Shown in pieces: positions 1 to 64,000 of a stretch of DNA of 64,000 bases. The first letter of the stretch is position 1. Each line of letters begins with the position of its first letter. Made by a program: the position numbers and the translations under genes. This stretch comes from Candidatus Nomurabacteria bacterium (GTDB lineage Bacteria > Patescibacteriota > Minisyncoccia > Phycocordibacterales > UBA918), in the NCBI GenBank assembly GCA_020632095.1, contig JACKGF010000002.1, positions 16,502 to 80,501 on the forward strand, written 5' to 3'. The notes below the pieces were generated by a model. It saw only the letters and a program-made list of their open reading frames with translations. It searched no databases and was not told where the DNA came from.

Positions 1-1
1 T

Positions 2-610
2 GAAGCCGCTTTAGCCAACCATCTCTACACCCTAGCCATCCCCGGTGGTGGCCTCAGCGACCAATCCCTCTACCCTGCTTCACACAGACAACTTGCTTTT
101 AGAATTTTAGAAAGTAATGGTGGATTACTAAGTGAATTTGAGCCAACCTTCAAAGCGACCAAGTGGTCATTTCCACAACGAAATCGGCTAGTGGCCGGTA
201 TCAGCCAAGCCACTTTACTAGTTGAAGCTGGCGAAAAATCTGGCACCTTAATCACCGCCCGCCTGACCGCTGACTACAATCGTGAGCTCCTAGTCGTCCC
301 TGGAAGTATCTTTTCTAAAAACTCTCTCGGCACCCACCAATTCCTCAAACTTGGTGCCACCCCAGTCACCACTAGTCAGGATATTCTAGAAATACTCAAT
401 ATCTCAGACAACACTCCTCCAGCCACCATTCCTATACTGTTATCCCCAGCCGAGCAGTCGGTCATCGACCAACTCAACGAACCCACTCATCGTGACGAAC
501 TAATCCGTAAAATCAACCTCCAAACCCATGAAGCTTCACAATTATTAATGATGATGGAATTGGCTGGACACATCAAAAGTGAGCAAAATATTTATCGTTC
601 CTGTCGCTAA
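2..610 (+). CDS. dprA: DNA processing protein DprA/Smf, C-terminal part (5' end outside window)
   Basis: The open frame continues from the window start; translated motifs (EKSGTLITARLTAD, LLVVPGS) are typical of the DprA Rossmann domain. The dprA-topA adjacency is a conserved arrangement. Confidence 0.8.
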   Translation, partial: EAALANHLYTLAIPGGGLSDQSLYPASHRQLAFRILESNGGLLSEFEPTFKATKWSFPQRNRLVAGISQATLLVEAGEKSGTLITARLTADYNRELLVVPGSIFSKNSLGTHQFLKLGATPVTTSQDILEILNISDNTPPATIPILLSPAEQSVIDQLNEPTHRDELIRKINLQTHEASQLLMMMELAGHIKSEQNIYRSCR

Positions 611-652
611 CCGTGGTACAAATTAGTTGACAGATTCAACACATGCTAGTAT

Positions 653-3031
653 TTGTACTCATTAATTATGTCAAAAAAGACTTTAGTCATAGTGGAGTCG
701 CCCGCCAAGGCGAAAACCATTGAGAAATATTTAGGAACTGGTTACAAGGTAATGTCTTCAATTGGACACGTGCGTGACCTTCCCAAAAGCAATACTGACG
801 CGGTTGACGTGGCTGGTGGCTTTGTGCCGCACTATATTAATTCCCCCGGCAAAGAACAAGTCATCAAAGGACTACAACTAGCAGCCGCTAAAGTCGACGA
901 AGTTCTACTAGCCTCCGACCCCGACCGCGAAGGAGAAGCGATTGCTTGGCACGTGGCTGAACTAATCAAGAAAAACAACCCACACCTAAGACGAATCGCC
1001 TTTAACGAAATCACAGAAGAAGCAGTCCAAGAAGCCATCAAAGAACCCCGCGAAATTGATCTTCACCTGAAGGAAGCGCAGGAAGCTAGGCGGGTACTAG
1101 ACCGTTTGGTTGGATATGACCTATCCGGACTCATCTGGAAGAAAGTCCGCTACGGTCTTTCCGCTGGGCGAGTTCAGTCTCCGGCTCTACGAATTGTAAT
1201 GGAACGCGAACGAGAAATCCGCGCATTTATAAAAGAAGATTATTTTGTCCTCACTGCATTGTTGGAGAAAAGCAAAATGAATATCCCATTTCTTTGTACC
1301 CAAGAACCAAAAACACTTGAGGAGTCAGAACGAATTAAAAAAATTGGCAAAAGTCATGATTGGATTGTGAATTCAATCAAAGAAACTGAGGTCAAACGTT
1401 CACCTAGACCTCCCTTCACTACTTCTACTTTGCAACAAACAGCGTCCAACCGACTTGGCTTTACACCGTCTCGCACCATGAGCACCGCCCAGAGACTTTA
1501 CGAAGCTGGTTTCATCACCTACATGCGTACCGACAGCACCAGTCTTAGTTCCCAAGCACAAAAACAAATCTTAGCATTGATTAGTAGTGATTATGGTAAA
1601 AATTACGTTGCAGCTCGCACCTACAAAACCAAAAGTAAGTCTGCTCAAGAAGCTCACGAAGCAATCCGCCCTTCAAACTTAAAAAAGCGTAGTGCTGGTA
1701 GCACCGCCGACCAAAAAGCTCTCTATGAATTAATCTGGGAAAGAGCTGTTGCCTCTCAAATGGCTGACGCAGCACTCAAGCGAACCAAACTTCTCACCAA
1801 CGTCATTGATTCCAAAGAAACGATTCCAGACTTTGCTGTTAACGGTTCAAGAGTGGTTTTTGATGGTTGGCTAAAAGTTGATACCAGAGCCCGCGGTGAA
1901 GACACTGAAGTACCTAAGATAGACCAAGGTGACAAACTTAAATGCAAAGATGTTGAAATTGAAGCTAAGCAAACCCAACCGCCCAACCGCTACACCGAAG
2001 CCGGCTTAATTAAAGAACTTGAAAAACGCGGCATCGGTCGCCCATCAACTTACGCTTCAATCATGAACACAATTGTGCAGCGTGGTTACGTAGTCAAAGA
2101 AGGCCGCACCCTAATCCCTACTGACACTGGTGATGTGGTCTCTACTTTTCTAGAAGAACATTTCGCCGAATACATCGGAGATGACTTTACTAGTAGCATG
2201 GAAGACCAGCTTGACGATATAGCTACTGGTGAACGTACTTACATAAAAACCTTGGCCGACTTCTACAAACCATTCAAGCAAGCAGTCGACGCCAAAGAAG
2301 ATATTGAAAAATTAACCACCTTAGGGGTCGGACCAAAAGAATTTCCTTGCCCTGTTTGCGGTAGTGGCATGGTAAAGAAACTGGGTAAAAATGGTACATT
2401 CTTGTCTTGTGACCGTTATCCAGACTGTGATGGTGCGCGACTGATTGACGGTTCAGAAGTAAAGCCAGAAGAACCGATTGGTAATCATCCAGAAACTGGC
2501 GAACCAATCTTCGTCATGAATGGTAAATTTGGACCCTACGTTCAACTCGGTGAAACACCAGAAAAAGTCAAAGGTAAAAAAGCCGTGACCCCGCGACGAT
2601 CTTCTTTACCCGCTGGCACTAAAACAGAAGATGTTACTCTCGATGAAGCTGTACGCTATCTACTACTCCCACGTGAACTCGGACTACATCCAACCACCAG
2701 TGAACCAATTATGGCCAACACTGGACAATTTGGACCATACATCGCTCACGCTGGTGACTTCCGTTCCTTGCGCGCTGAAGGCGACAATCCTTACGATGTT
2801 ACTCTCGAGAGAGCTCTGGAACTGTTAGCCGAACCAAAACAACTCCGCCGCGGTGAATCCTTACTGAAAGAATTAGGAGTCAATCCCAAAACCCACAAAC
2901 TAATAAATGTCTTTGAGTCCAAGTCCGGCCGCTACCTCAAGAAAGGCTTCAAACGAATCGGTATCCCCGACAATCTGAAAACCGATGATATCACCCTAGA
3001 AATAGCTATCGACCTACTAAAACAGAAGTAA
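653..3031 (+). CDS. topA: DNA topoisomerase I
   Basis: 792-aa ORF with a TOPRIM N-terminus (LVIVESPAKAKTIEKYLG), an active-site region and a C-terminal Zn-ribbon (CPVCGSG...CDRYPDC). An alternative start at 668 (MSKK) is possible. Confidence 0.95.
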   Translation: MYSLIMSKKTLVIVESPAKAKTIEKYLGTGYKVMSSIGHVRDLPKSNTDAVDVAGGFVPHYINSPGKEQVIKGLQLAAAKVDEVLLASDPDREGEAIAWHVAELIKKNNPHLRRIAFNEITEEAVQEAIKEPREIDLHLKEAQEARRVLDRLVGYDLSGLIWKKVRYGLSAGRVQSPALRIVMEREREIRAFIKEDYFVLTALLEKSKMNIPFLCTQEPKTLEESERIKKIGKSHDWIVNSIKETEVKRSPRPPFTTSTLQQTASNRLGFTPSRTMSTAQRLYEAGFITYMRTDSTSLSSQAQKQILALISSDYGKNYVAARTYKTKSKSAQEAHEAIRPSNLKKRSAGSTADQKALYELIWERAVASQMADAALKRTKLLTNVIDSKETIPDFAVNGSRVVFDGWLKVDTRARGEDTEVPKIDQGDKLKCKDVEIEAKQTQPPNRYTEAGLIKELEKRGIGRPSTYASIMNTIVQRGYVVKEGRTLIPTDTGDVVSTFLEEHFAEYIGDDFTSSMEDQLDDIATGERTYIKTLADFYKPFKQAVDAKEDIEKLTTLGVGPKEFPCPVCGSGMVKKLGKNGTFLSCDRYPDCDGARLIDGSEVKPEEPIGNHPETGEPIFVMNGKFGPYVQLGETPEKVKGKKAVTPRRSSLPAGTKTEDVTLDEAVRYLLLPRELGLHPTTSEPIMANTGQFGPYIAHAGDFRSLRAEGDNPYDVTLERALELLAEPKQLRRGESLLKELGVNPKTHKLINVFESKSGRYLKKGFKRIGIPDNLKTDDITLEIAIDLLKQK

Positions 3032-3037
3032 CCAGAA

Positions 3038-3068
3038 ACCCGCCGAGCTAACGCTCGGCGGGTTTTGC
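3038..3068 (+). terminator. intrinsic terminator after topA
   Basis: GC hairpin cccgccgagc-taac-gctcggcggg followed by ttttgctg. Confidence 0.6.
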
Positions 3069-3444
3069 TGTCTACTAACCACACTTGCCGAACTGTTAAA
3101 AAGTGTGCTAATTTATTTGTGAAAGTTAAGCTCTTTCAATCCAGTGGTGTCAACCGACACTACGTAACTGCAAAAAGGAGAAAAAAATGTCAAAATCATA
3201 CAAAAAGCAAAACAAGGAGGGAGGATCAGGTGTCTACATTGTGGACAAATCAATCATTAGAGGAGGTCCGACCAGCGGATCAGTCCATTCTGTCAATATA
3301 AAAGCCGTTGTTCCAAGACCCAAGGAACAACGAGCAGCATAAAAGATCATCGGCTAGATGCCCCAACCCCCGCTTCCGGCGGGGGTTAATTAATTTAAAG
3401 TTACCTGAATACTCAGCTACTTATAAAGCTTATTTATAACTTAC

Positions 3445-3473
3445 TTGTCAATAATCATTTATGTCTCTAGAAT
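3445..3473 (+). promoter_or_regulatory. sigma70-like promoter upstream of relA/spoT homolog
   Basis: TTGTCA-N17-TAGAAT lies 7 nt upstream of the ATG at 3480. Confidence 0.45.
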
Positions 3474-3479
3474 AGACAG

Positions 3480-5057
3480 ATGTATTCAGCTGAAGATATC
3501 ATTGCACAGATTAACAGCCCTAACGAGGCTGATCGTAACTTGGTTAAAAAAGCCTACGACTATGCGGCTGAGGCGCACAAGGCGCACAAGCGATATTCTG
3601 GCGAACCCTACATGACACACGTCGCCTCTGTCGGCTACAAACTAGCCGCTATGGGTATGGAACCACGCACAGTGTGTGCTGGACTCCTTCACGATACTAT
3701 TGAAGACACCGCCATTACTTCTGAAGATATCGGTAGTAACTTTGGTGAGGAGGTCTTGTTTCTAGTCGAAGGTGTCACCAAACTTAGTTCGGTTCGCTAT
3801 TACGGCTCCGACCGACACAACGAAAGTCTACGTAAATTATTTGTAGCGACTAGTCAGGACATTCGAGTCCTAATAATTAAGCTAGCCGATCGTCTCCACA
3901 ACCTCGAAACCCTCCACCACATTCCGACTCACAAACAACTACGAATCGCACAAGAAACCCTAGAAATCTACGTACCCGTCGCCCATCGCCTTGGAATGGG
4001 TAAGCTACGCAAAGAGCTGGAAGACTTGGCTTTTCCCTATGTATATCCCAAAGAGGCCAAGCGTGTGACAGAGCTTCTTACCACTCGTTTTGGCAAAGCC
4101 AACGAGATGCTCGAACGCGAAAGAAAAGTTCTGCAGAAGCGTTTAGCTGAAGTGAAGCTAACAAACTTTCATACTTCATTTCGAGTCAAAGGACTCTATA
4201 GTTTGTATCATAAACTGAAACGTAAAGACTGGGATATACAGGCTATTTATGACCTATTAGCTATGCGGGTAGTAGTAACTTCAGTTGAGGATTGTTACCG
4301 CACATTAGGAATCGTTCATGAATTATGGCGTCCACTGCCAAAGCGAGTAAAAGACTACATCGCTTTTCCAAAACCAAACGGCTACCAATCACTTCATACC
4401 ACCGTCACCACTCAAAACGGCGTTATTTTGGAAATTCAGATTCGAACCAAGCAAATGCACCAAGAATCAGAATTTGGTGTAGCTTCACATATTTTGTATA
4501 AAAACCCCAAGGTTTCTGATGATCCGAAACCTTCAATGTTTTCCAATCTTATTCCTACCCTATTTAGACCTTTCACTAAGCGTGAGGATGAGAAAGAAAC
4601 TGATATAAAAAGTATTGCCGAAACTCCACACACACAAAAAATCCCTCTGTGGATTTCACAAATTGGCCAAGCCTACAATCACGACTCCGAAAACCCCACC
4701 AGTGATTTTGTCGAAGACGCCCAATCTGATTTTTTTTCCAGTCGAATCTTTGTTTTTACACCAAAGGGTGATGTGGTCGATCTGCCAGTTGGTGCCACGC
4801 CCATTGATTTTGCTTACGCCATTCACTCAGAAGTTGGCGATCATACCTTCGGAGCCAAGGTAAACCGCAAAATGGTTCAACTTGATACTGAACTCAGAAA
4901 CGGTGACATCTTAGAAATTGACACCAGAAAATCCGCCAAACCCAGTCCTAAATGGCTACTATTCGCTAGAACCTCACTAGCCAGAAGACGAATTCGATCG
5001 GCCATAGAAAACGACCCTGAAAATCAGCACAAACATAACCAACACGGTCACCATTAA
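3480..5057 (+). CDS. bifunctional (p)ppGpp synthetase/hydrolase, RelA/SpoT homolog (short form, no ACT domain)
   Basis: HD hydrolase motif (LLHDTIEDT), a synthetase region (RVKGLYSLYHKLKRK...YQSLHTTV) and a TGS-like C-terminus (IFVFTPKGDVVDLPVGATPIDFAYAIHSEVG). Confidence 0.9.
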   Translation: MYSAEDIIAQINSPNEADRNLVKKAYDYAAEAHKAHKRYSGEPYMTHVASVGYKLAAMGMEPRTVCAGLLHDTIEDTAITSEDIGSNFGEEVLFLVEGVTKLSSVRYYGSDRHNESLRKLFVATSQDIRVLIIKLADRLHNLETLHHIPTHKQLRIAQETLEIYVPVAHRLGMGKLRKELEDLAFPYVYPKEAKRVTELLTTRFGKANEMLERERKVLQKRLAEVKLTNFHTSFRVKGLYSLYHKLKRKDWDIQAIYDLLAMRVVVTSVEDCYRTLGIVHELWRPLPKRVKDYIAFPKPNGYQSLHTTVTTQNGVILEIQIRTKQMHQESEFGVASHILYKNPKVSDDPKPSMFSNLIPTLFRPFTKREDEKETDIKSIAETPHTQKIPLWISQIGQAYNHDSENPTSDFVEDAQSDFFSSRIFVFTPKGDVVDLPVGATPIDFAYAIHSEVGDHTFGAKVNRKMVQLDTELRNGDILEIDTRKSAKPSPKWLLFARTSLARRRIRSAIENDPENQHKHNQHGHH

Positions 5058-5202
5058 TAACCTTACGATCTCACCAAGGTCCCAAGAGGCTAAAAATATG
5101 AGTGAAGATTGTGTAGGTCATGGAAGCGAACCTTGATTCGTTAACGAAACATACGCAATTTGTAGCCATATTTTTGTATTGAGGTAGTGGATAGGTTCTA
5201 GG

Positions 5203-6813
5203 TTAGACAGTAAAATTATTTATTGAGTACAAGTTGCTATCATCACTTTCTGGAGCTTTAGGAGCTGCAGGTTGAGACTGTAGAGTTTCTTGTCTATCAA
5301 CATTTGATTGAGACGGGTTTCTATCAATGAATCCTCCTTGATTTGAATATTGATTATTAACACTAGCTACATAAGGAGGTTTTTCTTCTGGATTGGCAGA
5401 TGGATTTTGCTGAGCTTGGATATTTTGTGAATCTGATTCAGTAGCTTCATTTTTCTCAGCCGGCGCTTCATTATGATTTAGTATTTTTTCATACCACGGT
5501 AGATGAGTTTTTTCTGGTTCAGCTTTTTCTGATTCTACTTGAGTAGCTTGAACTACCTCATTTGATTGAGTCGGTTGAACCGGAGCAACCGGTGACACTA
5601 TCTGAGTTGGCGGGTTGTAGACAAAACTTTCAGCTGGTTTTTCTGTTACCTCGGGCGTATTTTGTACTGGTGTACCATAGGTAACTTTTGGCTCTTCAGT
5701 TTTTTCTGGAGCAACAGTTTCAGACTGACTAAACTTAGAGTAATTATGGATTGACTCTGGCTGATTCACTACTTGCGACGGCTCTTCTTTAGGAGAATCA
5801 GCTTCACTTCTGTTTGACACAGGATTCTCAGTTGGTGAATTATAAGAAGCAAAATCAGGAGCCGGAAAGACTGTGTCACTTGCGAGGTTTTCAGATACAG
5901 CAGTGGCAGTGGCCACTACAGACAATGGCGTATGATCACTCAAACGCTGGGCCATCTCTTGGTGAGATACCATTTTTGCACCTGTTCCTTCATCACGCAT
6001 TCGCTTGAGGATTACTTCCAAATCTTCATTAGAAAAGTAATCAATTGTTAGCTTGCCACCAAAATCGGTCTTTTGGATTTGTACACGAGTTCCAAGAGTT
6101 TCAGTAAACTGTTTTTCAAATTCAATCAAATGTGCATCAATATCATCACCCGACTTTTTCCGTACTTTATCCGTCGCAATTTTACGCACAATTCGTTCCA
6201 CCTCACGTACCGATAGTTTTTTCAATAGGATTTCTCTAAAAATGACTTCTTGTTCCTCTGGACGATCGGTTAACATCAGTAGAGTACGCGCATGACCCTC
6301 ACTCAACTCACCACGCTTAAGCGAAGTTAGAATATGTTCAGGCAAAGCCAATAGACGGATAGAATTGGAAACATATTCTCGACTGCGACCCATCTTCTGG
6401 GCGACTTGAACGTGAGATAATTTGAAAACATCAGCTAATTGTTGAAAAGCTAACGCGCGATCGACCGCATTTAAGTCTTCGCGTTGGAGGTTTTCGATAA
6501 TAGCCAGCTCGAGTTTTTCTTGCTCATTTTGTTCACCATCACGAATTATCACCGGCACCTGTGCCACTCCGGCCAGCTTACTCGCTCGCAAACGACGCTC
6601 ACCCGCAATTAGTTCATACTCCGAGTAAAAAGTACCATCATCGCGATGAATTTCGTTGCGCGTTACCGTCAGTGGTTGCAACACACCATACATCCGGATT
6701 GAATCCGCTAGTTCCTGAAGCTTGTGTTGATCAAACTCCCGTCTTGGCTGAAACGGGTTTGGAACCACTTTTTCAACCTCCACCCAATATATTGAATCAC
6801 CCTGAAATGCCAT
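5203..6813 (-). CDS. parB: ParB/Spo0J-family partition protein with a long low-complexity C-terminal tail
   Basis: ParB box motifs (LIAGERRLRASKLAG, HTH region VAQKMGRSREYVSNSIRLL). The last ~250 aa are P/T/E/Q/S-rich with no recognisable domain. Confidence 0.85.
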   Translation of the reverse strand: MAFQGDSIYWVEVEKVVPNPFQPRREFDQHKLQELADSIRMYGVLQPLTVTRNEIHRDDGTFYSEYELIAGERRLRASKLAGVAQVPVIIRDGEQNEQEKLELAIIENLQREDLNAVDRALAFQQLADVFKLSHVQVAQKMGRSREYVSNSIRLLALPEHILTSLKRGELSEGHARTLLMLTDRPEEQEVIFREILLKKLSVREVERIVRKIATDKVRKKSGDDIDAHLIEFEKQFTETLGTRVQIQKTDFGGKLTIDYFSNEDLEVILKRMRDEGTGAKMVSHQEMAQRLSDHTPLSVVATATAVSENLASDTVFPAPDFASYNSPTENPVSNRSEADSPKEEPSQVVNQPESIHNYSKFSQSETVAPEKTEEPKVTYGTPVQNTPEVTEKPAESFVYNPPTQIVSPVAPVQPTQSNEVVQATQVESEKAEPEKTHLPWYEKILNHNEAPAEKNEATESDSQNIQAQQNPSANPEEKPPYVASVNNQYSNQGGFIDRNPSQSNVDRQETLQSQPAAPKAPESDDSNLYSINNFTV

Positions 6814-6969
6814 AAATAAAAACCATTCAAATTACCCCCGAGCTCATAAACACTCGTATCTGCACATTCTAACACACGGAACTTATACACAGCCCCTATA
6901 GCCACAGTATGGAGATTTTTTTATTAACATTTATTTCTGCAGCGATTTCTGGTACACTCTTTGACACTT

Positions 6970-7051
6970 GCCTCGGTGGCGGAATTGGTAGACGCGCACG
7001 ACTCAAAATCGTGTTCCGAAAGGGGTGAGGGTTCGATTCCCTCCCGAGGCA
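6970..7051 (+). tRNA. tRNA-Leu (anticodon CAA), long variable arm
   Basis: Cloverleaf by eye: acceptor gcctcgg/ccgaggc, anticodon loop cuCAAaa, T-loop ggttcgattcc. CCA is not encoded. Confidence 0.9.
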
Positions 7052-7052
7052 C

Positions 7053-7548
7053 AAAAATCGTGTTCCGAAAGGCTGAAATGATTCGGGGAATCATTTCAGA
7101 AGGTTGCCTGATATTTTATGACGTTAGGAAATAAAATGTCGACAACCTGTACTGCGCCGGTACGGCGGGAGGGTTCGATTCCCTCCCGAGGCACAAGAAA
7201 ACCGCGTTTAGCGGTTTTCTTGTGCCGAGAGAACAGTCTGGGAGACTGTTCGTGGGGGTGTCGAAAAGGTTGCCAGCTGTTTTGGAGCCTGCGACAAAAC
7301 GGCGACAACCTATACTGAACATGTAATGTTCGATTCCCTCCCGAGGCACAAATAACCAACCTGATACGCGCTAGCGTTCAGGTTGTTGTTATTTGTAGCC
7401 TCGGGAGGGGATCGAAAGCCACAGACTCATGTGAATTTCGAAGCGAAGCGGAGAAAGAGAGAGTCGAGGCAGGGTCGTGAGCGACATATTTTTAACGAGT
7501 AAGCGAGTATAAAAATAGTTGACTCCTGACTGATTCCCTCCCGAGGCA
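7053..7548 (+). repeat. three direct repeats of the tRNA-Leu(CAA) 3' end plus one inverted degenerate copy (att-site-like remnants)
   Basis: gagggttcgattccctcccgaggca recurs at 7168-7193, 7328-7348 and 7532-7548. An inverted degenerate copy sits at 7398-7420. Each unit starts with a terminator-like hairpin. Confidence 0.75.
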
Positions 7549-7627
7549 CATAATTTACAATCTAATAATTTGACAAACATATACTTTTAGTGTATACTGT
7601 GATTTGTTATTTTTTGGAGCACAAAAA

Positions 7628-7951
7628 ATGTCGTACATTTCACCTTGGTTGAACGTTGGTTGTGGAGAGGCAACTCCGGAAGGTTGGGTGCTTGGTAACT
7701 TGTACTACCATAGCTCGATTATGGACTTGCTCACTCGAGACGAGATGACTGGTTATCCCCACAACGGGGGTGAACACTCACTATGCCTCAATATCGAGGC
7801 CCTTGGAGAGGACGGTATCGAAACTTTCCTTAGTCTCGTAGAGGAGCGATATCAGGGCAGTAGTGAGATCGTTACTGAACGAGTCCGAGCCTTCACTGAT
7901 CGAGTTCGATCAAAATTAAACGACTGGAAGAAGGCTTCGTCAGAAGCTTAA
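7628..7951 (+). CDS. hypothetical protein (possible island cargo)
   Basis: ORF with GGAG 9 nt upstream of the ATG at 7628 and no recognisable domain. It sits between the tRNA-end repeats and a terminator. Confidence 0.45.
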   Translation: MSYISPWLNVGCGEATPEGWVLGNLYYHSSIMDLLTRDEMTGYPHNGGEHSLCLNIEALGEDGIETFLSLVEERYQGSSEIVTERVRAFTDRVRSKLNDWKKASSEA

Positions 7952-8042
7952 ACTTCAGTCGAACCGCAAAATCGGCACACGAACCTCCAGTTATGTGTGC
8001 CTTTTCTTTTGTAACTTGTAGTTTGAATAATCTTTGGAACAA

Positions 8043-8068
8043 GCCGGCGCTTCGCGCCGGCTTTTTTC
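8043..8068. terminator. bidirectional intrinsic terminator
   Basis: gccggcgc-ttc-gcgccggc followed by a T6 run, between convergent genes. Confidence 0.6.
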
Positions 8069-8093
8069 GATATTCTCACTATTTTTCCTTAGA

Positions 8094-8693
8094 TTAAATC
8101 TTCCCCACCAAATCAACTCCTGGGGTCAGGGTGTCATCACCATCATTCCAACTGGCTGGGCAGACGTTGGCGGGGTTTTTGTTGACGAACTTGGCGGCTT
8201 TTAGCTTACGCAGGGTTTCCGTGGCGTTGCGGCCGATTGAGTTGTCGTTGATTTCAATAGACTTGATTACGCCGTCTGGAGAAATAATGAATGTTCCGCG
8301 CAATGACTCCCCTTTTTCCAAAATCAAAGTACCAAACATAGTTGAAAGTTCATGCGAAGAATCAGAGGCCATTCCGTATTTCACCTGTTTGATTGAATCT
8401 GAAGTATCGTGCCATGCCTTATGAACAAAAGCGGAGTCGGTTGAGACCGACACGATTTCCGCTTCTTCAGCCACAAATTTGTCATATAAACCAGCCAGTT
8501 CAGCCAACTCAGTCGGACAAACAAAAGTGAAGTCACCGGGGTAGAAAAAAAGAATTAACCATTTACCACGATAATCCTTAAAATTCTTAGTATCGATATC
8601 GTTGTCTTGAAAAACCTCAAAAGAAACCTCTTCAGGCACCATATCTCCAATGGTTAGCGGAACGATGTCTGATTCGTAAAATAATTCATCCAT
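8094..8693 (-). CDS. peroxiredoxin (AhpC/Tsa 2-Cys family)
   Basis: Peroxidatic Cys motif FTFVCPTE and overall Prx fold signature (KAWHDTSD...). Confidence 0.9.
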   Translation of the reverse strand: MDELFYESDIVPLTIGDMVPEEVSFEVFQDNDIDTKNFKDYRGKWLILFFYPGDFTFVCPTELAELAGLYDKFVAEEAEIVSVSTDSAFVHKAWHDTSDSIKQVKYGMASDSSHELSTMFGTLILEKGESLRGTFIISPDGVIKSIEINDNSIGRNATETLRKLKAAKFVNKNPANVCPASWNDGDDTLTPGVDLVGKI

Positions 8694-8803
8694 AGAAAAA
8701 TTTAAAATTTGTTAATTGATTGAATAATATCATATTTGGGGTTCAGGGGCCGCGCGAAGCGCGGCCCCTTTCCTATCTCAATCCCCTCTGCTACACTCGA
8801 GAC

Positions 8804-9709
8804 ATGAACAAACCCAAGGTTATGGCCATCGTAGGACCAACCTCCTCCGGCAAAACGTCACTTTCTATTGATATCGCCAAAAAGTTCCGTGGTGAGGTGA
8901 TTTCGGCTGATTCTAGGCAGGTTTATCGCGGCATGGACCTTGGAACCGGAAAAGTCACCAAAGAAGAAGCTGATGGTATCCCCCATCACCTACTCGACAT
9001 AGCCGACCCAATGGAAGTCTACAATGCAGCCATGTTTGAACACGACGCAAAAATCTCCATTGCTGAAATTTCTAAACGTGGCAATTTACCAATCATCACC
9101 GGTGGTTCATCCTTCTACATCGACCTCCTCCGAGGCCAGTTGCAGTCTGCCCCCGTCCCACCAAACGAAGAATTTAGAACTGGTTTAGAAAAATTCTCAA
9201 ACGCCGAACTTTTCAAGAAAATAGCAGCGGCCGACCCCAGACGAGCCGAAATGATCGATCCAGACAACCGTCATCGGTTAATTAGAGCTCTAGAAATTAT
9301 CAATGTCCTTGGTGTAGTTCCTGAATCTACTAAAAGTGAGTCTGATTACAATTGGCTTGTTTTGGGGGTACAAGTAGAAAAAGAAAAACTCCATCAAAAT
9401 ATTCACCAACGATTGGAACAAAGAATCAACGACGGAATGATTGAAGAAGTAAAAAGACTTCACTCTGCAGGATTAACTTACGAACGGATGGATAAACTCG
9501 GATTAGAATACCGCTATGTAGCAAAATATCTGCAAAATGAACTATCCCTAGAAGAAATGACTGAGCAATTAGAATACAAAATCAAACAATACGCCAAGCG
9601 ACAAATGACATGGCTTAAGAAAGACAAGGAGATCGTTTGGGTCGCGCCGGAAAATCGCGAAGCGATTTTCCGACTAGTCATCAACTTCCTCCAAGAACAA
9701 CCAAGTTGA
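8804..9709 (+). CDS. miaA: tRNA dimethylallyltransferase
   Basis: P-loop VMAIVGPTSSGKTS followed by ADSRQVYRGMDLGTGK. The annotated ORF begins at 8720 but a GC hairpin occupies 8745-8772, so the start at 8804 is preferred. Confidence 0.9.
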   Translation: MNKPKVMAIVGPTSSGKTSLSIDIAKKFRGEVISADSRQVYRGMDLGTGKVTKEEADGIPHHLLDIADPMEVYNAAMFEHDAKISIAEISKRGNLPIITGGSSFYIDLLRGQLQSAPVPPNEEFRTGLEKFSNAELFKKIAAADPRRAEMIDPDNRHRLIRALEIINVLGVVPESTKSESDYNWLVLGVQVEKEKLHQNIHQRLEQRINDGMIEEVKRLHSAGLTYERMDKLGLEYRYVAKYLQNELSLEEMTEQLEYKIKQYAKRQMTWLKKDKEIVWVAPENREAIFRLVINFLQEQPS

Positions 9710-9771
9710 CCTCCTGCCCGCTTTCGCCTAATATAACTGCCACGAGCAATTATCAAAACAATCACTACCAC

Positions 9772-9842
9772 GGGTCCATAGTTTAGTGGTAAAACAGTGG
9801 TCTCCAAAACCACCGTCCTCCGTTCGAGTCGGAGTGGACTCG
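9772..9842 (+). tRNA. tRNA-Trp (anticodon CCA)
   Basis: Acceptor gggtcca/tggactc, anticodon loop cuCCAaa, T-loop ttcgagt. Confidence 0.85.
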
Positions 9843-9904
9843 CAGAAAATAGGCAAACTTAAACCCTAAGAAAACAATATTCTTAGGGTTTTAGTTTTAC
9901 TAGA

Positions 9905-10960
9905 TTATTGAGCGTAAATTGAAAAATGCGGTGCAGAAATCCAACTTCCAAGAACCTTCACGCTATCAGCTGGCGCTCCAGCGGCCACCACAGCAGCCTT
10001 TTGAGCTGGAGTACTTACTTCATAAACAGGACGTAACCCATTAGCAGTGGCCGCATTAATCACTTTTACGACATCGTTTGGAGCCATGCCACCTCCAACA
10101 CCATAGTCGACACAAGTCCCATTTTGATGGCAAGGACTCTTGTGAACACGAGTAGGCGGCATAGCTTCTGTTACTCTTGCTCCAGCCACTCCAGCTGCCT
10201 GATGCATAGCTAGTAATTTAGGTTGTAATTCTGAAGATATTGAACAGCTTGCAGTATTTTTACAAGGTACAGCACCGAGCGGTACACAACTACTTCCTGT
10301 ACAAGTAGCGGTCGGTGGACCAGAAGGCAAAGCCGGACTACTAACCACAACATCCCAGCAATTCACTTTATAATTTGTTGGATCTGTAGTATCAATCTCA
10401 GGATTTTTATTCAAAGCGGCACAAGCTGCCTCAGCAACAGAACAATCAATGTTACCTGAAGAGCCAGATGCAGCGCAAGCAGTGGTAGAAATAACGTTAG
10501 AACCACTATTGGGCATACTTGGATCTCCAGCCCAAGGAACTATAGTTGATGCTAATTGAGTATGACACTGAACCTCTGCCCATGGCCCATAACCTTGAAT
10601 ATTACCCGTACCACCATTTAGAAGACCTCTCATAATAGTGTCAACCAATAGAAAAGAAGCGAGAATTATAATTAACCCAATAAATGCATTGATAAACTTT
10701 TGCTTAGCAGATGACAATGCTTCTGAATTACCCCCTGAAGTAACTAGTCCAAAGCCAGCAATAACTGCCAAAACCGCAAAGAACAAAAACGCCATGGCAA
10801 TCAACCAAACCAAAACTTTATTTGCCATTTGAACGATGTTACAAGCAGAACAATCAGTACCGGAACAAGTTACAAAACTTTGGGCTGAAGCCAACTCTGG
10901 TAGAACAAATACAACAATTAATACAAGAGTCGGTATAAATTTCATAAGTTTAGTTTTCAT
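9905..10960 (-). CDS. secreted pilin-like (VirB2/TrbC-type two-helix) N-terminal domain fused to a Cys-rich C-terminal domain, possibly a LAS/M15-like peptidase
   Basis: Signal peptide, CSGTDCSAC motif, then hydrophobic helix-GFGLVTSGGN-helix, as in the other five paralogs. The C-terminus carries HKSPCHQNGTCVDY (His/Asp pattern). Confidence 0.55.
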   Translation of the reverse strand: MKTKLMKFIPTLVLIVVFVLPELASAQSFVTCSGTDCSACNIVQMANKVLVWLIAMAFLFFAVLAVIAGFGLVTSGGNSEALSSAKQKFINAFIGLIIILASFLLVDTIMRGLLNGGTGNIQGYGPWAEVQCHTQLASTIVPWAGDPSMPNSGSNVISTTACAASGSSGNIDCSVAEAACAALNKNPEIDTTDPTNYKVNCWDVVVSSPALPSGPPTATCTGSSCVPLGAVPCKNTASCSISSELQPKLLAMHQAAGVAGARVTEAMPPTRVHKSPCHQNGTCVDYGVGGGMAPNDVVKVINAATANGLRPVYEVSTPAQKAAVVAAGAPADSVKVLGSWISAPHFSIYAQ

Positions 10961-10968
10961 AAATTATA

Positions 10969-11997
10969 TTAAGGTAATTTACTAGCCACATCAGCCACCT
11001 TTACTACATAAGCTCGTGTCTCGTTATATCCAGTATTCGGAGTACAACTGGTGTTTGAAGTACCATAACACCCTGGAGAATCCCACTTACATTCCCAGCG
11101 CATCAACCCCGGACAATCTCTACTAGCACCGTTTGCTCCAGCCCCTCCGTTATAGGCAGCGAATATTTTTCTCTCGTCACCTTTGTAAGTATTATATAAA
11201 TCACTGTAAATCACTGTCCCAAGACTTATGTTGTAATCTTGATCAAGTAACTTTGCCCTTACATCAGCATCACTCAAACCAGCTAATGTAGGGTCATAAT
11301 TTCTGGCAGTATTTGGCATAATCTGCAAACAACCAAGCGCTCCAACCGGACTAACGTTGTTTCTACACCCACCAGACTCTACTCGCATTAACGCTTGTAG
11401 GTTTTTAGTTTGAGTAGCATCTAACCCAGCGGCAGCGGCAGCGGCAGCCACTTTTGCATCTGGAGCAGATAAAGAGGCCAAAGAAGCAATTTGAGCAGGT
11501 GTTAAATTACCCACAGCGGCAGTATTAGCGATTCCACGTGAGGCATTAGGAACAGGGTTGTAAATTCTTTGTATTCCAGACTTAGGCTGATCTACACATT
11601 GAATAGTATTCCATGGACCAAAAGCAAACGGTCCGGTTCTCAGCAAAGCCTTCAAACCATAATCTATCAACAACCAAGCTGATAATAAAATAGCGAAGCC
11701 AATCGCTGCATTAGTAATCATACTTTTAGCCGCTTGTTTCTCGCTTGGATTACCACCTGAAGTCACCAACTTAAAACCAGACACCATAATCATAATAGCC
11801 ATCACAATCGACAATATCATTACCAACCAGCCTATAACTGTGTTCATTAGAGTTGCTACATGACAAAATTGACAAGCCTCTTCACCCGGGCCACCGCATG
11901 GCACTAACCCATTTGCCCAAACTAAAAGTGGGGTTGTAATAAGTAGTGCTAGGAGCGACAAAAAAATTTTTCGATTCATACCAAAATAATAGCACAA
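10969..11997 (-). CDS. pilin-like N-terminal domain fused to a lytic transglycosylase (SLT) domain
   Basis: N-terminal CGGPGEEACQFC plus SGFKLVTSGGNP two-helix module. C-terminal SLT motifs (catalytic-Glu motif VESGG, LQIMP, AAYNGGAGA). Confidence 0.7.
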   Translation of the reverse strand: MCYYFGMNRKIFLSLLALLITTPLLVWANGLVPCGGPGEEACQFCHVATLMNTVIGWLVMILSIVMAIMIMVSGFKLVTSGGNPSEKQAAKSMITNAAIGFAILLSAWLLIDYGLKALLRTGPFAFGPWNTIQCVDQPKSGIQRIYNPVPNASRGIANTAAVGNLTPAQIASLASLSAPDAKVAAAAAAAGLDATQTKNLQALMRVESGGCRNNVSPVGALGCLQIMPNTARNYDPTLAGLSDADVRAKLLDQDYNISLGTVIYSDLYNTYKGDERKIFAAYNGGAGANGASRDCPGLMRWECKWDSPGCYGTSNTSCTPNTGYNETRAYVVKVADVASKLP

Positions 11998-12097
11998 GAA
12001 AACTTTGAAAAAGTGCCAGAGTGTGATATTTTGTTCGCACTCGTATTTTTATATCAAAATAATCTACGATAGGGATTTTCCTTAAAAAATTAAATAT

Positions 12098-12180
12098 GCG
12101 TCGGTGGCAGAGTGGTCAATTGCATTAGACTGTAAATCTAACGGATTTATCCTACGGGGGTTCAAATCCCTCCCGGCGCA
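12098..12180 (+). tRNA. tRNA-Tyr (anticodon GTA), long variable arm
   Basis: Acceptor gcgtcgg/ccggcgc, anticodon loop cuGUAaa. Followed by a terminator hairpin aaaaataaccc...ggggttattttt. Confidence 0.85.
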
Positions 12181-12391
12181 CGCGTTAAAAATAACCCTAT
12201 AACAGGGGTTATTTTTGTTGGGACAGGGAGAGAGTTCGACACTTCTTTTAAATATACTTTTGACTTTTCACAAATATTTAATTTACATTTAGTCAATTCT
12301 TTGCTACTATATTACATAAATATATCTCTTATTTCAAGCCATATATTAACATATTAAGTCAATTAATAATTTGTCTAACGTCAATTAAATT

Positions 12392-13549
12392 ATGTACGAA
12401 TTAAAATTGTTCAACCCATCTTTTGACACTGAATTAGTGGATTTGATTGTTGACTTAGATCAATTGCGGCGGAAAAAACTAGGAGGAAGTACTCACCCTG
12501 CTATCTTCTTTCAATTAAAGAATATTTTTCACACTCTTGAGAGTATTGGTTCGGCACGTATAGAAGGTAACCATACGACAATTGCAGAATTCATTGAAAC
12601 AAAAATAAAGAGTAAAAACGACACAGGAATGGTGAAAGATGAAAAAATCCGCGAGATTCAAAACGGTGAAAAGGCCTTGGAATACATTGATCGGCAGATA
12701 GGTGAATTAGGTGGACAAATAACTGCTTCTTTTTTGAGTGAGATCCATAAAATTGTGGTTGATGGACTAACTCCACACCCTGACGGAGAAGGAAGCAAAA
12801 AACCTGGATCTTACAGAAATGTAAACGTGATAATTGGCGGATCTAATGTAGTTACTGCAGAGTTTCCGCTTGTACCTAATCTCATGAACGACTTAATTAC
12901 GTTCATCCAGAATCCTGATGCAGAGAAATACGACTTGTTGAAAACAGCTATTTCACATCATAGATTTACCATCATCCATCCTTTTGACAATGGTAATGGA
13001 CGTACAGTTCGCCTACTAACTTATTCTATGCTGGTTAAGCAGGGATTTAACGTTAATGTTGGTAGAATTTTAAACCCAACAGCAATTTTTTGTAGTGATA
13101 GAGAGAATTATTATAAAATGCTTGGACTTGCTGATAAAGGTACGGAAGAAGGTCTACGCGAATGGTCAGAATATGTGCTTAAAGGTCTCAAGACAGAAAT
13201 TGAAAAAGTCGATAAGTTATTAAATTATTCGTACTTATCAAAAAACATCCTTGAGGTCGCTGTAGCACACGCACTCGAGAGAAAACTCATCACTGATACC
13301 GAAGCGCATATTTTGAAAATTGCGATTGAAAAACAAGTAATTCAGCAAAGTGACATTAAACACATATTCCCTGGAAAAGACGCCTCTCAGGTCTCTCGAG
13401 TAATTAAGAAACTACTTACCGAAAATATAATTACAACAGAACGTGAAAGCAAGAGAAAGTACATATTAAATTTTCAAAATAACTACCTTTTGCGAGGAAT
13501 AGTGAAGGCTCTTGATAACGAAGGCTTCCTGCCAGCCAGTCTTAAATAG
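12392..13549 (+). CDS. Fic/DOC family protein (AMPylation-type) with a C-terminal wHTH-like region
   Basis: Fic motif HPFDNGNGRTVRLL. The N-terminal SARIEGN resembles an inhibitory helix motif. Confidence 0.85.
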   Translation: MYELKLFNPSFDTELVDLIVDLDQLRRKKLGGSTHPAIFFQLKNIFHTLESIGSARIEGNHTTIAEFIETKIKSKNDTGMVKDEKIREIQNGEKALEYIDRQIGELGGQITASFLSEIHKIVVDGLTPHPDGEGSKKPGSYRNVNVIIGGSNVVTAEFPLVPNLMNDLITFIQNPDAEKYDLLKTAISHHRFTIIHPFDNGNGRTVRLLTYSMLVKQGFNVNVGRILNPTAIFCSDRENYYKMLGLADKGTEEGLREWSEYVLKGLKTEIEKVDKLLNYSYLSKNILEVAVAHALERKLITDTEAHILKIAIEKQVIQQSDIKHIFPGKDASQVSRVIKKLLTENIITTERESKRKYILNFQNNYLLRGIVKALDNEGFLPASLK

Positions 13550-13589
13550 TTACTCAAAATTGTCGAACCAACTCCAGCTCGGCGCACGA

Positions 13590-14300
13590 ATACAGTAAAC
13601 AACCACCGGCCTTAGGGCCGGTGGCTTTGGCTCAACCTAACGGCGTGAGCTTCAGGCCCGCGAAGCGGGCAGATACATAGTTAATCAGAGATAAGTTTGG
13701 TAAAGAGAGATGGTTGATCAACTTGATTATGGTGATGTTGGTGTTTAACATACCGACAGATAATCATTTCATCTAGACCAATCGTAGAAACAAAATAGCC
13801 TCTGGCCCATGGTGACTTTTGTTCATAAAGACCATGAGCTCTTTTAATTTTCTTTTTTAACCAAGCTGAGCTTTTGTGCCTTTAATCATCTGCATTATGT
13901 ATGAGATGGAGTCTCTAGGTGAAGCTGATAGAATCATGTGTATATGGTCTTCTTGGATATTGAGTTCAATGATTTCCCAGTGTTTCCATCTTGTTATGGT
14001 TTCAAAGGTTATTCGAAACTCATCTTTAACCTTTTGTGGGCCTAGTACCTTACCTCGGTATTTTGGAGTCCATACTAGGTGGTATTTCATTTCGTAATAA
14101 CAATGTGATAGGGTTTTAATGGTACGTTTGCGTATACGTATTGTATTAATTACTAAAGCTGTCCTGCCGGACAGCTTTAGTATATGCGTTGCCTGCAAAC
14201 GTACACTCCGGCTGAAGCCGGAGGTTTTTAGATATAAACATCCCGTGACCTTGAGGCCACGGGTAGGGTTACAGACTCGGCACAAGCAGCCCAAGTCTCT
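13590..14300 (-). mobile_element. IS200/IS605-family element (tnpA only), probably inactive
   Basis: Y1 HUH transposase remnants flanked by sub-terminal hairpins (gctgtcctgccggacagc, ccggctgaagccgg, cccgtg...cacggg at the left end; ccaccggccttagggccggtgg at the right end). Confidence 0.55.
13681..14090 (-). pseudogene. tnpA: IS200-type transposase TnpA, frameshifted in an A-run
   Basis: MKYHLVWTPKYRGKVL...DHIHMILSASP (HUH) is in one frame. The C-terminal KSPWARGYFVSTIG (catalytic Tyr region) is in the -1 frame after ggttaaaaaag near 13850. Confidence 0.6.
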
Positions 14301-14780
14301 ATAATTTATTACACATTTCGAGGTATCTTCTTTCTCCTTCACTTGCAGGATTGACCTTCTGCTGCTCTAAATCATGAATTCTTCTAGGGTCGCGATTCCT
14401 AATGAACTGATTTCTGAGGAAAATAAGCTGTTTTTTGCTCAGTCCTGACACTGGCGCGTTATCTGGAATATCGTGTACCATGTTCCATCTCCTTTTGTGT
14501 GAGTGAACATTATAATGGTAACACTTTTTTCGTAACACACTAAACTGAAATAAACCTCAAGAAAACGTGGGACAAAATGGAATAGTAAAACAGGACCTGT
14601 TGCAATTCAATCTATAGTTTAAAAAATAATTCTTTTCTTCTTATAGAACTGTATTCATTTATGATTGTCAAAAACTTTTTCAACAATTAAACCGGGGTCG
14701 TTTCAAAACAACTTGACGTTATACCAATCTGCTATATTCTCAAGAAAGAAACTTTGTTCCCACAACCAAAGAGGTGGTGC

Positions 14781-15111
14781 TATGATGCATATAATTTTGG
14801 TAACAGGATTCACAGTTTATAGTTTCTTCACCCAAAAAACTATTAAGATTGAGGAGCCCAACCCATGCTGGGTCATCAGAAATAGTAACGGAGCTGGAGT
14901 AGTAGCCAGAGATAACTTCATGCTGGTTTTTTCCAGCATCGAGAAACTTCGTTATTTTGTCACACACGAATCTCTTGAAGATTTTGTTCCTCAAAGATTC
15001 ACCTGGGAAAATCTGGTCGAAACGTTTGGTGGCTATTTTTCCGAAGCTATCATCAATCACACAGGTAGTAAAGGAAATTTTATTTGTATCCCCTTACAGA
15101 AAAATCCTTGA
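14781..15111 (+). CDS. hypothetical protein
   Basis: ORF with AAGAGGTGGTG SD-like sequence before the ATG and no domain recognised. Confidence 0.35.
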
Positions 15112-15290
15112 TTAGTAAAATCCAAGCAACCAAATCGCTCAGCCTGCCTGAGCGATTTTATTATCCACAATGAATTAATTAGCAAGCAACTCTAAACTCC
15201 CTCTACTCCATCTTCAAAACCATTGACTTACTCTCAATATAAGAATATGGTGATTTGAGATCAGTTAACTCAACCTAAGGAGAATAAGCC

Positions 15291-16061
15291 GTGCTAGCAC
15301 CTTATATTGGAATCAATGACTTCATGTATCTCGGGCAAGTTGAAGCTATACTCAAGTTTTTCAAGTCGCTCTTACCGATAGGTTCAAACCGCTTGCTTCA
15401 CATCGGTACAATGATGAGTTACAAGACCCTCAACGAGATCGACTGTGTCTGGCTCGAGGCCTTTGCGCCGAAAGAAAGGTTGGCAGAAATTTATAGTTTG
15501 AAAGAAACATAGAACTGCCTACACTACGCCAGTTTCGGTCACGAACCCAGCCTGCGTGACAGCATCTCAAAAGCAATCGCTTACGGCGGACCCAATCTGG
15601 ACGCAATCCAGCTAGACATGACCTGGCCCGACCCAGAAGAAATTCAGTTTGGCCTAGCGACAGCAACCAGGCCAATTGAAGTTATTCTGCAAATCGGCAC
15701 AGACGCCATGGAGCAAGAAAACGACAACCCTAGCAATGTTGCTCGGAGACTGAAAAAATACGATGGTTTGATTTCACGTATTCTGCTCGACAAGAGTATG
15801 GGTAAAGGTTTAGGCATGGATGCTATTAAACTAATCCCCTTTGCCAGAGCCATCAGCGACAGATTCCCGGAGTTGGGTCTTGGTGCCGCTGGCGGACTGG
15901 GGCCAGATACCACGCACTTGGTTTCGCCCTTGTTAGAAAAATTTCCAGATTTGAGTTTTGACGCCCAAAGCAAACTTCACCCCAACGGGAATATTTTGCT
16001 TCCTGTAGACTTGGGTTTTGCAAAAACCTTCCTACTCAGGTCTCTAGCGTTGACTGGATAA
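15291..16061 (+). pseudogene. phosphoribosylanthranilate isomerase (TrpF)-like gene interrupted by a single in-frame TAG
   Basis: Two ORFs in the same frame (15291-15512 and 15618-16061) are separated only by a TAG at 15510. The joined product resembles TrpF weakly (AIQLD, AAGGLGPDT, LSFDAQSKL). Confidence 0.45.
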
Positions 16062-16179
16062 AAAATAATATCTAGCGTGTTAGACCAGTCATGCAACACT
16101 TTTCGTAAAACTTCAGGTCAACCGCCTGAAGTTTTTTCTTGACATAATAGTAAAAACGTTATAAAATGCTAGTCTTGGT

Positions 16180-17185
16180 TGTATGGTCCCTCCAGCTACC
16201 CCTCAAGTAGGACAGATTGCTCATAATAATACTCACTCGAAATCCTAAAATCAATACACTCTTTCGGTCGGTCATTCAAGAAGGTATGAATCTCATTCAA
16301 TTCTTCTTGAGTAACAGACGCAATGTCTCTCCGCTTTGGAACAAAGCATCTAATCCAACGATTAGTATTCTCTACCAGTCCCTTCTCCCAAGAATGATAA
16401 GGGTGGCAGAAATAGATTGGAGCCTGTATGATTTGTTCTAGTTCCGTCCAGTGACGGAATGCAATGTCGTTGTCGGTGGTGATACTCTTGACTATAATAT
16501 TGCTAAACATTTTAGAGAACGCTGCACTGATTGTGTGGCGTTTTCTATTGGGTAACTGACGTACCAAGCTGTATTTAGTTAAACGGTCAGTAGCCACTAG
16601 AAGTACGTATGGACTGTACTTAGAGACAATGAAGTCTAGTTCATAGTGACCTAGCTCATGGCTACCAAGAGGACGAATATCTATATATTTACGGCCATCA
16701 TCAGCTGGTTTATGTGTGGTCCGTTTCGGACCACTTTTCTTTTTGTTCCAACGCCAGAATAGTCGATATTCCAGACCACGACTTTCTATGAACTTGTATA
16801 TAGCTTTGGCGGAACAGGTAACACCGAGCTCTCGTTTGAGATGTCCACTGATTTGTTTAGGGGTCCACTTCTTCTCCAATTTGTCTTCTACGAAACGAAT
16901 CAGGAAACTATCTAGAGCCACCTTGAGACACTGTCGTTTAGCGCGCCAACGACGTTGACTTACTTTTAGTTGGGCTTGCTTGGCGTCATAGACTCCATTA
17001 ACCCTATTCTTCTTTAGTTCCTGACTGATGGTGTTGGGACTACGTTTGAGGAAGATGGCTATTTCTCTGATCAAACTCCCTGCGTTCAATAACTTTTCAA
17101 TTACGAAACGCTCCTCAAATTGTATGTGTCTGTATGTTTTCATAGACAGCGAATTTACTTTATAGCTGTCCTACTTCAAAGGTGT
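16180..17185 (-). mobile_element. IS30-family insertion sequence
   Basis: Contains an IS30 transposase. The ends carry inverted AAGTAGGACAG (16186-16200 region versus 17165-17179). Confidence 0.6.
16196..17143 (-). CDS. IS30-family transposase
   Basis: N-terminal HTH and a DDE core with an IS30-like signature (TTDNDIAF, HPYHSWEKGLVENTNRWIR). Confidence 0.9.
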   Translation of the reverse strand: MKTYRHIQFEERFVIEKLLNAGSLIREIAIFLKRSPNTISQELKKNRVNGVYDAKQAQLKVSQRRWRAKRQCLKVALDSFLIRFVEDKLEKKWTPKQISGHLKRELGVTCSAKAIYKFIESRGLEYRLFWRWNKKKSGPKRTTHKPADDGRKYIDIRPLGSHELGHYELDFIVSKYSPYVLLVATDRLTKYSLVRQLPNRKRHTISAAFSKMFSNIIVKSITTDNDIAFRHWTELEQIIQAPIYFCHPYHSWEKGLVENTNRWIRCFVPKRRDIASVTQEELNEIHTFLNDRPKECIDFRISSEYYYEQSVLLEG

Positions 17186-17221
17186 CTGGGGGTCAAACTG
17201 TTCATTAGAGAGGACTCAAAA

Positions 17222-17716
17222 ATGAAAAAAGGTGTCATCGTCTGTGCCTTCCCTGCCACTGGCAAAAGCACAGCAATCCAAAATGCCACGCGACTCGGTA
17301 TCAGTGCATGAGACTCGGATTCAGAAGACCATCACTGGGTAGACCGTACTCTTCCTCGTGAAGAGCGTGTTGAACGTAAAAACTGGGTCGAAGACTATGT
17401 ACACCATCTGCAGAAGCAGACAAGGTTGAATGACTTTGCATTCGCATCCACGCACGAAGTGGTACGTAACGCTTTGGTAGCCGGAGGCGTGCACTTCGTG
17501 GTCGTGTATCCAACCAACGACCAACGTGACGAGTACATCAAAAGGGTCGCGGATCGCACGACTGGTCTCCACGGTCAGTTTGGCGTCAGTCTTCTGACCA
17601 ATATGTGGCACACATGGCTCACTCAGATGGAGAAGCAACCTCATTGCGGACGGGTCGTCCTGCAGCAGGGACAATACCTGTCTGACGTACTTACCACAAT
17701 ACAGGATCAAGTATAG
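17222..17716 (+). pseudogene. P-loop NTPase/kinase-like gene interrupted by a single in-frame TGA
   Basis: Walker A motif AFPATGKST. The same frame continues through a TGA at 17309-17311 into the 17426-17716 ORF. Confidence 0.4.
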
Positions 17717-17909
17717 TGGTCACATAAACTACCACTTCCAGCTCCCGCCGGCGAAGAACAACTCCAGTTGTCTTCCCTGCTGGAGCTGTTTTTCGCTTTT
17801 CACAAGGGAAAATTCACTATTTCTTCTAATGCGAATATTCCATCTCTAGCTCCTAACACTTGGACAATGCCGAATTTCACATAAGTTTATCTTAAAATAA
17901 ACTTATGTC

Positions 17910-18158
17910 ATGGATATTAAAATACAAAAAAATACTATTGGACTGAAGGATCTCCGAGAGAATATGGAGACATCTATTAAAAGAGTAAACGAGGGTGAAT
18001 CTATCACTGTCTTCCGAAGATCTACCCCTTTATTTCGCATTTCCCCGATTGATGCAGTAGAATCTGGCAGGGAAACTGTGATTGATTTTACCAAAGAAGC
18101 TGGAGATGGAATTTCAGACAAAGAACTACTAAGGGTAATGAAGCGGGTGCATGAATAA
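17910..18158 (+). CDS. type II antitoxin, Phd/YefM-like
   Basis: 82 aa with the pattern LKDLRENMETSIKRVNEGESITVFRRSTPLFRISPID, typical of a YefM/Phd fold. Confidence 0.55.
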   Translation: MDIKIQKNTIGLKDLRENMETSIKRVNEGESITVFRRSTPLFRISPIDAVESGRETVIDFTKEAGDGISDKELLRVMKRVHE

Positions 18159-18208
18159 GACTGAAAAACTTTTTAAAAAAACTCAATGAAAACGAGTTCC
18201 TTTCAGTA

Positions 18209-18418
18209 ATGATAGTAGTAGAGAAAATACTAGCTAATGATGTGATCAGTTTGGACATTAAAAAATTATCTGACCAAAAGGACATTTTTAGAGTTGGGAT
18301 TGGAGATATAGGAATTATTTTCTTAAAAGCTAACGATGATATCGAAATCCTAGAAATTTCTAGAAGAAGTGAAAAGACACAAAAAAATACTAGCTTTCCT
18401 AGTATAATATTAAAATAA
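18209..18418 (+). CDS. RelE/ParE-family toxin (N-terminus uncertain or degraded)
   Basis: C-terminal pattern FRVGIGDIGIIFLKANDDIEILEISRRSE. The open frame extends upstream to 18155 without an ATG, and overlaps the antitoxin stop. Confidence 0.4.
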   Translation: MIVVEKILANDVISLDIKKLSDQKDIFRVGIGDIGIIFLKANDDIEILEISRRSEKTQKNTSFPSIILK

Positions 18419-18440
18419 CTTCTTTAATAATTATTTTTCT

Positions 18441-18887
18441 ATGCCACCCAAGTTTGATTTCTCACAAAAATTTATATTCCGAATAACCGCTGTCGTAATT
18501 CTAATTCTAATGTTTCTTTCTGAAAAATTTTTGTCGCCAGGTAATTATTATATATATGGATTTGGTTTACTTACTCTTTTTCTTCTTAATGCCAAAAGTT
18601 GGAAAGAAGGATTATGGATAACGTTCAAATTTTTTGTTTCTATTGCACTACTGGGACTACTCTTTCTTTTTATTATGGGACATGGATACACATTACTCAC
18701 TAAATTATTAGGATTATCTGCCCTAGCAACTTTAGTTTCATTTATGATTGGACCGGCAGCCAAACAATACGAACCGCCTTTAAGTCCGAAAACCCTACAA
18801 ATTTTAGACATCTATATTCCACTAATTTTAATTGGCATTACTGCTATCCTCTCATTAATACTATTCGCTCCAGTCTATTTAGCTTGA
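18441..18887 (+). CDS. hypothetical polytopic membrane protein
   Basis: Four hydrophobic helices and no recognisable domain. Confidence 0.45.
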   Translation: MPPKFDFSQKFIFRITAVVILILMFLSEKFLSPGNYYIYGFGLLTLFLLNAKSWKEGLWITFKFFVSIALLGLLFLFIMGHGYTLLTKLLGLSALATLVSFMIGPAAKQYEPPLSPKTLQILDIYIPLILIGITAILSLILFAPVYLA

Positions 18888-18926
18888 AGAATCCCATACT
18901 TTTTCATTCTTTGATACTATAAAGCC

Positions 18927-20195
18927 ATGTTGAACGAAAAGAGTATCGAGGTAGTTGAAGCATCGACTTTTTCTAGTAATTTTCGGAAGCCGCTTTATGA
19001 TTCCTATTGTTTTTCAAACATCCCGGGAACAATCGAAAAACTCCTAACCGGTCAATCAAAACTAAAACAACTACCCACAGATGTTGTCTCTGGCGATAAT
19101 TATAAAAAAGTAGTTTTGTTTTTTATTGATGCTTTTGGCTGGCGTTTCTTTACACAATACAAAGACAAGTACCCTATCTTAAGACGCTTTATTGAAAATG
19201 GAACAGCTTCAAAAATAACCTCTCAATTCCCTTCTACCACAGCTGCCCATGTGACGACTATTCATACCGGCCAACGAGTTGACGAAAGTGGTATTTTTGA
19301 ATGGTTCTACTACGAACCAAAAGTCGACGCCACAATTTCTCCTTTACTATATTCGTACGCTGGCGACAAGGAACCTGGCACACTCAAAAACATCATTAAC
19401 ACGAGTGAAATATACCCAAACCACTCTTTATACAAACAACTTGACGAAGCCGGTGTAAATACCTACCTGTTTCAATCAAGCAATTTCACACCATCACCGT
19501 ACGGCAATGTAGTCACCGACGGAGTCCAAAACACAATTGCCTATACGAACATCGAGATAGCCCTAGCGGATTTGAGTAAGGCAGTTATCGATGAAGCCGG
19601 CAAAGCTTATTATTACTTTTACTATAGCGACATTGATACCGCCGGTCACATACACGGCCCAAACTCTAAAGAATTTGAAGCAAAAGTCGATTCATTTTTT
19701 ACTGCACTAGAAGAACTGTTTATCAACGTAGTAGACGGAAAATGTGATAATACTCTAATGCTTATGACAGCTGATCATGGTCAGACCGACATTGACCCAG
19801 CCACTACAATTTATCTAGATCAAGCAATACCAGAAATCATCACTTGGACCAAAACCAACAAGAAAGGCAACCTACTGACCCCGGGCGGAGGCTGCCGTGA
19901 CATGTCTTTGTATATAAAAGATGAATTCATTGATATTGCTCTCGAGCAGCTAACAAACTTACTGGAAGGAAAAGCCGAAGTGTATTTGGTTGACGATTTA
20001 ATAAAACAAAATTTCTTTGGAGATAAACCGAGCGACACTCTACTTAGCCGCCTTGGAAATATCTGTATCCTACCGTACAAAAATGATTCCGTATTTTGGT
20101 GGGATGAAGGACGATTTGAACAGAAATTCTACGGCCACCACGGCGGTCTCACCCCCGCCGAAATGGACACTATTTTCTTGTCGTTGGAATTGTAG
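18927..20195 (+). CDS. alkaline-phosphatase-superfamily phosphodiesterase/nucleotide pyrophosphatase
   Basis: Metal-ligand motifs FIDAFGW, STTAAHVTTIHTG, TADHG and HHGG. Confidence 0.8.
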   Translation: MLNEKSIEVVEASTFSSNFRKPLYDSYCFSNIPGTIEKLLTGQSKLKQLPTDVVSGDNYKKVVLFFIDAFGWRFFTQYKDKYPILRRFIENGTASKITSQFPSTTAAHVTTIHTGQRVDESGIFEWFYYEPKVDATISPLLYSYAGDKEPGTLKNIINTSEIYPNHSLYKQLDEAGVNTYLFQSSNFTPSPYGNVVTDGVQNTIAYTNIEIALADLSKAVIDEAGKAYYYFYYSDIDTAGHIHGPNSKEFEAKVDSFFTALEELFINVVDGKCDNTLMLMTADHGQTDIDPATTIYLDQAIPEIITWTKTNKKGNLLTPGGGCRDMSLYIKDEFIDIALEQLTNLLEGKAEVYLVDDLIKQNFFGDKPSDTLLSRLGNICILPYKNDSVFWWDEGRFEQKFYGHHGGLTPAEMDTIFLSLEL

Positions 20196-20254
20196 ATCTG
20201 CAACCATCCCAATCCTGCTCTTTTTTTACAAAAACCTGTGTGCCAAACATCCTC

Positions 20255-20992
20255 TTATTTACCTAAACAGTTTGCAAGCATTACTCTCAATTGAAAAATA
20301 GTATCCGACTTTAATTTAACCCGTAATGAATCTTTTTGGGCATCATTTAACAATTCACCCAAACCATCAAGAATATGTTTGTTATCCATTTTCTCAAGTA
20401 ACTTTATACATTGAACCAAGGTCTCTTCGAATGACATCCCAGATCGAGCCTTAACAATCTCTTGGTTAATAGGCCAGTTATTCTTGGCAAAAAAATTGAC
20501 ATCGAAAATATCACGACTCGTTTTTCCAACTCGCTCATACATAGCCATCAATTTATGGGCAAACATGTCTTCCCGAATCATTACCAACATAGATATTCCC
20601 AACAGTGTCTTCACATCATAGCGAGACCCGAATTGCCGGCGATTGACTTCGATTTTAATATTCTGTGACTGGGGATGATAAGAAATAATATTTAATAAGG
20701 TATATTTTTTTTGGTAAGAATTTTTAATCTCCCCATATTCCTTAACAATTAAATTTATTTTTTCAAACACTTCAGCCTCCTTTGTCTCATCCAACAAATC
20801 GAGATCAATATCTACAGAGTGTCGAGGTAAGCCATAAAACATCATAGCAGCTGTTCCACCTTTGAAGCCCAAATATGGAGAAATGGATGTGTCAGTATAA
20901 ATATCCTTTAAGATCTGCAGTATTGTACTTTTATGCTGGGGATAATCGAATTTCATATAGCTATATTTCATTATAGTCTGCAAAATATTCAT
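20255..20992 (-). CDS. abiEii: AbiEii/AbiGii nucleotidyltransferase toxin (DUF1814)
   Basis: Signature LGFKGGTAAMMFYGLPRHSVDIDLD. The annotated ORF extends to 21040, but the start at Met17 avoids overlap with abiEi. Confidence 0.8.
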   Translation of the reverse strand: MNILQTIMKYSYMKFDYPQHKSTILQILKDIYTDTSISPYLGFKGGTAAMMFYGLPRHSVDIDLDLLDETKEAEVFEKINLIVKEYGEIKNSYQKKYTLLNIISYHPQSQNIKIEVNRRQFGSRYDVKTLLGISMLVMIREDMFAHKLMAMYERVGKTSRDIFDVNFFAKNNWPINQEIVKARSGMSFEETLVQCIKLLEKMDNKHILDGLGELLNDAQKDSLRVKLKSDTIFQLRVMLANCLGK

Positions 20993-21554
20993 CCACCTTT
21001 TCTTGTAAGCGCTTATTTTTATATATTGGCAATATCTCAAAAACCTTTTTCCAATTCAAGTTAGCTAAATTATCAAAATGATAATCTTTACTAACATAAA
21101 GTCGGTCTAAAAATGCCCGCTCTTGAGTTGCAATTGAAAAATTATTTATGTGCTCAACACCAGCACTATTACTTAAAATATCGTCTTTTACTCTAACAAA
21201 CTGAATCATTTGATTTCCAGCTTTAACTTCTCGCTTAATATAAGATGCAACAAAAATGTTTCCATAAAACTGGAAGTTTACACCTTCTCTAGTCAAGACT
21301 GTCTCAAAACTTACATATGAAGGAGTGTAAATCCTAGTAGCTAATTCTAAGCTATTGTAGTCATGATCTTTAGCATAAAATCCTCTATGAACGCGGATTA
21401 ACTTTCCAGATTTAACATATGACTTTAAACGATCGCTCACTACTGTTTTGTTACCCTCCCTCCACAACAAAGCAACATCTTTAGTTGAAAAGATGGTTTT
21501 TGAAGATCTTAATAAAACTTCTAAATATTCTCCTTTTACAGGTTTTTTATCCAT
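20961..21554 (-). CDS. abiEi: AbiEi antitoxin/transcriptional regulator
   Basis: Lies immediately upstream of abiEii on the same strand. AbiEi_4-like N-terminal wHTH (LLWREGNKTVVSDRLKSYVKSGKLIRVHRGFY). Confidence 0.75.
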   Translation of the reverse strand: MDKKPVKGEYLEVLLRSSKTIFSTKDVALLWREGNKTVVSDRLKSYVKSGKLIRVHRGFYAKDHDYNSLELATRIYTPSYVSFETVLTREGVNFQFYGNIFVASYIKREVKAGNQMIQFVRVKDDILSNSAGVEHINNFSIATQERAFLDRLYVSKDYHFDNLANLNWKKVFEILPIYKNKRLQEKVDEYFADYNEI

Positions 21555-21557
21555 TTT

Positions 21558-21594
21558 ATGACTGGAAAGGGGTTTAAAGCACCTTTCCAGTCAT
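21558..21594. promoter_or_regulatory. perfect 13-bp-arm inverted repeat (candidate AbiEi operator)
   Basis: atgactggaaagg-N11-cctttccagtcat, 4 nt upstream of the abiEi start. Confidence 0.5.
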
Positions 21595-21870
21595 AATTAT
21601 AGCACATATGCTTGATTTTATGCAATAACAATTATGCAACAATTACATGGTGATCGCTTAAGGAACGGTTTTTCTTTTTATATCAACCTGTCACAGGTGT
21701 AGCCCATGTATGATTAACCTCTCCACAACCACATCTTTACACACTTTAAAATCATCACCTTTACACTACACTGGAGCCAACATGTATTATTGACATGTGT
21801 CTATCTTCATGATATGAAACATCCAGGGAGCAATTTTGCTCATTAACAAAGCGGGAACGGGAGAATAAAG

Positions 21871-22818
21871 ATGCCTACAGAAACGTTGTTTATCGAAATA
21901 GGTAATGGCTCATGCGGCGCAGGGTGTGGCCACTGTCCACACTCAAGGCAATCCGTACCGGACAGATGGACGTTTTCAGAAGCTCAACTAGATATGTATA
22001 AGCGTATCCGAGCCTACGGGAGCGTGGCTAACATACCTGTGAACACGAGTCTTTTGAACGACATCAACCAAGAAATTAACTACAGTTTCATCGACGGATC
22101 CCTATCGCTGTCAGTATGTGTGACGCTGGGTGAAATCATCGAGTCAAAAACACTCTTGGAGCGCTTGGAGCTTAAATTCGGAGGTCTTAACACCCCTTTT
22201 TCAGAAATCCGGTTTCAAGTTGAATTTGGGCCAGATATTTTGGCTCTGAGTACAGAACGGATGTTCAAATTACTCTGGTTTCAATCTCTAATTGCCGAAA
22301 AATTTAAGGTTCGAGCGGTGATTGTCGCATTCAACGCAAACACCTACAGCGAGAAAGTCGAGGATATCTACATAGACATAACAACAGTCGCCTTGAAGTA
22401 TAGATCTGTTGTAATATCGACCTTCGAAAGGTTAGTAACATCTTCAATGGTTTCAGTTGTCACAGAACCGTCGGTGTTGCGGATGTGGGCTCATGTGGAA
22501 GTCCCTACTCTTGGATGTCAACTTGTACTAGGCGGTCGTCTTCTTGAGAAAGACCATTCGCCTGATCAAGCAAAGATCATGGAGGACAGAAGTCGGCATG
22601 ATAATACGTGCATGGTTTCACTATTACCCAAGCATGTTCAGTTCAATCACATGACGTACAACATCAACGACCCATCACTCCGGTTCTCCTACGATGATTT
22701 CGGCAGAATCCTGACCGGAGTTCAAAAGAGACAAGGAGACCTTCTTAGGACACTCTTCCGTCACGTAGACGCACGTCGAAAGAGAAAGCAAAAAATGATC
22801 ACTGTTACATCGGCCTAG
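21871..22818 (+). CDS. hypothetical protein with an N-terminal CxxxCxxC motif (radical-SAM-like?)
   Basis: GNGSCGAGCGHCP is close to the N-terminus; the remainder is unrecognised. A terminator hairpin sits at 22843-22870. Confidence 0.45.
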   Translation: MPTETLFIEIGNGSCGAGCGHCPHSRQSVPDRWTFSEAQLDMYKRIRAYGSVANIPVNTSLLNDINQEINYSFIDGSLSLSVCVTLGEIIESKTLLERLELKFGGLNTPFSEIRFQVEFGPDILALSTERMFKLLWFQSLIAEKFKVRAVIVAFNANTYSEKVEDIYIDITTVALKYRSVVISTFERLVTSSMVSVVTEPSVLRMWAHVEVPTLGCQLVLGGRLLEKDHSPDQAKIMEDRSRHDNTCMVSLLPKHVQFNHMTYNINDPSLRFSYDDFGRILTGVQKRQGDLLRTLFRHVDARRKRKQKMITVTSA

Positions 22819-23218
22819 GAGGCGCCAAAAGTATGAAGGACCCCAGCATAGACTGGGGCCTTTTAATTGCACAGGATAATATCTACCGCCACACAACACC
22901 AACAAAGCAATTACTGCTTAACAAGTAAGTATTATCTAGCCACAGATTTCAAAACCTCCACCGCCCAGCATATGCTTCAGAATCTGAATTCTCCGCACTT
23001 AAAAACAGGATGGCGTAGTATACTTTGTTACTCAAATAACTAAATTTATAAATAATTAGACAAAAAAATTTGACTTAAAACAAATTTGGGTAGATATTAT
23101 TAAGCAAGTTGACTAGGTAACTAGCAACGAGTTCTTTCCTGCTGATATTTGTGGCAGGTTTTAAAATTGAGGAGAAAAAGGATCACATCCTGACTCTTCT
23201 GTCTGTTTGGAGAAAAAA

Positions 23219-23413
23219 ATGAATAATGCAACTCAAAATTCAGTCAAAGAATCCATCCTCTTTCCCAACCAAGGGTGGGGTGACCTTGATGCTAGTCTGT
23301 CACGAGTTAGTCTTGGTTGGAATCACACAACCAATACTTCCACAACACCATGCAATTGTACAAACAAAAGCAACGAATTTTGCACAATCTGCGGGGAAGC
23401 ATCCGGCGGATAA
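23219..23413 (+). CDS. small Cys-rich peptide (candidate modified-peptide precursor)
   Basis: GGAG SD before the ATG. 64 aa with a C-terminal PCNCTNKSNEFCTICGEASGG. A terminator follows. Confidence 0.3.
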   Translation: MNNATQNSVKESILFPNQGWGDLDASLSRVSLGWNHTTNTSTTPCNCTNKSNEFCTICGEASGG

Positions 23414-23825
23414 TCGGCAAAGAAGGGTGAGGAGACATAAATAAAATAAATAGCAGATAGTGAGTCTTTTGCATCTGACTATGTCGAGAGGCCGGAAGTA
23501 TGACACGCAAGTGTATGTACCCGGCCTTTTATAATTTTAAATTTTGAAACGTCACGACAGAAGCTTTAACGTTATTAATTTAGTTACTAAGCACATCTAT
23601 TACAAAGATGGTGTCTTAGGGTTAAAATCATTATAGTTTGATACTTGATTGACTTGTACTTAATTGGATTTTTGCGTAACTTGTTACACTTAAAGTTGAC
23701 CTTTATAGATGTGCACTCTATGTCCTTGACAGTAAAAATAGCAGGAATACTATAGATTATGGGTGTAGAGAAAAGTTTTTTGAATAACTTGTCCCATTAG
23801 GGACACAGCAAAAAAGGAGAACGAG

Positions 23826-24209
23826 ATGGAAAAAAAGACCCCATTCGTAACTGAGCTTGAAACATACATAGCAGAAGTAATTCCCACAATTGAAAGCAAA
23901 ACAGATGGTGGTGCGGAGGACATGATGGAAATAGCACAATTCTATCAAGCGGTCAAATCTGTTGACGAGAGACATAAGTGGCGTACGGGTGTCTTAAGGA
24001 AAAAAGATCCGTGGCTTGAGCCAGACGGTCTAAATATGTGCAACTCATACTTCATGGAAAGAAGAGACCCTGAAAAACCATGCGGTGCAGACCTGTTTCG
24101 TGGTCATAGGTTCACTTACCAAACACTACTTCGTCTAGCCAGGAGGAAGGTAGCCGAAGTTTCAAGATCATACGGACTCAATGTAACAGGAAGAATTGAG
24201 TCATGCTGA
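23826..24209 (+). CDS. hypothetical protein
   Basis: AAGGAGAACGAG SD before the ATG and no domain recognised. Confidence 0.4.
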   Translation: MEKKTPFVTELETYIAEVIPTIESKTDGGAEDMMEIAQFYQAVKSVDERHKWRTGVLRKKDPWLEPDGLNMCNSYFMERRDPEKPCGADLFRGHRFTYQTLLRLARRKVAEVSRSYGLNVTGRIESC

Positions 24210-24338
24210 GGTCGGTTGAGAGCGACAATTCCGACCACCTTGAAGGAAACGTGGGCCGACGATACGATTTACGCCGGCCCTTTGTTTTGTTTAAATTTTT
24301 ACATCAAGAACCTTCAGATTTAAATATTATGAAACAAT

Positions 24339-24371
24339 AAAAGACTGGTCCCAACGGGACCAGTCTTTTAT
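24339..24371. terminator. bidirectional terminator
   Basis: aagactggtccc-aac-gggaccagtctttt. Confidence 0.6.
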
Positions 24372-24389
24372 TGTTTCTCTAGCCTAGAC

Positions 24390-27110
24390 CTAAGCCGCTA
24401 TCGGCACTTTAGTCTTATTAATATTTCTCTTAGCAGGTTTAACTGATGACTTGGTCGCAACATTTTTTCGGCCCTGCTTTTTTACCTCGAAGTCCAACTG
24501 ATCTTTTTTCATTGTCACTTTAACCGTTCCACCTTGCAAGACCCCCTCTCCTACCATCATATTAGCAATCGGAGTCAGAATCTTGCTTTGGATTAGTCTG
24601 CGAAGTGGACGAGCACCAAACTTCGGATCATAACCTTCTTTAGCTAAGTAATCACGCACCTCTTTCGAAATAGTTAAAACAATTTCTTTCTTCAACAACC
24701 TTTCAACCACATCAGCCACTTGAATGTCAACAATACCCGCAATTACTTCTGGCGTGAGAATATCAAAGGTAATAATCTCATCTAGTCGATTGAGGAATTC
24801 TGGTCGGAAATATTGCTTGAGGCTTTCCATCACCTTATCCTTAGCTTGTGAGTACTGAGCTTCTTCGCCGTGGTCAACAGCAAAGCCAAAATTGGACATG
24901 CGGTCAATATGCTCTGAGCCAATATTTGAAGTCATGATAATCACCGTATTTTTGAAGTTTACCTTACGTCCTTTCGCGTCAGTTAAGTGCCCAGAATCCA
25001 ATACTTGCAGCAATACATTGAACACCTCCGGATGAGCCTTCTCAACTTCATCAAGTAGAATAACTGAATATGGGCGCCGGCGAACCCGCTCAGTGATAGA
25101 ACCGCCTTCATCGTGACCAACGTACCCCGGCGGTGAACCGATTATCTTGGAAACGGAGTGCTTTTCCATGTATTCAGACATGTCAATTCGCACCACCGCG
25201 TCAGGGTCGTTAAACATGAATTTAGCCAACGCTTGCGACAGCTCCGTTTTACCAACTCCAGTTGGACCAAGGAAGAGGAATGAGCCAATCGGACGATTTG
25301 GGTCAGCAATACCTGCTCGTGAACGCTTGATAGCGTCAGACACAAGCTTCACAGCATTGTCTTGTCCAATGACTTTTTCTTTCAGTACTTCTTCCATGCG
25401 AGCCAGCTTTTGTACTTCTGCTTCGAGCATGCGACTGACTGGAATTCCAGTCCAACGCGACACCACACCCGCAATCTCTTCAGCCGTCACTTCTTCTTTC
25501 AAAAGACGGCGACTGCGCTGAAGTTTCTTCAGCCGCTTCAATTTCACATCTAGCGCTTTCTGTACCGTTGGAATGGTTGAATAGCGAATCTCAGCCGCTT
25601 TCGACAAATCAGCGGCCGCTTCGGCGTTGTCAGCCTCAACTCGGAGTTCTTCCAAATCTTTTTTCAACTGACTGATTTCTCCCAATGCCTCTTTCTCGTT
25701 ATTCCATTTAGTTTCAATATTTGAAGTGGTTTCTTTATATTCACCAATCTCACTTTCAATTTCTTTAATACGGTCTTTAACTTTTTTCTTATTAGCAGAA
25801 ATTTCAACCTCTTTACGCAAAGCCTCACGTTCTATCTCCAGCCGACGAATCAGACGATCGGTTTCAACCAATTCGTCTGGCTTATTTTCTAGTGAAATAC
25901 GCAGGGCGGCGGCGGCTTCATCGATTAAGTCGACTGCCTTGTCGGGTAGGAAACGTTCAGTGATATAACGGGAAGACAAATCCACTGCCGCAACAATCGC
26001 TTCATCGGTAATCCGAATACCATGATACAACTCATACTTTTCGGCCAAACCACGCAAAATCGCAATCGCGTCCTCCTGATTTGGCTCATTCACAAAGACA
26101 GGTTGGAAACGTCGGGTTAAGGCTGGATCACGTTCGATGTGCTTTTGGTATTCCTTAAGGGTTGTAGCTCCAATCACCCGAATTTCTCCGCGTGCCAAGG
26201 CTGGCTTCAACATATTCGAAGCATCCATTGAACCATCAGCTTGACCAGCTCCAACAATAGTATGGAGCTCGTCAATAAAGAGAATTACTTTTCCGTCAGC
26301 GTCTTCCACCTCTTTCATAACAGCTTTTAAACGCTCTTCAAACTCACCCCGAAACTTAGTTCCAGCCACCAAAAGACCGAGGTCAAGAGACAAAATCTCC
26401 TTTCCTTTAACCGACTCTGGCACTTGTCCGAGGATAATTTGTTGGGCCAAGCCTTCTGCAATCGCAGTTTTACCAACTCCAGCTTCACCAATCAGCACCG
26501 GATTATTCTTAGTACGTCGCGACAAAATCTGCACTACGCGCTGAATTTCTAGGTCGCGCCCAATTACTGGGTCGACTTTATTCTCTTGTGCTAGTTTATT
26601 TAAATTACGAGTGAACTTGGCGAGATTACGCGCTTTCTTGGGAGACTGGGCGTCAGAAATGTTGTTTTCGCGTAGTTCTTTGATAGCTTCCATTACCCGA
26701 CTTTTTTCGATACCAGTACGTTGGATAATTTCAGCTGCTGGGCCAGAATGCTCCAGTACGGACACAAACAAATGCTCCACTCCAACGTAAGAATCACCAA
26801 GTTGCTCAGCAAATACACCTGAGTGTTCTAAGGCACGTGCTAGCTCAGGGGTAAGGTAAAGTTGATATGATTGAGAAATTGTTGTTTGCACCTCTGGCAT
26901 TTCAAGTGATTCGAGCAGTAAGTCAGTAAAAGCAATAACGTCAATATCGAGACGATCAAGAATAGCAATCACAGTACTTTCGTCCTGCATCGCGAGCGCG
27001 GTTAGAAGATGAATCGGGCTGACGTGGTTTTGACCTCTTTCAATCGCTAATTCGTGGGCTTTTCTAATCGCTTCTTTAGCTTTGGTTGTGAAATTTTGAA
27101 AATTCGGCAT
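24390..27110 (-). CDS. clpB: ATP-dependent chaperone ClpB
   Basis: Two AAA+ modules ([16 protein letters not shown]), a long coiled-coil M-domain and a Clp N-domain. It has a basic C-terminal extension. Confidence 0.95.
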
Positions 27111-27219
27111 ATATCTATTTATTATACGGTACGGGCGGACAGTAAGTCAGACAAATTGTTAGCAGAAAAGCCTGTATTTAGTATTACGTACCATTATTAA
27201 CTATCTTGCAATGAATCGT

Positions 27220-28425
27220 CTAGCTAGTCAACCTTTTCATTTGTTCAATGTGTTTTTTGAGGACGGCTGTGAGAGATTTTATTTGTTCTAGGGTGGTGTC
27301 TGGACTGAGGGAGATACGGAGGGTAGAGGCGGCGCGGGCGGGGTCAGCTGAAATCTCGCGGACCACTACACTCTCTCCCCCGCCCGCTCCCGCACACGCC
27401 GACTTGGTACTCACCGCAAAACCATGAGTATCCAATACCACCGTCGCATACTCCGTATCAAGTCCCGGAATGGAAATATTTATATTATTAGCCAGACGAT
27501 TGTCTCCTAGCGCACCATTCAACACCATCTCCGGAATCACATCCATCAAGTGCAATATTGCTTGATTACGCACCTGAATCACTCGCTCCGCTCGCTCCCT
27601 CCAATCCGCCTGTGCCGCCTGAAACGCTACCCCAGCTCCCACAATCCCCGCCACATTTTCCGTCCCTGAGCGCAAATCTTGCTCCTGTCCCCCACCAAAC
27701 ATTATCGGCGACAACGTCGCTCGCTTACTTTTCACCAACACTCCAACCCCTTTCGGACCACAGCATTTAGCCGCATCTAACACCAAAAAATCAGCCCCGG
27801 TAGAGTCAAACTGACAAGACAACCACAACGGCGCCTGCGCCGCATCAACATGGAAGTAGATAATCGTATTATACTTTTTCTCCGCCTCAGCAATCACCTT
27901 ACCAATTTGACGCAACGCTTGAACCGTCCCAATCTCACTATTAGCGTAGGCACACGACACCAACACGGTCTTGGCCGACAATAATTCTTTCAAATCTGCC
28001 AACACAATCCTCCCTTCAGTATCAACCGCCACGTATTTCACTGTCACCCCCAATTCTGCCAACTTCTCCATTGTCTTAGTAATTGAAGGATGTTCTATCT
28101 TGGTCGTCACTACTTCCATATAAGCATATTCCCTCCCTTCCTTCCGCAAACTTTCAATCACTCCCAATAGTGCCAGATTGTTTCCCTCGGTACCACCACC
28201 GGTAAAAATCACATACTCTGGTCGCACCTGCACCGCCTGTGCCACCTGTGCCCGTGCCAATTCCACCGCCTGCCGCGCCCGCACTCCCAACTTATGAATC
28301 GAATTAGGATTCCCGTACTCCAAACGTAAAAAAGGTTCCATCGCCACAAAAGCCGCCGGCAACAAAGGCGTAGCCGCCGCATAATCCAAATAAACACTAT
28401 TGGTATCTTTCGCAATTTCATTCAT
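27220..28425 (-). CDS. cysteine desulfurase (class V aminotransferase, NifS/IscS-like)
   Basis: PLP-fold motifs (FTGGGTEGNNLAL, HVDAAQA, active Cys in STKSACAG). The annotated ORF extends to 28485. The gene is noticeably GC-rich compared with its flanks. Confidence 0.8.
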   Translation of the reverse strand: MNEIAKDTNSVYLDYAAATPLLPAAFVAMEPFLRLEYGNPNSIHKLGVRARQAVELARAQVAQAVQVRPEYVIFTGGGTEGNNLALLGVIESLRKEGREYAYMEVVTTKIEHPSITKTMEKLAELGVTVKYVAVDTEGRIVLADLKELLSAKTVLVSCAYANSEIGTVQALRQIGKVIAEAEKKYNTIIYFHVDAAQAPLWLSCQFDSTGADFLVLDAAKCCGPKGVGVLVKSKRATLSPIMFGGGQEQDLRSGTENVAGIVGAGVAFQAAQADWRERAERVIQVRNQAILHLMDVIPEMVLNGALGDNRLANNINISIPGLDTEYATVVLDTHGFAVSTKSACAGAGGGESVVVREISADPARAASTLRISLSPDTTLEQIKSLTAVLKKHIEQMKRLTS

Positions 28426-28552
28426 ACCCGAAATCATTACATGGGGCGAGAAAAGTGTAAATCGTTTTACAAAAATATTTGACATTTTCTAAAACAATGA
28501 TATGTTTTTTCACACGGTAATGTCGCCGTGTTCCTTAAATGGAGGTGTCCTC

Positions 28553-29155
28553 ATGACACAAAGCATTGTTTTTTCATACTATCCAGAATCCTGCTTTCAA
28601 GAATCTGGCGATAGTAAATTGCAACGTGATGTTGTACCTTTTGGTGTAAGACGGCAGCTTTTCGAAAAGGAATACCCGCCGGCGTTACATTCATCAGAAT
28701 GGGGTAATTTCCTCAACGAATTTGAAGAGTACCAAAAATTTTGCGGAGGATGGCACCGTGGAAATCGCACTAAAATGCGCAAACCACTGATTCTGTGGAT
28801 TTTTGACTTAGTTAATAGGGTTGAAGAGCGTTGTACCAAATTCCGTGACGGCTGGGCTTTGTCATGGGAATTCCGTTACTACATTCATCGATCTGAGACT
28901 GACGAAGCAATTCGACTCAGTATACCTGCCTGGTTTGTGACCATCAAAGACCCCGAGGGAAACAATGTCCATAGAAATTGGACGGTTATGTTGGATCAAG
29001 AAGGAGATCTTTGGATAAAACGTGGTGCTGCAACAAGTAAAAGTCCGATGGCATTCAATAGCTACATGTACTGGGACAATGCAGAAGGTCGCTTACTCGA
29101 CGCGATTTATTCCCATATGCGGTTACGTGAATTTAGTATTAAGAAGCAGAAGTAA
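28553..29155 (+). CDS. hypothetical protein
   Basis: GGAGG 7 nt before the ATG at 28553 and no domain recognised. Confidence 0.45.
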   Translation: MTQSIVFSYYPESCFQESGDSKLQRDVVPFGVRRQLFEKEYPPALHSSEWGNFLNEFEEYQKFCGGWHRGNRTKMRKPLILWIFDLVNRVEERCTKFRDGWALSWEFRYYIHRSETDEAIRLSIPAWFVTIKDPEGNNVHRNWTVMLDQEGDLWIKRGAATSKSPMAFNSYMYWDNAEGRLLDAIYSHMRLREFSIKKQK

Positions 29156-29387
29156 AAATATGTTCTTAAGTTTTAATAAAGAATAACCACTGCCTAACTA
29201 AAGAGTTGGGTCAGTTAGAAAAAGCACATATGTAGATATTATAGAATATCTAATAAATATGGTGCTTTTTTAGTTTTTAAACCCGAAACCACGCCACAGG
29301 GTGCGAAAAGTGTAAATCTCTGCTATACTCCAGTAAATATTTTATTAGCACGCCAATCTAGGGCGTTTTTATGAATAGGCATACATT

Positions 29388-30896
29388 ATGGCAAAAAAGA
29401 AAACAATCCAAACTCCAATCATTACTAAGCGACCACCCATCGTGGTGGTTATGGGTCATATTGACCACGGCAAGTCTACCCTGCTTGATACCATCAGAAA
29501 AAGTAACATTGTCGACGCTGAAGCCGGCGGCATCACTCAACACCTCTCGGCTTACGTCGTCCCACACACCACCAAGGACGGCTCTGAAGAAACTATCACT
29601 TTCCTAGATACTCCAGGACACGAAGCTTTCCAGAAAATGCGTCTCCGTGGGGCTGATGTAGCCGATGTAGCGATTCTTATGGTATCGGCCGAAGATGGCG
29701 TGAAGCCTCAGACTCTTGAAGCACTTGAGTCAATCAAGCAAGCCAACATTCCATTTGTAGTTGCTATCAACAAAATCGACAAACCTGGTGCCGATCTACC
29801 ACGTACCCAATCAAGCCTAATCGAAAACGAAATCTACATCGAAGGTATGGGCGGCGATATCCCTTGGGCAGCCGTTTCCGCCAAAAGTGGTGAGGGTATC
29901 AATGAACTACTCGACTTGGTTATCCTAGCGGCCGACTTAGCCGAACTTGAAGGTGACCCCAATGCTCTCGCTACCGGAAAAGTGATTGAAGGTAAAATGG
30001 ACGCCAAACGTGGCAACACCGCTACTCTGATTGTAACCAACGGTACTCTTAAGAGTGGGCAATTTGTCATCGCTGGTAACTGCTACGCCCCAGTACGGAT
30101 TATGGAAGACTTTCAAGGGAAGACTGTAAAGGAAGCTAGTCTTTCTACTCCGATTCGACTGGTTGGGTTTACCAGCGTTCCTGAGGTAGGATCAACTTTC
30201 ACAACCGTTGCTAGCAAGAAAGACGCTGAAGTGATAGTTTCTGAAATCAATGACAACAACACCGAAGCAAATACCCCAGTCAAACGCTCCACCCTACCGA
30301 TGGTACCGATTTTAATCAAAGCTGATGTTCTAGGTACTATCGAAGCTATTCAGCACGAATTAGACAAATTTGAATCAGATCGTATTACGGTTAGAGTAAT
30401 TGATTCTGCTGTTGGAGACATCAATGTCAGTGATGTACAAAACATCAGTGCTACTAAAGACTCTATTATCGTAGGATTCAACGTAAAGGTTGAACGAGCC
30501 GCTCAGGACTTGGCCGACCGACAAGGGGTAGAAATTGATACCTTCAGTATTATTTACGAACTATCCGACTGGTTGAATACTGCCTTGAAGAATCGAACTC
30601 CAAAACTAGAAGAAAAAGTGGAAACTGGATTGGTAAAAATCCTTAAGCACTTCAGTGCCCAGAAGCACATCCATGTCCTTGGAGGTCGAGTTGAGGAAGG
30701 AGTAATAAAAATGAACCAACGAGTAACAATTCTACGTCGAGATATTGAGGTTGGAAAAGGTACCATCAAAAATCTCCAACAATACAAATCCGACGTCCAA
30801 AAAGTCGAAGAGGGTGAATTTGGTATGCAGATCGACACCAAAGCTGAATTAGCCCCTGGAGACTATCTAAAGCCGTACGACACGGTTATTACCTAA
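29388..30896 (+). CDS. infB: translation initiation factor IF-2 (short form)
   Basis: G-domain ([21 protein letters not shown]), followed by beta-barrel domains. Confidence 0.9.
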
Positions 30897-30900
30897 CAAT

Positions 30901-31248
30901 ATGCCTCACACAGACCGTCGCACCAAAGTAGCAATGTTGTTAAAGGAATTAGCTGCCACCTTTATTCAACAAGAAGCCAATGCTAATCCGCTGATTACAG
31001 TGACTAATGTTAATATTTCTCCAGACCTTAGCCAGGCGACTATTTTCTTTACCACTATCCCCGACGGTCGCGAAGGTGACGCTTTGATTTTTCTCAAAAG
31101 AAATGCTACTAACCTACGCAACTACCTAAAGAAAAAAATGCGCATTAAAGCCATTCCTCACCTAGAATTCATGGTTGACGCCGGCGAACGCCACCGCCAA
31201 CACATGGACGAGTTGGTACACGAGATTGAGGAGAAAAAGAAAGAGTAA
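30901..31248 (+). CDS. rbfA: ribosome-binding factor A
   Basis: 115 aa of RbfA length and KH-like pattern. It is immediately downstream of infB. Confidence 0.8.
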   Translation: MPHTDRRTKVAMLLKELAATFIQQEANANPLITVTNVNISPDLSQATIFFTTIPDGREGDALIFLKRNATNLRNYLKKKMRIKAIPHLEFMVDAGERHRQHMDELVHEIEEKKKE

Positions 31249-31312
31249 GTAAGTTAGATTAACATAAAAAGAACGAGGCCAGATGCCTCGTTCTTTTTGT
31301 ATATGTTGTTTT

Positions 31313-31398
31313 GTGCCGAGAATGGGACTTGAACCCATACGAGCTTTCGCTCACAACATTTTAAGTGTTGCGTGTCTACCGATTCCACCACCCCGGCA
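31313..31398 (-). tRNA. tRNA-Leu (anticodon TAA)
   Basis: On the reverse strand: acceptor gccgggg/tctcggc, anticodon loop cuUAAaa, long variable arm. Confidence 0.85.
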
Positions 31399-31418
31399 AT
31401 ATTATCTATAAAATGAAA

Positions 31419-31904
31419 CTACTTAATCATTCGTCTTTTTTGGTTCATACCACGATGAGTAGACTGCAAACTATGACAATTGGGACATAAAATCCTGAGA
31501 TTTTTTAGTCGATTATCAAGGCGGTCACCATTTATATGATCCAATTCAACAGGGATTCTACCATCTTCAGCCTGTTCTGCCCAGCCACAAATCTCACACT
31601 CAGGTTTCATTAAACCCTCATAAAATAATCTATGTTTCAGCTTATAACTCTGACACTTTGAACCCTTTACTAAAATTTCTGATAATTCACTTTTGGGTAA
31701 AAATGAAAAAATTCGATTCTTTCTCCATCCTTTTCCTGTGAAGTGAGTAGTATTTAGGTTTAATTCTTCAATATTTTGTTTGATTTGCACATAGTTACCA
31801 CCAGCCGGAACTAAGCCCAGGACTTTAATCACTTCTCTAACACTATAAGAGCTCTTTACTGCTTTTTTCAGATCATCATTACTCCATTTTTTCTTACGTG
31901 ACAT
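31419..31904 (-). CDS. HNH endonuclease
   Basis: CEICGW...ELDHINGDRLDNRLKNLRILCPNCH (HNH plus Zn-finger). Confidence 0.8.
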   Translation of the reverse strand: MSRKKKWSNDDLKKAVKSSYSVREVIKVLGLVPAGGNYVQIKQNIEELNLNTTHFTGKGWRKNRIFSFLPKSELSEILVKGSKCQSYKLKHRLFYEGLMKPECEICGWAEQAEDGRIPVELDHINGDRLDNRLKNLRILCPNCHSLQSTHRGMNQKRRMIK

Positions 31905-31999
31905 ATTATTATGGTATAGATATAATTCTAACACAATTTACAAGTACTCCACATAAAAATTTTTATATTTTTGATAAATAGTGCTATAGTGTCACTCAT

Positions 32000-32072
32000 G
32001 TCCTGGTGGCGAAGTGGTTAACGCTTCGGTTTGCAAAACCGACATGCGTGGGTTCGACTCCCACCCAGGACT
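32000..32072 (+). tRNA. tRNA-Cys (anticodon GCA)
   Basis: Acceptor gtcctgg/ccaggac, anticodon loop uuGCAaa. Confidence 0.85.
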
Positions 32073-32250
32073 CACGACAGTACAAGAGCAGACTGGTAAA
32101 TCCCTGGGTGGAAGTCGAACCAAGGTTCGCCCTGTTACAGAGGCGGTACACCTTTTGGACAGATTATTCTTTCAGTCTAATCTTCCTCAAAAGGTCTTGC
32201 AAAACGCCCCCGGCATTTTGAACCCATAGAGGACTAACAACAAAACGTAT

Positions 32251-33682
32251 GTAATAAAGAAGTAGAAATGTCCTCCCTAAAGAAATAGAAATGTCCTCCC
32301 GCAAGGGAGGACATTTCCTGTATGTTGTTGGTTCATGCACAACAACAAAAACATCATACTGACGGAAGCAGAAAAAGAAAAGGGAGAAATCATTAAAGGG
32401 TGTACTGAGGGTGATTATACAAATAGTGAAGCAGCAGAAAGACTAGGTTTGTCAGTTAGGCAGGTACGAAGACTAAAGCGTAAAGTTGAGGTGTTTGGAG
32501 TGGAAGGAATTCTGCATGGTCTCAAGGGGTCGCAGTCACACCGCAAGATAGACACAAAACAAGAAAAGAAAGTGTTAAAGTTCCTGAAAAAGAAAGACCA
32601 TCACGACTTCGGTCCAACGTTTGCGATGGAAAAGCTTGAGGAATTAGAGAACATCATTCTTGATGTTGGTACCGTTCGTCGCATCATGGTCGACGCTGAT
32701 CTCTGGAAACCCAAACAACAACGAATCAAACAATCACACAGACAGTGGCGCGAGCCAATGCTTCGCTATGGTGAGCTCATACAATACGATGGAAGCTACC
32801 ATGACTGGAACGAAGACGGTGAGGAGGAGTGCCTTCTCAAAGCCATCGACGACGCAACGAGTATTGTTACGAAAGCCGTATTTGACGATCATGAAGGTAT
32901 CGTGCCCACCTTTCGCTTCTGGTGGAAGTATATCGAGCGCCACGGGCGTCCACGGGCCATATACCTAGACAAATTCAGCACATACAAGGTCAATCATAAA
33001 AGCGCACAGGATAACATTCACTTCATGACACAGTTTGAGCGAGCCATGGAAACATTGGACATCAAGATTATCACTGCCCACTCACCAGAAGCAAAAGGTC
33101 GTGTCGAAAGGGGCTTTCGCACACATCAGGACAGGCTCGTGAAGGAACTTCGTCTGGCAAAGAAGAAGAACCAAGACGAGATGAATGACTTTCTCGAACA
33201 CACCTATCTCCCCAAGCACAACGGAACGTTTGGCAGAACTCCACGTGACCCCAGAGACGCTCATCGGCCACTGACAGACATTCTCAAAAAGAAACTCTCG
33301 TCCATATTCTCCAAACACTATCGCCGCATCGTTAAGAACGACTTCACTATTCAATGGAATGGACGATGGTTTCAGCTTCTTAACAATCAACCGACTACGG
33401 TATACAAAAAAGATGAGGTGATTATGGAAGAGTGGCTCGATAACTCCATACACATCCGTCACACACGAAACAAAGAAGTGTATCTGATATATCAAGAATT
33501 ACCGAACAAACCGAAACAGGTACGCCGACCACCGACTGTCTTGGAGCGAAAGAGTACCGCACACAAGCCGGCACCTGATCATCCATGGAGAAAGAAAAGA
33601 TAAAAAAACAAAAATTTGCTCTGACGTATTACACAACGTATTAATTAACTTGAACAGAGGACACTTCTACTTCACTGCAACA
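32251..33682 (+). mobile_element. IS copy 1 (~1432 bp, rve-type DDE transposase; ISNCY/IS1202- or IS481-like)
   Basis: 100% identical to 58235-59666. Terminal inverted repeats GAAGTAGAAATGTCCTC / GAGGACACTTCTACTTC. Flanked by a 17-bp direct repeat ctaacaacaaaacgtat. Confidence 0.85.
32335..33603 (+). CDS. DDE transposase (N-terminal HTH, rve-like core)
   Basis: HTH motif (AAERLGLSVRQVRRLKRK) and a D...D...E triad (YDGSYHDW, IYLDKFSTY, PEAKGRVERGFRT). Confidence 0.85.
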   Translation: MHNNKNIILTEAEKEKGEIIKGCTEGDYTNSEAAERLGLSVRQVRRLKRKVEVFGVEGILHGLKGSQSHRKIDTKQEKKVLKFLKKKDHHDFGPTFAMEKLEELENIILDVGTVRRIMVDADLWKPKQQRIKQSHRQWREPMLRYGELIQYDGSYHDWNEDGEEECLLKAIDDATSIVTKAVFDDHEGIVPTFRFWWKYIERHGRPRAIYLDKFSTYKVNHKSAQDNIHFMTQFERAMETLDIKIITAHSPEAKGRVERGFRTHQDRLVKELRLAKKKNQDEMNDFLEHTYLPKHNGTFGRTPRDPRDAHRPLTDILKKKLSSIFSKHYRRIVKNDFTIQWNGRWFQLLNNQPTTVYKKDEVIMEEWLDNSIHIRHTRNKEVYLIYQELPNKPKQVRRPPTVLERKSTAHKPAPDHPWRKKR

Positions 33683-33748
33683 CTAACAACAAAACGTATT
33701 GCGAAAACAACCAGAATAAGTTACACTCTCGGTCATAAATAAGTATAT

Positions 33749-33821
33749 CCGCCCTTAGCTCAGTTGGTAGAGCAGCTCCCTCTTAAGGAGACGGTCCAAG
33801 GTTCGAGCCCTTGAGGGCGGA
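33749..33821 (+). tRNA. tRNA-Lys (anticodon CTT)
   Basis: Acceptor ccgccct/agggcgg, anticodon loop cuCUUaa. Confidence 0.85.
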
Positions 33822-34121
33822 CAACGTTAAGAAAAATAGTGCTGGTGCACTATTTTTTAGTTGTCCGGGGCGGAGACATAATTTTTCCTCCTTTCCTAGA
33901 GGAAAAATTGTCGAGCCAGGGTCGCAAGTACTTACTAGAATTTGAGCAAAGCGAAAAATTATAGTTAGTAACTTGTGACGACAAATTTGAACGCAGTGAA
34001 AATATGTACGGCCGAATAAATAATCTGGTAGATTATTTTTTTAGGGCTCGAAGCCCGATTGAGATATTTTGTGAGCAGAGCGAAACAAAATATCCAATTG
34101 GGACACTGGTTGTGTAACAAC

Positions 34122-34141
34122 CGAGCCCTTGAGGGCGGACA
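34122..34141 (+). repeat. direct repeat of the tRNA-Lys 3' end (att-like remnant)
   Basis: cgagcccttgagggcggaca lies 300 bp downstream of the tRNA. It is preceded by a ggttgtgtaacaacc hairpin. Confidence 0.6.
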
Positions 34142-34146
34142 ATCGC

Positions 34147-34188
34147 AAAACAAAATTCACCAGTCTTAAGACTGGTGAATTTTGTTTT
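34147..34188. repeat. 42-bp perfect palindrome
   Basis: aaaacaaaattcaccagtcttaagactggtgaattttgtttt. Confidence 0.8.
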
Positions 34189-34464
34189 AGTCAGCAAACT
34201 GCTTTACTGACGGCGATTGTCCGAGCCGCAGGCATGTTTCGAGCGCGCTTCCAAGCGCGAGAAACAGCCGAGGTGGGGTGGCGAACACTTAGTAAATTTA
34301 GCACGAAGTGCATAAATATACTTAGTGATTCGTGACGACAACTTCCGCCTAGGGTTATTCCGCCTAGGGTTACCCTTGGTAAGGCTTTCTTTAGTAGGAT
34401 AACCTCCCCAAAAAAGTAGCCTTGAAATAAAAACTCTGCTATACTCGTCACCGTAACCACTCTT

Positions 34465-34546
34465 GCGCGGGTGGCGAAATTGGTAGACGCGCTAGTCTTA
34501 GGAACTAGTGGAGCAATCCGTGGAGGTTCAATTCCTCTCCCGCGCA
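34465..34546 (+). tRNA. tRNA-Leu (anticodon TAG)
   Basis: Acceptor gcgcggg/cccgcgc, anticodon loop cuUAGga, long variable arm. An extended -10 promoter (TGcTATACT) sits at 34438-34446. Confidence 0.9.
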
Positions 34547-35345
34547 CTGTTCAATAAAATAGCCTTCCCGAAAGGGAGGGTTATTTTATTGGTACAGTGC
34601 GGAGGGAAGAAAAGTCTGGGGGACTTTTCGGGAGGGATTGAAAAGGTTGCCAGCACTTTCTGGAGCTTGCGAACAGAAAGAGCGACAACCTATACTGAAT
34701 TCGTAGAATTCAATTCCTCTCCCGCGCACTGTTCAATAAAATAGCCTTCCCGAAAGGGAGGGTTATTTTATTGGTACAGTGCGGAGGGAAGAAAAGTCTG
34801 GGGGACTTTTCGGGAGGGATTGAAAAGGTTGCCAGCACTTTCTGGAGCTTGCGAACAGAAAGAGCGACAACCTATACTGAATTCGTAGAATTCAATTCCT
34901 CTCCCGCGCACTGTTCAATAAAATAGCCTTCCCGAAAGGGAGGGTTATTTTATTGGTACAGTGCGGAGGGAAGAAAAGTCTGGGGGACTTTTCGGGAGGG
35001 ATTGAAAAGGTTGCCAGCACTTTCTGGAGCTTGCGAACAGAAAGAGCGACAACCTATACTGAATTCGTAGAATTCAATTCCTCTCCCGCGCACTGTTCAA
35101 TAAAATAGCCTTCCCGAAAGGGAGGGTTATTTTATTGGTACAGTGCGGAGGGAAGAAAAGTCTGGGGGACTTTTCGGGAGGGATTGAAAAGGTTGCCAGC
35201 ACTTTCTGGAGCTTGCGAACAGAAAGAGCGACAACCTATACTGAATTCGTAGAATTCAATTCCTCTCCCGCGCACTGTTCAATAAAATAGCCTTCCCGAA
35301 AGGGAGGGTTATTTTATTGAACAGTGCGGAGGGAAACAAAGTCTG
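34547..35345 (+). repeat. 182-bp tandem direct repeat array (4 identical units plus a degenerate fifth). Each unit ends with the last 21 nt of tRNA-Leu(TAG)
   Basis: Units lie at 34547-34728, 34729-34910, 34911-35092 and 35093-35274, with a partial unit from 35275 to about 35345. Each unit begins with a terminator-like hairpin aataaaatagccttccc-gaaa-gggagggttattttatt. Confidence 0.9.
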
Positions 35346-35469
35346 GGGGACTTTTCCTAATACAGAAAATTATACAGCTAGATACATTTACAAACCCTCA
35401 ACTATTTGCTTTATTAGTTATGGAGTTAACTGTTTATAACCAGTAGTACTTTCAGGGAAAGGTTTAAAA

Positions 35470-36000
35470 ATGACCATAATAAGAGTTGGTAGTGGGTTTA
35501 CAAGGAAAGCTAAACCTATACCACCCTTCGAACACTACCAAACACTAGGGACTGTCAGAGTACCAGAAGACCCTAAGACACCACCAGGCCTCTGGTTGCG
35601 TGTAAACTACAACAACACACCAGTAACAGACGATAATCTACCCTACCTGCAGCATAGGAGCTTATCACCAGGAGACCAGCTTCACGTCAGTGTCTTCATC
35701 AGTCATCAAGACCAGACTCTAGAAAACTGCTTAAGGTTCCTTAAACGCAGACACGCCGTATACCCTGGTATAAAAGGACTGTTGTCGGTAGCAACACAAA
35801 TGGGTGATGATTTGCCCGAACACTTATTCAGTGTCCTGTTCCATGGCGACGGCGATGAACAAGAAGTGAGCAATCATTGCTGTAACACTGCATCTTGTAT
35901 CTGCAACAAAAGCCCAGGACTTCCTTCCTTTCTAACTTTCGCCCAAGACGTAAAATTGTTAGCTGGTTTCCCGCTACTATGCTTCAGTGAAATCAACTAG
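35470..36000 (+). CDS. hypothetical protein (possible cargo downstream of the tRNA repeat array)
   Basis: 176-aa ORF followed by a terminator hairpin at 36016-36044. Confidence 0.45.
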   Translation: MTIIRVGSGFTRKAKPIPPFEHYQTLGTVRVPEDPKTPPGLWLRVNYNNTPVTDDNLPYLQHRSLSPGDQLHVSVFISHQDQTLENCLRFLKRRHAVYPGIKGLLSVATQMGDDLPEHLFSVLFHGDGDEQEVSNHCCNTASCICNKSPGLPSFLTFAQDVKLLAGFPLLCFSEIN

Positions 36001-36045
36001 AAAGTTTATAGTTACCAAGACCAAAACCCCTGCTTGCAGGGGTTT

Positions 36046-38124
36046 TTACTCCAACCAACTTCCCTTCGACGAAAGCGAAGACATAACGCTATTTTTATAA
36101 TCAGTCCACACTATCACTTTTCCTTCATAGCGATGTGAATTTGGATAAGTGCTTAATATTCTCTCAGCATTTAGAGGACTAGTAACTAGCACCCAGACCG
36201 TTGGTAAATACATTTCATTTGTTCCATCTGGTTTTGAAGATACAGTAACGGCTTCATATCCACTATCTCTAGCCATACCAACAATCGGCGGGAATAGATT
36301 TAAGTAGCGGTTTGAAATATGAAAAGCCATAACACCATCCTCTGATAACAGAGGCTTATAAGCACGATTAAATGCCTCTTTGGTTAATAAATGAACAGGA
36401 ATCGCATCATCAGTGAAAGCATCCATCATTATCACATCATAAGTAACCTCGCCCCGCTGAACTTCTTTTTCCAATAAGAGCCGTCCATCACCAATGGTCA
36501 CTGTATTTTTATCTGGACACATTTCTAAATAGGTGAAATATTCACGCGCCAACCTCTCTACTGCTGGGTTAATTTCCAAATATGAAATCAACTCTACATC
36601 ACCACAATACGCATTCATCATTCCTGCTCCCAAACCAACCACATTAACCTTAGGGGAAATCCCTCTGTCAACAAAACTTTTAATAGCAATATCAATACCA
36701 GAGTTTGGACCATAGTAACTAGCCGCTTTGTATTCGTAACGTTCATCAAGAGCCTGAAAGCCGTGATTTGTGTGTCCATTGGCAATAATCCGCACAGAAA
36801 TTTTTTCACCATCAACCTTTTTAACTGAATCAACTACTTTTAAAGTCCCATAAAAATTCCTGTCAGTAACAACCGTTCTACTAGAAGGTAAACTAGAAAG
36901 AACTAAAACAAAAGCCAACACAAAAATCATCCACTGGATACTAACCTTAAAAAGCTTTGGCACCCTTTGAGGTAGCCAGCCGATGTAATTGTAAGAAAAA
37001 TATAATACTAATAGAGAGAAAGCGTAAAAAATTTCGATTTGATCATTCAATAATAACGGTAATATGATCCCAACCACACCAGAACCCAAAGCTCCTCCCA
37101 GAGTCATATACACATAAAACGAACCAAGATCACTAACATCAGGCCTTAGCTTATACACCTGATGATGAAAATAGGTACAAATAACTAAAAAAGAAAACAT
37201 TATTATCACAAAACCAACCCAATAACTAGTTACCCCCTGACTGATTATTGGGAATACAAAAAATACTGAAGCAGTAGAAATCAAAGCCCAGAAACCAAAT
37301 GGTATCTTAGGAGTGAATGATGCCCGATTACCAAAAGCAATAATGAACGAGACTAGATACAACATCAAAGGAATCACCCACAATAACGGAAACGAGGCAA
37401 TTCCTTTGCTTAAAAACTCAGTCAAAGAAGCCAGCATGAAAGTTGGAATAGCTGCCATAAATACAATCCGCCACCGATTATTAAGGGCAAAATCAATAAA
37501 CTTATGCGCTGGAGCGACTACTTTAGTCTTTAACATCTCCACTTGTTTCCATGCAATTAATAGCATCATGAAGAAAATAATGAAACCGATTGTCCACCAG
37601 GCTGCTTGCCAGATTAATGATGTATATAACTCAAAAATAAACGGATAAGCTATCAAACCAAGCAAGGAACCAACATTTGACAAAGCATAAAGTGAATAGG
37701 GCTCCTTATCTGTCAGACGAGCATACAAATATTGAGTAATGACTGAAGTACTAGCCAACAAAACTACCGGCAAACCAACCCCAAACAAAAGTGTTAATAA
37801 TACTGAAAAAGCTGGCGACTGATTCGACACTGTATCGACCAGCAACGGTGAGCCGGCAGTCATCCACCTAGTTAATAGCAACGAACCACAAAGAACAAAA
37901 AATCCGCTATGAAATAGCCGAGATACCTTTGATGGCCAACTCGTCAACAAAGAAGCGTAAACATAACCCAACAAAAGCGTAGTGGAGTAAAAAAACACTG
38001 AAATCGTCCACACTGAAGATGTTCCTCCAAAGTAAGGTAAGAGATACTTAGCGTATAGCGGTTGGACCACAAACAAAAGCGCAGCCGATAAAAAAGTCGA
38101 AAACAATATCAGAGTCCGGACCAT
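36046..38124 (-). CDS. fused polytopic-membrane / spermidine-synthase-like aminopropyltransferase
   Basis: About 10 N-terminal TM helices. The C-terminal SpeE-like fold carries GLGAGMM and DVIMMDAFTD. Confidence 0.75.
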   Translation of the reverse strand: MVRTLILFSTFLSAALLFVVQPLYAKYLLPYFGGTSSVWTISVFFYSTTLLLGYVYASLLTSWPSKVSRLFHSGFFVLCGSLLLTRWMTAGSPLLVDTVSNQSPAFSVLLTLLFGVGLPVVLLASTSVITQYLYARLTDKEPYSLYALSNVGSLLGLIAYPFIFELYTSLIWQAAWWTIGFIIFFMMLLIAWKQVEMLKTKVVAPAHKFIDFALNNRWRIVFMAAIPTFMLASLTEFLSKGIASFPLLWVIPLMLYLVSFIIAFGNRASFTPKIPFGFWALISTASVFFVFPIISQGVTSYWVGFVIIMFSFLVICTYFHHQVYKLRPDVSDLGSFYVYMTLGGALGSGVVGIILPLLLNDQIEIFYAFSLLVLYFSYNYIGWLPQRVPKLFKVSIQWMIFVLAFVLVLSSLPSSRTVVTDRNFYGTLKVVDSVKKVDGEKISVRIIANGHTNHGFQALDERYEYKAASYYGPNSGIDIAIKSFVDRGISPKVNVVGLGAGMMNAYCGDVELISYLEINPAVERLAREYFTYLEMCPDKNTVTIGDGRLLLEKEVQRGEVTYDVIMMDAFTDDAIPVHLLTKEAFNRAYKPLLSEDGVMAFHISNRYLNLFPPIVGMARDSGYEAVTVSSKPDGTNEMYLPTVWVLVTSPLNAERILSTYPNSHRYEGKVIVWTDYKNSVMSSLSSKGSWLE

Positions 38125-38217
38125 ACAGCGAGTCAGTTAAGCTTTAGTAATGAGGGTATACTATCACGCATGCAAAATAACAGTTATTGACAACAGCCTG
38201 ATTAATAATCGCGGAAT

Positions 38218-39270
38218 TTATTGAGTTTGCAAACGTGTTTTCTTAAAAGGCAGACGTTTGCGAATGTATTGATTGTAGTAGCGAGCCAGAGGTTTTTTGT
38301 ATTCAGCTGGAACCTTATCGACTTGCAAACAAACCCAAGAACAGTAACCTTGTTTTTTCTCAATACAACTATCGCAACCTATAAACAAAGTGTGACAGAT
38401 TTGGTTTTTGCAGTGGTAGTGAGTATCGCTTGGAGTCGACTTGCATAAGTGACACTTAGAAATTATTTCTTCACTAACCCTTTCCCCAAGCCGCTCATCG
38501 AAGACGAAGTTTTTACCTTTGAATTTGTTTTGTAAACCCTGCTCTGCTACTTGATGAGCATAGTCAATAATTCCTCCTTTAAGGTGTCTAACGTCTTTAA
38601 AACCATTATGTTTAAGCCAAGCACTAGCTTTTTCACAACGAATACCGCCGGTACAGTAAAGGGCAATTTTCTTGTTTTTATGGATCTTAAGCAGGTCTGG
38701 AGTCTTTTTTAACTCATCACGAAATGTCTCGACGTTTGGGGTAATTGCACCTTCAAAATGACCAACTTCACTCTCGTAAGCATTCCGCATATCAACTATC
38801 ACTGCTTCAGGGTCGTTTACATAATCGTTCATTTCAGCGGCAGTGAGATACTGGCCAGTGTTGGTCACATCGAATGATTCGTCATCTAAACCGTCAGCCA
38901 CAATCTTATCTTTTACCTTAACAATCAGTTTAAAAAATGACGGCATTTTACCTTCTTCCACAGCAATCTTATAAGGAATACCTATCAATTCTGGTTGCGC
39001 CTGCACCCAAGCATCAAACTGCTCCCAATTTTCCTTAGGAACGTTCATTTGAGCATTAATGCCCTCTTTAGCGACGTAAATTCGACCCATACAGTCAAAC
39101 TTATTCCATTGGTTAAGGAGTCGTTCTTGAAACTCTTTTGGGTCTGCAATCTGCACATAGCGGTAAAAAGATAGCGTCACGCGCGGTCGCCTATCAGCAG
39201 CCGCGTCACGTCGCTTCTCGGTCGCACTACGCATATCACGAACATTAGATTTTTTCATGCTAGAAATCAT
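38218..39270 (-). CDS. trhO: rhodanese-domain protein, TrhO/YceA (tRNA U34 hydroxylase) family
   Basis: Rhodanese active site LYCTGGIRCEKAS and a C-terminal Cys-rich tail. Confidence 0.75.
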   Translation of the reverse strand: MISSMKKSNVRDMRSATEKRRDAAADRRPRVTLSFYRYVQIADPKEFQERLLNQWNKFDCMGRIYVAKEGINAQMNVPKENWEQFDAWVQAQPELIGIPYKIAVEEGKMPSFFKLIVKVKDKIVADGLDDESFDVTNTGQYLTAAEMNDYVNDPEAVIVDMRNAYESEVGHFEGAITPNVETFRDELKKTPDLLKIHKNKKIALYCTGGIRCEKASAWLKHNGFKDVRHLKGGIIDYAHQVAEQGLQNKFKGKNFVFDERLGERVSEEIISKCHLCKSTPSDTHYHCKNQICHTLFIGCDSCIEKKQGYCSWVCLQVDKVPAEYKKPLARYYNQYIRKRLPFKKTRLQTQ

Positions 39271-39473
39271 ACCTTACTGGGTGGTTGCTTCGCAACCACC
39301 CTACCCCTCCCCTCCTCCCCCACCCCTAAAATACCCTTATTTTCAAACCCTAAATATAACAACCCAACATTGACTTTTAGTCCAAATTATGCTATTATAG
39401 TGGGTAGGAAGGACAATATCTTTGTCCGAAAGTTTGCGACCTTTGGTCGCTTTGACAATTGAAGGAGTAAAAA

Positions 39474-41078
39474 ATGAACAAGGTACTGATTTGGCTGGAA
39501 GCCTTTAACAAAAGGCTGTCCGCAACCTTAGGGAAAGGTGCTTCTGACGTGCTGAAAAACAGTACGGTCAGAACATTCGCGGTCATTACAACACTAGCGA
39601 TCGCCTCCGCGGCGATCATTCTGGAGGCCATAAACGGCACATTCTGGACCATCAGCCTCATCGGGTTGGTGGTAGGGGGCTACTTTTCGTTCAAGTTCAT
39701 AAAGAACAAGAAAGTGAAGCCCCTAGAAGAAACAGAACCTGAAGGAGAAAACGAAATGAGTAACGTGAAGAAATTTTTTCACATCATAAACAGCATTGCT
39801 CTCAAAGCTTGTGCTGTGCTGTGGATTATCGCTATTGTCTTAGCTGCCTTCACCATGAAATCAATAGCACCTCTGCTACTAATTCTGGTAATCGGTCCCG
39901 TCCTCTTTTGGACAATTCTATTCTCAATTAGCGTCATCGCTAGCTTTACCGGCCACCTGATTATCAGCCCGAATCGTTTTCGGCCTGATGATTACGACGC
40001 CAAAAAAATCGACGGTTCTCTGCCTTCATACAAACCTGACAATTTTGGCATCTTTACCAAAATCGAAGACGGTAGAGCGATGGTTAAAATTATCGGCCAA
40101 ACCTTCCTAACAGCGTTCATGCAAGCACCTGGACTTAGTTTCAGAGGTCATCACGAACCACTGTTAAAACGCAACGAAAAATATTGGGACGTCATCGATA
40201 CACCCCCTGGTAAAAAGGATAGTGATCCGCTTTCTGAGTACAGATGGTTTAACTGGAAGACAATCTTTTTTGGCCCATACCAAACGGCATGGCGTCTCTG
40301 GGAAGCGGCGACACACAAATGGTTAGGACTCGTCTTCGTTGGTATTTGGCCAATTGTGACTCTGCGGATTTATCCAATGGAGTACTTCGAGGAAGCAAAA
40401 ACGTCCGCAGGAGAATTTAATCTCAAAAGGAGGCTGGACTATAGCAACCACTACAGAGTATTCGACTTTCAGGTCTTCGTTCCTATGGACTCTCTCGACA
40501 CCAAAAATATGATTCCGGTGAAGATGGTCATAAGCGAGATCATGAGGGTGGTCAATGTGTACAAAATTGCATTCAGAAGTGACAACAATTGGATTTCAAG
40601 GCTGTTTGCCAGGATTCCTAGCTTCGTAAATGAAGTCACCAACAAGATTACCGTTCAGGAAATCATTGCTTCAACCGGTGAAACCCTACTAACGGAAAAG
40701 ATTCAACCCGGACTGGAAGCGCTTGCAGATGCAGACAAAGGAGGACCAATATACGCTATGGGTCTGCATTTTGCACCTAATGCACTAAGTATACCCGACC
40801 GGTCAGTCAGAAACAAAGAAGACGAACTTCGTCTCGGTGAAGTAGCGCGAGCAGAAATAGACCGTGAAGCACGCATGAGACGGGCAGATGGTGATGCTTA
40901 TGCCATCGAGAAGTCAAACCAGGCCATTGCGGCTGGTGACCCAACAATTGGATTGGAGGTGGCTCGTATCGATGGCCAAGTCCGCCAAGCAGAAGCAGCT
41001 GGCAAATCTGGAGGAACGGTAATCGTCGGTAATACTGCCGGAGTGATTGCAAACCCACAGCCAAGAAAAGGAGATTAG
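39474..41078 (+). CDS. membrane protein with an SPFH/band-7-like C-terminal domain
   Basis: Several N-terminal TM helices. The C-terminus (EVARAEIDREARMRRADGDAYAIE...TIGLEVARIDG...TVIVGN) resembles an HflK/stomatin coiled region. Confidence 0.5.
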   Translation: MNKVLIWLEAFNKRLSATLGKGASDVLKNSTVRTFAVITTLAIASAAIILEAINGTFWTISLIGLVVGGYFSFKFIKNKKVKPLEETEPEGENEMSNVKKFFHIINSIALKACAVLWIIAIVLAAFTMKSIAPLLLILVIGPVLFWTILFSISVIASFTGHLIISPNRFRPDDYDAKKIDGSLPSYKPDNFGIFTKIEDGRAMVKIIGQTFLTAFMQAPGLSFRGHHEPLLKRNEKYWDVIDTPPGKKDSDPLSEYRWFNWKTIFFGPYQTAWRLWEAATHKWLGLVFVGIWPIVTLRIYPMEYFEEAKTSAGEFNLKRRLDYSNHYRVFDFQVFVPMDSLDTKNMIPVKMVISEIMRVVNVYKIAFRSDNNWISRLFARIPSFVNEVTNKITVQEIIASTGETLLTEKIQPGLEALADADKGGPIYAMGLHFAPNALSIPDRSVRNKEDELRLGEVARAEIDREARMRRADGDAYAIEKSNQAIAAGDPTIGLEVARIDGQVRQAEAAGKSGGTVIVGNTAGVIANPQPRKGD

Positions 41079-41079
41079 T

Positions 41080-42123
41080 ATGACAGTTTTTGGAACAGAA
41101 ATTGGTCTCACAGAACTGGTGGTGGGGCTGCTCATTGCCATATTTAGCATCGTGATCATAGCAGCCATATTAATGTTCACGTATGCAACTATGCGCTCAA
41201 AAGGAGGCGCATCCAGTGGAACCACTTCGACCAAACCTTCGAAAGGGGGTTCTGGTCTGACAGTGTTCTTGCAACATCCAGCCGTAATAGCGTTGCTGTT
41301 CTCGGCCTTCGCTATTGCACTCTTCACCTATTGGGGAGATCTACGAAACACCTTCTCTTCGGTATCCAACCAGTCGGCCGGAAAAACAACCTACTGGGTA
41401 ATCGGTGTGGGGGTGCTTCTAGCCTTCGCGCTGAGTCGTAAATTCTCCTGGTTGAAGTCACCCCTGTTTTTTGGGGTGATTGTGGCCATTGGTTACTTCT
41501 GGCAAGACCTGAAGGAGCCAGTAGCAACGTGGTTGGCAACGACCACGAACAGCAACAAAGTACTGGGGGTAGCAGCAGAAGAAATCATGGACTGGATGTG
41601 GGTAATTTTCCCACTCCTAGGACTGGTATGGTTTTTCTTTCTACGGGAAAAGAAGGGGGGTAGTTCCACGGACTTCAACCTCTTCGACATCCTTGTGCTT
41701 TCGCCCATTTCTGTGTCAATAATCTGTACAATGGCAGTGGTAGTCATGATTGTCAGCAAGTGTACAGGCACCACCGAGGCAATCACGAGCACTAACACCC
41801 AAACGCCAAACCGGTGCAGGCTGATTCAGGACCTCAACCACACCGACACTGACGTTGGGATCGCCGCCAAATGCATATCTATCAACAAAGACTCACGGTA
41901 TTTTACCCAGCGTCCAGTTGAAACAGGGTACAAGCTGATGGTGGATTTCCGAAAGGAAGACAAGGAACGCAACCCGGAAATCTATACTGGCCGATACGCT
42001 AGCCAGCTTTTAGTGGCCAGTAGTACGCAAGCTGGGATGGTGCGGTTCGTCGTAAACAACGAGGAACTGAAAAGAATGGGAGTGGAAACCGTCAACATCA
42101 TCATACGGTCAATCCCCCAATAG
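41080..42123 (+). CDS. hypothetical polytopic membrane protein
   Basis: Multiple TM helices. The annotated ORF begins at 41047 but the start at MTVFGTEIG is preferred. Confidence 0.45.
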   Translation: MTVFGTEIGLTELVVGLLIAIFSIVIIAAILMFTYATMRSKGGASSGTTSTKPSKGGSGLTVFLQHPAVIALLFSAFAIALFTYWGDLRNTFSSVSNQSAGKTTYWVIGVGVLLAFALSRKFSWLKSPLFFGVIVAIGYFWQDLKEPVATWLATTTNSNKVLGVAAEEIMDWMWVIFPLLGLVWFFFLREKKGGSSTDFNLFDILVLSPISVSIICTMAVVVMIVSKCTGTTEAITSTNTQTPNRCRLIQDLNHTDTDVGIAAKCISINKDSRYFTQRPVETGYKLMVDFRKEDKERNPEIYTGRYASQLLVASSTQAGMVRFVVNNEELKRMGVETVNIIIRSIPQ

Positions 42124-42253
42124 ACCAACTCCTTCAACCGTTCTTTATTAGGTCAATTGACCACCAAGAACCCTTGCTTCGGCAGGGTTCTTTTTTTACA
42201 TCTATTTCTATGTTAGTAGCAATAACCAACTAAATTAATCCTCTAATTAAACC

Positions 42254-42589
42254 TTAAGGAATAGTGAAAGCAGTAGCACAAGCTGGGCTAAAGTTTGGAT
42301 CTCTAGCACACTCAAGTTGCAAATCAAGCGCAAATGTTGCTACAAAGATAGATAGTATCGCATAAGCAGAAATCATGATAACTAAACCGATAATCCCAAA
42401 AGTAATATGCTTAACACCTTCCTGACGAGCAGTTTCATTGGTGGCATTCATGAAATATTGAGCACAACCATATAAAAAAATCAAAAAAGCAACTGCGCTA
42501 AGAAGAGCTATTAAAGGAAAGATGATGATATCATTCAACTTTTCGACAAACTTAGCTGCTTCTGCTACAGCCATTTGTTGTGGTGACAT
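42254..42589 (-). CDS. small pilin-like two-helix protein (paralog family)
   Basis: Hydrophobic helix-YGCAQYF-ETARQEGVK-hydrophobic helix. Same architecture as the other five paralogs. Confidence 0.5.
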   Translation of the reverse strand: MSPQQMAVAEAAKFVEKLNDIIIFPLIALLSAVAFLIFLYGCAQYFMNATNETARQEGVKHITFGIIGLVIMISAYAILSIFVATFALDLQLECARDPNFSPACATAFTIP

Positions 42590-42696
42590 ATGAAAATATT
42601 ATCACAAATACTAATTCTCCCTCGATAAGTTATCCCACGATTTTAGGCACCAAAAAAAGCCGCGTAAGCGGCTTTTTTGTAATTCTGTAACCGAAA

Positions 42697-43101
42697 TTAA
42701 GGAATTAGATTAGTCTTAGGCACGATAGTTGGATCAATAACCTCACCACTTAGACCAAAGAAAGTTGAGACAAGGTTGATGATTCCCCAGAAGACAATAA
42801 TCAAAACAAAGCCGAGAATTGAGTAAATCATCAAACTCTTTCCTGCTTCTTTCTTTTCGTCGTTGGCGCCACCAGCAATAAAGTACTGGAACATTCCCCA
42901 AACAAATACCAAGAAACCAATACCGATAATAAATGGAATGACTGTTCCATTAACAAAGGTCAGGATGTTAGTCAGATAAGTTTTCATCACATTGTTTGCT
43001 GGATCAAAACCACTACCAGCGGTTCCTCCACCTTGAGCTGATACCAAAGCTGGCAAAACCAACAAAACTGAACTTCCTATAAAATAACCAATTTTTTTCA
43101 T
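42697..43101 (-). CDS. secreted pilin-like two-helix protein (VirB2/TrbC-type; CPR 'T4SS pilin'-like family)
   Basis: Signal peptide, then GMFQYFIAGGANDEKKEAGKSL between two TM helices. Confidence 0.55.
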   Translation of the reverse strand: MKKIGYFIGSSVLLVLPALVSAQGGGTAGSGFDPANNVMKTYLTNILTFVNGTVIPFIIGIGFLVFVWGMFQYFIAGGANDEKKEAGKSLMIYSILGFVLIIVFWGIINLVSTFFGLSGEVIDPTIVPKTNLIP

Positions 43102-43270
43102 ACGTATTTTTTTATAAAATTAATAACGTTATAACGTTCCCTTAATTATAGACTACTAACTTAGTCCAACAATGTAACTTATTCACTTAGTGTGTAAAAC
43201 TATATTTTTACGTATATGGATAAGTTTCCCTATTATACACTAAATTCATGTTTTGTAAAGGGGTAAGACC

Positions 43271-43531
43271 TTACCGTAAGAAAGTTTGCTGGATCATTAT
43301 CACAATCCCCCAGGCGCTGATCATTAATACAAAAACAATTACTGCTGCAGTAGCGTATTTTTTACCCTCTTCACGTTTTGTCTCTTCACCAGCATTTATC
43401 ACCCAAGAATCAAACATTTTCCAGATTAGATAAAGAAACAAAACTCCAAATAAAGCTGGAATTAAGATATCAATAAAATCTATAATGTAATTCACTAAAT
43501 CTGCAAAGGTTGTTGGTGTTGTTGGTGTCAT
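43271..43531 (-). CDS. small pilin-like two-helix protein (paralog)
   Basis: Helix-WKMFDSWVINAGEETKREEGKK-helix. Confidence 0.45.
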   Translation of the reverse strand: MTPTTPTTFADLVNYIIDFIDILIPALFGVLFLYLIWKMFDSWVINAGEETKREEGKKYATAAVIVFVLMISAWGIVIMIQQTFLR

Positions 43532-43539
43532 AAGTTAAT

Positions 43540-43905
43540 CTAAGGCGCTGCAAAAGCTGTTACTAAATTAGAGATTATTTTCGAAATAGCTACTGCTCCG
43601 ATAATTAGAACCCCACCGATAATAGCGTAAGTGAGCGCTTGTGAAGCTTCTTGTATCTGGGCTGGATTCCCTCTTGCCACCACATACTTGAATCCAGAAT
43701 AGATAATAAAGAAAACTACAATTGGAATAGCAATGACAATTATTACATTCAATATAGCCACCAAAAAGTCTTCAATACTATTGAACGCTAGTGGGTTTTT
43801 GAAAGAGTAACTAATTTGAGCATTTGCTAACTGCGGAAAAACCAACAAAGTAAACACGACCATATTTAAAGCGACCGTGTGTAAATTATTAAATATTTTT
43901 TTCAT
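43540..43905 (-). CDS. secreted pilin-like two-helix protein (paralog)
   Basis: Signal peptide, then SGFKYVVARGNPAQIQEASQAL between two TM helices. Closest to the N-domains of the 9905/10969 proteins. Confidence 0.55.
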   Translation of the reverse strand: MKKIFNNLHTVALNMVVFTLLVFPQLANAQISYSFKNPLAFNSIEDFLVAILNVIIVIAIPIVVFFIIYSGFKYVVARGNPAQIQEASQALTYAIIGGVLIIGAVAISKIISNLVTAFAAP

Positions 43906-43924
43906 GATTAAAATTTATTATGTG

Positions 43925-45241
43925 CTAATACTTCTCTGTTAACCTACCAGACACATCCGTCACAGCCGATGACAAGTCTCGACGATTTTCATTAATATCT
44001 TTGGTCATAGTTGTAAATATTTGGTTAGTAGCTTCTAAATCTGGGTTCAACCAACCAAAAGTATACACGGCTGACTGATAGGTTTTTCTCCCAAAAATGT
44101 CATTGCTACCTTGAGTGACATAATTTCTAAACACCGGAACCATATTATTGTATATTGCTATCTGATTTGCCACCTCAACACTACCAAGCTTTTTTAACAC
44201 TTCAGTTGCACCGGCTATATTATCGGTAGATTTTAGCATTGAGAGCGCATAAAATCGCCCATATGTTCTACGAGTCGCTCCGGTATCGTTCTGCGGTATT
44301 TCTGCAATGTCAAAGCTCAAATTAGGGTTTATTTTTTCAATCTGCCTGCCTTCGCTACCATAACCAAAATACAATGCTAAATCTTCAGAGGTGAACCTAG
44401 CTCTATCTTCTGTAAAAGACCGATTCCATGAATATAAAGTGTTATTAGGTTTACTGAACCGAGTAAAGAAATCTGCTGCAGTACTGAGCGGGTCACCACT
44501 TGCTCCTAAAGACAGTTGTAGTTGAACTGAATAGAAACCTTTACTATCTTCAAACACTAGCTTTGAGCCGTTTTGCATCATTAAAGCTGAAATGACTCCA
44601 AAAGCGTTTCTAACGTTACTGTATTCACCCATCGCAACCACACTTTTTCTGACAGTACGGTCTGAATCACGCTGAATCAAAGTTGGGAAATATGTGTTTA
44701 CTAAGGATTCCCAAGTACGCGGTGGCTCTAAATATCCCACATCTGAAAGAGTGTTTTTATTCCAATACATCATTAGGGGGTCAACAGCGATTGGGTAACC
44801 ATACATTCCATCTGATAGAGCAAATATTTTTGTTCCATCAAGATAAAATTCATTAATATTATTTCTTGGAAAGACAAATTCTGCAGAACCAAAGTAAGGA
44901 ATAGGCTGAATGCGTCTACGCATTTCTACAAGTTTTTCATGAGATAAAAGCACTAAATCTGGACCTGTCTTGTCTGCCAAAGCATTTACAAAAACGTTAT
45001 CAAACTCTTCAGGACTAAAATACTTATACGTTACGATACGATACGATTCGTCTTGCTCAGACAATAAGCGTATAGCGTCATTCACACCATCAGCTGGCAT
45101 TGTTCCCCAGATTGTCACCGGAGCGTTGATAGTCGCTGGTTCACCTCCACCACCTTTAAATAAAGCCAACAAAGACAAGGCACCAATAAATAAAGCGATA
45201 AAAATTATAACTAAGGATAGTTCAAAGGGTCGGAGTTTCAT
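43925..45241 (-). CDS. membrane-anchored extracellular solute-binding-protein-like protein
   Basis: N-terminal TM anchor followed by a ~400-aa periplasmic-type domain (PVTIWGTMPADGVNDAIRLL...) resembling an ABC SBP family 1. Confidence 0.45.
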   Translation of the reverse strand: MKLRPFELSLVIIFIALFIGALSLLALFKGGGGEPATINAPVTIWGTMPADGVNDAIRLLSEQDESYRIVTYKYFSPEEFDNVFVNALADKTGPDLVLLSHEKLVEMRRRIQPIPYFGSAEFVFPRNNINEFYLDGTKIFALSDGMYGYPIAVDPLMMYWNKNTLSDVGYLEPPRTWESLVNTYFPTLIQRDSDRTVRKSVVAMGEYSNVRNAFGVISALMMQNGSKLVFEDSKGFYSVQLQLSLGASGDPLSTAADFFTRFSKPNNTLYSWNRSFTEDRARFTSEDLALYFGYGSEGRQIEKINPNLSFDIAEIPQNDTGATRRTYGRFYALSMLKSTDNIAGATEVLKKLGSVEVANQIAIYNNMVPVFRNYVTQGSNDIFGRKTYQSAVYTFGWLNPDLEATNQIFTTMTKDINENRRDLSSAVTDVSGRLTEKY

Positions 45242-45243
45242 AT

Positions 45244-45792
45244 TTAAGCTTTACGAAAGGCTAACCCGTAATGATGATCACCAGCCGGGTACTCGCGCTC
45301 GAAGACGAAGCCGTTTGATTCAAACAAAGCTGTCACTTCAGAAGAAGACATGACGTGACCAGGCTGAGGACCCATACCAGCAAAGGATTCGGTCCAATCA
45401 ACAACAAAGAAATTACCCCCAGATCTTAAGGTTCTGGACATTTCTTTAATTGAAGCCTCTTTATCTTCGATTAAAAATAAAGTATTGACTAGTACTGCCA
45501 CATCAAGTTCGCCAGTACTTATCTTGATTCCTTCCGGCTCTTCGAGATCACACCAAATAGGGTAAATATTATGCAGGCCTTGAGCACGGGACTGTTCACC
45601 TAATTTTTCTACTAGCGCTTTTTGGATTTCACAGACATAAACTCTACCCGACTCACCGACAGCATTAGATAGTGTTTTCATAAAAAAGCCACTACCAGCA
45701 CCGAAATCGGCCACGGTGTCGCCTTCCTTAATGTGAAAATGCGAAGCTACCACTTCCGGTATAACAAACCGCCCGCCAATTGGTGTATTCAT
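45244..45792 (-). CDS. class I SAM-dependent methyltransferase
   Basis: Motif I VADFGAGSGFF and motif post-I/II. Confidence 0.8.
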   Translation of the reverse strand: MNTPIGGRFVIPEVVASHFHIKEGDTVADFGAGSGFFMKTLSNAVGESGRVYVCEIQKALVEKLGEQSRAQGLHNIYPIWCDLEEPEGIKISTGELDVAVLVNTLFLIEDKEASIKEMSRTLRSGGNFFVVDWTESFAGMGPQPGHVMSSSEVTALFESNGFVFEREYPAGDHHYGLAFRKA

Positions 45793-45838
45793 ATGTAAGT
45801 ATTATACATGGTTGAGAGAGAGATTTTGGTAGGGATGT

Positions 45839-45879
45839 GAAAAGTGGGGTGGCTTCCTCCGGAAGCCACCCCACTTTTC
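45839..45879. terminator. perfect 17-bp-stem hairpin
   Basis: aaagtggggtggcttcc-tccg-gaagccaccccacttt. Confidence 0.6.
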
Positions 45880-45888
45880 TTCTACACT

Positions 45889-46322
45889 TTACGTCCAGGA
45901 ATTTGCCCTAGGGAAATATCTGGGACCATTGGTATAGCTGGTTCATTTACAGCTCGCTACCAGCATATTCTCCCTCGGTAGGTCTGAGCTATGCATACAG
46001 AGATACATTCCTTTCAGTCATTATTTTCCAACAATCTGCTTTTCAGTCTTTACTCGTTTACGTCCAGGAATTTGCCCTAGGGAAATATCTGGGACCATTG
46101 GTATAGCTGGTTCATTTACAGCTCGCTACCAGCATATTCTCCCTCGGTAGGTCTGAGCTATGCATACAGAGATACATTCCTTTCAGTCATTATTTTCCAA
46201 CAATCTGCTTTTCAGTCTTTACTCGTTTACGTCCAGGAATTTGCCCTAGGGAAATATCTGGGACCATTGGTATAGCTGGTTCATTTACAGCTCGCTACCA
46301 GCATATTCTCCCTCGGTAGGTC
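45889..46322. repeat. 169-bp tandem direct repeat, 2.6 copies, non-coding
   Basis: Copies start at 45889, 46058 and 46227 and are identical. The third copy is truncated. 169 is not a multiple of 3 and no ORF is present. Confidence 0.9.
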
Positions 46323-46379
46323 GAATCTGCTGAAGCGCCTGTATAAATTCGCAATAGTCGCCGACGGCTCCTTTGCTCA

Positions 46380-48848
46380 TTAAACAAATACAACACTAGC
46401 GATCTCGTCACCAGCGCGCATCTTCATCACTCGCACTCCTTGAGTTTGACGACCGAGGGTTGGGACATCCTTAAGTGGCAACTTAATCACTTGACCCTTC
46501 TTGCTCATAATCACCAACTCTCCTTCCATACGCTCTTCCCCAGTTACAATCAAACCACGAACGATTTTTCCAGTCTTACTAGTTACTTTAGCTGTCTTAA
46601 TACCAGAACCACCACGCTTTTGGGTCTTATACTCCTTAGCTGGAGTCGATTTACCATAACCAAGCTCAGTCACAATCAACACCTCCCTATCTTTATCGCC
46701 TGATTTTAGAACCTCAGCCGACACAATAATGTCACCCTTAACCAACTTCATACCAGTTACTCCGGCCGCTGTTCGCCCCATTTGTCTAATATCAGTCTCC
46801 TTAAATCGGATTGCCTGACCTTTTTGCGTAATTAGAGACACCTCATCACCCTTACCAACAAACTGCGCTGCTATGAGTGAGTCACCTTCTCGCAAAGTAA
46901 TCGCAATCAAACCACTACGACGCACATCTTTAAATGAAGCTGCGTCACTCTTCTTAGCCACACCATCTTTAGTAACCATCATAAGTGACCAATCACCAGC
47001 CCAATCTTCTTTCCGAACAGCCAGCACAGAAGTTATCTTTTCTTCAGAACTTAACGACAGGAAGTTCATAATAGACTTACCTTTAGTGGCTCGTCTTCCT
47101 TCTGGAATCTCATACATCTTGCATTGGAAAACTTTTCCACCATCAGTGAAGAATAGTAGGTCACTGTGAGCTGACGTGGTAAGTAAAGTGGTTACCATAT
47201 CCTCCTCCTTGGTATTTAGGTCGACCACCCCTACTCCTCCACGTTTTTGGGTTTTGTATTCAGTTGGGTTTGTACGTTTTACGTAGCCACCCTTGGTAAG
47301 TACCAGCACACTTTCGTCATCTGGAATCAGGTCCTCTTGACTCATTTGTTTAACCCCTCCCTTAACAATCTTGGTCCGACGATCGTCACCAAACTTATCA
47401 GCCACTTCTTGTAATTCAGTTTTAACGATATTCATCATTTTAGCCTTACTTTTCAGAATAGCTTCTAGTTCTTTAATCAGTTTCTGAATCATTGCTAACT
47501 CATCTTCAATCTTCTTGCGTTCCAAGCCAGCCAACTTCTGCAACCGCATATCAAGAATCGCTTGAGCCTGAATATCTGAGAATTTAAACTCTTTCATTAA
47601 AGCCGCGTGAGCCGTCGGTACATCCTTTGAAGCACGAATTAGCTTGATAATTTTGTCGATATGATCAAGCGCTTTCTTTAGACCAAGCAAAATATGTTCG
47701 CGGTCTTTAGCCTTCCCTAAATCATACTCGGTCCGACGACGAATCACTTCTGCTCGGTGCTTGATATATTCCTGCAAAATACCCTTCAAAGATAAAGTTT
47801 GTGGAATACCGTTCACCAAAGCTACCATGTTGTAGTGGAAAGTATCTTCTAGTTGGGTGTGCTTGTAGAGTTTATTTAAAACTGTTTGTGGCTGAGCACC
47901 AACCTTCAACTCAATTACTACTCGAATATCAGAAGTTGACTCATCCCGCATTTCTCGGATACCTTCAATCTTTTTTTCTCGGACCAAATTAGCAATCTTT
48001 TCTTGCATGTCAGCCTTATTGACTCGGAACGGAATTGAAGTAATCACAATTGAGAAAGCTCCCCGTTTATCTTCAACGATTTCCGCCTCACCGCGCACCA
48101 CAACACCACCCCGTCCATTTGCATAGGCTTGAGCTATAGCTTTCTTATCAAAGGCAATTCCGCCAACTGGAAAGTCTGGACCCTGAACATGCTTAAGCAG
48201 GTCATCAGTTGATGCTTCCGGATCATCAATCAAATGATTAGTGGCCGCTACCACCTCACGCAGGTTGTGTGGGGGAATATTAGTTGCCATTCCAACGGCA
48301 ATACCAAGTGAACCTAGTAAAAGCAAATTAGGAGCAGCTGCTGGTAATACCGTTGGTTCCTTCTTAGTACCATCAAAGTTTGGTCGCCAGTCAACCGTGT
48401 CTTTCTCTAAATCACGAAGCATTTCCTCGGAAATTTTGGACATCTTAGCCTCAGTGTAACGATAAGCCGCCGCACTATCGCCGTCGATGGAACCGAAGTT
48501 ACCCTGCCCTAAAACCAGTGGATAACGTGTGGAAAAACCCTGTGCCAACTTAACCATTGCCTCATACACAGCCGAGTCTCCATGAGGGTGAAAACTACCA
48601 AGAACGTCTCCTACTACAGTCGCCGATTTCTTGAACTTTGCTGTAGAGGTCAATCCGTTTAGACGCATTGAGTATAAAATACGACGGTGAACCGGTTTTA
48701 AACCATCTCGCACATCAGGCAAAGCCCGTTGCGTAATAACAGACATCGCATAATCGAGATACGCTGTCTCCATTTCGCCTGCAATACTTTGCATTACGAT
48801 TCCTTTTCTTGGGTCGATTGATTCCTGGGCTGGTGACTTTTTCGGCAT
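46380..48848 (-). CDS. gyrA: DNA gyrase subunit A
   Basis: Active-site Tyr region (AAMRYTE), QRDR motif, and C-terminal beta-pinwheel repeats. Confidence 0.95.
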
Positions 48849-48902
48849 ACAAACAAGCTATTCAGAAATTATTAAGTTAAATTACGCGCAAGTATAACAC
48901 AT

Positions 48903-49391
48903 TTACAGATTTGGTAGTGTACTTGAGCTAGAAGTTGGTCTAGTAGTGATAATACGTACTTCTCTTTGCTCAACACCAGAATCAGGTTTTGTTGCCGTAC
49001 TAATAGTAGTAGTGGTTGATACGCTATCTGATTCATTGTTTACAAAAGAGGTGGTTGAAGTGGTGGCAGCGACTTGATAATCAGCTGAACTTGCACGATA
49101 AGCTTGTGCCTGTGCTTCTAGTTGCGCTTCGATGTCGGATTCTTCTTTTGACTTATCTGGCGCTGCTTCTGGTATTGAGGACACTTGTTTACCAAGCTTA
49201 TCCATAAACTGAGACATTAAACCTGGTTCATCTGGATTAACCCTACTGTCTATCTCAGCCATCCGACCGGGTACACCGTAAAGCCAAAAAGCAAAAATTA
49301 AAGCAGTAAATGTCCCTGCTAAACCAAGGGCAAATTTATCCCGAACATGTTTTGGCTGTTGTCTGATTTTTGTAATCGTCTTACGAATCAT
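48903..49391 (-). CDS. hypothetical membrane-anchored protein with an S/T-rich tail
   Basis: One N-terminal TM helix, an acidic middle region and a Ser/Thr-rich C-terminus. Confidence 0.45.
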   Translation of the reverse strand: MIRKTITKIRQQPKHVRDKFALGLAGTFTALIFAFWLYGVPGRMAEIDSRVNPDEPGLMSQFMDKLGKQVSSIPEAAPDKSKEESDIEAQLEAQAQAYRASSADYQVAATTSTTSFVNNESDSVSTTTTISTATKPDSGVEQREVRIITTRPTSSSSTLPNL

Positions 49392-49398
49392 AATGTAA

Positions 49399-50019
49399 CT
49401 AAACCTTCAAAATTACCACTTCGCCGGACATGGCACTAACGTCTTTTTTCTTTAGGGTTAGTTTATCAACTGGTTTTAGACCTTCTATACTCTCTTCTTT
49501 GAGAAAGGTTTTGAGAGCGGCGGCGTCATACTGCATTGGAATAATAAGCTTAGCTTCAAGTTTAACAGCCAACTTGGAAGCTTGAGGCACTTCTAGGATG
49601 TCTCCGCCACCAATTGGTAGAAACAAAATGTCTATATCACCAAACTCACCTAGAATCTTTGGGTCTATTTCTGGATCATTCAAGGCACCGAGAAAGATGA
49701 TATTCGTATCCTCGAGATGAACTTGGTAAATAGTGTTGTAATGATCTTGTTTATCGTAAATAGTTTTGACGCCAAAACCACGAGCGGTCACCTGACCAAT
49801 CTCGTATTCGCCTGGACCGTCAACCACAAAAGGTTGTTTTGAACCATGGGCTACTTGTTCGACACCATTAAAATCTGGGTGCCACATAGTGACGAAGGCC
49901 ACATCGGCGCCAAATTTAACTGACTCTAATTTTGACTGCTTTGCAATTGGATTGAAGGCTATGGTCGTGCCACCAAAAGTTAATTTGAGACATTGACCGC
50001 CGTGATATGAAATAACCAT
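49399..50019 (-). CDS. MBL-fold metallo-hydrolase
   Basis: The N-terminus MVISYHGGQCLKLTFGGTTIAFNP is typical of UlaG-like MBL proteins. The annotated ORF extends to 50199 through a GC hairpin and a promoter-like region, so the start at 50019 is preferred. Confidence 0.65.
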   Translation of the reverse strand: MVISYHGGQCLKLTFGGTTIAFNPIAKQSKLESVKFGADVAFVTMWHPDFNGVEQVAHGSKQPFVVDGPGEYEIGQVTARGFGVKTIYDKQDHYNTIYQVHLEDTNIIFLGALNDPEIDPKILGEFGDIDILFLPIGGGDILEVPQASKLAVKLEAKLIIPMQYDAAALKTFLKEESIEGLKPVDKLTLKKKDVSAMSGEVVILKV

Positions 50020-50192
50020 AGTGCGTACAGTATACGACAAACCGGCCGGAACGCGAAGCGTTCCGGCCCCAAACCCCAAACAACCAAAACTTCCCATAAT
50101 TCTAGAAGCTGAAAATAATAACCATTTAGGGTTCGGAATACTATGAATTTCGAACCTTAGACCAGTCTCTATATAAAACCCCTCAAAAAGGC

Positions 50193-50220
50193 TTGACAAA
50201 TATTTTATATATGCTAGTAT
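50193..50220 (+). promoter_or_regulatory. sigma70-like promoter at the edge of the GC-rich island
   Basis: TTGACA-N16-TAGTAT lies in AT-rich sequence immediately before the GC jump. Confidence 0.4.
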
Positions 50221-50225
50221 ATAGA

Positions 50226-51329
50226 GGCTTTGAGTTCGAAATGATTCAGGCCGCCCGATTTGGCTTCGCGATTCATTGCGATTGCTCTGCGCGACCTGAC
50301 GTCGAACTTAGGCTGAGGAGAGAGGTAAAGGAGAAATTTTCGCCAATACCTTACGAGTTCCGCTTCGCCCCGTACTGATCTTGAATCAGATGGCGCAGAT
50401 GGACTTGCCGCTCCAAAAAAGGTGGACATGCCTCCCATGTCCGAACTAGTCCAGCGCGCCGCCGAGGCCGCATGTAGCGCTCGCCCGTTTGGGTGCGCTG
50501 GACCACAACCGTTCGAAGTTGGCGCCAGATCATACTGCCGCCGTTTGCTCAGCCGGACATCGCGATTTGCTTTTGTGCATTTGCGCGCTGCCCGCCCGTC
50601 TATAGCAGGCTTCGAACACAACCCACAATGATCACCTCTGCAAGCCCGATCATTTGGATTGGTAAGCAGATACAAACTAAAAGGAGGGGAAAATGCGACA
50701 CCAAACGTCGACCAAAATCTAAATCTCGATGATCGCCGGCCACTAGTTCGCTTCCTCTTGGTAGGCGAACGCAGCACGGCTTCAAATCCAAGAAAAGCCC
50801 CTTCTTATTAAGGAGAAGGATTTCAAACGCTCAAGAGGCGGCGGCACAAATGAGAGGTCCGCCCCCTATGCCTGAGCAATGGCCGTTTACTGGGAGATCC
50901 CCGTCATGTTGGATAAGTACTGACTGGTGGCGCCTCCCTTTCCAATCCCGGCGCTGTCAAGATAAATTGGGATGGAACTCGAGGTCGATGGCTCTTGAGC
51001 CATCAGCCATCGACCTAGCTGGCCGGTCGCTTGCCACGATGCTTCATCTTCGTCGGCGGTCGCGACACCAGCACAAAAGCCCTCCCTCAGCGCCCTGAGG
51101 GAGGCCCTACAATGAAGCGCACGTTGCGCACAACCCTGGGAGCCCCCAGCCATGTTCTTCAACCGATCCGAATAAGCGCTGTCACCGGCGCTAGACAATA
51201 AATGGTGCCCGATCATAGTGGTCGGGATGAACAACCACAAAAGGAGGTAAAAGATGAATTGGCCGTAGCTAAGTTCCCTCGATGACCCGGTTCAGCTGAC
51301 ATAACAGCCACCGGGTCTTTACTTTTTAT
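50226..51329 (+). other. about 1.1 kb GC-rich, ORF-poor, hairpin-dense segment (candidate large structured ncRNA or decayed foreign DNA)
   Basis: No ORF with a plausible start. Many stable stems, including 50449-50460/50492-50503 (12 bp with a G-U pair) and 51079-51106 (a perfect 10-bp stem). It ends with an intrinsic terminator at 51284-51329. Confidence 0.3.
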
Positions 51330-51457
51330 ATTAAAAGTTAATCAAGCAAGCTTGATTAACCATACAAAACCCCACACATACCATTGACTTTCTCACATTT
51401 TCGTGTATAATAATTCAAATATTGCACACCCTGTTCTACAACAACAAAGGAGAAATA

Positions 51458-51910
51458 ATGTCCGCAGCCGCTCAACCGATTACTCTCCCACCAAACGACT
51501 ACTTCAGTGTCGAGATGTGGGCCCAAAGCCAGTACGGTGACGTTATCGCCAAATTGGAGAAAGGAGGTTATTCTCACATCGACCGCAATGTCGCACCGGC
51601 CGTCACCAAACCTGCACGCCGACGCAAGTCGCGCCAGAACCTGACGCAGGTTGTCACAACGACTCCTGTCAGGATACCTTTCGAGGCTCCGAACATCCAG
51701 CGCAACACTCACGAGGTAGGACTCTTCCAGAACGACAGGAAGTGGTCTCGGAAAGGTCCTGGGCGGCGGAGTAATGGCCGCAAGCATCAACAAGGCTGGA
51801 GGGCAGTAGCTAGCCCGCGCCATGAAGAGCGCCATGCGACCATCCGTCACTTCCGCGAGACCCCTCAATTGGTCATCGACCAATGGGAGCGGGAATTCGA
51901 GCGGCTCTAA
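51458..51910 (+). CDS. hypothetical basic protein (GC-rich gene)
   Basis: Canonical promoter TTGACT-N16-TATAAT at 51384-51411. An AAAGGAG SD precedes the ATG. Terminators lie at 51960-52028. Confidence 0.5.
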   Translation: MSAAAQPITLPPNDYFSVEMWAQSQYGDVIAKLEKGGYSHIDRNVAPAVTKPARRRKSRQNLTQVVTTTPVRIPFEAPNIQRNTHEVGLFQNDRKWSRKGPGRRSNGRKHQQGWRAVASPRHEERHATIRHFRETPQLVIDQWEREFERL

Positions 51911-52383
51911 GAGGCTGGACTCAAGGAGCTCTATCGGAGACACGGCTTCTAGCCAACCCTCGGGGCAAAGCTTCTCTTCGCCCCACCAAGACCCAAACAC
52001 TCACGTGTGCGGGTCTTTTTTATATCTTATTACTAAATCCATACTATTATTACTTTTTACACTTTCATTGAATTTTCGGTTGTTATAAATTTTAAGCGTT
52101 CACGGGGATCGCGTACTTAATGAAGTCAGTATTCGTCGGAGCGTGCTCAAAATTTATGATAACGGAAATCTCCCTCTCCCACAATTAGAATGCTCGACAA
52201 ATAATCCTTTTTATACTATATTTCCCCTACCTTTTAGGTATTTATCAGTTCTAGCGACACACGTTTAACCCTGCGTTCACGGACTACGGCCGGTTGGACG
52301 AAAATCTTCTCAGGAAGATTTTCGTCCAACCTCGCGAAATGGTTACGCAGACGCGTGTCGTCGGAATAAACACATAAGTTAAT

Positions 52384-53505
52384 ATGTTTGGACTAACTAA
52401 GTCTAAGGACGTAGCTGTTGAACCAACAGCTACTGGTGTTATGGACAAGTATTTGGCCGACAGCCCAGTACCTCCAGTAGAAGGAGAAGTAGTAGAAGGA
52501 ACTGTCTCAGCGATTGGCCGAGCGAGAGTTTATATTGATATCCAACCTTTCGGAACAGGTATCATTTACGGACGTGAATACATGAACGCACGGGACATCC
52601 TGCGAAAAGTTCACCCTGGTGACACCATCGCTTCAAAGGTAGTAATGCCAGAAAACGAAGATGGCTACATCGAACTTTCACTTAAGGAAGCTAGACAAGC
52701 TCTCATCTGGGCTGATGCAGAATCAGCCGTTAAGAAAGGAACTATTCTTAGTCTTGAAGTTAAGGAAGCCAATAAAGGCGGACTTATTATCGAATGGCAA
52801 GGAATTCCTGGTTTCCTACCAGCTTCACAACTCTCATCAGAAAACTACCCCCGTGTATCAGATGGCGACAAGGACAAAATCCTCACTGCTCTCAACGAAC
52901 TTATCGGCAAGCATTTGTCAGTAGTAATGATTACAGCTGATCCTAAGGAGCATAAACTAATCTTCTCTGAAAAGGGGCTACAAGAAAAAGAGGAAAAAGA
53001 AGAGAAGGTAAACAAATACGACGTTGGAAATATTGTTAAGGGTGAAGTAACCGGCGCAGTAGACTTCGGAGTCTTTGTAAAACTTGAACCGGGTCTTGAA
53101 GGTTTGGTACACATTTCTGAACTAGATTGGGGCTTAGTTGAAGACACCAAAGCAATGTACAAGGTTGGTGACGAGGTTGACGTTAAGGTAATTGAAGTGA
53201 AAGATGACAAAATTTCTCTTTCTATCAAGCAACTTAAAGAAAACCCATGGTCAACTGCCGCTAAGCGATTTGTGAAAGACCAAATTGTTGATGGTGTAGT
53301 GATTAAGTACAACAAGCACGGCGCTTTGGCATCTATTGAAGAAGGAGTAGCTGGTTTAGTACACGTTTCAGAATTTGAAACAGAAGAAAAGCTTAAGGCT
53401 GCTCTGTCTCTCGGCAGTGTCTACAAGTTCAAGATTACCCTCTTTGAACCAAACGAACAGAAAATGACTCTTTCTTACAAAGAAGGAAACGAAGCAACAA
53501 AGTAA
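52384..53505 (+). CDS. rpsA: S1 RNA-binding-domain protein (ribosomal protein S1-like)
   Basis: Four S1-like repeats (GTVSAIGRARVYIDI..., GEVTGAVDFGVFVKL..., GVVIKYNKHGALASI...). Confidence 0.8.
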   Translation: MFGLTKSKDVAVEPTATGVMDKYLADSPVPPVEGEVVEGTVSAIGRARVYIDIQPFGTGIIYGREYMNARDILRKVHPGDTIASKVVMPENEDGYIELSLKEARQALIWADAESAVKKGTILSLEVKEANKGGLIIEWQGIPGFLPASQLSSENYPRVSDGDKDKILTALNELIGKHLSVVMITADPKEHKLIFSEKGLQEKEEKEEKVNKYDVGNIVKGEVTGAVDFGVFVKLEPGLEGLVHISELDWGLVEDTKAMYKVGDEVDVKVIEVKDDKISLSIKQLKENPWSTAAKRFVKDQIVDGVVIKYNKHGALASIEEGVAGLVHVSEFETEEKLKAALSLGSVYKFKITLFEPNEQKMTLSYKEGNEATK

Positions 53506-53555
53506 ATTACTACTTTACACTAACAAAAAGATCAGCCTTCAGGCTGATCTTTTTG

Positions 53556-54170
53556 TTAGTTAAACCGATTCATCGCCATCTCAACCCCCTCTTTCACTAT
53601 CACCGACAATGCTTCGTCTACTTTCAGATAGGTGTCTTCGAGTTTATTTACTTCCTTGCTCGACAATCGCTTTAACACAAAACGCTCCAACGGCCCGCCT
53701 CCGGCGGGCCGTTTTACCTTACCCGTAAACAAACCAGTCGGCGCAATCCCGATTCGAATACGTACAAAGTCCTTAGAACCTAGTTTTTCGATAATAGATT
53801 TAATACCGTTGTGTCCCCCATCTCCCCGCCCTTTTCCTAATCTTACTTCACCAAAAGGCAGAGCGATATCATCATGGACAACAATTAAATTATCAATCTC
53901 GTCTCTCGGCACCATCTTCACTACCGCGCTACCAGAATTGTTCATAAAAGTGTCTGGATACAACACAGTGGCCGGTCTGCCAGCCACCCCTCCCTCTGCC
54001 ACCCGACCACTATACTGTCGACTATCCACCAACTCTGAAAAGCTATTTTGCCCCCTAACATAATCCAAAGCCAACCACCCAATATTGTGTCGAGTGTTAG
54101 CGTACTTCTCTCCCGGATTTCCAAGTCCAATAACATAAAACATACTCAACATTGTACCAGCGTCCATCAA
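53556..54170 (-). CDS. pth: peptidyl-tRNA hydrolase
   Basis: Motifs GLGNPG, HNIGW and HNG. Confidence 0.9.
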   Translation of the reverse strand: MMDAGTMLSMFYVIGLGNPGEKYANTRHNIGWLALDYVRGQNSFSELVDSRQYSGRVAEGGVAGRPATVLYPDTFMNNSGSAVVKMVPRDEIDNLIVVHDDIALPFGEVRLGKGRGDGGHNGIKSIIEKLGSKDFVRIRIGIAPTGLFTGKVKRPAGGGPLERFVLKRLSSKEVNKLEDTYLKVDEALSVIVKEGVEMAMNRFN

Positions 54171-54347
54171 TTTGCTCTAGGTGAGAATCTTACCTAGACA
54201 TATCATTCTATCCCAATTACAGCCTCATCATCATTAAAGTTGGTTGACATATTTAATAAAAATTAGCACTATACTACGAGCAAAGTTCCAGTAAGTCTCT
54301 AGATTGAACTTACAATCCTGTACCACCCAAACCAAAAGGAGTTCTCG

Positions 54348-55175
54348 ATGAATGGATATGCAAAAGATTTTATCAGTTCCTTCAAAATCAACGGACTATT
54401 CAGAGCAACAACAGTCCTTACGATACTGCCGTTGGGACTAATGTTCTACAGCTTTGAATCTCTGTCTAGTACGTGGGCCATCATTGATTTTGTAGCCCTA
54501 CTCATATTATTAGTATCGGTTGTATTCTACAATTATTACGAGGAAGTTTTTTCAGTTTTACAATTTATTGTTGTAATCTATTTAACTTCCACAATCATAT
54601 ATTTATTCACAACAATTAAAGTATTTGGTGTAAAAATTGACATATTTCCTGACATGTTTTTAATGTCTATAGTCACAAGCATCTCATCACTAGGGTTGCT
54701 AGGGTACATAAAAAGAAAGAAAGCGAAATATTTTTGTCAGTTAGCAATAATCATTTTCTCTCTAACTACTACAACCAATAACATAATCTATACACCAAAC
54801 GCTGGCGAAGCTTGGTACAAACAAGAAGACGGGGCCAGAACTTTATACTCTTTTTCACTCAAAAACAGGAAAGATGCTATCGAGGCAGTTATCATAAAGC
54901 CTGAAATAATCAGAGGAGAAGTTTCTGTTACAGCCACCGCTCCATTTCAGTCATATCTTGAATGGACCACCACAGTTCCTACCACCCTCGTATACAAGAG
55001 AGTTGAATATGTCGTAATCAGACCAGGAGAAACTCTTGAAGAATACGAGAGACGGGTTAACAGTTTCCCTATCACAATAGACCTCCAACTTAAAAGCACA
55101 GGAGAACTCAGAGAAGCTGTTGCCAACCAGGTCGCAACCGTGACAAAAATTTCCCGCGCAGATATCGGGTACTAG
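54348..55175 (+). CDS. hypothetical membrane protein
   Basis: Five N-terminal TM helices and a soluble C-terminal domain. A terminator lies at 55183-55213. Confidence 0.45.
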   Translation: MNGYAKDFISSFKINGLFRATTVLTILPLGLMFYSFESLSSTWAIIDFVALLILLVSVVFYNYYEEVFSVLQFIVVIYLTSTIIYLFTTIKVFGVKIDIFPDMFLMSIVTSISSLGLLGYIKRKKAKYFCQLAIIIFSLTTTTNNIIYTPNAGEAWYKQEDGARTLYSFSLKNRKDAIEAVIIKPEIIRGEVSVTATAPFQSYLEWTTTVPTTLVYKRVEYVVIRPGETLEEYERRVNSFPITIDLQLKSTGELREAVANQVATVTKISRADIGY

Positions 55176-55290
55176 TCAAAACGAAGCTAAAAGACCGCTC
55201 AGTATTATCGAGCGGTTCTTTCTTTGCTTAAAAGTTGTTGACAAATTTCTAAAATAGTAGTTAATACTGAGCGGAAAGTACTTCAATAAC

Positions 55291-56145
55291 TTGAACTTAT
55301 TTCAAAAAGGAATCATTGTGGAAAAAATTAAGAAGGTTAGCTTTTGGATTTTTTGGATTGTCTTTATCGGATTTTCACTACTGTCAGTCCGACATTTACA
55401 AGGACTCAAGATAGTTAATCCTGCATTTGACGTAAAAAAAATGAGTCCGGCCCAAATCGAGCTTTACAGACTTACCCTTTTGCAAGAAATACCAAAACCC
55501 AAATCGGTCGCGGAAAAAAGACCTCCTTACGACCAGAGCTACAACAAACCAATCACAGACTGGAATAATCACTGGCTTGAAGTAAGTCCACCGATAAGTC
55601 CTGTGTTTGATAATCGCTACCAACTAGGTGAACTCGGTGATACTCCCGTCCTAACTTCAATTTTCCAGTCAAAGGAAATGATTATCAAGGACTTTAACTG
55701 GGTAGTCGAGATTCTACCAATGATCCTAGCTGGATCTCTGTTAATAGGAACCAGTTTAACAACCTACTGTCGCAGTCGACACAGCCGAATTGTCTGCCTA
55801 GCTTTTGGACTGTCAACCGGCTTTGCTTGGGGCTTCGATGTCAGCTTTGCTTACGGCTTAGTTCTTGGACTAGGCATATCACAAATCTGGATACACAGCA
55901 TGAAACATATCATCCCCTACACAATCGGTGTTGCAATAGGAATGTTAGTTAGCTTTCTGTCTGTCACAAACCTAGGTTTCGTGTTCAACTTCAATTTTGG
56001 TTTCAAGCTTGCAGTCGCCTTCGGTCTCTGCTTTGGCTTGGTGTACTACATGTACAAACAAACCAGAAACATCTATAAAGAAGCAAGAAATACCTGGGTA
56101 ATATGCTTCGTTCCCCCACCGGACGAATTCAATTACATACCATAG
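55291..56145 (+). CDS. hypothetical membrane protein
   Basis: N-terminal TM helix and C-terminal polytopic region. A terminator lies at 56160-56185. Confidence 0.45.
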   Translation: MNLFQKGIIVEKIKKVSFWIFWIVFIGFSLLSVRHLQGLKIVNPAFDVKKMSPAQIELYRLTLLQEIPKPKSVAEKRPPYDQSYNKPITDWNNHWLEVSPPISPVFDNRYQLGELGDTPVLTSIFQSKEMIIKDFNWVVEILPMILAGSLLIGTSLTTYCRSRHSRIVCLAFGLSTGFAWGFDVSFAYGLVLGLGISQIWIHSMKHIIPYTIGVAIGMLVSFLSVTNLGFVFNFNFGFKLAVAFGLCFGLVYYMYKQTRNIYKEARNTWVICFVPPPDEFNYIP

Positions 56146-56433
56146 AGCAAAGTATTTAGTGCACAACCAATGGTTGTGCACTTTCTTTTTATTAAAAAAG
56201 TAAACATCAGAGCGCTACCGAAAAGAAGGCTCTTTTCATATTGAAATTTTACTTTTAATTAATTTATTAACCCGAATTAACACGCTCAATATAGAACCAA
56301 TATTTTAATAAAAAATTATTTATCAAACAGAAATCAAAACCAAAATTGATGGTTTATCATAAATTTGTTTTTACTTTCAAAATTTCGTATAATGGTGGAA
56401 ATTTAGCCCTATGACACTCTCACCACAAAAAAT

Positions 56434-57039
56434 ATGAATGAAGAACCTCGAGTAGAAAACAAGGAAGAAGTAAAAGCTGAACACCCTCTCACTGAAATTG
56501 TTCGTTTCTCTATTATAGCTATCTTGATTGTCATCCCGATTCGAATGTTTATTGCCCAACCTTTCATCGTGTCTGGAGCCTCCATGGACGACACCTTCCA
56601 TAGTGGACAATACATCATCGTTGACCAAGTAACCTATCAACTGCATTCACCAGAACGTGGTGACGTGATAATTTTTCGCTACCCCAAGGACCCTTCAAAA
56701 TTCTTTATCAAAAGAGTAATCGGAGTGCCCGGAGACACTATAAAAATTGAAGGTGGAAAAGTCACCCTACTCAACAAAGAAAATCCTCAAGGATTTACTT
56801 TAGATGAACCATATATCAAATCAATGGAGCCAGCCCCACTCATGACCGAAACTCTCGGAGAGCGTGAATATTTTGTAATGGGAGACAACCGTGACCAAAG
56901 CTCCGATTCTCGTAGCTGGGGAGTATTGCAAGAGGAACGTATTGTCGGGCGCGCTTGGTTGCGCCTATTTCCGCCGAGTGTTCTAGATTATCTACCAGGA
57001 GAAACCAAGATAGAAAGTCCAACCAAAACATCATCTTAA
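56434..57039 (+). CDS. lepB: signal peptidase I
   Basis: Catalytic Ser motif VSGASM, the KRVIGVPGD box, and GDNRDQSSDSR. Confidence 0.9.
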   Translation: MNEEPRVENKEEVKAEHPLTEIVRFSIIAILIVIPIRMFIAQPFIVSGASMDDTFHSGQYIIVDQVTYQLHSPERGDVIIFRYPKDPSKFFIKRVIGVPGDTIKIEGGKVTLLNKENPQGFTLDEPYIKSMEPAPLMTETLGEREYFVMGDNRDQSSDSRSWGVLQEERIVGRAWLRLFPPSVLDYLPGETKIESPTKTSS

Positions 57040-57059
57040 TCACTTCTAAACTTTTGCTT

Positions 57060-58229
57060 ATGTCACACACACCAACAGATTTTCTAAAAGTTGCCAACCA
57101 CACTGCGGAACACTTTGGTTTTCAAACAATTGACCAACTACGCAAAACTCCTGAGTGCAAGAAGTGTATGACCAGCATGCCTCACACTGTTAATGCCACC
57201 AACAAAAAGACCGACTCTCACCAAGGACTTCTTAGTTCTGGTATTGCAACATACTGTGATGAAAAACTTCACTCTCTCGGCAAACCAGTTCTCTTGTACT
57301 CTTTTGAGCAAGTCCCTCGCACCGGAGAATCAGCTGTCACTTTTCATATTTTTAATGTTGAACGTAGTATCGCCGAAGCAATTCTTATTCACACCACTAA
57401 GGCTCTCGTGACCGACTTAGGTTACGCCGATCATATCGTCAGGATTAATTCCCTCGGAGACAACGACTCTCTCACTCGCTACAGTCGCGAACTAACCAAC
57501 TTTCTTAAAAAACGTATGGACACCATGCCAGCTACAGCCCGTGAATTAATGAAGGAACACCCATTAACCGCCTTGGCTCACCTAGTGGAACAAAATCACG
57601 AACTAGCTCACCGGAGTCCTAACCCTCTCGAATACTTAAGTGACCCAAGTCGAAAGCATTTCCGAGAAATTATCGAATATTTGGATATGAGTTCAACTCC
57701 ATATGAAATTGATGCTAAAATGCTCGGTCATCATGAATGTTATTCAGATGCTATATTCTCACTCGACATACAAAATGAAAATCCTGACAAAGAAGTACCT
57801 GTAACTGCTCAAGGTGGAAGGTTTGATGAATTTGTTTACCGTACTACGCGAGTACGTACTCCAGCTGTCGGAGCAGTGGTGGTACTTAAGAACAGTAAGG
57901 CACCAGCTCGTGTCCCTCGCTCTAAACCCGCCGTACCCTCAGTATACGTCGTACAGCTCGGTTTTGGTCCTAAAATCCGCAGCCTACTCTTAATTGATTC
58001 CTTGCGCAAAGCTGGTATTCCTGTTCACCACGACCTCGCCAGCGATTCACTATCAACCCAACTCCGTGATGCTGAAACTAAAAAAGTAAAATACACTCTA
58101 ATTATAGGCCAAAAAGAATTCGTCGAAAATACAGTCATCCTACGAGATATGGACGTTCGCAACCAAGAATATGTAGACCAAGAAGCCCTTATTCGTAAGC
58201 TTCGTCGGAAGTACACGACACCAGTCTAA
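57060..58229 (+). CDS. histidyl-tRNA-synthetase-like class II aaRS paralog (HisS/HisZ family), divergent
   Basis: Motif 3-like QGGRFDEF and an anticodon-binding-domain-like C-terminus. Motif 2 arginines are not conserved. Confidence 0.5.
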   Translation: MSHTPTDFLKVANHTAEHFGFQTIDQLRKTPECKKCMTSMPHTVNATNKKTDSHQGLLSSGIATYCDEKLHSLGKPVLLYSFEQVPRTGESAVTFHIFNVERSIAEAILIHTTKALVTDLGYADHIVRINSLGDNDSLTRYSRELTNFLKKRMDTMPATARELMKEHPLTALAHLVEQNHELAHRSPNPLEYLSDPSRKHFREIIEYLDMSSTPYEIDAKMLGHHECYSDAIFSLDIQNENPDKEVPVTAQGGRFDEFVYRTTRVRTPAVGAVVVLKNSKAPARVPRSKPAVPSVYVVQLGFGPKIRSLLLIDSLRKAGIPVHHDLASDSLSTQLRDAETKKVKYTLIIGQKEFVENTVILRDMDVRNQEYVDQEALIRKLRRKYTTPV

Positions 58230-58234
58230 AAGCT

Positions 58235-59666
58235 GTAATAAAGAAGTAGAAATGTCCTCCCTAAAGAAATAGAAATGTCCTCCCGCAAGGGAGGACATTT
58301 CCTGTATGTTGTTGGTTCATGCACAACAACAAAAACATCATACTGACGGAAGCAGAAAAAGAAAAGGGAGAAATCATTAAAGGGTGTACTGAGGGTGATT
58401 ATACAAATAGTGAAGCAGCAGAAAGACTAGGTTTGTCAGTTAGGCAGGTACGAAGACTAAAGCGTAAAGTTGAGGTGTTTGGAGTGGAAGGAATTCTGCA
58501 TGGTCTCAAGGGGTCGCAGTCACACCGCAAGATAGACACAAAACAAGAAAAGAAAGTGTTAAAGTTCCTGAAAAAGAAAGACCATCACGACTTCGGTCCA
58601 ACGTTTGCGATGGAAAAGCTTGAGGAATTAGAGAACATCATTCTTGATGTTGGTACCGTTCGTCGCATCATGGTCGACGCTGATCTCTGGAAACCCAAAC
58701 AACAACGAATCAAACAATCACACAGACAGTGGCGCGAGCCAATGCTTCGCTATGGTGAGCTCATACAATACGATGGAAGCTACCATGACTGGAACGAAGA
58801 CGGTGAGGAGGAGTGCCTTCTCAAAGCCATCGACGACGCAACGAGTATTGTTACGAAAGCCGTATTTGACGATCATGAAGGTATCGTGCCCACCTTTCGC
58901 TTCTGGTGGAAGTATATCGAGCGCCACGGGCGTCCACGGGCCATATACCTAGACAAATTCAGCACATACAAGGTCAATCATAAAAGCGCACAGGATAACA
59001 TTCACTTCATGACACAGTTTGAGCGAGCCATGGAAACATTGGACATCAAGATTATCACTGCCCACTCACCAGAAGCAAAAGGTCGTGTCGAAAGGGGCTT
59101 TCGCACACATCAGGACAGGCTCGTGAAGGAACTTCGTCTGGCAAAGAAGAAGAACCAAGACGAGATGAATGACTTTCTCGAACACACCTATCTCCCCAAG
59201 CACAACGGAACGTTTGGCAGAACTCCACGTGACCCCAGAGACGCTCATCGGCCACTGACAGACATTCTCAAAAAGAAACTCTCGTCCATATTCTCCAAAC
59301 ACTATCGCCGCATCGTTAAGAACGACTTCACTATTCAATGGAATGGACGATGGTTTCAGCTTCTTAACAATCAACCGACTACGGTATACAAAAAAGATGA
59401 GGTGATTATGGAAGAGTGGCTCGATAACTCCATACACATCCGTCACACACGAAACAAAGAAGTGTATCTGATATATCAAGAATTACCGAACAAACCGAAA
59501 CAGGTACGCCGACCACCGACTGTCTTGGAGCGAAAGAGTACCGCACACAAGCCGGCACCTGATCATCCATGGAGAAAGAAAAGATAAAAAAACAAAAATT
59601 TGCTCTGACGTATTACACAACGTATTAATTAACTTGAACAGAGGACACTTCTACTTCACTGCAACA
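58235..59666 (+). mobile_element. IS copy 2 (identical to copy 1)
   Basis: Same terminal inverted repeats. The 17-bp direct repeat acaccagtctaaaagct occurs at 58218-58234 and 59666-59682. The insertion point coincides with the stop codon of the upstream HisRS-like gene. Confidence 0.85.
58319..59587 (+). CDS. DDE transposase (identical to 32335-33603)
   Basis: 422 aa, identical to the copy-1 transposase. Confidence 0.85.
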   Translation: MHNNKNIILTEAEKEKGEIIKGCTEGDYTNSEAAERLGLSVRQVRRLKRKVEVFGVEGILHGLKGSQSHRKIDTKQEKKVLKFLKKKDHHDFGPTFAMEKLEELENIILDVGTVRRIMVDADLWKPKQQRIKQSHRQWREPMLRYGELIQYDGSYHDWNEDGEEECLLKAIDDATSIVTKAVFDDHEGIVPTFRFWWKYIERHGRPRAIYLDKFSTYKVNHKSAQDNIHFMTQFERAMETLDIKIITAHSPEAKGRVERGFRTHQDRLVKELRLAKKKNQDEMNDFLEHTYLPKHNGTFGRTPRDPRDAHRPLTDILKKKLSSIFSKHYRRIVKNDFTIQWNGRWFQLLNNQPTTVYKKDEVIMEEWLDNSIHIRHTRNKEVYLIYQELPNKPKQVRRPPTVLERKSTAHKPAPDHPWRKKR

Positions 59667-59721
59667 CACCAGTCTAAAAGCTTGCACCATTTCGCACTAA
59701 ATGATATGCTCTTGCCCACAT

Positions 59722-59967
59722 ATGGCTATCAATGTTGAAGTAGAAAAAAACAATAACGAAAGTAGCGCGAACATAATTCGTCGGTTTACTAAGCGTGTAC
59801 AAGGTGCAGGAATTGTACCTAAAGTACGAGGAGGAAGATACTTTACTCGTGTTAAAGGACCGAACGTAAAACGAACAGCTAAACTAAAGAAACTTGTTAA
59901 ACAAGAAGAATACGAAAAGCAAGTAAAATTAGGGAAAGTTCAAGAATACCGAGGACGACGACGTTAA
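59722..59967 (+). CDS. rpsU: 30S ribosomal protein S21
   Basis: Pattern IIRRFTKRVQGAGIVPKVRGGRYFTR...KR matches S21. The start at MAINVEV is preferred over the annotated start at 59701. Confidence 0.7.
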   Translation: MAINVEVEKNNNESSANIIRRFTKRVQGAGIVPKVRGGRYFTRVKGPNVKRTAKLKKLVKQEEYEKQVKLGKVQEYRGRRR

Positions 59968-60040
59968 TATAAAACAAAAACAGTCGGTACACAGTACCGA
60001 CTGTTTTTGTTTGTCAGTCGGGGTATAATGTCTTCTACCA

Positions 60041-60421
60041 ATGAAAACTTTATCTATCACTAGCACAGTCAAAAACCACCCGACTCATCCTTACGAAGAG
60101 ATGAAGAAAAAAATCCTAGGCGCTAAGTATGAACTCTCTCTTGCTTTCGTTGGTAAAGCAAGAGCAGCTAAACTAAATTTAGATTACAGACAGAAAACCT
60201 ACACTCCCAACGTACTGTCTTTCCCTCTAACTGAATCAGCTGGAGAAATTATTATCTGTCCCCAAGTAGCCAAAAATGAAGCCAAACAACATAACCTGTC
60301 AATCGATGGCTATATCGCTTTTCTGTTTATCCACGGATTACTACATTTGAAAGGATTGGATCATGGCGATACAATGGACAAACAGGAGCAGAAGTACCTT
60401 AAGCTGTTCAATATTTCATAA
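60041..60421 (+). CDS. ybeY: rRNA maturation endoribonuclease YbeY
   Basis: Metal-binding motif HGLLHLKGLDH. Confidence 0.85.
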   Translation: MKTLSITSTVKNHPTHPYEEMKKKILGAKYELSLAFVGKARAAKLNLDYRQKTYTPNVLSFPLTESAGEIIICPQVAKNEAKQHNLSIDGYIAFLFIHGLLHLKGLDHGDTMDKQEQKYLKLFNIS

Positions 60422-60423
60422 TC

Positions 60424-61596
60424 ATGGCCGAGCATATTATCACTGGAATCGACGTTGGAACCTATCACGTAAAAGTGGCGGTTGCTCGAATGCCAAAAAA
60501 TAATCCTAATGGTCAGGCTAAGCCAGAAATTATTGGCACAGGCCTAGCCGAAAGTCGTGGGCTCAAGAGTGGATATATCATGCACGAGGCCGATGTTGCC
60601 CGGAGTATCAAAAGTGCAATTGCTCAAGCCGAGAAAAATTCTGGTGTCACCATCAAGCGCGCCCATGTGGCGATTGGCAGTATCGGACTCGAAGAGACCT
60701 ATTCACATGGAGAAATAATCCCCGCTCGGGCTGACTCGGAAGTCACTACCTCAGACCTAGAAAAAGTTATGCAAGACAGCGAGGATAGAATCATGGACCA
60801 TATCCCTAACCGTCGCATTCTGCACAACATACCCCTCCGACACACTATTGACGGCACAGAAGTACTTGGTCGCGCACAAGGTCTTAAGGGTACCAAACTA
60901 GAAGTTGACAGTCTTTTTATAACAACCTACGAACAACACGTAAATGACTTAATAAAAACAATTGAAGGATTAGGGGTGTACGTGGAAGATGTTATCGCTT
61001 CACCATTAGCGGCTAGCTTTGTGATGCTCTCCAAAGCCCAAAAACGTGCCGGATGTATCTTAACCAATATCGGAGCTGAAACCACCTCGATTGTAGTATT
61101 CGAAGATTCTACCCCCATCTCACTCAAAATCTTCCCTACTGGATCAAACGATATCACAAACGACATTGCCCTTGGTCTGAGGATTCCACTCGAAGATGCT
61201 GAAAAACTAAAAAGAGGTGCCATGACCAGCGCCACTTTCTCAAAAAAGCGACTAGACGAAATCATTCAAGAAAGACTCAAAACTATTTTCCTACTCATCG
61301 ACAACCATTTAAAAAAGATAAAGCGCGATGGATTACTGCCAGCCGGAACTATCCTAACTGGAGGCGGAGCCAATGTGTCAGGTGTAGTTGAAACAGCTAA
61401 AGCAACCCTTGAACTTCCAGCCAGGACCGCCACTTTAGATATTGGTAAGAATATTAAAATCAAAGATGCTTCTTGGGCAGTCGCCTACGGACTCTGTATG
61501 TGGGGTGCTAGCGATATGGAAGAAGCTACCACGATTGGTCTCGTGAAGCACACCAAAAGAAACGTCCTCTCATGGTTTAGTCAGTTTTTACCCTAG
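60424..61596 (+). CDS. ftsA: cell division protein FtsA
   Basis: Actin-fold N-terminus ITGIDVGTYHVKVAV and SHS2 insert. It sits immediately upstream of ftsZ. Confidence 0.9.
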   Translation: MAEHIITGIDVGTYHVKVAVARMPKNNPNGQAKPEIIGTGLAESRGLKSGYIMHEADVARSIKSAIAQAEKNSGVTIKRAHVAIGSIGLEETYSHGEIIPARADSEVTTSDLEKVMQDSEDRIMDHIPNRRILHNIPLRHTIDGTEVLGRAQGLKGTKLEVDSLFITTYEQHVNDLIKTIEGLGVYVEDVIASPLAASFVMLSKAQKRAGCILTNIGAETTSIVVFEDSTPISLKIFPTGSNDITNDIALGLRIPLEDAEKLKRGAMTSATFSKKRLDEIIQERLKTIFLLIDNHLKKIKRDGLLPAGTILTGGGANVSGVVETAKATLELPARTATLDIGKNIKIKDASWAVAYGLCMWGASDMEEATTIGLVKHTKRNVLSWFSQFLP

Positions 61597-61710
61597 TATT
61601 TTACCACCTGTCAATCACACGATTCTCAATACTGTCAATATAGTGACAGATAATTTTATCACGTGTATTATAGGCACATTAATAGGTACTTGTACTCAGG
61701 GGTGGGTGCA

Positions 61711-62970
61711 ATGATAAAGGCACACATAAAATCTTGTATGGAACAAATTAAATCAGACGTAGAATCATTTGCACGCATCCGCGTAGTTGGTGTCGGTGGT
61801 TCTGGAGGAAACGCAGTAAATCACATGGTGTCCTCTAAAATAAGAGGGGTTGAGTTCATCGCTATCAACAGTGACGCTCAAGATCTTCATCACTCTCTAG
61901 CGAAGAAAAAAATTCACGTTGGTAAAAACCTTACCAGAGGACTAGGCGCTGGTGGTAATCCTGATGTCGGACGACGAGCCGCTGAAGAAACCCGAGAAGA
62001 AATCTCTAACTCAATCAAAGGTTCAGACATGATTTTCATCACCTGTGGTATGGGTGGCGGAACTGGTACAGGAGCAGCTCCTGTGGTAGCCAAGATTGCT
62101 CGAGAAAGTGGTGCTCTCACCGTTGGTGTTGTTACTAAGCCATTCTTGTTTGAAGGACAAGAAAGAATGCGTCTCGCTCTTCAAGGAATTGAGGAATTGA
62201 AAAATGAAGTCGACGCTTTAATTACAATTCCTAACGATCGACTACTAGCAATCGTCGATAAAGAAACCACTGTCCGAAATGCCTTTGAACAATGTGACAA
62301 TATTCTCATGCAGGCAGTCGAGGGAATCTCTGACCTCATCACTATGCCAGGTATCATTAATGTTGACTTTGCTGACATTCGTAGTGTTATGGAAAATGCT
62401 GGTTCTGCCTTAATGGGAGTCGGAATCTCATCTGGTGACAAGCGCGCTGAGGAAGCTGCTCGAGCTGCTATCAACTCTCCCCTTCTTGAAGTTTCAATCA
62501 CTGGTGCACGTGGCGTACTGTTCGCTATTGCTGGAGGAGAAGATTTAGGAATGCTCGAGATCCAAGACGCCGCTCGAGTAATCACAGAATCTATCGACCC
62601 ACAAGCTAGAGTTATCTTCGGAGCCATCCGCGATGAAAAACTAAAGAAGAATGAGCTTAAAGTAACCGTTATTGCTACTGGCTTCCCTGAAGACTCAGAC
62701 GTTAGCCCAAACTACAACATTGCCCGTCGCGCTCCAACCGCTCCAGCTGAACCACGAGAGCCAGAACCTAAAAAAGAAGAGGAAGAACCAGTAGTATCTA
62801 GAGGTAGAATCTTTAACTCACTCACCCCAAGCAAGAAGCCAGAGATGGACAAGATCACCACCCCAGAGCCAGTAAAACGAGAACCTAAACCAGTTGATCC
62901 AACTGACGATGATGATGAGGACGACTGGGGAGCAGTACCGGCTTTCCTACGAAGAAGTAAACTCAAATAA
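61711..62970 (+). CDS. ftsZ: cell division protein FtsZ
   Basis: Motifs [13 protein letters not shown] and [13 protein letters not shown], and a C-terminal [12 protein letters not shown] peptide. The annotated ORF starts at 61663. Confidence 0.95.
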
Positions 62971-63123
62971 AAACAAAGATTATAAACAATAAAGGACTGC
63001 CAGCGAAGTTGGCAGTCCTTTATTTTAAAAACCAAAATAACTTTTCCTGCTTATACAACACACATCAACCTATATGTGGTATTCTAGTGGGACTTATTTA
63101 TAATTCTGTTTGAACATTCAGTT

Positions 63124-64000
63124 ATGTACGACTTATTGATTATTGGCGGAGGACCAGCTGGTACAGCGGCGGGTGTATACGCTTCAAGAAAAAACTTAAA
63201 AACCCTTTTTATAACCAAAGATTGGGGTGGACAAAGTACTGTTTCTTTAGACATCCAAAATTGGATTGGCACACCATCAATTAGCGGTGACCAGCTAGCC
63301 AAGGATTTACGCAGTCACCTTGAAGCTTATGCTGGTGATGTTGTAGACATTATCAGTGATCAATTAGTAAGTAGCTTGAGTAAGGTCGAAAGAGGATATG
63401 AAGTGACTTTAAGCGATAACAGTAAGCATCAAGCCAAAGCGATTCTTATTAGTTCCGGCTCAAAGCGACGCCGACTTCAAATTACTGGTGCTGATGAGTT
63501 TGAGCACAAAGGTGTTACTTACTGTGCTAGTTGTGATGGACCGGTTTTTGCTGGTCAAGACGTAGCCGTAATCGGTGGTGGAAACGCAGGCTTTGAAACA
63601 GCCGCTCAACTCCTAGCCTACGCCAAAAGCGTCACCCTGCTACACCAAGGTCCAGCCTACAAAGCCGACCCTGTCACAGTTGAAAAAGTGCTCGCTCACG
63701 CCAACATGACTGGTATCTTAAATGCTAGCAGTACCGAAGTGATCGCTGACAAATTCGTATCCGGACTTAAATACACAGACACTACTGACAACAGCGAACA
63801 TACCCTGCCCATCACTGGTATCTTTGTAGAAATTGGCATGATACCCAATACAGATTTCACAAATGGCATAGTTGAACTAGACGAATACAAGCGGATCACT
63901 ATCGACCCCTGGACTCAAAAAACCTCAGCCGAAAATATTTGGGCAGCTGGTGATTGTACAAATGTCAAATACCACCAAAACAACATCTCCGCCGGTGACG
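63124..64000 (+). CDS. trxB: thioredoxin reductase (3' end outside window)
   Basis: FAD motif IIGGGPAGTAAGVYA and redox CASCDG. The ORF runs to the window end. Confidence 0.85.
   Translation, partial: MYDLLIIGGGPAGTAAGVYASRKNLKTLFITKDWGGQSTVSLDIQNWIGTPSISGDQLAKDLRSHLEAYAGDVVDIISDQLVSSLSKVERGYEVTLSDNSKHQAKAILISSGSKRRRLQITGADEFEHKGVTYCASCDGPVFAGQDVAVIGGGNAGFETAAQLLAYAKSVTLLHQGPAYKADPVTVEKVLAHANMTGILNASSTEVIADKFVSGLKYTDTTDNSEHTLPITGIFVEIGMIPNTDFTNGIVELDEYKRITIDPWTQKTSAENIWAAGDCTNVKYHQNNISAGD

What the first reader, a model, noticed from the sequence alone, without database searches (positions are those of the whole stretch)
34465..35345. Perfect 182-bp x 4 tandem array seeded by tRNA-Leu(TAG)
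Each unit consists of a terminator-like hairpin, the conserved ~100-nt module, and then the last 21 nt of the tRNA. Four units are identical and a fifth is decaying. Identical tandem units imply very recent amplification or ongoing homogenisation. It is not a CRISPR array because there are no variable spacers. It is not coding because the units are stop-rich and hairpin-dominated. Possible explanations are tandem insertions of a tiny tRNA-targeting, integrase-less element (satellite-like), or a repetitive RNA scaffold transcribed with the tRNA.
Basis: seen in the sequence. Interest (0 to 1): 0.7.

Follow-up and report, generated by a model that had tools for sequence, protein, structure and literature searches.

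The report
tRNA-anchored structured cassette, tandemly amplified
The four identical 182-bp repeats after tRNA-Leu are copies of a small non-coding cassette family found across Patescibacteria that sits at one exact spot in tRNA genes, carries a conserved folded core clamped by a copy of the tRNA's own 3' end, and varies in copy number between natural strains.

Summary
tRNA-Leu(UAG) at 34465-34546 is followed by four 100% identical 182-bp units (34527-35254) and a 101-nt older partial unit.

The unit is not a local oddity. A covariance model finds 7 copies in this window, after tRNA-Leu(CAA), tRNA-Lys and tRNA-Leu(UAG). It finds 102 copies in 68 sources, all Patescibacteria-type contigs.

Each copy has this order: X', then AAAA, P2, UGUACUG, P3 (GUA loop), then X.
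- X is a 20-25-nt copy of the neighbouring tRNA's 3' end, starting at position 53/54.
- X' is its perfect inverted complement.
- All three helices covary. G·U pairs occur only on the tRNA-sense strand.

Copies are co-oriented with 27 tRNA anticodon types. A mirror form carries a copy of tRNA positions 1-53. Rare copies sit in the 5' ends of protein genes or bracket accessory genes.

Another assembly of the same strain has zero full units at this locus.

No integrase lies nearby, there is no Rfam match, and no phage copy was found.

Best reading: a non-autonomous insertion cassette with a single-strand-active cis module, amplified here by unequal crossing-over.

Closest precedent: the E. coli tyrT 178-bp repeats (RtT RNA), which share the architecture but not the sequence.

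The parts
34465..34546 (+). tRNA-Leu(UAG) gene. Its last 20 nt (34527-34546, T54-A73) form the first copy of repeat X.
   Evidence: ARAGORN and Rfam tRNA model; sequence.
34527..34708 (+). Unit 1 of the 182-bp array: X, then terminator-like hairpin, X' (acceptor part), hairpin A, X' (T-arm part), and the core.
   Evidence: TRF and exact comparison.
34709..34890 (+). Unit 2, 100% identical to unit 1.
34891..35072 (+). Unit 3, 100% identical to unit 1.
35073..35254 (+). Unit 4, 100% identical to unit 1.
35255..35356 (+). Older partial unit ('Y variant'): X, hairpin, X' acceptor part and hairpin A only, truncated right after hairpin A. It is identical to the sequence that directly follows the tRNA in the zero-unit allele L120.
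34543..34601 (+). Long hairpin of unit 1. The tRNA 3' end plus trailer (CGCACTGTTCAATAAAATAGCCTTCCC) pairs with GGGAGGGTTATTTTATTGgtACAGTGCG. The apex is a terminator-like stem followed by a T-run.
   Evidence: inverted-repeat scan and terminator scan
34609..34629 (+). Hairpin A (GAAAAGTCtgggGGACTTTTC). This is an optional branch of the family, with loop consensus CUGGGAG.
34629..34642 (+). 5' strand of P1 (X', T-arm part: CGGGAGGGATTGAA). It is complementary to T-loop, T-stem and acceptor bases of the next X.
34645..34690 (+). P2 hairpin (GGTTGCC...GCGACAACC), with a covarying inner stem and a variable tip.
   Evidence: covariation counts
34691..34711 (+). Junction TATACTG followed by P3 (GAATTC-GTA-GAATTC). 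The last three bases of P3 are T54-C56 of the next X.
34623..34733 (+). Covariance-model match to the family module, 91 bits. Identical matches lie at 34805-34915, 34987-35097 and 35169-35279.
34033..34144 (+). Divergent family member downstream of tRNA-Lys(CUU). Its P2 base is CGATTG/CAATTG instead of GGTTG/CAACC. It ends in a copy of the tRNA-Lys 3' end (identical over the last 18 nt of the tRNA; 34120-34139).
   Evidence: CM hit of 46 bits, not in the seed alignment; sequence; X map
7246..7353 (+). Family member, unit 2 behind tRNA-Leu(CAA) (tRNA at 6970-7051). It ends in an exact copy of that tRNA's 3' end (7329-7348).
7080..7189 (+). Family member of the 'type B' kind, unit 1 behind tRNA-Leu(CAA). 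It is preceded by a copy of the tRNA's anticodon-loop and variable-arm segment and followed by a complete T-arm plus 3' end copy (7174-7193).
7354..7548 (+). Third unit behind tRNA-Leu(CAA), with a different core. X' lies at 7397-7416 and a partial X at 7529-7548.
32100..32119 (+). Remnant X' complementary to the tRNA-Cys 3' end (ATCCCTGGGTGGAAGTCGAA, 3 mismatches in 20; the T-arm 13-mer has 1 mismatch). It is followed by a degenerate core and abutted by an IS copy.

Best explanation
The array is four copies of a small non-coding insertion cassette. The cassette belongs to a large Patescibacteria family that occupies one exact place in tRNA genes, the boundary between T-stem and T-loop (position 53|54).

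Architecture. Every cassette brings a replacement for the tRNA part it displaces. Here that is T54 to the 3' end plus a terminator; in a mirror-image form it is a promoter plus positions 1-53. The tRNA therefore stays intact. The conserved business end of the cassette is a folded module:
- a perfect inverted copy (X') of the tRNA's last 20-25 nt pairs with the direct copy (X);
- this pairing clamps a two-hairpin core (P2, UGUACUG, P3 with a GUA loop) into a three-way junction.

Proposed mechanism. I propose that this module is the cis-acting site of the cassette. I propose it works as a single strand of the tRNA-sense polarity (a transcript or single-stranded DNA) and is handled by an enzyme encoded elsewhere in the genome. 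Once one copy sits next to the older partial copy, the 65-182-bp direct repeats allow ordinary unequal crossing-over or replication slippage. That most simply explains four identical units in this strain and none in a sister strain.

Shown: the architecture, the family, the covariation, the strand bias, the 53|54 junction, the templated nature of X', and the copy-number polymorphism.

Inferred: mobility as the origin of the copies, the single-strand mode of action, the trans-acting enzyme, and crossing-over as the amplification step.
For: Family. The same module occurs behind tRNA-Leu(CAA) and tRNA-Lys in this window. About 60 true copies were found in a pattern scan of one genome per species, all on Patescibacteria-type contigs. 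A covariance model finds 102 copies in 68 sources.

Structure.
- On 54 sequences, 90.5% of cells are paired against 77% in shuffles.
- 22 of 29 pairs show double-sided changes.
- The covariation score is 0.415 against 0.161 in shuffles (0 of 500 shuffles as high) and 0.07-0.12 for slid controls.
- On 102 sequences, 28 of 29 pairs covary, including the P2 base.
- G·T versus A·C counts are 16:0 in P2 and 58:26 in P1, so the structure is selected on the tRNA-sense strand.

Link to tRNA.
- 60 copies have a same-strand tRNA within 200 nt upstream and 9 have one downstream, against 4 on the opposite strand.
- 27 anticodon types are involved.
- Identity to the tRNA starts at position 53 or 54 in 26 of 37 cases and runs 1-7 nt past the discriminator.
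- X' is up to 25 nt of perfect complement.
- At tRNA G·U positions, X' carries the Watson-Crick complement in 19 of 21 cases, so it was templated from X.

Mobility-type features.
- L120, with 100% identical flanks, has no full unit, while the same sample is 100% identical over the whole Leu(CAA) stack.
- Different units are stacked behind one tRNA.
- Decayed remnants exist.
- Mirror-image copies are preceded by tRNA positions 1-53.
- Copies lie in the 5' ends of an rnhB-like gene and a glycosyltransferase-like gene, with a diverged duplicate of the N-terminus.
- Modules bracket patatin-like, ice-binding/pilin and Schlafen/AlbA_2 genes.
- Tails in L026 and L043 look like foreign tRNA alleles.
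Against: - No recombinase, transposase, reverse transcriptase or other recurrent protein lies within 3.5 kb of the module in 58 loci.
- None was found among 29 ORFs of this window.
- No copy was found in viral contigs.
- Module subtypes track the tRNA type across distant genomes (for example hairpin A with tRNA-Gln and tRNA-Met). This also fits long vertical inheritance of a useful RNA.
- A single mechanism that explains arms matched to 27 different tRNAs is not established.
- Mirror-image copies put the homology on the other side of 53|54, which a classical tyrosine-integrase crossover does not predict.
- The 0-versus-4 polymorphism can be produced by homologous recombination alone and does not prove insertion or excision.
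- In most copies a terminator-like hairpin stands between the tRNA and the module. If the active form is RNA, it depends on read-through.
Confidence: 0.5

Rival explanations
1. The units are genes for a structured non-coding RNA that is co-transcribed with the tRNA and cut out by tRNA-processing enzymes, like RtT RNA of the E. coli tyrT operon. In this reading the X'/X helix mimics the acceptor and T-stem stack, acting as a processing and stabilising handle or as an antisense or decoy for the tRNA 3' end. The conserved core binds a cellular partner. Arrays simply raise dosage. This does not exclude a mobile origin.
For: - Strict co-orientation with the tRNA.
- Covariation in all helices and sense-strand-only G·U pairs.
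- Conserved junction and loop bases (AAAA, UGUACUG, GUA).
- A very stable fold (z = -8).
- Subtype conservation per tRNA type across distant Patescibacteria.
- E. coli precedent: a 178-bp x3.1 array overlapping the last 19 nt of tyrV, annotated as rttR, with the same X'-core-X layout. rttR is encoded by one of the repeat units (PMC3318445).
Against: - A terminator-like hairpin with a T-run usually separates the tRNA from the module.
- Presence is patchy among orthologous tRNAs, and decayed copies are common.
- A natural strain lacks all full units at this locus.
- Unrelated cores sit between the same kind of X'/X arms.
- X' is a templated perfect complement even where G·U would serve an RNA helix equally well.
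- Copies occur inside protein-gene 5' ends.
Confidence: 0.3
2. The array is only a local accident: replication slippage or unequal crossing-over duplicated the tRNA trailer, with no family, function or mobility behind it.
For: Four units are exactly identical. The 0-versus-4 difference between near-identical strains is what recombination between direct repeats produces.
Against: The same module, with compensatory changes, is present in 102 copies next to 27 tRNA species in dozens of genomes. Slippage explains the amplification step but not the unit.
Confidence: 0.07
3. The array, or its copy number, is an assembly artefact.
For: Tandem repeats longer than reads are often mis-assembled. The count of four rests on this assembly only.
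Against: Five other assemblies break exactly at the array border. Tandem copies of the module also occur in unrelated MAGs (L093, L101). The zero-unit contig contains a junction that cannot arise from collapsing a four-unit genome at k=141.
Confidence: 0.03

Closest known systems
E. coli tyrT/tyrV operon distal 178-bp repeats (RtT RNA, Rfam RF00391; tpr)
   Same: Both are tandem ~180-bp units that begin inside the last ~19-20 nt of a tRNA gene (E. coli: 178 bp x3.1, overlapping tyrV). By my reading of the sequence, each E. coli unit also has an inverted copy of the tRNA end (GGGGAAGGAT), a structured core, and then the direct copy AATCCTTCCCCCACCACCA. The region is non-coding or nearly so. Function is still called unknown (bioRxiv 10.1101/2024.07.17.603846).
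   Different: There is no sequence or structure homology. The Rfam RtT model does not hit this window even at E<=10, and the model built here scores 6.9 bits on the E. coli locus. The E. coli unit keeps the T-stem 5' strand and half the T-loop before its insert, and it is known from one tRNA operon of enterobacteria. The family here serves 27 tRNA types across a phylum and has mirror-image and gene-bracketing forms.
Integron gene cassettes and their attC sites
   Same: Both form arrays of cassettes added next to a fixed site. Each cassette ends in an imperfect-to-perfect inverted repeat that folds as a single strand with a variable or lineage-specific central structure. Structure is conserved by covariation and the site is active on one strand. 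Cassettes can be empty or carry one accessory gene (L095, L090).
   Different: No intI-type integrase lies next to the 'attI'. The arms are copies of the host tRNA, not R/L boxes. There are many insertion loci per genome instead of one platform.
tRNA-targeting integrative islands and their integrase-less derivatives (tycheposon remnants, CIMEs)
   Same: Both show direct repeats of the tRNA 3' end that keep the tRNA intact, accretion of several elements behind one tRNA, and decayed distal copies. The tycheposon work is in the held library as bioRxiv 10.1101/2020.12.28.424599. The comparison itself rests on my own knowledge.
   Different: Units here are 110-180 bp and have no integrase in 58 loci. 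They carry an inverted copy of the att repeat and a covarying RNA-like core. Mirror copies restore the 5' part of the gene.
CTXphi/RS1-type tandem arrays with a folded single-strand attachment site
   Same: The shared idea is that a single strand folds so that two inverted copies rebuild a duplex look-alike of the chromosomal target, and that tandem arrays are characteristic (from my own knowledge; a lead, not a test).
   Different: No phage genes, no dif/Xer context, and no evidence here for a single-stranded DNA stage.

Membership tests
RtT RNA / tyrT-distal repeats (RF00391) | Tandem ~180-bp units directly behind a tRNA gene, each containing the tRNA's 3' terminal ~19-20 nt | tested here: met
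   Window: 182 bp x4.6 from T54 of tRNA-Leu. E. coli: 178 bp x3.1 overlapping tyrV.
RtT RNA / tyrT-distal repeats (RF00391) | Match to the Rfam covariance model (sequence and structure homology) | tested here: not met
   cmscan of 33700-35500 at E<=10 lists no RtT hit. The reciprocal model R1 scores 6.9 bits on the E. coli locus.
RtT RNA / tyrT-distal repeats (RF00391) | Unit released as a stable RNA from the tRNA primary transcript | not testable with these tools
   No expression data are available. Sense-strand G·U bias is compatible with it.
CRISPR array | Short conserved repeats separated by variable spacers | tested here: not met
   The sequence between the 20-nt repeats is identical in all four units.
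Integron cassette array | Each cassette ends in a folded inverted-repeat site conserved in structure on one strand | tested here: inconclusive
   X'-core-X folds, covaries and is strand-biased, but recombination activity is unknown.
Integron cassette array | intI tyrosine recombinase adjacent to the insertion site | tested here: not met
   No recurrent protein lies near 58 modules. No integrase domain (other than one IS30-type rve transposase) was found in 29 window ORFs.
tRNA-targeting integrase island / CIME | Insert bounded by direct repeats of the tRNA 3' end that restore the gene | tested here: met
   Exact 14-24-nt copies were found. Identity starts at position 53/54 in 26 of 37 cases.
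tRNA-targeting integrase island / CIME | Integrase gene in the element or in an adjacent parent element | tested here: not met
Type III toxin-antitoxin (ToxIN-like) | Tandem RNA repeats followed by a ToxN-family toxin gene that depends on them | tested here: not met
   The downstream 176-aa ORF has no Pfam hit. It is present unchanged in the allele without full units.
tRNA or tRNA-like gene | Recognised by tRNA models | tested here: not met
   ARAGORN and Rfam tRNA call only the seven true tRNAs and none of the units.
Group I introns of Patescibacteria tRNA genes (PMC13011429) | Self-splicing intron of >200 nt in the anticodon loop (35/36), matching group I models | tested here: not met
   The module is ~80-110 nt, lies outside the intact tRNA, and its junction is at 53|54. 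No intron family hit was found.
MITE / IS-derived element | Constant terminal inverted repeats matching a transposase-encoding IS, with a short target duplication | tested here: not met
   The inverted arms change with the neighbouring tRNA. The window's IS copies (HTH transposase; HTH_38+rve) share nothing with the module.

The most novel reading that the evidence does not exclude
Patescibacteria carry a previously unrecognised cassette-insertion system. It uses the universally conserved tRNA T-loop boundary (53|54), and occasionally conserved gene 5' ends, as landing sites. Its cis element is a folded single strand in which a templated inverted copy of the target (X') pairs with the target copy (X) around a conserved three-way-junction core. 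This is either an attC-like site for an unlinked recombinase or a guide-bearing RNA that programmes the insertion. The E. coli tyrT/RtT repeats would then be a relic of the same principle.
Probability: 0.3. Interest if true: 0.9.

Novelty: new variant of a known kind. Interest (0 to 1): 0.72.

Why it matters
If the reading is right, three things follow.
- It turns a fifty-year-old curiosity, the repeats behind E. coli tyrT, into one instance of a general design: a small structured cassette that docks at a fixed position of tRNA genes and rebuilds the gene it splits.
- It adds a conserved, covarying RNA-like module, absent from Rfam, to the very small non-coding repertoire known for Patescibacteria.
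- It points to a way these reduced genomes acquire and stack small cassettes, sometimes with accessory genes, without a linked integrase.

The matched arms (X' templated from X, for 27 different tRNAs) pose a concrete mechanistic question that can be tested in vitro. The practical side is that these repeats break short-read assemblies at tRNA loci and can hide or mimic tRNA fragments in annotation.

Tried and rejected
- Cyanobacterial origin and NsiR1-like arrays. This was my first guess from GC content and HIP1-like words. I rejected it because the tRNA synteny and all relatives are Patescibacteria and there is no Rfam hit.
- TnpB/omega-RNA reading (scaffold plus 3' guide). The repeated 422-aa ORF is an HTH transposase, not TnpB, and no such protein is near the modules.
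- Hammerhead and other small ribozymes. The order of junction strands does not fit a hammerhead, and no ribozyme family appears at E<=10.
- Type III toxin-antitoxin. Rejected.
- Phage or satellite origin. The viral contig scan gave six chance matches only.
- X' as a leftover of the tRNA 5' half. Rejected, because X' carries the perfect complement at 19 of 21 G·U positions.
- Site-specific inversion between X and X'. No flipped cores were seen.
- A promoter inside the module. TTGCGA-18-TATACT exists in this window's units, but most family members have TGTACT, so it is not a family feature.
- My first genome-collection pattern was too loose.
- A metagenome scan for a unit-specific 37-mer found nothing.
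- A look-up around the HNH gene gave only the same IS-bearing arrangement.
- The original RtT paper (PMC329039) is not held.
Full report
**1. Observation**

ARAGORN and Rfam place tRNA-Leu(UAG) at 34465-34546/7. Tandem Repeats Finder reports a 182-bp period, 4.6 copies and 99% matches at 34527-35356. A base-by-base comparison shows that the four units 34527-35254 are identical. The fifth copy matches for about 101 nt, with one 1-nt deletion and three substitutions, before unrelated sequence starts. The finding is therefore real at the stated place.

Each unit begins with T54-A73 of the tRNA (TTCAATTCCTCTCCCGCGCA). What follows, in order:
- a long hairpin whose arms include the tRNA end and trailer and whose tip is a terminator-like stem plus T-run;
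- hairpin A (34609-34629);
- the segment CGGGAGGGATTGAA;
- AAAA;
- a long hairpin GGTTGCC...GCGACAACC (P2);
- TATACTG;
- a short hairpin GAATTC-GTA-GAATTC (P3), whose last three bases are already T54-C56 of the next copy.

One unit plus the next tRNA-end copy folds at -94.6 kcal/mol, z = -8.0.

**2. The unit belongs to a family**

Within the window, the repeat scan shows the same module behind tRNA-Leu(CAA). There, three different units are stacked, each ending in that tRNA's own 3' end.

I scanned one genome per species with GGTTGCC-N(20-45)-CAACCTRTACTG. About half are chance matches in coding DNA. About 60 are unmistakable copies with the full context.

All true copies lie on contigs labelled Saccharibacteria, Kaiserbacteria, Parcubacteria, Paceibacteria, Nomurabacteria or 'Patescibacteria group', or on contigs of oddly labelled or unclassified bins; for some of these the same tRNA synteny is visible.

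The window shares the order tRNA-Cys, Leu(UAA), Lys(CUU), Leu(UAG)+module with several of them. Contigs identical to the window come from NCBI assembly GCA_020428725.1 and several metagenomes. I infer that the window is a Patescibacteria chromosome, probably Kaiserbacteria-like.

A covariance model built from 54 copies finds seven copies in the window. One of them is a divergent copy behind tRNA-Lys that lacks the search words (46 bits). The model finds 102 copies at E<=0.001 in 68 sources. No Rfam family matches, even at E<=10.

**3. Structure**

The proposed three-way junction has these parts:
- P1: X' with X;
- P2: base plus inner stem;
- P3: with a GUA loop.

On 54 sequences the support is as follows:
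- 90.5% of cells are paired, against 77% in column shuffles.
- 22 of 29 pairs show changes on both sides.
- The covariation score is 0.415, against 0.161 in shuffles (0 of 500 as high) and 0.07-0.12 when partners are slid.

On the 102 model-collected copies, 28 of 29 pairs covary. This includes the P2 base, which my search words had frozen: GGTTG/CAACC, CCTTG/CAAGG, CTTTTG/CAAAAG and CGATTG/CAATTG all occur. That alignment is fitted to the model, so it leans towards the structure.

G·T pairs outnumber A·C mismatches 16:0 in P2, 4:1 in P3 and 58:26 in P1. The fold is therefore selected on the tRNA-sense strand, as a transcript or as that DNA strand in single-stranded form.

**4. Relation to the tRNA**

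- Of 102 copies, 60 have a same-strand tRNA within 200 nt upstream, 9 have one just downstream, and only 4 have a neighbour on the other strand.
- 27 anticodon types are involved.
- Several apparent orphans follow tRNAs that ARAGORN misses because they carry group I introns. Such introns are known in this phylum (PMC13011429).
- The copy of the tRNA end after the core (X) is exact over 14-24 nt in about 30 loci.
- Identity starts at tRNA position 53 or 54 in 26 of 37 cases and runs 1-7 nt beyond the discriminator.

In front of the core lies X', a complement of X. It reaches 25 nt without mismatch in L062 and 16-18 nt in several others. In some subtypes it is split by hairpin A.

Where the tRNA's own stems have G·U pairs, X' carries the Watson-Crick complement of X in 19 of 21 informative cases, not the base of the tRNA's 5' strand. 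So X' was copied from X. It is not a relic of the tRNA 5' half, and simple RNA pairing would not have required it.

**5. Other forms**

In six loci, and in unit 1 behind the window's tRNA-Leu(CAA), the layout is mirrored:
- a copy of tRNA positions 1-53 (or of the anticodon and variable-arm part);
- then hairpin A, P2 and P3;
- then a short T-loop palindrome and a spacer with a TATAAT-like box;
- then the intact tRNA.

The junction is again after G53. Formally, both forms are insertions at 53|54 that bring a replacement for the displaced half.

In L059 and L003 the module sits in the 5' end of protein genes. One is an rnhB-like gene with GIDEAGRG and the other a glycosyltransferase-like gene. 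In each, the module lies between a truncated first copy of the N-terminus and a diverged second copy that continues into the intact gene.

Other, unrelated cores occur between the same kind of X'/X arms (L094, L017, L071 and window 7354-7548).

In L095, three tRNA-Asn-type modules lie at 3067, 4738 and 7111. A patatin-like gene and an ice-binding/pilin gene lie between them. In L090, seven modules alternate with a Schlafen/AlbA_2-HATPase_c_4 gene, an HD-domain gene and unknown genes.

In L026 and L043 the tail differs from the resident tRNA in a way that looks like another allele of the same tRNA.

**6. Population evidence**

I used the 176-aa ORF downstream of the array as a handle. This recovered contig L120 from another metagenome. 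Its flanks are 100% identical to the window. In it, the tRNA is followed directly by the variant that forms the window's fifth partial unit, with no full unit.

That junction combines the tRNA 5' context with the Y variant. It cannot arise by collapsing a four-unit genome at k=141, so I take it as a real allele.

The same sample is 100% identical to the window over the whole three-unit Leu(CAA) locus. The 728-bp difference is therefore very recent.

Five other assemblies end their contigs at the array border, and three end at the Leu(CAA) repeats.

The polymorphism can be read in two ways: as insertion of four units within the shared 65-nt block, or as deletion by recombination between the first and last copy of that block. 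It proves instability, not direction.

**7. What it is not**

- It is not a CRISPR array.
- It is not a tRNA or pseudo-tRNA by the tRNA models.
- It is not a type III toxin-antitoxin.
- It is not a known ribozyme or sRNA.
- It is not found in viral contigs.
- No protein family recurs within 3.5 kb of 58 modules; the neighbours are housekeeping genes.
- Twenty-nine ORFs of the window include two IS transposases, an AbiEii/AbiEi pair, an HNH protein and pilin-like proteins, but no tyrosine or serine recombinase.

**8. Mechanism**

The best-supported account is a non-autonomous insertion cassette. The target is the 53|54 boundary of tRNA genes, and rarely a gene 5' end. The cassette carries the replacement gene end. 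Its conserved cis element is the X'-core-X fold, acting as a single strand of sense polarity. The enzyme is unlinked and unknown.

For this array, the proximate cause of four identical units is most simply unequal crossing-over or slippage between the 65-182-bp direct repeats created by one cassette next to an older truncated one.

I put this account at 0.5. The steps that are shown and those that are inferred are listed in the Best explanation section.

The main rival, at 0.3, is that the module is an RtT-like RNA made with the tRNA and kept for a cellular job. It is not exclusive of the first account. Co-orientation, sense-strand G·U pairs and subtype conservation per tRNA type favour it. 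The following speak against it as the whole story:
- the intervening terminator;
- patchy presence and decay;
- the natural zero-unit allele;
- unrelated cores in the same arms;
- the templated X'.

How both arms come to match 27 different tRNAs is unexplained. One possibility is intrastrand template switching that perfects a hairpin seeded by the universal TTCGA of the T-loop. The core itself is flanked by TCGAA...TTCGA. This is an inference, not a result.

**9. Closest known**

I recalled the E. coli tyrT repeats and then tested the comparison. In K-12, a 178-bp x3.1 array overlaps the last 19 nt of tyrV and is annotated rttR/tpr. By my reading, each unit holds GGGGAAGGAT (the complement of the tRNA end), a structured core, and then AATCCTTCCCCCACCACCA. 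The architecture is therefore the same, but there is no homology.

The literature states that rttR is encoded by one repeat unit (PMC3318445, citing Bösl and Kersten 1991). [quoted passage not shown]

Integron attC cassettes, tRNA-island remnants and folded single-strand attachment sites are functional analogies. Their defining enzymes were looked for here and not found.

**10. Verdict**

The thing itself is a new, phylum-wide variant of an old and unexplained kind of tRNA-linked repeat. It has a well-supported structure and clear signs of turnover, but no identified machinery.

Limits:
- The family sample was collected with fixed words and a capped scan.
- There are no expression data.
- The copy number rests on one assembly.
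- The direction of the polymorphism is unknown.

Noticed in passing
window 45888-46322: A second perfect tandem array (169 bp x2.6, 100% matches). It lies in the intergenic region downstream of the 822-aa ORF (46380-48848, minus strand), next to a strong hairpin at 45842-45878. It is unrelated in sequence to the tRNA cassette. The period is not a multiple of three.
   Followed up: partly
window 7455-7530, 33910-33990, 34262-34345: A different conserved segment ('type C': GTCGAGsCAGGGTCG..., then a promoter-like TTGAGC-17-TATAGT, then TTAGTrAyTyGTGACGACAA) occurs three times in the stacks behind tRNA-Leu(CAA) and tRNA-Lys. It is also bounded by tRNA-end or anti-tRNA-end copies.
   Followed up: partly
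window 32250-33681 and 58234-~59665: Two identical copies of an IS encoding a 422-aa HTH transposase, each preceded by a 23-bp x2 repeat. The copy behind tRNA-Cys is flanked by an 18-bp direct repeat ACTAACAACAAAACGTAT (32233 and 33682) and abuts a degenerate tRNA-Cys cassette.
   Followed up: partly
window 20255-21554 (minus strand): An AbiEii-type nucleotidyltransferase toxin with an AbiEi antitoxin. From my own knowledge, relatives (MenT) modify tRNA acceptor ends, which may or may not be relevant to tRNA-end mimics.
   Followed up: no
window 31419-31934 (minus strand): An HNH endonuclease ORF sits between tRNA-Leu(UAA) and tRNA-Cys.
   Followed up: no
window 34667-34696 and the same offset in each unit: A promoter-like TTGCGA-18-TATACT lies inside the module (P2 loop to junction). 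It arises from the TATACTG variant of the junction. Most family members have TGTACTG.
   Followed up: partly
L084 1895-1990, L059 5705-5760, L007, L095 7190-7220: A further small element (GTAAgCAAGcTTTCTT..ACTGcATTCGC) is nested in the GUA loop of P3 in several copies. This suggests that the P3 loop is itself an insertion site.
   Followed up: no
L047 ~1110-1145 and L087 ~5975-6010: Hairpin-A-like hairpins (…ACAGTCCGGCGGACTGT…, …GAAACATACTGGGAGTATGTTTC…) are inserted inside the truncated tRNA copies. Hairpin A may therefore be an independent small palindromic repeat.
   Followed up: no
L084 1523-1760 and L099 5560-5790: tRNA genes carrying group I intron-like sequence (…GATATAGTCC…) are missed by ARAGORN and are followed by the cassette.
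   Followed up: partly
L042, L045, L087, L036: Single tRNA genes are flanked on both sides by cassettes: the mirror form upstream and the standard form downstream.
   Followed up: partly
L136 (E. coli K-12 1286700-1287330): By eye, each 178-bp tyrT-distal unit looks like the 3' third of tRNA-Tyr with a ~75-nt insert after TTCGA of the T-loop, preceded by an inverted copy of the tRNA end.
   Followed up: partly

Follow-up and report, generated by a model that had tools for sequence, protein, structure and literature searches.

Tandem genes for VirB2-like pilins are a known feature of Patescibacteria genomes. VirB2-like pilins have been found in 1,948 Patescibacteria assemblies, together with 441 arrays of 2–11 VirB2-like pilin genes, whose paralogs were read as a variation or host-range device (PMC12102498; Quinonero-Coronel 2025). 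In Southlakia epibionticum, six PF18895 pilins (SEML1_0014–0019) are encoded in an essential T4SS cluster (PMC10633639; Wang 2023), and in enrichment cultures of Patescibacteria, Paceibacteria among them, PF18895 pilins are listed with the function-unknown genes that are highly expressed (PMC10936435). Reviews treat the PF18895 pilus as a possibility, none having been observed in any organism (PMC12857230), and a surface filament is the presumed function in all Patescibacteria.

The locus described here lies within a 64,000-nucleotide stretch of DNA (called the window below; all positions refer to it) from a Candidatus Nomurabacteria (Paceibacteria, Patescibacteria) metagenome-assembled genome. 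We consider it reasonably probable that the locus as a whole, a chromosomal array in which four genes encode VirB2/TrbC-like (PF18895) pilins, functions in the filament and receptor mechanism proposed below. Since tandem arrays of this kind have been published, the core of the array is of a known kind. The four consecutive genes form an array sensu Quinonero-Coronel 2025 (at least two pilin genes in tandem or with one non-pilin gene between them, and low paralog identity), and they resemble the published arrays in being tandem chromosomal genes for small two-helix PF18895 proteins of low mutual identity (∼25–38%), in a monoderm whose genome is reduced. Unlike the Southlakia array, however, this one does not lie beside virB4, prgI, or virB6; its operon carries genes for a solute-binding protein (SBP) and a methyltransferase, both of which are absent from the Southlakia cluster, and the Paceibacteria clade to which it belongs keeps a fixed A-B-C-D set of pilin orthogroups, which those publications do not mention. 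What appears to be undescribed is this four-type, one-order set of pilins packed beside an anchored MalE-like protein and a small methyltransferase. An earlier note on this DNA had called the combination not a described system, which is true of the SBP/methyltransferase linkage and the fixed order (neither is reported in PMC12102498, PMC10633639, or PMC12857230) but not of tandem PF18895 arrays as such.

The pilin proteins and their orthogroups

Four small proteins are encoded on the minus strand between positions 42254 and 43905, as the earlier note had described, and all match the PF18895 (T4SS_pilin) model: type A (121 aa, 43540..43905) with 31.4 bits, type B (86 aa, 43271..43531) with 28.2 bits, type C (134 aa, 42697..43101) with 35.3 bits, and type D (111 aa, 42254..42589) with 23.6 bits. 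In two more family members, the 9905 and 10969 proteins (9905..11997, minus strand), the PF18895 hairpin is joined to an extracellular domain, and their N-terminal domains score 25.6 and 45.9 bits, respectively. The Pfam gathering score of PF18895 is 26.6 bits, so types A, B, and C and the 10969 protein lie above the cutoff and type D and the 9905 protein below it; the type D orthologs at two related loci (L005 and L007) are recorded as PF18895. Type A also exceeds the cutoff of the PF04956 TrbC/VirB2 model (30.3 bits; cutoff 27.9 bits), and the window pilins match the NCBIfam pilin-like conjugal transfer family NF045849 weakly. Six family members in 64 kb, a number already given in the earlier note, with per-protein E-values between 5e-5 and 6e-12, is far beyond chance.

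The individual sequences and the consensus of each type show small proteins with two hydrophobic helices and a short polar or charged loop between them. Judged by eye, type A begins with a Sec-type signal peptide (MKK...LANA|Q) and has an ARGN loop, and type C combines a signal peptide (MKK...LVSA|Q) with a Gly-rich N-terminus and a GGANDEKKE loop. By the same inspection types B and D have no signal peptide and open directly with the hairpin, whereas A, C, and the 9905 and 10969 proteins show typical n-h-c regions. The loop of type B is E/K-rich, and the C-terminal tail of type D is conserved and contains a Cys pair (ECARDPNFSPAC). Besides the PF18895 hairpin, the 9905 and 10969 proteins each have a signal peptide, a Cys-rich motif and an extracellular domain; in the 10969 protein this domain is a predicted SLT lytic transglycosylase (VirB1-like activity), and in the 9905 protein it is Cys-rich and of no assigned family. 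The plan of signal peptide, helix 1, short charged loop and helix 2 that is found in Agrobacterium VirB2 (T-pilin), RP4 TrbC and F TraA appears to be common to types A and C, and it is type A that passes the TrbC/VirB2 Pfam model. On the other hand, those pilins belong to diderms, each with one major pilin, while the host here is a monoderm with four distinct types; B and D have no apparent leader, and no adjacent VirB3/VirB4 or cyclase/acetylase (TraF/TraX) was identified.

When the 353 pilins encoded at 78 related loci are clustered they fall into exactly four communities, each of which contains one of the window pilins. The pilin that follows the SBP, at position 1, belongs to the type A orthogroup in 78 of 78 loci. 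Type B was found in 77 loci, where it takes position 2 or 3. Type C, found in 69 loci, generally stands next to last, and no other type is duplicated as often in relatives (29 loci). Type D is last in all 67 loci that have it, is never duplicated, and is never lost from complete arrays. Gene order is ABCD in 33 loci, ABCCD in 13, and AABCCD in eight, and a permuted order was never seen; types A and C show lineage-specific duplication in some relatives. Proteins of one type are 45–52% identical, and the window paralogs are 27–38% identical to one another or undetectable by BLAST. These types are old orthogroups arranged in a set order rather than fast-varying copies. Both the match to a pilin model and the co-conservation of the paralogs in relatives, on which the earlier note had staked its pilin assignment, were found; its observations are confirmed, and its interpretation is partly supported.

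The binding protein, the methyltransferase and the probable transcription units

Upstream of the pilin genes on the same strand lie the genes for an SBP and a SAM-dependent methyltransferase, both of which the earlier note had recognized. The SBP (438 aa, 43925..45241, minus strand) has no SBP Pfam match of its own at E ≤ 1. Its AlphaFold2 model (pLDDT 92.4, pTM 0.88) finds the Thermotoga maritima maltotriose-binding protein and MalE as the top Foldseek matches in the PDB (E 1e-20, TM 0.64–0.76, ∼15% identity), its family profile matches the trehalose/maltose-binding protein (TMBP) at 1e-6, and many of its homologs at 54–64% identity carry precomputed PF13416 or PF01547 matches. We are confident in assigning the modeled structure to the two-lobe class II periplasmic-binding fold of MalE-like (family 1) proteins. 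The many invariant aromatic residues are also shared with MalE proteins, as expected for sugar-binding sites. It differs from them in its low sequence identity, in having a predicted transmembrane anchor (residues 5–27) behind a nearly invariant N-terminus, MKLRPFE, in place of a signal peptide or lipobox, and in being coupled to pilin genes rather than accompanied by nearby permease and ATPase genes. There is no lipobox cysteine, and no Cys at all in the N-terminal region of the family consensus, so the protein should be anchored by its transmembrane helix and is not the lipoprotein it had been taken for. The mean column identity among 120 homologs is 67%, and the SBP is at least as conserved as the pilins. 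No ABC importer genes (BPD_transp or ABC_tran) were present among the window ORFs scanned or in the flanks of the relatives.

Binding proteins tied to pilus-like assembly or to conjugation have precedents. The sugar-binding proteins of the Sulfolobus “bindosome” have pilin-like signal peptides and are assembled by the Bas system, and enterococcal conjugative plasmids encode the SBPs PrgZ and TraC; PrgZ binds peptides and is of the OppA type rather than MalE-like. The resemblance to the present locus would be one of analogy only; the window SBP has no class III (G|F...E) signal, and no homology is implied.

The first gene of this unit encodes a class I SAM-dependent methyltransferase (182 aa, 45244..45792, minus strand) that scores above the cutoff with Methyltransf_31 (44.3 bits), Methyltransf_25 (41.8 bits), and Methyltransf_11 (40.2 bits). 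The closest solved structure, 3DH0 (E 8e-18), carries no name in its deposition beyond “SAM dependent methyltransferase,” and a search for an NCBIfam equivalog gave none. The protein is generic and of no specific family, and no transmembrane segment is evident in its sequence. Methyltransferase HMM matches were obtained in 86 of 90 loci, and the gene is directly upstream of the SBP gene in nearly every contig that reaches that far. Its stop codon lies 2 nt before the SBP start in the window and overlaps that start by 4 nt in most relatives.

Median gaps in the relatives are −4 nt from methyltransferase to SBP (74 measured), 6 nt from SBP to A, and 9 nt from A to B, and they widen to 100 nt between B and C and 88 nt between C and D. 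In contrast to the operon-like arrangement of the earlier note, this looks like three transcription units, [methyltransferase-SBP-A-B], [C], and [D], rather than one operon. Promoter-like and terminator-like sites in the window agree with this pattern. An extended −10-like box, TGTATAAT (45801..45808, minus strand), ends 8 nt before the methyltransferase ATG and is a putative promoter for methyltransferase-SBP-A-B that would give a near-leaderless mRNA; it was missing from the list of the consensus scanner because it has no −35 box. Farther upstream, a 14-bp perfect-stem hairpin followed by a T-run (GTGGGGTGGCTTCC-GGA-GGAAGCCACCCCAC-TTTT; 45838..45878, minus strand) is likely a terminator, which would keep the unit apart from gyrA and the upstream tandem repeat. 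In the 170-bp spacer before pilin C there is a sigma-70-like promoter (TTTACA, 16 nt, TATAAT; 11 of 12 matches; 43232..43259, minus strand), but sigma-70-like sites are not enriched in the region (15 found, 15.9 expected), so it is a lead and not proof. Relatives likewise keep a spacer between B and C. A terminator-like hairpin, AAAAAAGCCGCTTACGCGGCTTTTTTT, lies between pilins C and D (42652..42678, minus strand), and a hairpin with flanking A- and T-runs in the interval between pilin D and the polytopic gene (42172..42195) is likely a bidirectional terminator.

The convergent SPFH gene pair

Two genes on the opposite strand adjoin the pilin genes. The earlier note had their strand right and placed them upstream, but they lie downstream of the pilin genes and are convergent with them. 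The first encodes a 534-aa membrane protein (39474..41078, plus strand) with roughly four transmembrane segments in its N-terminal part, an SPFH domain (approximately residues 190–460), and a charged, coiled-coil-like tail. Alone, it scores 17.8 bits with Band_7 (PF01145), below the cutoff of 23.6, but its family profile matches the PH stomatin (4.5e-11) and QmcA (1.8e-9) and, in the PDB, also stomatin and HflK. Of its 22 detected homologs, 16 have Band_7, as do 12 of 32 scanned proteins (the window protein and 31 further positional homologs). At the level of the family profile it is a divergent member of the SPFH/stomatin family.

The second gene (41080..42123, plus strand) begins 2 nt past the SPFH stop codon. 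Its product, 347 aa long when read from the ATG at 41080, is a polytopic membrane protein with about six transmembrane segments and a C-terminal domain of ∼110 aa. It has no Pfam or PDB match and only six matches among 1.84 billion representatives, and is a fast-evolving orphan. Nearly all relatives have a minus-strand polytopic gene at the same position, and among them the number of transmembrane segments shifts between the SPFH and polytopic genes. An SPFH protein immediately followed by a membrane-protein partner is also the arrangement of the QmcA-YbbJ and PH1511-PH1510 NfeD pairs; the window pair differs from these in the four or so N-terminal transmembrane segments of its SPFH protein and in a partner without the NfeD signature, the 43 positional homologs of which contain neither NfeD (PF01957) nor any shared family.

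Possible functions of the locus

Neither the 64-kb window nor the adjoining ∼7 kb on its left and ∼3 kb on its right contains a gene for VirB4, VirB3/PrgI, VirB6, or VirD4, and in relatives none lies within 10 kb of the cluster. Thus, contrary to the earlier suggestion of a secretion apparatus here, no secretion ATPase lies in the window or its immediate flanks and the apparatus is not encoded at this locus; any link to a secretion machine has to be inferred. In the mechanism that we propose, each pilin would enter the cytoplasmic membrane as a small two-helix hairpin, A and C by way of cleavable Sec signal peptides, and subunits would be pulled from this membrane pool into a surface filament or channel lining by a monoderm-type VirB4 T4SS, which in most Patescibacteria is encoded elsewhere on the chromosome. 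Family membership, fold, gene order, orthology and spacing are shown by the present data, whereas polymerization, dependence on a T4SS, and the roles of the SBP and methyltransferase are conditional parts of the model. Four individually conserved orthogroups in a fixed order make it most likely that the structure is a heteromer in which each type has its own defined role, and is not built of interchangeable antigenic variants. A and B would be co-transcribed, and probably translationally coupled, with the anchored MalE-like protein and the methyltransferase, and the binding protein would most likely act at the surface, as a receptor for a carbohydrate-like ligand from the host, either working together with the filament or sharing its expression. 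The SPFH protein and the polytopic partner would make up a membrane scaffold of their own, connected with the pilins by position only.

The neighborhood itself bears on how far such roles can be argued. The order gyrA, methyltransferase, SBP, pilins, convergent SPFH gene and partner, and trhO is kept in all loci, and the cluster is retained in 80 of 80 genome loci with SBP identity as low as 32%. The collinearity extends over the MBL-fold gene, o162, and gyrA as well, so that a functional role of the SBP and methyltransferase with the pilins is only suggestive, and conserved adjacency alone would not prove shared function. The neighbors might be historical, with the pilins serving a distant T4SS, the SBP feeding a remote ABC importer, the methyltransferase doing housekeeping, and the adjacency reflecting clade collinearity in a compact genome. 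The linkage from the MBL-fold gene to trhO is indeed not specific to the methyltransferase, SBP and pilins, the Southlakia pilin array does without the first two, the SBP has the fold of a canonical transport protein, MalE, and the methyltransferase is generic. We nevertheless think this explanation unlikely: in ∼75 species the methyltransferase/SBP overlap of 4 nt persists together with gaps below 10 nt for SBP-A and A-B, against roughly tenfold wider gaps for B-C and C-D, the unit is set off from gyrA by the hairpin and the −10-like box that precede the methyltransferase, the window has no ABC permease or ATPase, and the SBP matches or exceeds the pilins in conservation.

Two other explanations concern the pilins themselves. 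The absence of a T4SS gene nearby, the fixed, stoichiometric-looking set of four small membrane proteins translationally coupled to the SBP, and the lack of signal peptides in two of the four, as resident membrane proteins would show, could point to a T4SS-independent uptake or sensing complex of eight helices and an anchored SBP that forms no filament. We know of no precedent for a transporter built from such two-helix proteins and a binding protein, and since the family is that of the VirB2/TrbC pilins, sits inside the essential T4SS cluster in Southlakia, and has no identified energizing component here, such a complex seems very unlikely. That the types are interchangeable major pilins serving variation or host range, as suggested for patescibacterial arrays and for the VirB2 paralogs of Bartonella and Anaplasma, is the reading proposed in PMC12102498 and accords with the low paralog identity and with the duplications of A and C. 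Against it, each type is 45–52% identical across species whose SBPs share only 32–61% identity with the query, no permuted order occurs, and complete arrays have neither lost nor duplicated D; old conserved types, an unpermuted order and a single D fit purifying selection on four roles and not diversifying turnover, and we regard a variation device as highly improbable.

A speculative and, in our estimation, quite doubtful proposal is that methyltransferase-SBP-A-B together with C and D make a ligand-gated or ligand-capturing heteromeric VirB2-type filament. If it were true, the anchored receptor, binding maltodextrin-like compounds or glycans derived from the host, would cooperate directly with a pilus or conduit of four components, and the methyltransferase would modify the cytoplasm-facing E/K-rich loops of the pilins or the MKLRPFE tail of the receptor. 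Such a system would give ultra-reduced episymbionts a route for nutrient uptake or host sensing that replaces the classical ABC permease.

Genes of the pilin array and their neighbors

The minus strand of the region carries six genes, which in 5′ to 3′ order are a 182-aa ORF, a 438-aa ORF and four small ORFs that were called as ORFs and identified with Pfam as pilins A (121 aa, 43540-43905), B (86 aa, 43271-43531), C (134 aa, 42697-43101) and D (111 aa, 42254-42589). All four small proteins match PF18895 (T4SS_pilin) in Pfam, three of them above the curated cutoff and the 111-aa D protein slightly under it; A also passes PF04956 (TrbC/VirB2), small proteins give weak matches to NF045849 ("pilin-like conjugal transfer protein") in NCBIfam, and GenBank annotates these pilins as "hypothetical protein" throughout. 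The pilin-family identity proposed in the earlier note is thus right, and its count of six PF18895-family members in 64 kb is correct. The two members outside the array are the 9905 and 10969 proteins, in both of which Pfam places the PF18895 domain at the N-terminus. The genes are adjacent (9905-11997, minus strand), and both products have a signal peptide and a CxxxxCxxC-type motif along with the PF18895 hairpin, which is followed by an extracellular domain. The 10969 protein additionally carries an SLT lytic transglycosylase domain and may supply a VirB1-like activity anchored by its pilin domain; the ∼240-aa Cys-rich domain of the other member has no PDB or Pfam match.

The 182-aa protein (45244-45792) is a class I SAM methyltransferase (MTase) according to three Pfam models above cutoff; NCBIfam assigns no specific family, and the most similar solved structure is 3DH0, whose deposited title is just "SAM dependent methyltransferase." The 438-aa protein (43925-45241) is a MalE-like solute-binding protein (SBP), as judged by its family profile, an AlphaFold model and Foldseek. 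It has no Pfam match of its own, its homologs at 54-64% identity carry SBP_bac_1/8, and the family profile matches trehalose/maltose-binding protein and MalE. A first AlphaFold model from 20 sequences was poor (pLDDT 52.9) and was discarded; the second, from a 120-sequence alignment, is confident (pLDDT 92.4, pTM 0.88), and Foldseek places it with the MalE/maltotriose-binding family (E 1e-20, TM 0.64-0.76, ∼15% identity). The sequence MKLRPFE at its N-terminus is nearly invariant, a helix spans residues 5-27 and there is no lipobox cysteine, so the protein appears to be anchored by a transmembrane helix, and its earlier labeling as a lipoprotein is wrong. The invariant MKLRPFE also raised the possibility of a class III (type IV prepilin-like) signal, which was set aside as improbable since it has neither Gly at −1 nor Glu at +5.

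Two membrane protein genes on the plus strand that had been described as upstream of the array in fact lie downstream of it and converge on the pilin genes. The first (39474-41078) encodes a 534-aa SPFH protein identified through its family profile; by itself it is sub-threshold for Pfam Band_7, and a profile of 22 family members matches PH stomatin (4.5e-11), QmcA, stomatin and HflK. Band_7 is detected in 16 of these 22 members, and a scan of a separate alignment, made up of the window protein and 31 further positional homologs, detects it in 12 of 32 proteins. Weak matches to DUF3487/TIGR03750 (conjugal transfer; E 0.03-0.05) at the N-terminus of the SPFH protein were rejected; they occur in only one of the 22 members and were therefore treated as transmembrane-segment noise. 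The second gene encodes a polytopic partner of 347 aa if read from the ATG at 41080 to 42123 (the longest ORF begins at TTG 41047). By sequence this protein is an orphan: neither Pfam nor the PDB gives a match, an exhaustive search found only six matches among 1.84 billion representatives, jackhmmer found only four relatives among the loci compared here, and a word-based homolog search returned only a shorter form of itself. An NfeD-like identity for the SPFH partner was rejected at the sequence level, as no NfeD signature is present in 43 positional homologs. The two genes are present in almost all relatives and are fast-evolving, and transmembrane segments shift between them; this apparent exchange of segments hints that the two proteins may form a physical complex. 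The window pair has four plus six such segments and that of locus L005 has zero plus eight (relatives' gap regions, e.g., L005:10318-12794). At two loci, L066 and L082, the pilin array is interrupted between B and C/D by the SPFH/polytopic pair.

Conserved order, spacing and pilin types

A scan with the SBP alignment, using one genome per species, gave 80 loci with SBP identities from 61% down to 32%, labeled Nomura-, Kaiser-, Taylor-, Paceibacteria and Parcubacteria, in which flanking genes were located by running purpose-built HMMs on six-frame ORFs. Every locus with sufficient flank has the same order: an MBL-fold gene, a small ORF, gyrA, MTase, SBP and two to seven pilins, then ∼2-3.5 kb with two minus-strand membrane genes, and then a rhodanese gene (TrhO). 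All relatives share the collinearity of the entire region, so being adjacent is in itself no proof of function, which is argued for only by very tight, conserved spacing. The median distances across species are −4 nt from MTase to SBP, 6 nt from SBP to A and 9 nt from A to B, and then 100 nt from B to C and 88 nt from C to D.

Promoter- and terminator-like signals in the window, all of them consensus matches only, agree with this pattern. A perfect hairpin and a TGTATAAT box (within 45792-45808, ending 8 nt before the MTase ATG) separate the MTase unit from gyrA, a sigma-70-like site with 11 of 12 matches precedes pilin C, and terminator-like hairpins follow pilins C and D. It is thus likely that there are three transcription units, namely MTase-SBP-A-B, C alone and D alone. 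A TGTGATAAT box lies directly upstream of the pilin D ATG, and the TGTATAAT and TGTGATAAT boxes may give rise to leaderless or near-leaderless transcripts. An Rfam search of 39000-46500 gave only sub-threshold chance matches.

The pilins fall into four types kept in one order. The best matches of the window pilins sit at corresponding places in other loci, with A first in 71 of 77 and D last in 74 of 77. Single-linkage clustering merged the types and was replaced by weighted community detection, which, applied to the BLAST links among 353 pilins of 78 loci, gives exactly four groups with one window pilin in each; type A takes position 1 in 78 of 78 loci, and type D closes the array in 67 of 67 and never occurs in duplicate. 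The orders found are ABCD (33 loci), ABCCD (13), AABCCD (8) and similar ones, and a permutation was never seen. Identity is 45-52% within a type, and 27-38% or undetectable between the window paralogs. Conserved motifs differ from type to type; A and C carry Sec-type leaders and B and D do not, and type D has a conserved C-terminal Cys pair. This pattern points to four ancient, non-redundant subunits rather than a family that varies rapidly.

Repeats and chromosomal setting

The gyrA-MTase spacer contains a perfect tandem repeat (45888-46322; 169-bp period, 2.6 copies, 100% identity) that has no Rfam match. In another assembly of the same organism (locus L001) this spacer is ∼170 bp shorter and the tandem array is not detectable, which reflects either copy-number variation or assembly collapse. 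A second perfect tandem repeat is intergenic at 34527-35372 (182-bp period, ∼4.6 copies, the first three 100% identical), and its repeat unit includes a long palindrome (…CGCACTGTnCAATAAAATAnCC…GGnTATTTTATTGnACAGTGCG…); the two repeats have no more than a loose purine-rich motif in common. The 11-mer CGAGGGAGAAT occurs on the minus strand once per 169-bp unit (45967-45977, 46136-46146 and 46305-46315), and a fourth exact minus-strand copy (42614-42624) precedes the pilin D start codon by ∼25 nt. With one mismatch allowed there are six matches against 0.96 expected, and one of 100 shuffles reaches six; the 11-mer may be a regulatory site that both places share, or its recurrence may be accidental.

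Proteins of the pilin region are found verbatim in Candidatus Nomurabacteria/Kaiserbacteria MAGs (GCA_020428725.1 and a 225-kb contig of an assembly bearing the locus-tag prefix H6784). The window is ordinary chromosome, with topA, relA/spoT, parB, miaA, clpB, infB, gyrA, rpsA, pth, hisS, ftsA and ftsZ. This otherwise housekeeping region bears several mobile or defense insertions, among them an AbiEii/AbiEi toxin-antitoxin pair (20255-21554), a Fic-domain protein (12392-13549) and an IS30-like integrase (16196-17143). Two 100%-identical elements in direct orientation ∼26 kb apart (32250-33700 and 58234-59700), each encoding a 422-aa HTH (transposase-like) protein, are probably IS copies. The window ORFs scanned include no gene for VirB4, VirD4, VirB6, PrgI or an ABC transporter, and none turned up in FtsA and RelA look-ups reaching ∼7 kb past the left end and ∼3 kb past the right end; a faint T2SSE match of ClpB was rejected as a secretion ATPase, being generic AAA+ similarity. 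Three large or closed relatives have the cluster less than 50 kb from the start of the record (L005, 1-18 kb of 1.0 Mb; L007, 6-27 kb of 0.65 Mb; L033, 32-49 kb of 0.99 Mb). Should these records begin at dnaA, the array would be close to the origin, as has been reported for T4SS genes of Paceibacteria.

Relation to published arrays and possible function

Patescibacterial pilin arrays have been published, so the array as such is already known. The essential T4SS cluster of Southlakia epibionticum contains a series of predicted pilins, and the tables of that study list six PF18895 genes (SEML1_0014-0019) beside virB4, prgI and virB6 (Wang et al. 2023, PMC10633639); that array is without an SBP or MTase gene, whereas both adjoin the array in the window. 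VirB2-like pilins are present in 1,948 assemblies, with 441 arrays of 2-11 genes and ∼25% mean identity, and only 1,135 assemblies have pilins close to virB4 (Quinonero-Coronel et al. 2025, PMC12102498). In enrichment cultures of Patescibacteria, Paceibacteria among them, PF18895 pilins are listed with the strongly expressed genes whose function is unknown (Kuroda et al. 2024, PMC10936435). Reviews call the role of the essential Patescibacteria T4SS and pilin arrays "completely unknown" and speculate that a conduit might serve to take up material from the host, and one considers a patescibacterial pilus an "intriguing possibility" (2025 review, PMC12857230). The earlier note's view of the combination as undescribed is right only in part: the tandem array itself is published, and no mention of the MTase/SBP coupling or of the fixed A-B-C-D orthology was found in these pilin-array papers or in a full-text literature search. 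Its observation is confirmed and its interpretation partly supported.

The best supported reading is that four specialized VirB2-like subunits would build a heteromeric surface filament or channel, that the assembly machine would be a T4SS encoded elsewhere, and that a co-expressed, membrane-anchored MalE-like receptor would accompany the array; the MTase may also have some role. The analysis establishes family membership, fold, order, orthology and spacing; filament assembly, T4SS dependence and a role of either the SBP or the MTase are inferred. A role in host adaptation or variation has been suggested for pilin arrays (PMC12102498), and the multiplicity of pilins here might be read as such a variation array. 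This is disfavored, as the orthology data count against it: a fixed, ordered set of four ancient types argues against the variation/host-range idea and for a heteromeric structure with specialized subunits. A membrane-resident complex without a filament is a rival to the filament or channel. The genes could also be unrelated neighbors kept together by the collinearity of the whole region; if the coupling is collinearity only, the finding is no more than another ordinary example of a known array.

As this clade shows, four ancient pilin types can make up an array of fixed composition and order, and they are four defined targets for structural modeling or depletion. The clade-wide tight coupling of A and B to a MalE-like receptor and an MTase is a testable candidate for what such a filament senses or carries.

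Follow-up and report, generated by a model that had tools for sequence, protein, structure and literature searches.

What is the GC-rich stretch of about 1.1 kb that lies between a metallo-beta-lactamase-fold (MBL-fold) gene and rpsA, the S1 gene, and that holds no gene-like reading frame? The window, the whole stretch of 64,000 nt (64 kb) of DNA that was analysed, is part of a Candidatus Kaiserbacteria (CPR) genome and has a GC content of 42.6%. The value is 0.35 at 50101-50250, reaches 0.53-0.67 inside the island and is 0.34 at 51301-51400. This is the sole GC-rich, ORF-poor stretch within the 64 kb. No second copy of the island was found elsewhere in the window, and no direct or inverted repeats that would be signs of insertion were found around it. 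The part in question, called unit 1 here, extends from 50227 to 51329 on the plus strand (approximately 1102 nt, 54% GC), and its sequence is identical across five independent assemblies. The sequence-only reading had described a promoter, a rise and fall in GC content, a terminator, tiny ORFs, a stem with a G-U pair and a second unit. All of these were recovered at the positions given below, and the evidence supports unit 1 as a promoter-to-terminator, predicted non-coding unit of the plus strand. Its parts are the following.

50193..50220, plus strand: promoter of unit 1, TTGACA-16-TAGTAT, 10 of 12 matches, with TG before the -10 element (TG-extended)
near 50227, plus strand: transcription start of unit 1, predicted from the promoter
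50227..51329, plus strand: unit 1, predicted non-coding transcript of about 1102 nt (stop density, weak periodicity, folding z-scores)
50226..50314, plus strand: predicted 5'-terminal stem-loop domain in which GGCUUUGAGUUCGAA pairs with UUCGAACUUAGGCU (MFE and centroid folds; a single-sequence prediction)
50316..50337, plus strand: run resembling a Shine-Dalgarno sequence (AGGAG followed by AAAGGAGAAAT) that leads to no start codon
50449..50503, plus strand: 12-bp hairpin with one G-U pair, arms 50449-50460 and 50492-50503 (inverted-repeat search and folds)
50644..50722, plus strand: copy A of a ribosome-binding module, with a hairpin (50646-50662), an A-rich spacer, the Shine-Dalgarno sequence (SD) AAAGGAGG (50680-50687), 5 nt, ATG and a nine-codon ORF, MRHQTSTKI (50693-50722)
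50799..50820, plus strand: hairpin holding AAGGAG, with no start codon behind it
50890..50923, plus strand: duplicate GGGAG-hairpin-plus-ATG element with a five-codon ORF, MLDKY (50906-50923)
50982..51016, plus strand: perfect 12-bp hairpin, local z-score -5.2; an alternative 8-bp hairpin, GATGGCTC/GAGCCATC, is possible within it
51081..51201, plus strand: 10-bp hairpin (51081-51104, 3' arm GAGGGAGG), 7 nt, then a 29-codon ORF (51112-51201)
51119..51206, plus strand: conserved 3' module of about 90 nt, common to the relatives L007, L012 and L014, in the order GGGAG hairpin, MFFNRSE (51152-51175), TAA, GCGC hairpin (51175-51192) and TAGACAATAAAT (51192-51203)
51207..51268, plus strand: copy B of the ribosome-binding module, with a hairpin (51208-51226), the SD AAAGGAGG (51240-51247), 6 nt, ATG and a four-codon ORF, MNWP-stop (51254-51268)
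51284..51329, plus strand: intrinsic terminator of unit 1, stem 51284-51291/51310-51317 with a T-rich tail (folds; local z-score -6.9)

The terminator was missed by a simple terminator scan because its stem has an internal loop. The motif AAGGAG occurs four times on the plus strand of the 1.1 kb and not once on the minus strand. There are 31 copies in the 64 kb, so that about 0.5 would be expected here (Poisson P of about 0.002). The SDs at 50327 and 50811 stand without start codons. In the first of these runs, AAAGGAGAAAT is the identical 11-mer that serves as the true SD of a 150-aa protein gene in unit 2. The orientation of unit 1 can be read from its promoter, its terminator and the four AAGGAG copies, as well as from G-U pairs in the hairpins at 50449-50503 and 50646-50662; the G-U pair of the former would turn into a C-A mismatch if the opposite strand were transcribed. 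There are two internal duplications. Copy A at 50644-50693 resembles copy B at 51207-51253 (z 3.6), and 50890-50911 resembles 51136-51157 (z 2.7).

Some other candidate signals were set aside. An internal promoter, TAGACA-16-CATAGT at 51192-51219, was rejected because in L007 the same motif runs straight into a terminator. Hairpins with T-runs could be read as minus-strand terminators (50442-50424, 50820-50799 and 51104-51081), and this was rejected because there is no minus-strand promoter or gene there. The palindrome TTCGAA occurs four times in 50149-50616. It is not enriched across the window and was taken merely as helix-forming.

The body of unit 1 is truly non-coding. Stop codons number 12-21 per frame across the six frames, with about 15 expected from composition, which is a random rate. 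All three kinds of stop codon occur in each of the frames, so that reassigning any one of them would leave every frame closed. Codon periodicity is weak, with a chi-square of 16 (p 0.014) against 55-176 in the neighbouring genes. No match to Pfam, NCBIfam or PHROG families was found for stop-free segments of at least 40 aa in the six frames; Pfam was run on nearly all of these segments, and NCBIfam and PHROGs on the nine longest. Full homologue searches covered two minus-strand ORFs of 187 and 134 aa, and these returned self-matches alone among 1.84 and 5.8 billion proteins. Gene callers annotate the 187-aa ORF and one of 109 aa on the minus strand. These called ORFs have GC2 above GC1 and GC3 and are rich in Arg, Ser and Ala. 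Such a make-up is typical of spurious ORFs in GC-rich DNA. The claim that both strands hold only short ORFs without starts needs one correction. Some, such as the 29-codon ORF behind GAGGGAGG, do have a start codon, and none is gene-like. A frameshifted protein gene, which the sequence-only reading had named as a case that would overturn it, left no trace in stop density, periodicity or the family scans of long stop-free segments.

Unit 1 folds better than shuffled sequence, in agreement with the earlier description of a structured region. On the plus strand, its halves of 555 nt have z-scores of -2.8 and -5.4, a stability beyond composition, but the minus strand is equally low (-3.4 and -4.5). 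Local 150-nt z-scores average -1.65 in unit 1 versus -0.67 in the flanks, and a few hairpins drive this. A scan of the whole window with Rfam 15 at the gathering score found tRNAs only. At E <= 10, four chance-level matches were found on both strands of 49800-52300, the best being a sub-threshold P26 match (29.6 bits versus 36) on the minus strand of the hairpin at 50982-51016. No Rfam covariance model for GOLLD, ROOL, OLE, HEARO or raiA gave a match. ARAGORN found seven tRNAs and no tmRNA. The statement that the region is not rRNA, tmRNA or RNase P can thus be agreed with (Rfam, with ARAGORN for tmRNA). The Infernal/Rfam scan that had been suggested as a check found GOLLD, ROOL, OLE, RNase P and tmRNA all absent.

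Homologues of the bulk of unit 1 were not found by blastn and nhmmer in 81 related loci. The body likewise had no match in plasmid and phage collections, in protein-guided scans of metagenome and viral contigs, or in a motif scan of metagenome contigs. For about 900 of the 1102 nt, the collections searched yielded no homologue. The only comparable helix is the GCGC hairpin of the 3' module, present in four species, where the pair 51180/51187 is U-G in the window, A-U in L007 and C-G in L012 and L014. There is no covariation-supported structure in unit 1, and therefore much of the body could be neutral.

The locus itself is recognisable in relatives. The divergent MBL-rpsA gene pair is kept in more than 50 of them, and the gap between the two genes ranges from 0 to 2.1 kb. 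In eight relatives, making nine species with the window, a unit with a homologous promoter is present between the MBL-fold gene and rpsA. These units are 180-540 nt long (180-538), compared with 1102 nt here. They are oriented with rpsA and contain micro-ORFs with strong SDs and a terminator of their own. Unit 1 matches them in placement and orientation and in having a promoter and a terminator to itself. In the nine species, the GC content of the unit exceeds that of its locus by 4-13 points, and plus-strand fold z-scores are -2.4 to -6.9 in all eight of the relatives' units. The promoter, (C)TTGACAAATATTTTATATATGCTAnTAT, gives 29-nt matches of 86-97% identity to L012, L014, L016 and L025, and a unit promoter can also be read at the same place in L008-L011. 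The 3' module, with its SD hairpin, tiny ORF, TAA, GCGC hairpin and TA(G)ACA-TAAAT, is found in the window (51119-51206) and in L007, L012 and L014. When the window and about 0.95 Mb of related loci were searched with a profile built from these four copies, no further one was found, and the E-values of 1e-17 to 1e-20 are matches of the profile to its own training set.

The peptides of the micro-ORFs are poorly conserved among units. An M-x-W-P-stop ORF with an SD stands before the terminator in the window (MNWP), L010 (MTWP) and L011 (MCWP), and a variant, M-x-W-Y-x-E-stop, is present in L012 and L014. Short M-x-W ORFs in the gaps are as frequent on the minus strand as on the plus strand (five each), so that what carries the argument is position, SD and strand, and this in five species only. 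The first short ORF contains an X-Pro-Pro motif in L007, L008, L010, L012 and L016. In the window, this ORF looks frameshifted in comparison with the N-L-D-containing frame of the relatives.

Downstream of unit 1, the second unit is present much as the sequence-only reading had outlined it, with a promoter (11 of 12 matches), an ORF and a terminator.

51384..51411, plus strand: promoter of unit 2, TTGACT-16-TATAAT, 11 of 12 matches, conserved in L006
51458..51910, plus strand: gene for a basic protein of 150 aa (pI 10.85), with the SD AAAGGAGAAAT at 51446-51456
51911..52021, plus strand: 3' region of unit 2, with 13 more in-frame codons to a TAG (51950-51952), a hairpin (51962-51984) and the terminator (51988-52021)

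The upstream flank of this promoter resembles that of the unit 1 promoter. The 150-aa ORF is coding, because 19 of 82 codons differ from those of L006 by synonymous changes only. Unit 2 as a whole is 75-93% identical to the L006 contig (from SRR12358676), and the 3' region is visibly more conserved in relation to L006 than the coding region is. The protein is weakly related to proteins at the locus in L012, L014 and L015. Its AlphaFold2 model is of low confidence and mostly disordered (pLDDT 56.7). Unit 2 is a gene of its own within this variable locus, and its basic product evolves rapidly and is predicted to be largely disordered.

Taken together, unit 1 may belong to a family of small RNA units that evolve fast, lie between the MBL-fold gene and rpsA and have not been described before; it would be the longest of them known. 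This reading is put forward tentatively, as a real possibility that falls somewhat short of probable. The family would occur in a subclade of Paceibacteria/Kaiserbacteria. A member would possess a near-consensus sigma-70 promoter, a GC-enriched and well-folded body, and an intrinsic terminator of its own. Each would also carry one or more translation-initiation modules, in which a hairpin and an A-rich spacer come before a strong SD and an ATG, with predicted ORFs of 4 to about 50 codons, the last of them being of the form M-x-W-P-stop or M-x-W-Y-x-E-stop. The unit of the window would have grown from 180-540 nt to 1102 nt, at least partly by duplication and divergence of modules. Transcription of unit 1, translation of its micro-ORFs and any regulatory role are predictions from such features. 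The product would be the RNA itself. Ribosomes on the micro-ORFs could govern RNA stability and termination efficiency, and the Trp-Pro-stop ends should terminate slowly. The unit may thus be a translation-sensing regulatory RNA beside the S1 gene. A bolder version, which appears quite improbable at present, is that the units upstream of rpsA form a new class of fast-evolving, GC-rich structured RNAs built of repeated ribosome-binding modules, each with a micro-ORF that ends in Trp-Pro-stop. These would capture or sense 30S subunits or ribosomes, as a capacity sensor or decoy, and would be tied to the expression of S1 and of the hypervariable neighbour protein; the 1.1 kb copy would be a multi-module 'giant'.

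Other explanations were weighed against the fast-evolving family of small RNA units. The locus could be mostly non-functional, a hypervariable and recombination-prone site with duplicated, decaying remnants of small genes and ribosome-binding sites, in which nothing would matter but the promoter, the terminator and perhaps one micro-ORF. The flanks of L010 and L016 are 76-96% identical while their unit bodies are unalignable, which is what such a site would give, as would the variable gap length, the SDs without start codons, the apparently frameshifted first ORF and the internal duplications. The 150-aa gene also ends at a TAA where its orthologue reads on. However, GC enrichment and strongly negative fold z-scores are seen in nine of nine species despite unrelated sequences, two features that neutral decay would be expected to remove at a genomic GC content of 42%. 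The near-consensus promoter has been kept throughout, and the sequence does not vary among the five assemblies. Non-functional sequence is considered rather unlikely. Judged a little more doubtful still is a large, structured and genuinely new non-coding RNA about 1.1 kb in length. It would be of the GOLLD/ROOL/OLE size class and trans-acting or ribonucleoprotein-forming, with most of its length being functional structure. A promoter-to-terminator unit of 54% GC with no coding signal, the folding z-scores, many long perfect hairpins and a spacer of 1.1 kb, unusual for a streamlined CPR genome, would all suit it, and the smaller units of relatives are likewise GC-rich and well folded. Deep conservation and covariation define the known ornate RNAs, and both are absent here. 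The body is unconserved even in the closest relatives, whose units are 180-540 nt, and is partly made of duplicated SD-ATG modules, and the minus strand folds equally well. As for the GOLLD, ROOL and OLE families, whose size class the sequence-only reading had named, neither membership nor a demonstrated analogy is supported, since Rfam gives no match at E <= 10 and none of about 80 related genomes conserves the body.

The other option of the sequence-only reading, a fragment captured from a GC-rich donor, for example a host or a mobile element, with or without a decayed gene, appears very unlikely. The sharp-edged jump of about 12 points in GC content and the GC-rich 150-aa ORF (GC3 of 0.64 versus about 0.38 in neighbouring genes) are what capture would predict, and most of the sequence has no homologue in close relatives. 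The GC-enriched units at the same site in relatives share the promoter, the 3' module and the micro-ORFs, though, and neither flanking repeats nor matches in the plasmid and phage collections were found. No frame holds a trace of a protein family. On the side of unit 2, the sole relative of the 150-aa protein among 5.8 billion proteins (P0002, 39% identical) is syntenic, in addition to the weak relatives at the locus. Least probable of all is a hidden protein gene that is frameshifted, recoded or written in an alternative genetic code. A weak but consistent three-base GC phase runs across the region (the chi-square of 16), and gene callers did annotate two ORFs. The random rate of all three stops in each frame, the lack of homologues and family matches, and the spurious-type composition of the called ORFs make such a gene hardly credible.

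The gene that follows the two units brings its own signals.

52194..52383, plus strand: rpsA promoter (TCGACA-17-TATATT) and conserved structured rpsA leader

The rpsA leader, for which no Rfam family exists, covaries strongly across 18 species. It is a better-supported candidate for a new cis-regulatory RNA than unit 1 is. In the window and in L011, a possible pairing between the micro-ORF (UUGGCCGUAG) and this leader (CUACGGCCGG) was noticed by eye. It was dropped for want of conservation in L010, L012 and L014. A classical attenuator of a downstream gene was also considered for unit 1. A short ORF, predicted to be translated, does stand upstream of an intrinsic terminator. Strong promoters follow the unit 1 terminator at 51384-51411 and 52194-52222, and likewise in L012 and L014, so that transcription of the downstream genes in these three loci need not depend on terminator read-through. 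With a promoter in front of each downstream gene, the locus lends no support to a classical leader-attenuator role. In six species, no conserved alternative pairing of terminator and antiterminator was found, and the stop codon lies anywhere from 15 to more than 30 nt before the terminator stem.

Unit 1 does resemble leader-peptide systems in some respects. As in trpL, pheL, tnaC, ermCL and mgtL/mgtP, a short ORF with a strong SD lies a few tens of nucleotides before an intrinsic terminator, and unit 1 is upstream of a translation-related gene. In these leaders, rare or slow codons stand at the decisive place, such as the Trp codons of trpL, the Pro-stop of TnaC and the Pro codons of mgtL/mgtP. 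The Trp-Pro-stop of unit 1 and the X-Pro-Pro of its relatives resemble these. However, a micro-ORF of four codons is too short to act in the ribosomal exit tunnel as arrest peptides do, no conserved antiterminator fold was seen, and the downstream genes have their own promoters. Unit 1 also adds as much as 1 kb of further structured RNA, and it holds several modules for initiation. RNAIII/hld, SgrS/SgrT and SR1/SR1P are dual-function small RNAs that also encode a peptide. Unit 1 is like these in being, by prediction, an independent structured promoter-to-terminator transcript with a small frame. It is unlike them in that its peptides are far shorter and barely conserved, its sequence turnover between species is extreme, and the 1.1 kb copy is much larger.

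Large ornate bacterial RNAs offer a third comparison. Unit 1 is in the same size class (0.6-1 kb) as GOLLD (RF01998), ROOL (RF03087) and OLE (RF01071), and it is similarly ORF-less, GC-rich in relation to its genome and full of helices. In contrast to them, it matches no covariance model, its body is conserved in no second species, and it has the repeated SD-ATG modules that those RNAs, whose structures have been described (PMC12286853), are without. Unit 1 was spotted in the same way as the candidates of discovery pipelines for long GC-rich intergenic regions in AT-richer genomes (PMC6429828, PMC11109978, PMC8723152). Those pipelines accept a motif only after homologues with covariation have been found, a step at which the bulk of unit 1 fails. 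The case is also a caution that great length, high GC content and a textbook promoter and terminator do not suffice to make an intergenic region a large ornate RNA.

Genomes of the CPR/Patescibacteria are tiny, very few of their regulatory RNAs have been described and genetic tools are lacking, so that there is something to learn from any conserved non-coding unit in them. Should the family of small RNA units prove real, it would provide a syntenic and easily recognisable RNA locus beside an essential translation gene. It would also provide a minimal four-codon ORF, M-x-W-P-stop, that can be tested, and an example of threefold growth by the duplication of ribosome-binding modules.

The window contains gyrA, rpsA (ribosomal protein S1), pth, and seven scattered tRNAs, and its GC content is 42.6%. 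Thus, it belongs to a small CPR/Patescibacteria chromosome and not to a phage. Only one stretch within it is both GC-rich and ORF-poor. This island, which is made up of two units, is flanked by a minus-strand metallo-beta-lactamase-fold (MBL) gene and by the plus-strand rpsA (52384-53505). Five public contigs carry the 150-aa ORF of the second unit without any sequence difference, and the whole island is 100% identical to that of the window in all five. One of these contigs comes from the Candidatus Kaiserbacteria MAG GCA_020428725.1. Elsewhere, two 422-aa ORFs (32335-33603 and 58319-59587, both plus strand) do not differ in their Pfam results, in which winged-helix HTH_29, HTH_28, and HTH_23 domains lie at the N-terminus. 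A 137-aa antisense ORF is common to both, and the pair probably represents an insertion sequence transposase in two copies. Two features border the island:

49399-50097 or 49399-50199, minus strand, MBL-fold gene; the annotated ends are inconsistent (266 aa in NCBI, 232 aa in ENA)
52217-52383, plus strand, rpsA (S1) 5' leader, downstream of a promoter at 52194-52222; shared, with clear covariation, by at least 18 related species

All of the elements that a sequence-only reading had named were found in the island. Unit 1 (1102 nt) follows a TTGACA-16-TAGTAT promoter at 50193-50220, with a TG ahead of the -10, and ends in a terminator at 51284-51329. The GC content climbs to 0.53-0.67 and is back down to 0.34 past 51300. 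AAAGGAGG-ATG opens a 9-codon ORF (50693-50722) and a 4-codon ORF (51254-51268), and a 12-bp stem at 50449-50503 includes a G-U pair. Unit 2 has its promoter at 51384-51411, the 150-aa ORF at 51458-51910 (pI 10.85), and a terminator at 51988-52021. Unit 1 was assigned to the plus strand because of its promoter, terminator, G-U pairs, and Shine-Dalgarno (SD) bias (four copies of AAGGAG on the plus strand, none on the minus strand). It is a non-coding, plus-strand unit that runs from promoter to terminator.

A frameshifted protein gene across unit 1 had been named as the finding that would overturn this picture. No coding signal was found by stop density, periodicity, family scans, or homologue searches with two minus-strand ORFs. 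Over 385 codons, the stop counts of the six frames are 12, 12, 21, 15, 14, and 12, with about 15 expected from base composition, and all three stop codons are present in each frame. The pattern is therefore accounted for neither by a decayed frame nor by a reassigned stop codon. The chi-square for three-base periodicity is 16, versus 55 for the MBL gene, 125 for rpsA, and 176 for gyrA. Stop-free segments of at least 40 aa had no match in Pfam, NCBIfam, or PHROGs. Gene callers annotate two minus-strand ORFs over unit 1, of 187 aa and 109 aa. In the former, GC2 exceeds GC1 and GC3. Each stands as a singleton in the protein collection and matched nothing but itself when 1.84 billion representatives and 5.8 billion clusters were searched.

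The folding of unit 1 was also explored. When it was folded as two halves of 555 nt, the z-scores were -2.8 and -5.4 for the plus strand and -3.4 and -4.5 for the minus strand. Unit 1 is thus predicted to be more structured than its composition would give, with the minus strand scoring similarly low. In 150-nt windows the mean z is -1.65 versus -0.67 in the flanks, and the excess is concentrated in a few hairpins (50975, 51200, and 51275).

The MBL protein was used to scan species-representative genomes, which gave 80 loci. More than 50 of these have MBL and rpsA side by side in divergent orientation, separated by 0 to 2.1 kb. By blastn and nhmmer, no counterpart of 50225-52030 was found in the 80 loci; the hits were limited to the rpsA leader (52190-52380) and short fragments. 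Plasmid, phage, viral-contig, and metagenome searches also gave no homologues of the island. A plus-strand unit is present at the same place in eight close relatives (loci L007-L012, L014, and L016; MBL identity 76-85%), and the promoter (C)TTGACAAATATTTTATATATGCTAnTAT is common to all of them and to unit 1. The bodies of these units are 180-538 nt long, with GC 4-13 points over that of the locus and plus-strand fold z-scores of -2.4 to -6.9. They contain short ORFs preceded by strong SD sequences and end in an intrinsic terminator, after which come the rpsA promoter and leader.

Several of the short ORFs are alike. M-x-W-P-stop micro-ORFs, each with an SD and immediately 5' of the terminator, are MNWP in the window, MTWP in L010, and MCWP in L011. 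MTWYAE-stop in L012 and MNWYPE-stop in L014 occupy the position of the 4-codon ORF. The first short ORF of the relatives often has H-x-Pro-Pro (L007, L008, L010, L012, and L016) plus an F-Y-F...N-L-D motif. In the window, the ATG and an N-L-D-like frame are not in the same register, and only 9 codons are left. A module of about 90 nt, in which a hairpin bearing an SD is followed by a very short ORF, TAA, a GCGC hairpin, and TA(G)ACA-TAAAT, is found in the window (51119-51206), L007, L012, and L014, and one pair of the GCGC hairpin reads U-G, A-U, C-G, and C-G across these four species. A profile of the four copies found no others in the window and about 0.95 Mb of related loci. Unit 1 belongs to a syntenic family whose defining traits are the promoter, the 3' module, the micro-ORFs, and an excess of both GC and folding. 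More distant relatives (L046, gap 1-1835; L023; L017) have one to three promoter-to-terminator units in the MBL-rpsA gap that are GC-rich, mostly ORF-free, and unrelated in sequence to the window. The L046 gap is 56% GC versus 43% for its locus.

Unit 1 is two to six times as long as the units of its relatives. This expansion is specific to the window's species and includes internal duplicates, 50644-50693 with 51207-51253 (z 3.6) and 50890-50911 with 51136-51157 (z 2.7). The excess length is due in part to internal duplication of hairpin-SD-ATG modules. SD-like runs without a start codon are present at 50316-50337 and 50811. The MBL-rpsA locus as a whole turns over quickly. In L010 and L016, the rpsA leaders are about 96% identical and the MBL sides about 80% (flanks overall 76-96%), and the unit bodies between them are unalignable (gaps of 589 versus 920 nt). 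Thus, the locus is a hot spot of recombination or replacement.

The 150-aa ORF of unit 2 is a real gene. Its only database relative is P0002 on contig L006, with 39% identity. Over the first 82 codons, 25 are identical, 19 differ only synonymously, and 38 differ non-synonymously, and the core K-P-A-R-R-R-K-S-R-Q..T-Q-V-V-T-T-T-P is preserved via synonymous changes. Most of this basic protein is predicted to be disordered (pLDDT 56.7). The protein has weak, syntenic similarity to proteins of 124-202 aa in the same gap of L012 (536-1105), L014 (258-827 and 1345-1719), and L015 (485-1093). These form an acidic family, duplicated in L014, with N-R-F-G..G and L-D-D-G-T-D-L-G-F at the N-terminus and R-x-x-N-G-x-R-K-C-N-K-R-x-T-I-R-R at the C-terminus. 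The 150-aa ORF stops at a TAA (51908-51910) where the L006 orthologue has CGA and continues for 13 codons. These codons (EAGLKELYRRHGF) remain in frame in the window and are followed by a TAG at 51950 (51908-51952), which suggests a recently acquired nonsense change or stop read-through. The gene end and 3' untranslated region, with a hairpin at 51962-51984, are visibly better conserved (window 51884-52000, L006 545-660) than the coding region, whose middle part does not align and whose alignable parts are about 75% identical. A conserved RNA or DNA element, or recombination, may lie behind this.

On the MBL side, the 232-aa form resembles its relatives only from residues 13-27 onward. The true start is therefore probably near 50021, at the ATG of 50019-50021 (MVISYHGG...). 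A perfect GC-rich hairpin, GGCCGGAACGCGAAGCGTTCCGGCC, lies at 50044-50068, about 25 nt from this probable start codon, and is preceded by a conserved ATAGTG..TAGTATACG. Counterparts with differing stem sequences are present at corresponding sites in L007, L011, L015, L021, and L022, and by eye this looks like covariation of the stem. The hairpin may serve as a leader element of the MBL gene or as a bidirectional terminator. The rpsA leader has a long-range helix in which GCGACACACG pairs with CGCGTGTCG. In an 18-species alignment, its inner helix has compensatory double changes in five of six pairs and no broken pairs. The apical hairpin (52292-52331) varies in length and is missing in five species. 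The leader matches no Rfam family and is considered a new candidate for autoregulation by S1. Of the RNA elements analysed, it is the most solid result.

The sequence-only reading had proposed a large RNA of the GOLLD/ROOL/OLE size class or a fragment from a GC-rich donor. In Rfam 15, only tRNAs reach the gathering score, and the island has no match of the rRNA, RNase P, or tmRNA types, as had been judged by eye; ARAGORN detected no tmRNA. Four island matches at E <= 10 are all chance-level, so membership in the GOLLD, ROOL, or OLE classes is not supported. A functional, ornate 1.1 kb RNA of that kind is unlikely. A slightly better chance is given to unit 1 being largely neutral, duplicated debris within a hypervariable spacer. 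Captured foreign DNA is very improbable. L012 has the same order of unit 1, protein gene, and rpsA, each with its own promoter, and the GC enrichment is shared with relatives, which speaks against a recent acquisition from a GC-rich donor. A hidden gene is hardly credible given the lack of coding signal. A classical attenuator of a downstream gene is also unlikely, since the downstream genes are all served by promoters of their own and a comparison of six species revealed no conserved antiterminator.

The best explanation overall, favoured tentatively, is a fast-evolving syntenic micro-ORF RNA unit that is expanded in the window and has a translation-dependent RNA fate. Its anatomy and family placement are held with good confidence. 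No described RNA family matches unit 1, and full-text literature searches gave nothing on such units in CPR bacteria. By analogy, it would be of a kind already known, a small structured transcript bearing micro-ORFs, like a leader or dual-function small RNA. Frames that end in Pro-stop or contain polyproline are slow to terminate or elongate. In the proposed mechanism, which is possible and rather doubtful, the unit 1 RNA would be made, its micro-ORFs would be translated, and translation of the Trp-Pro-stop and X-Pro-Pro frames would modulate the fate of the RNA.
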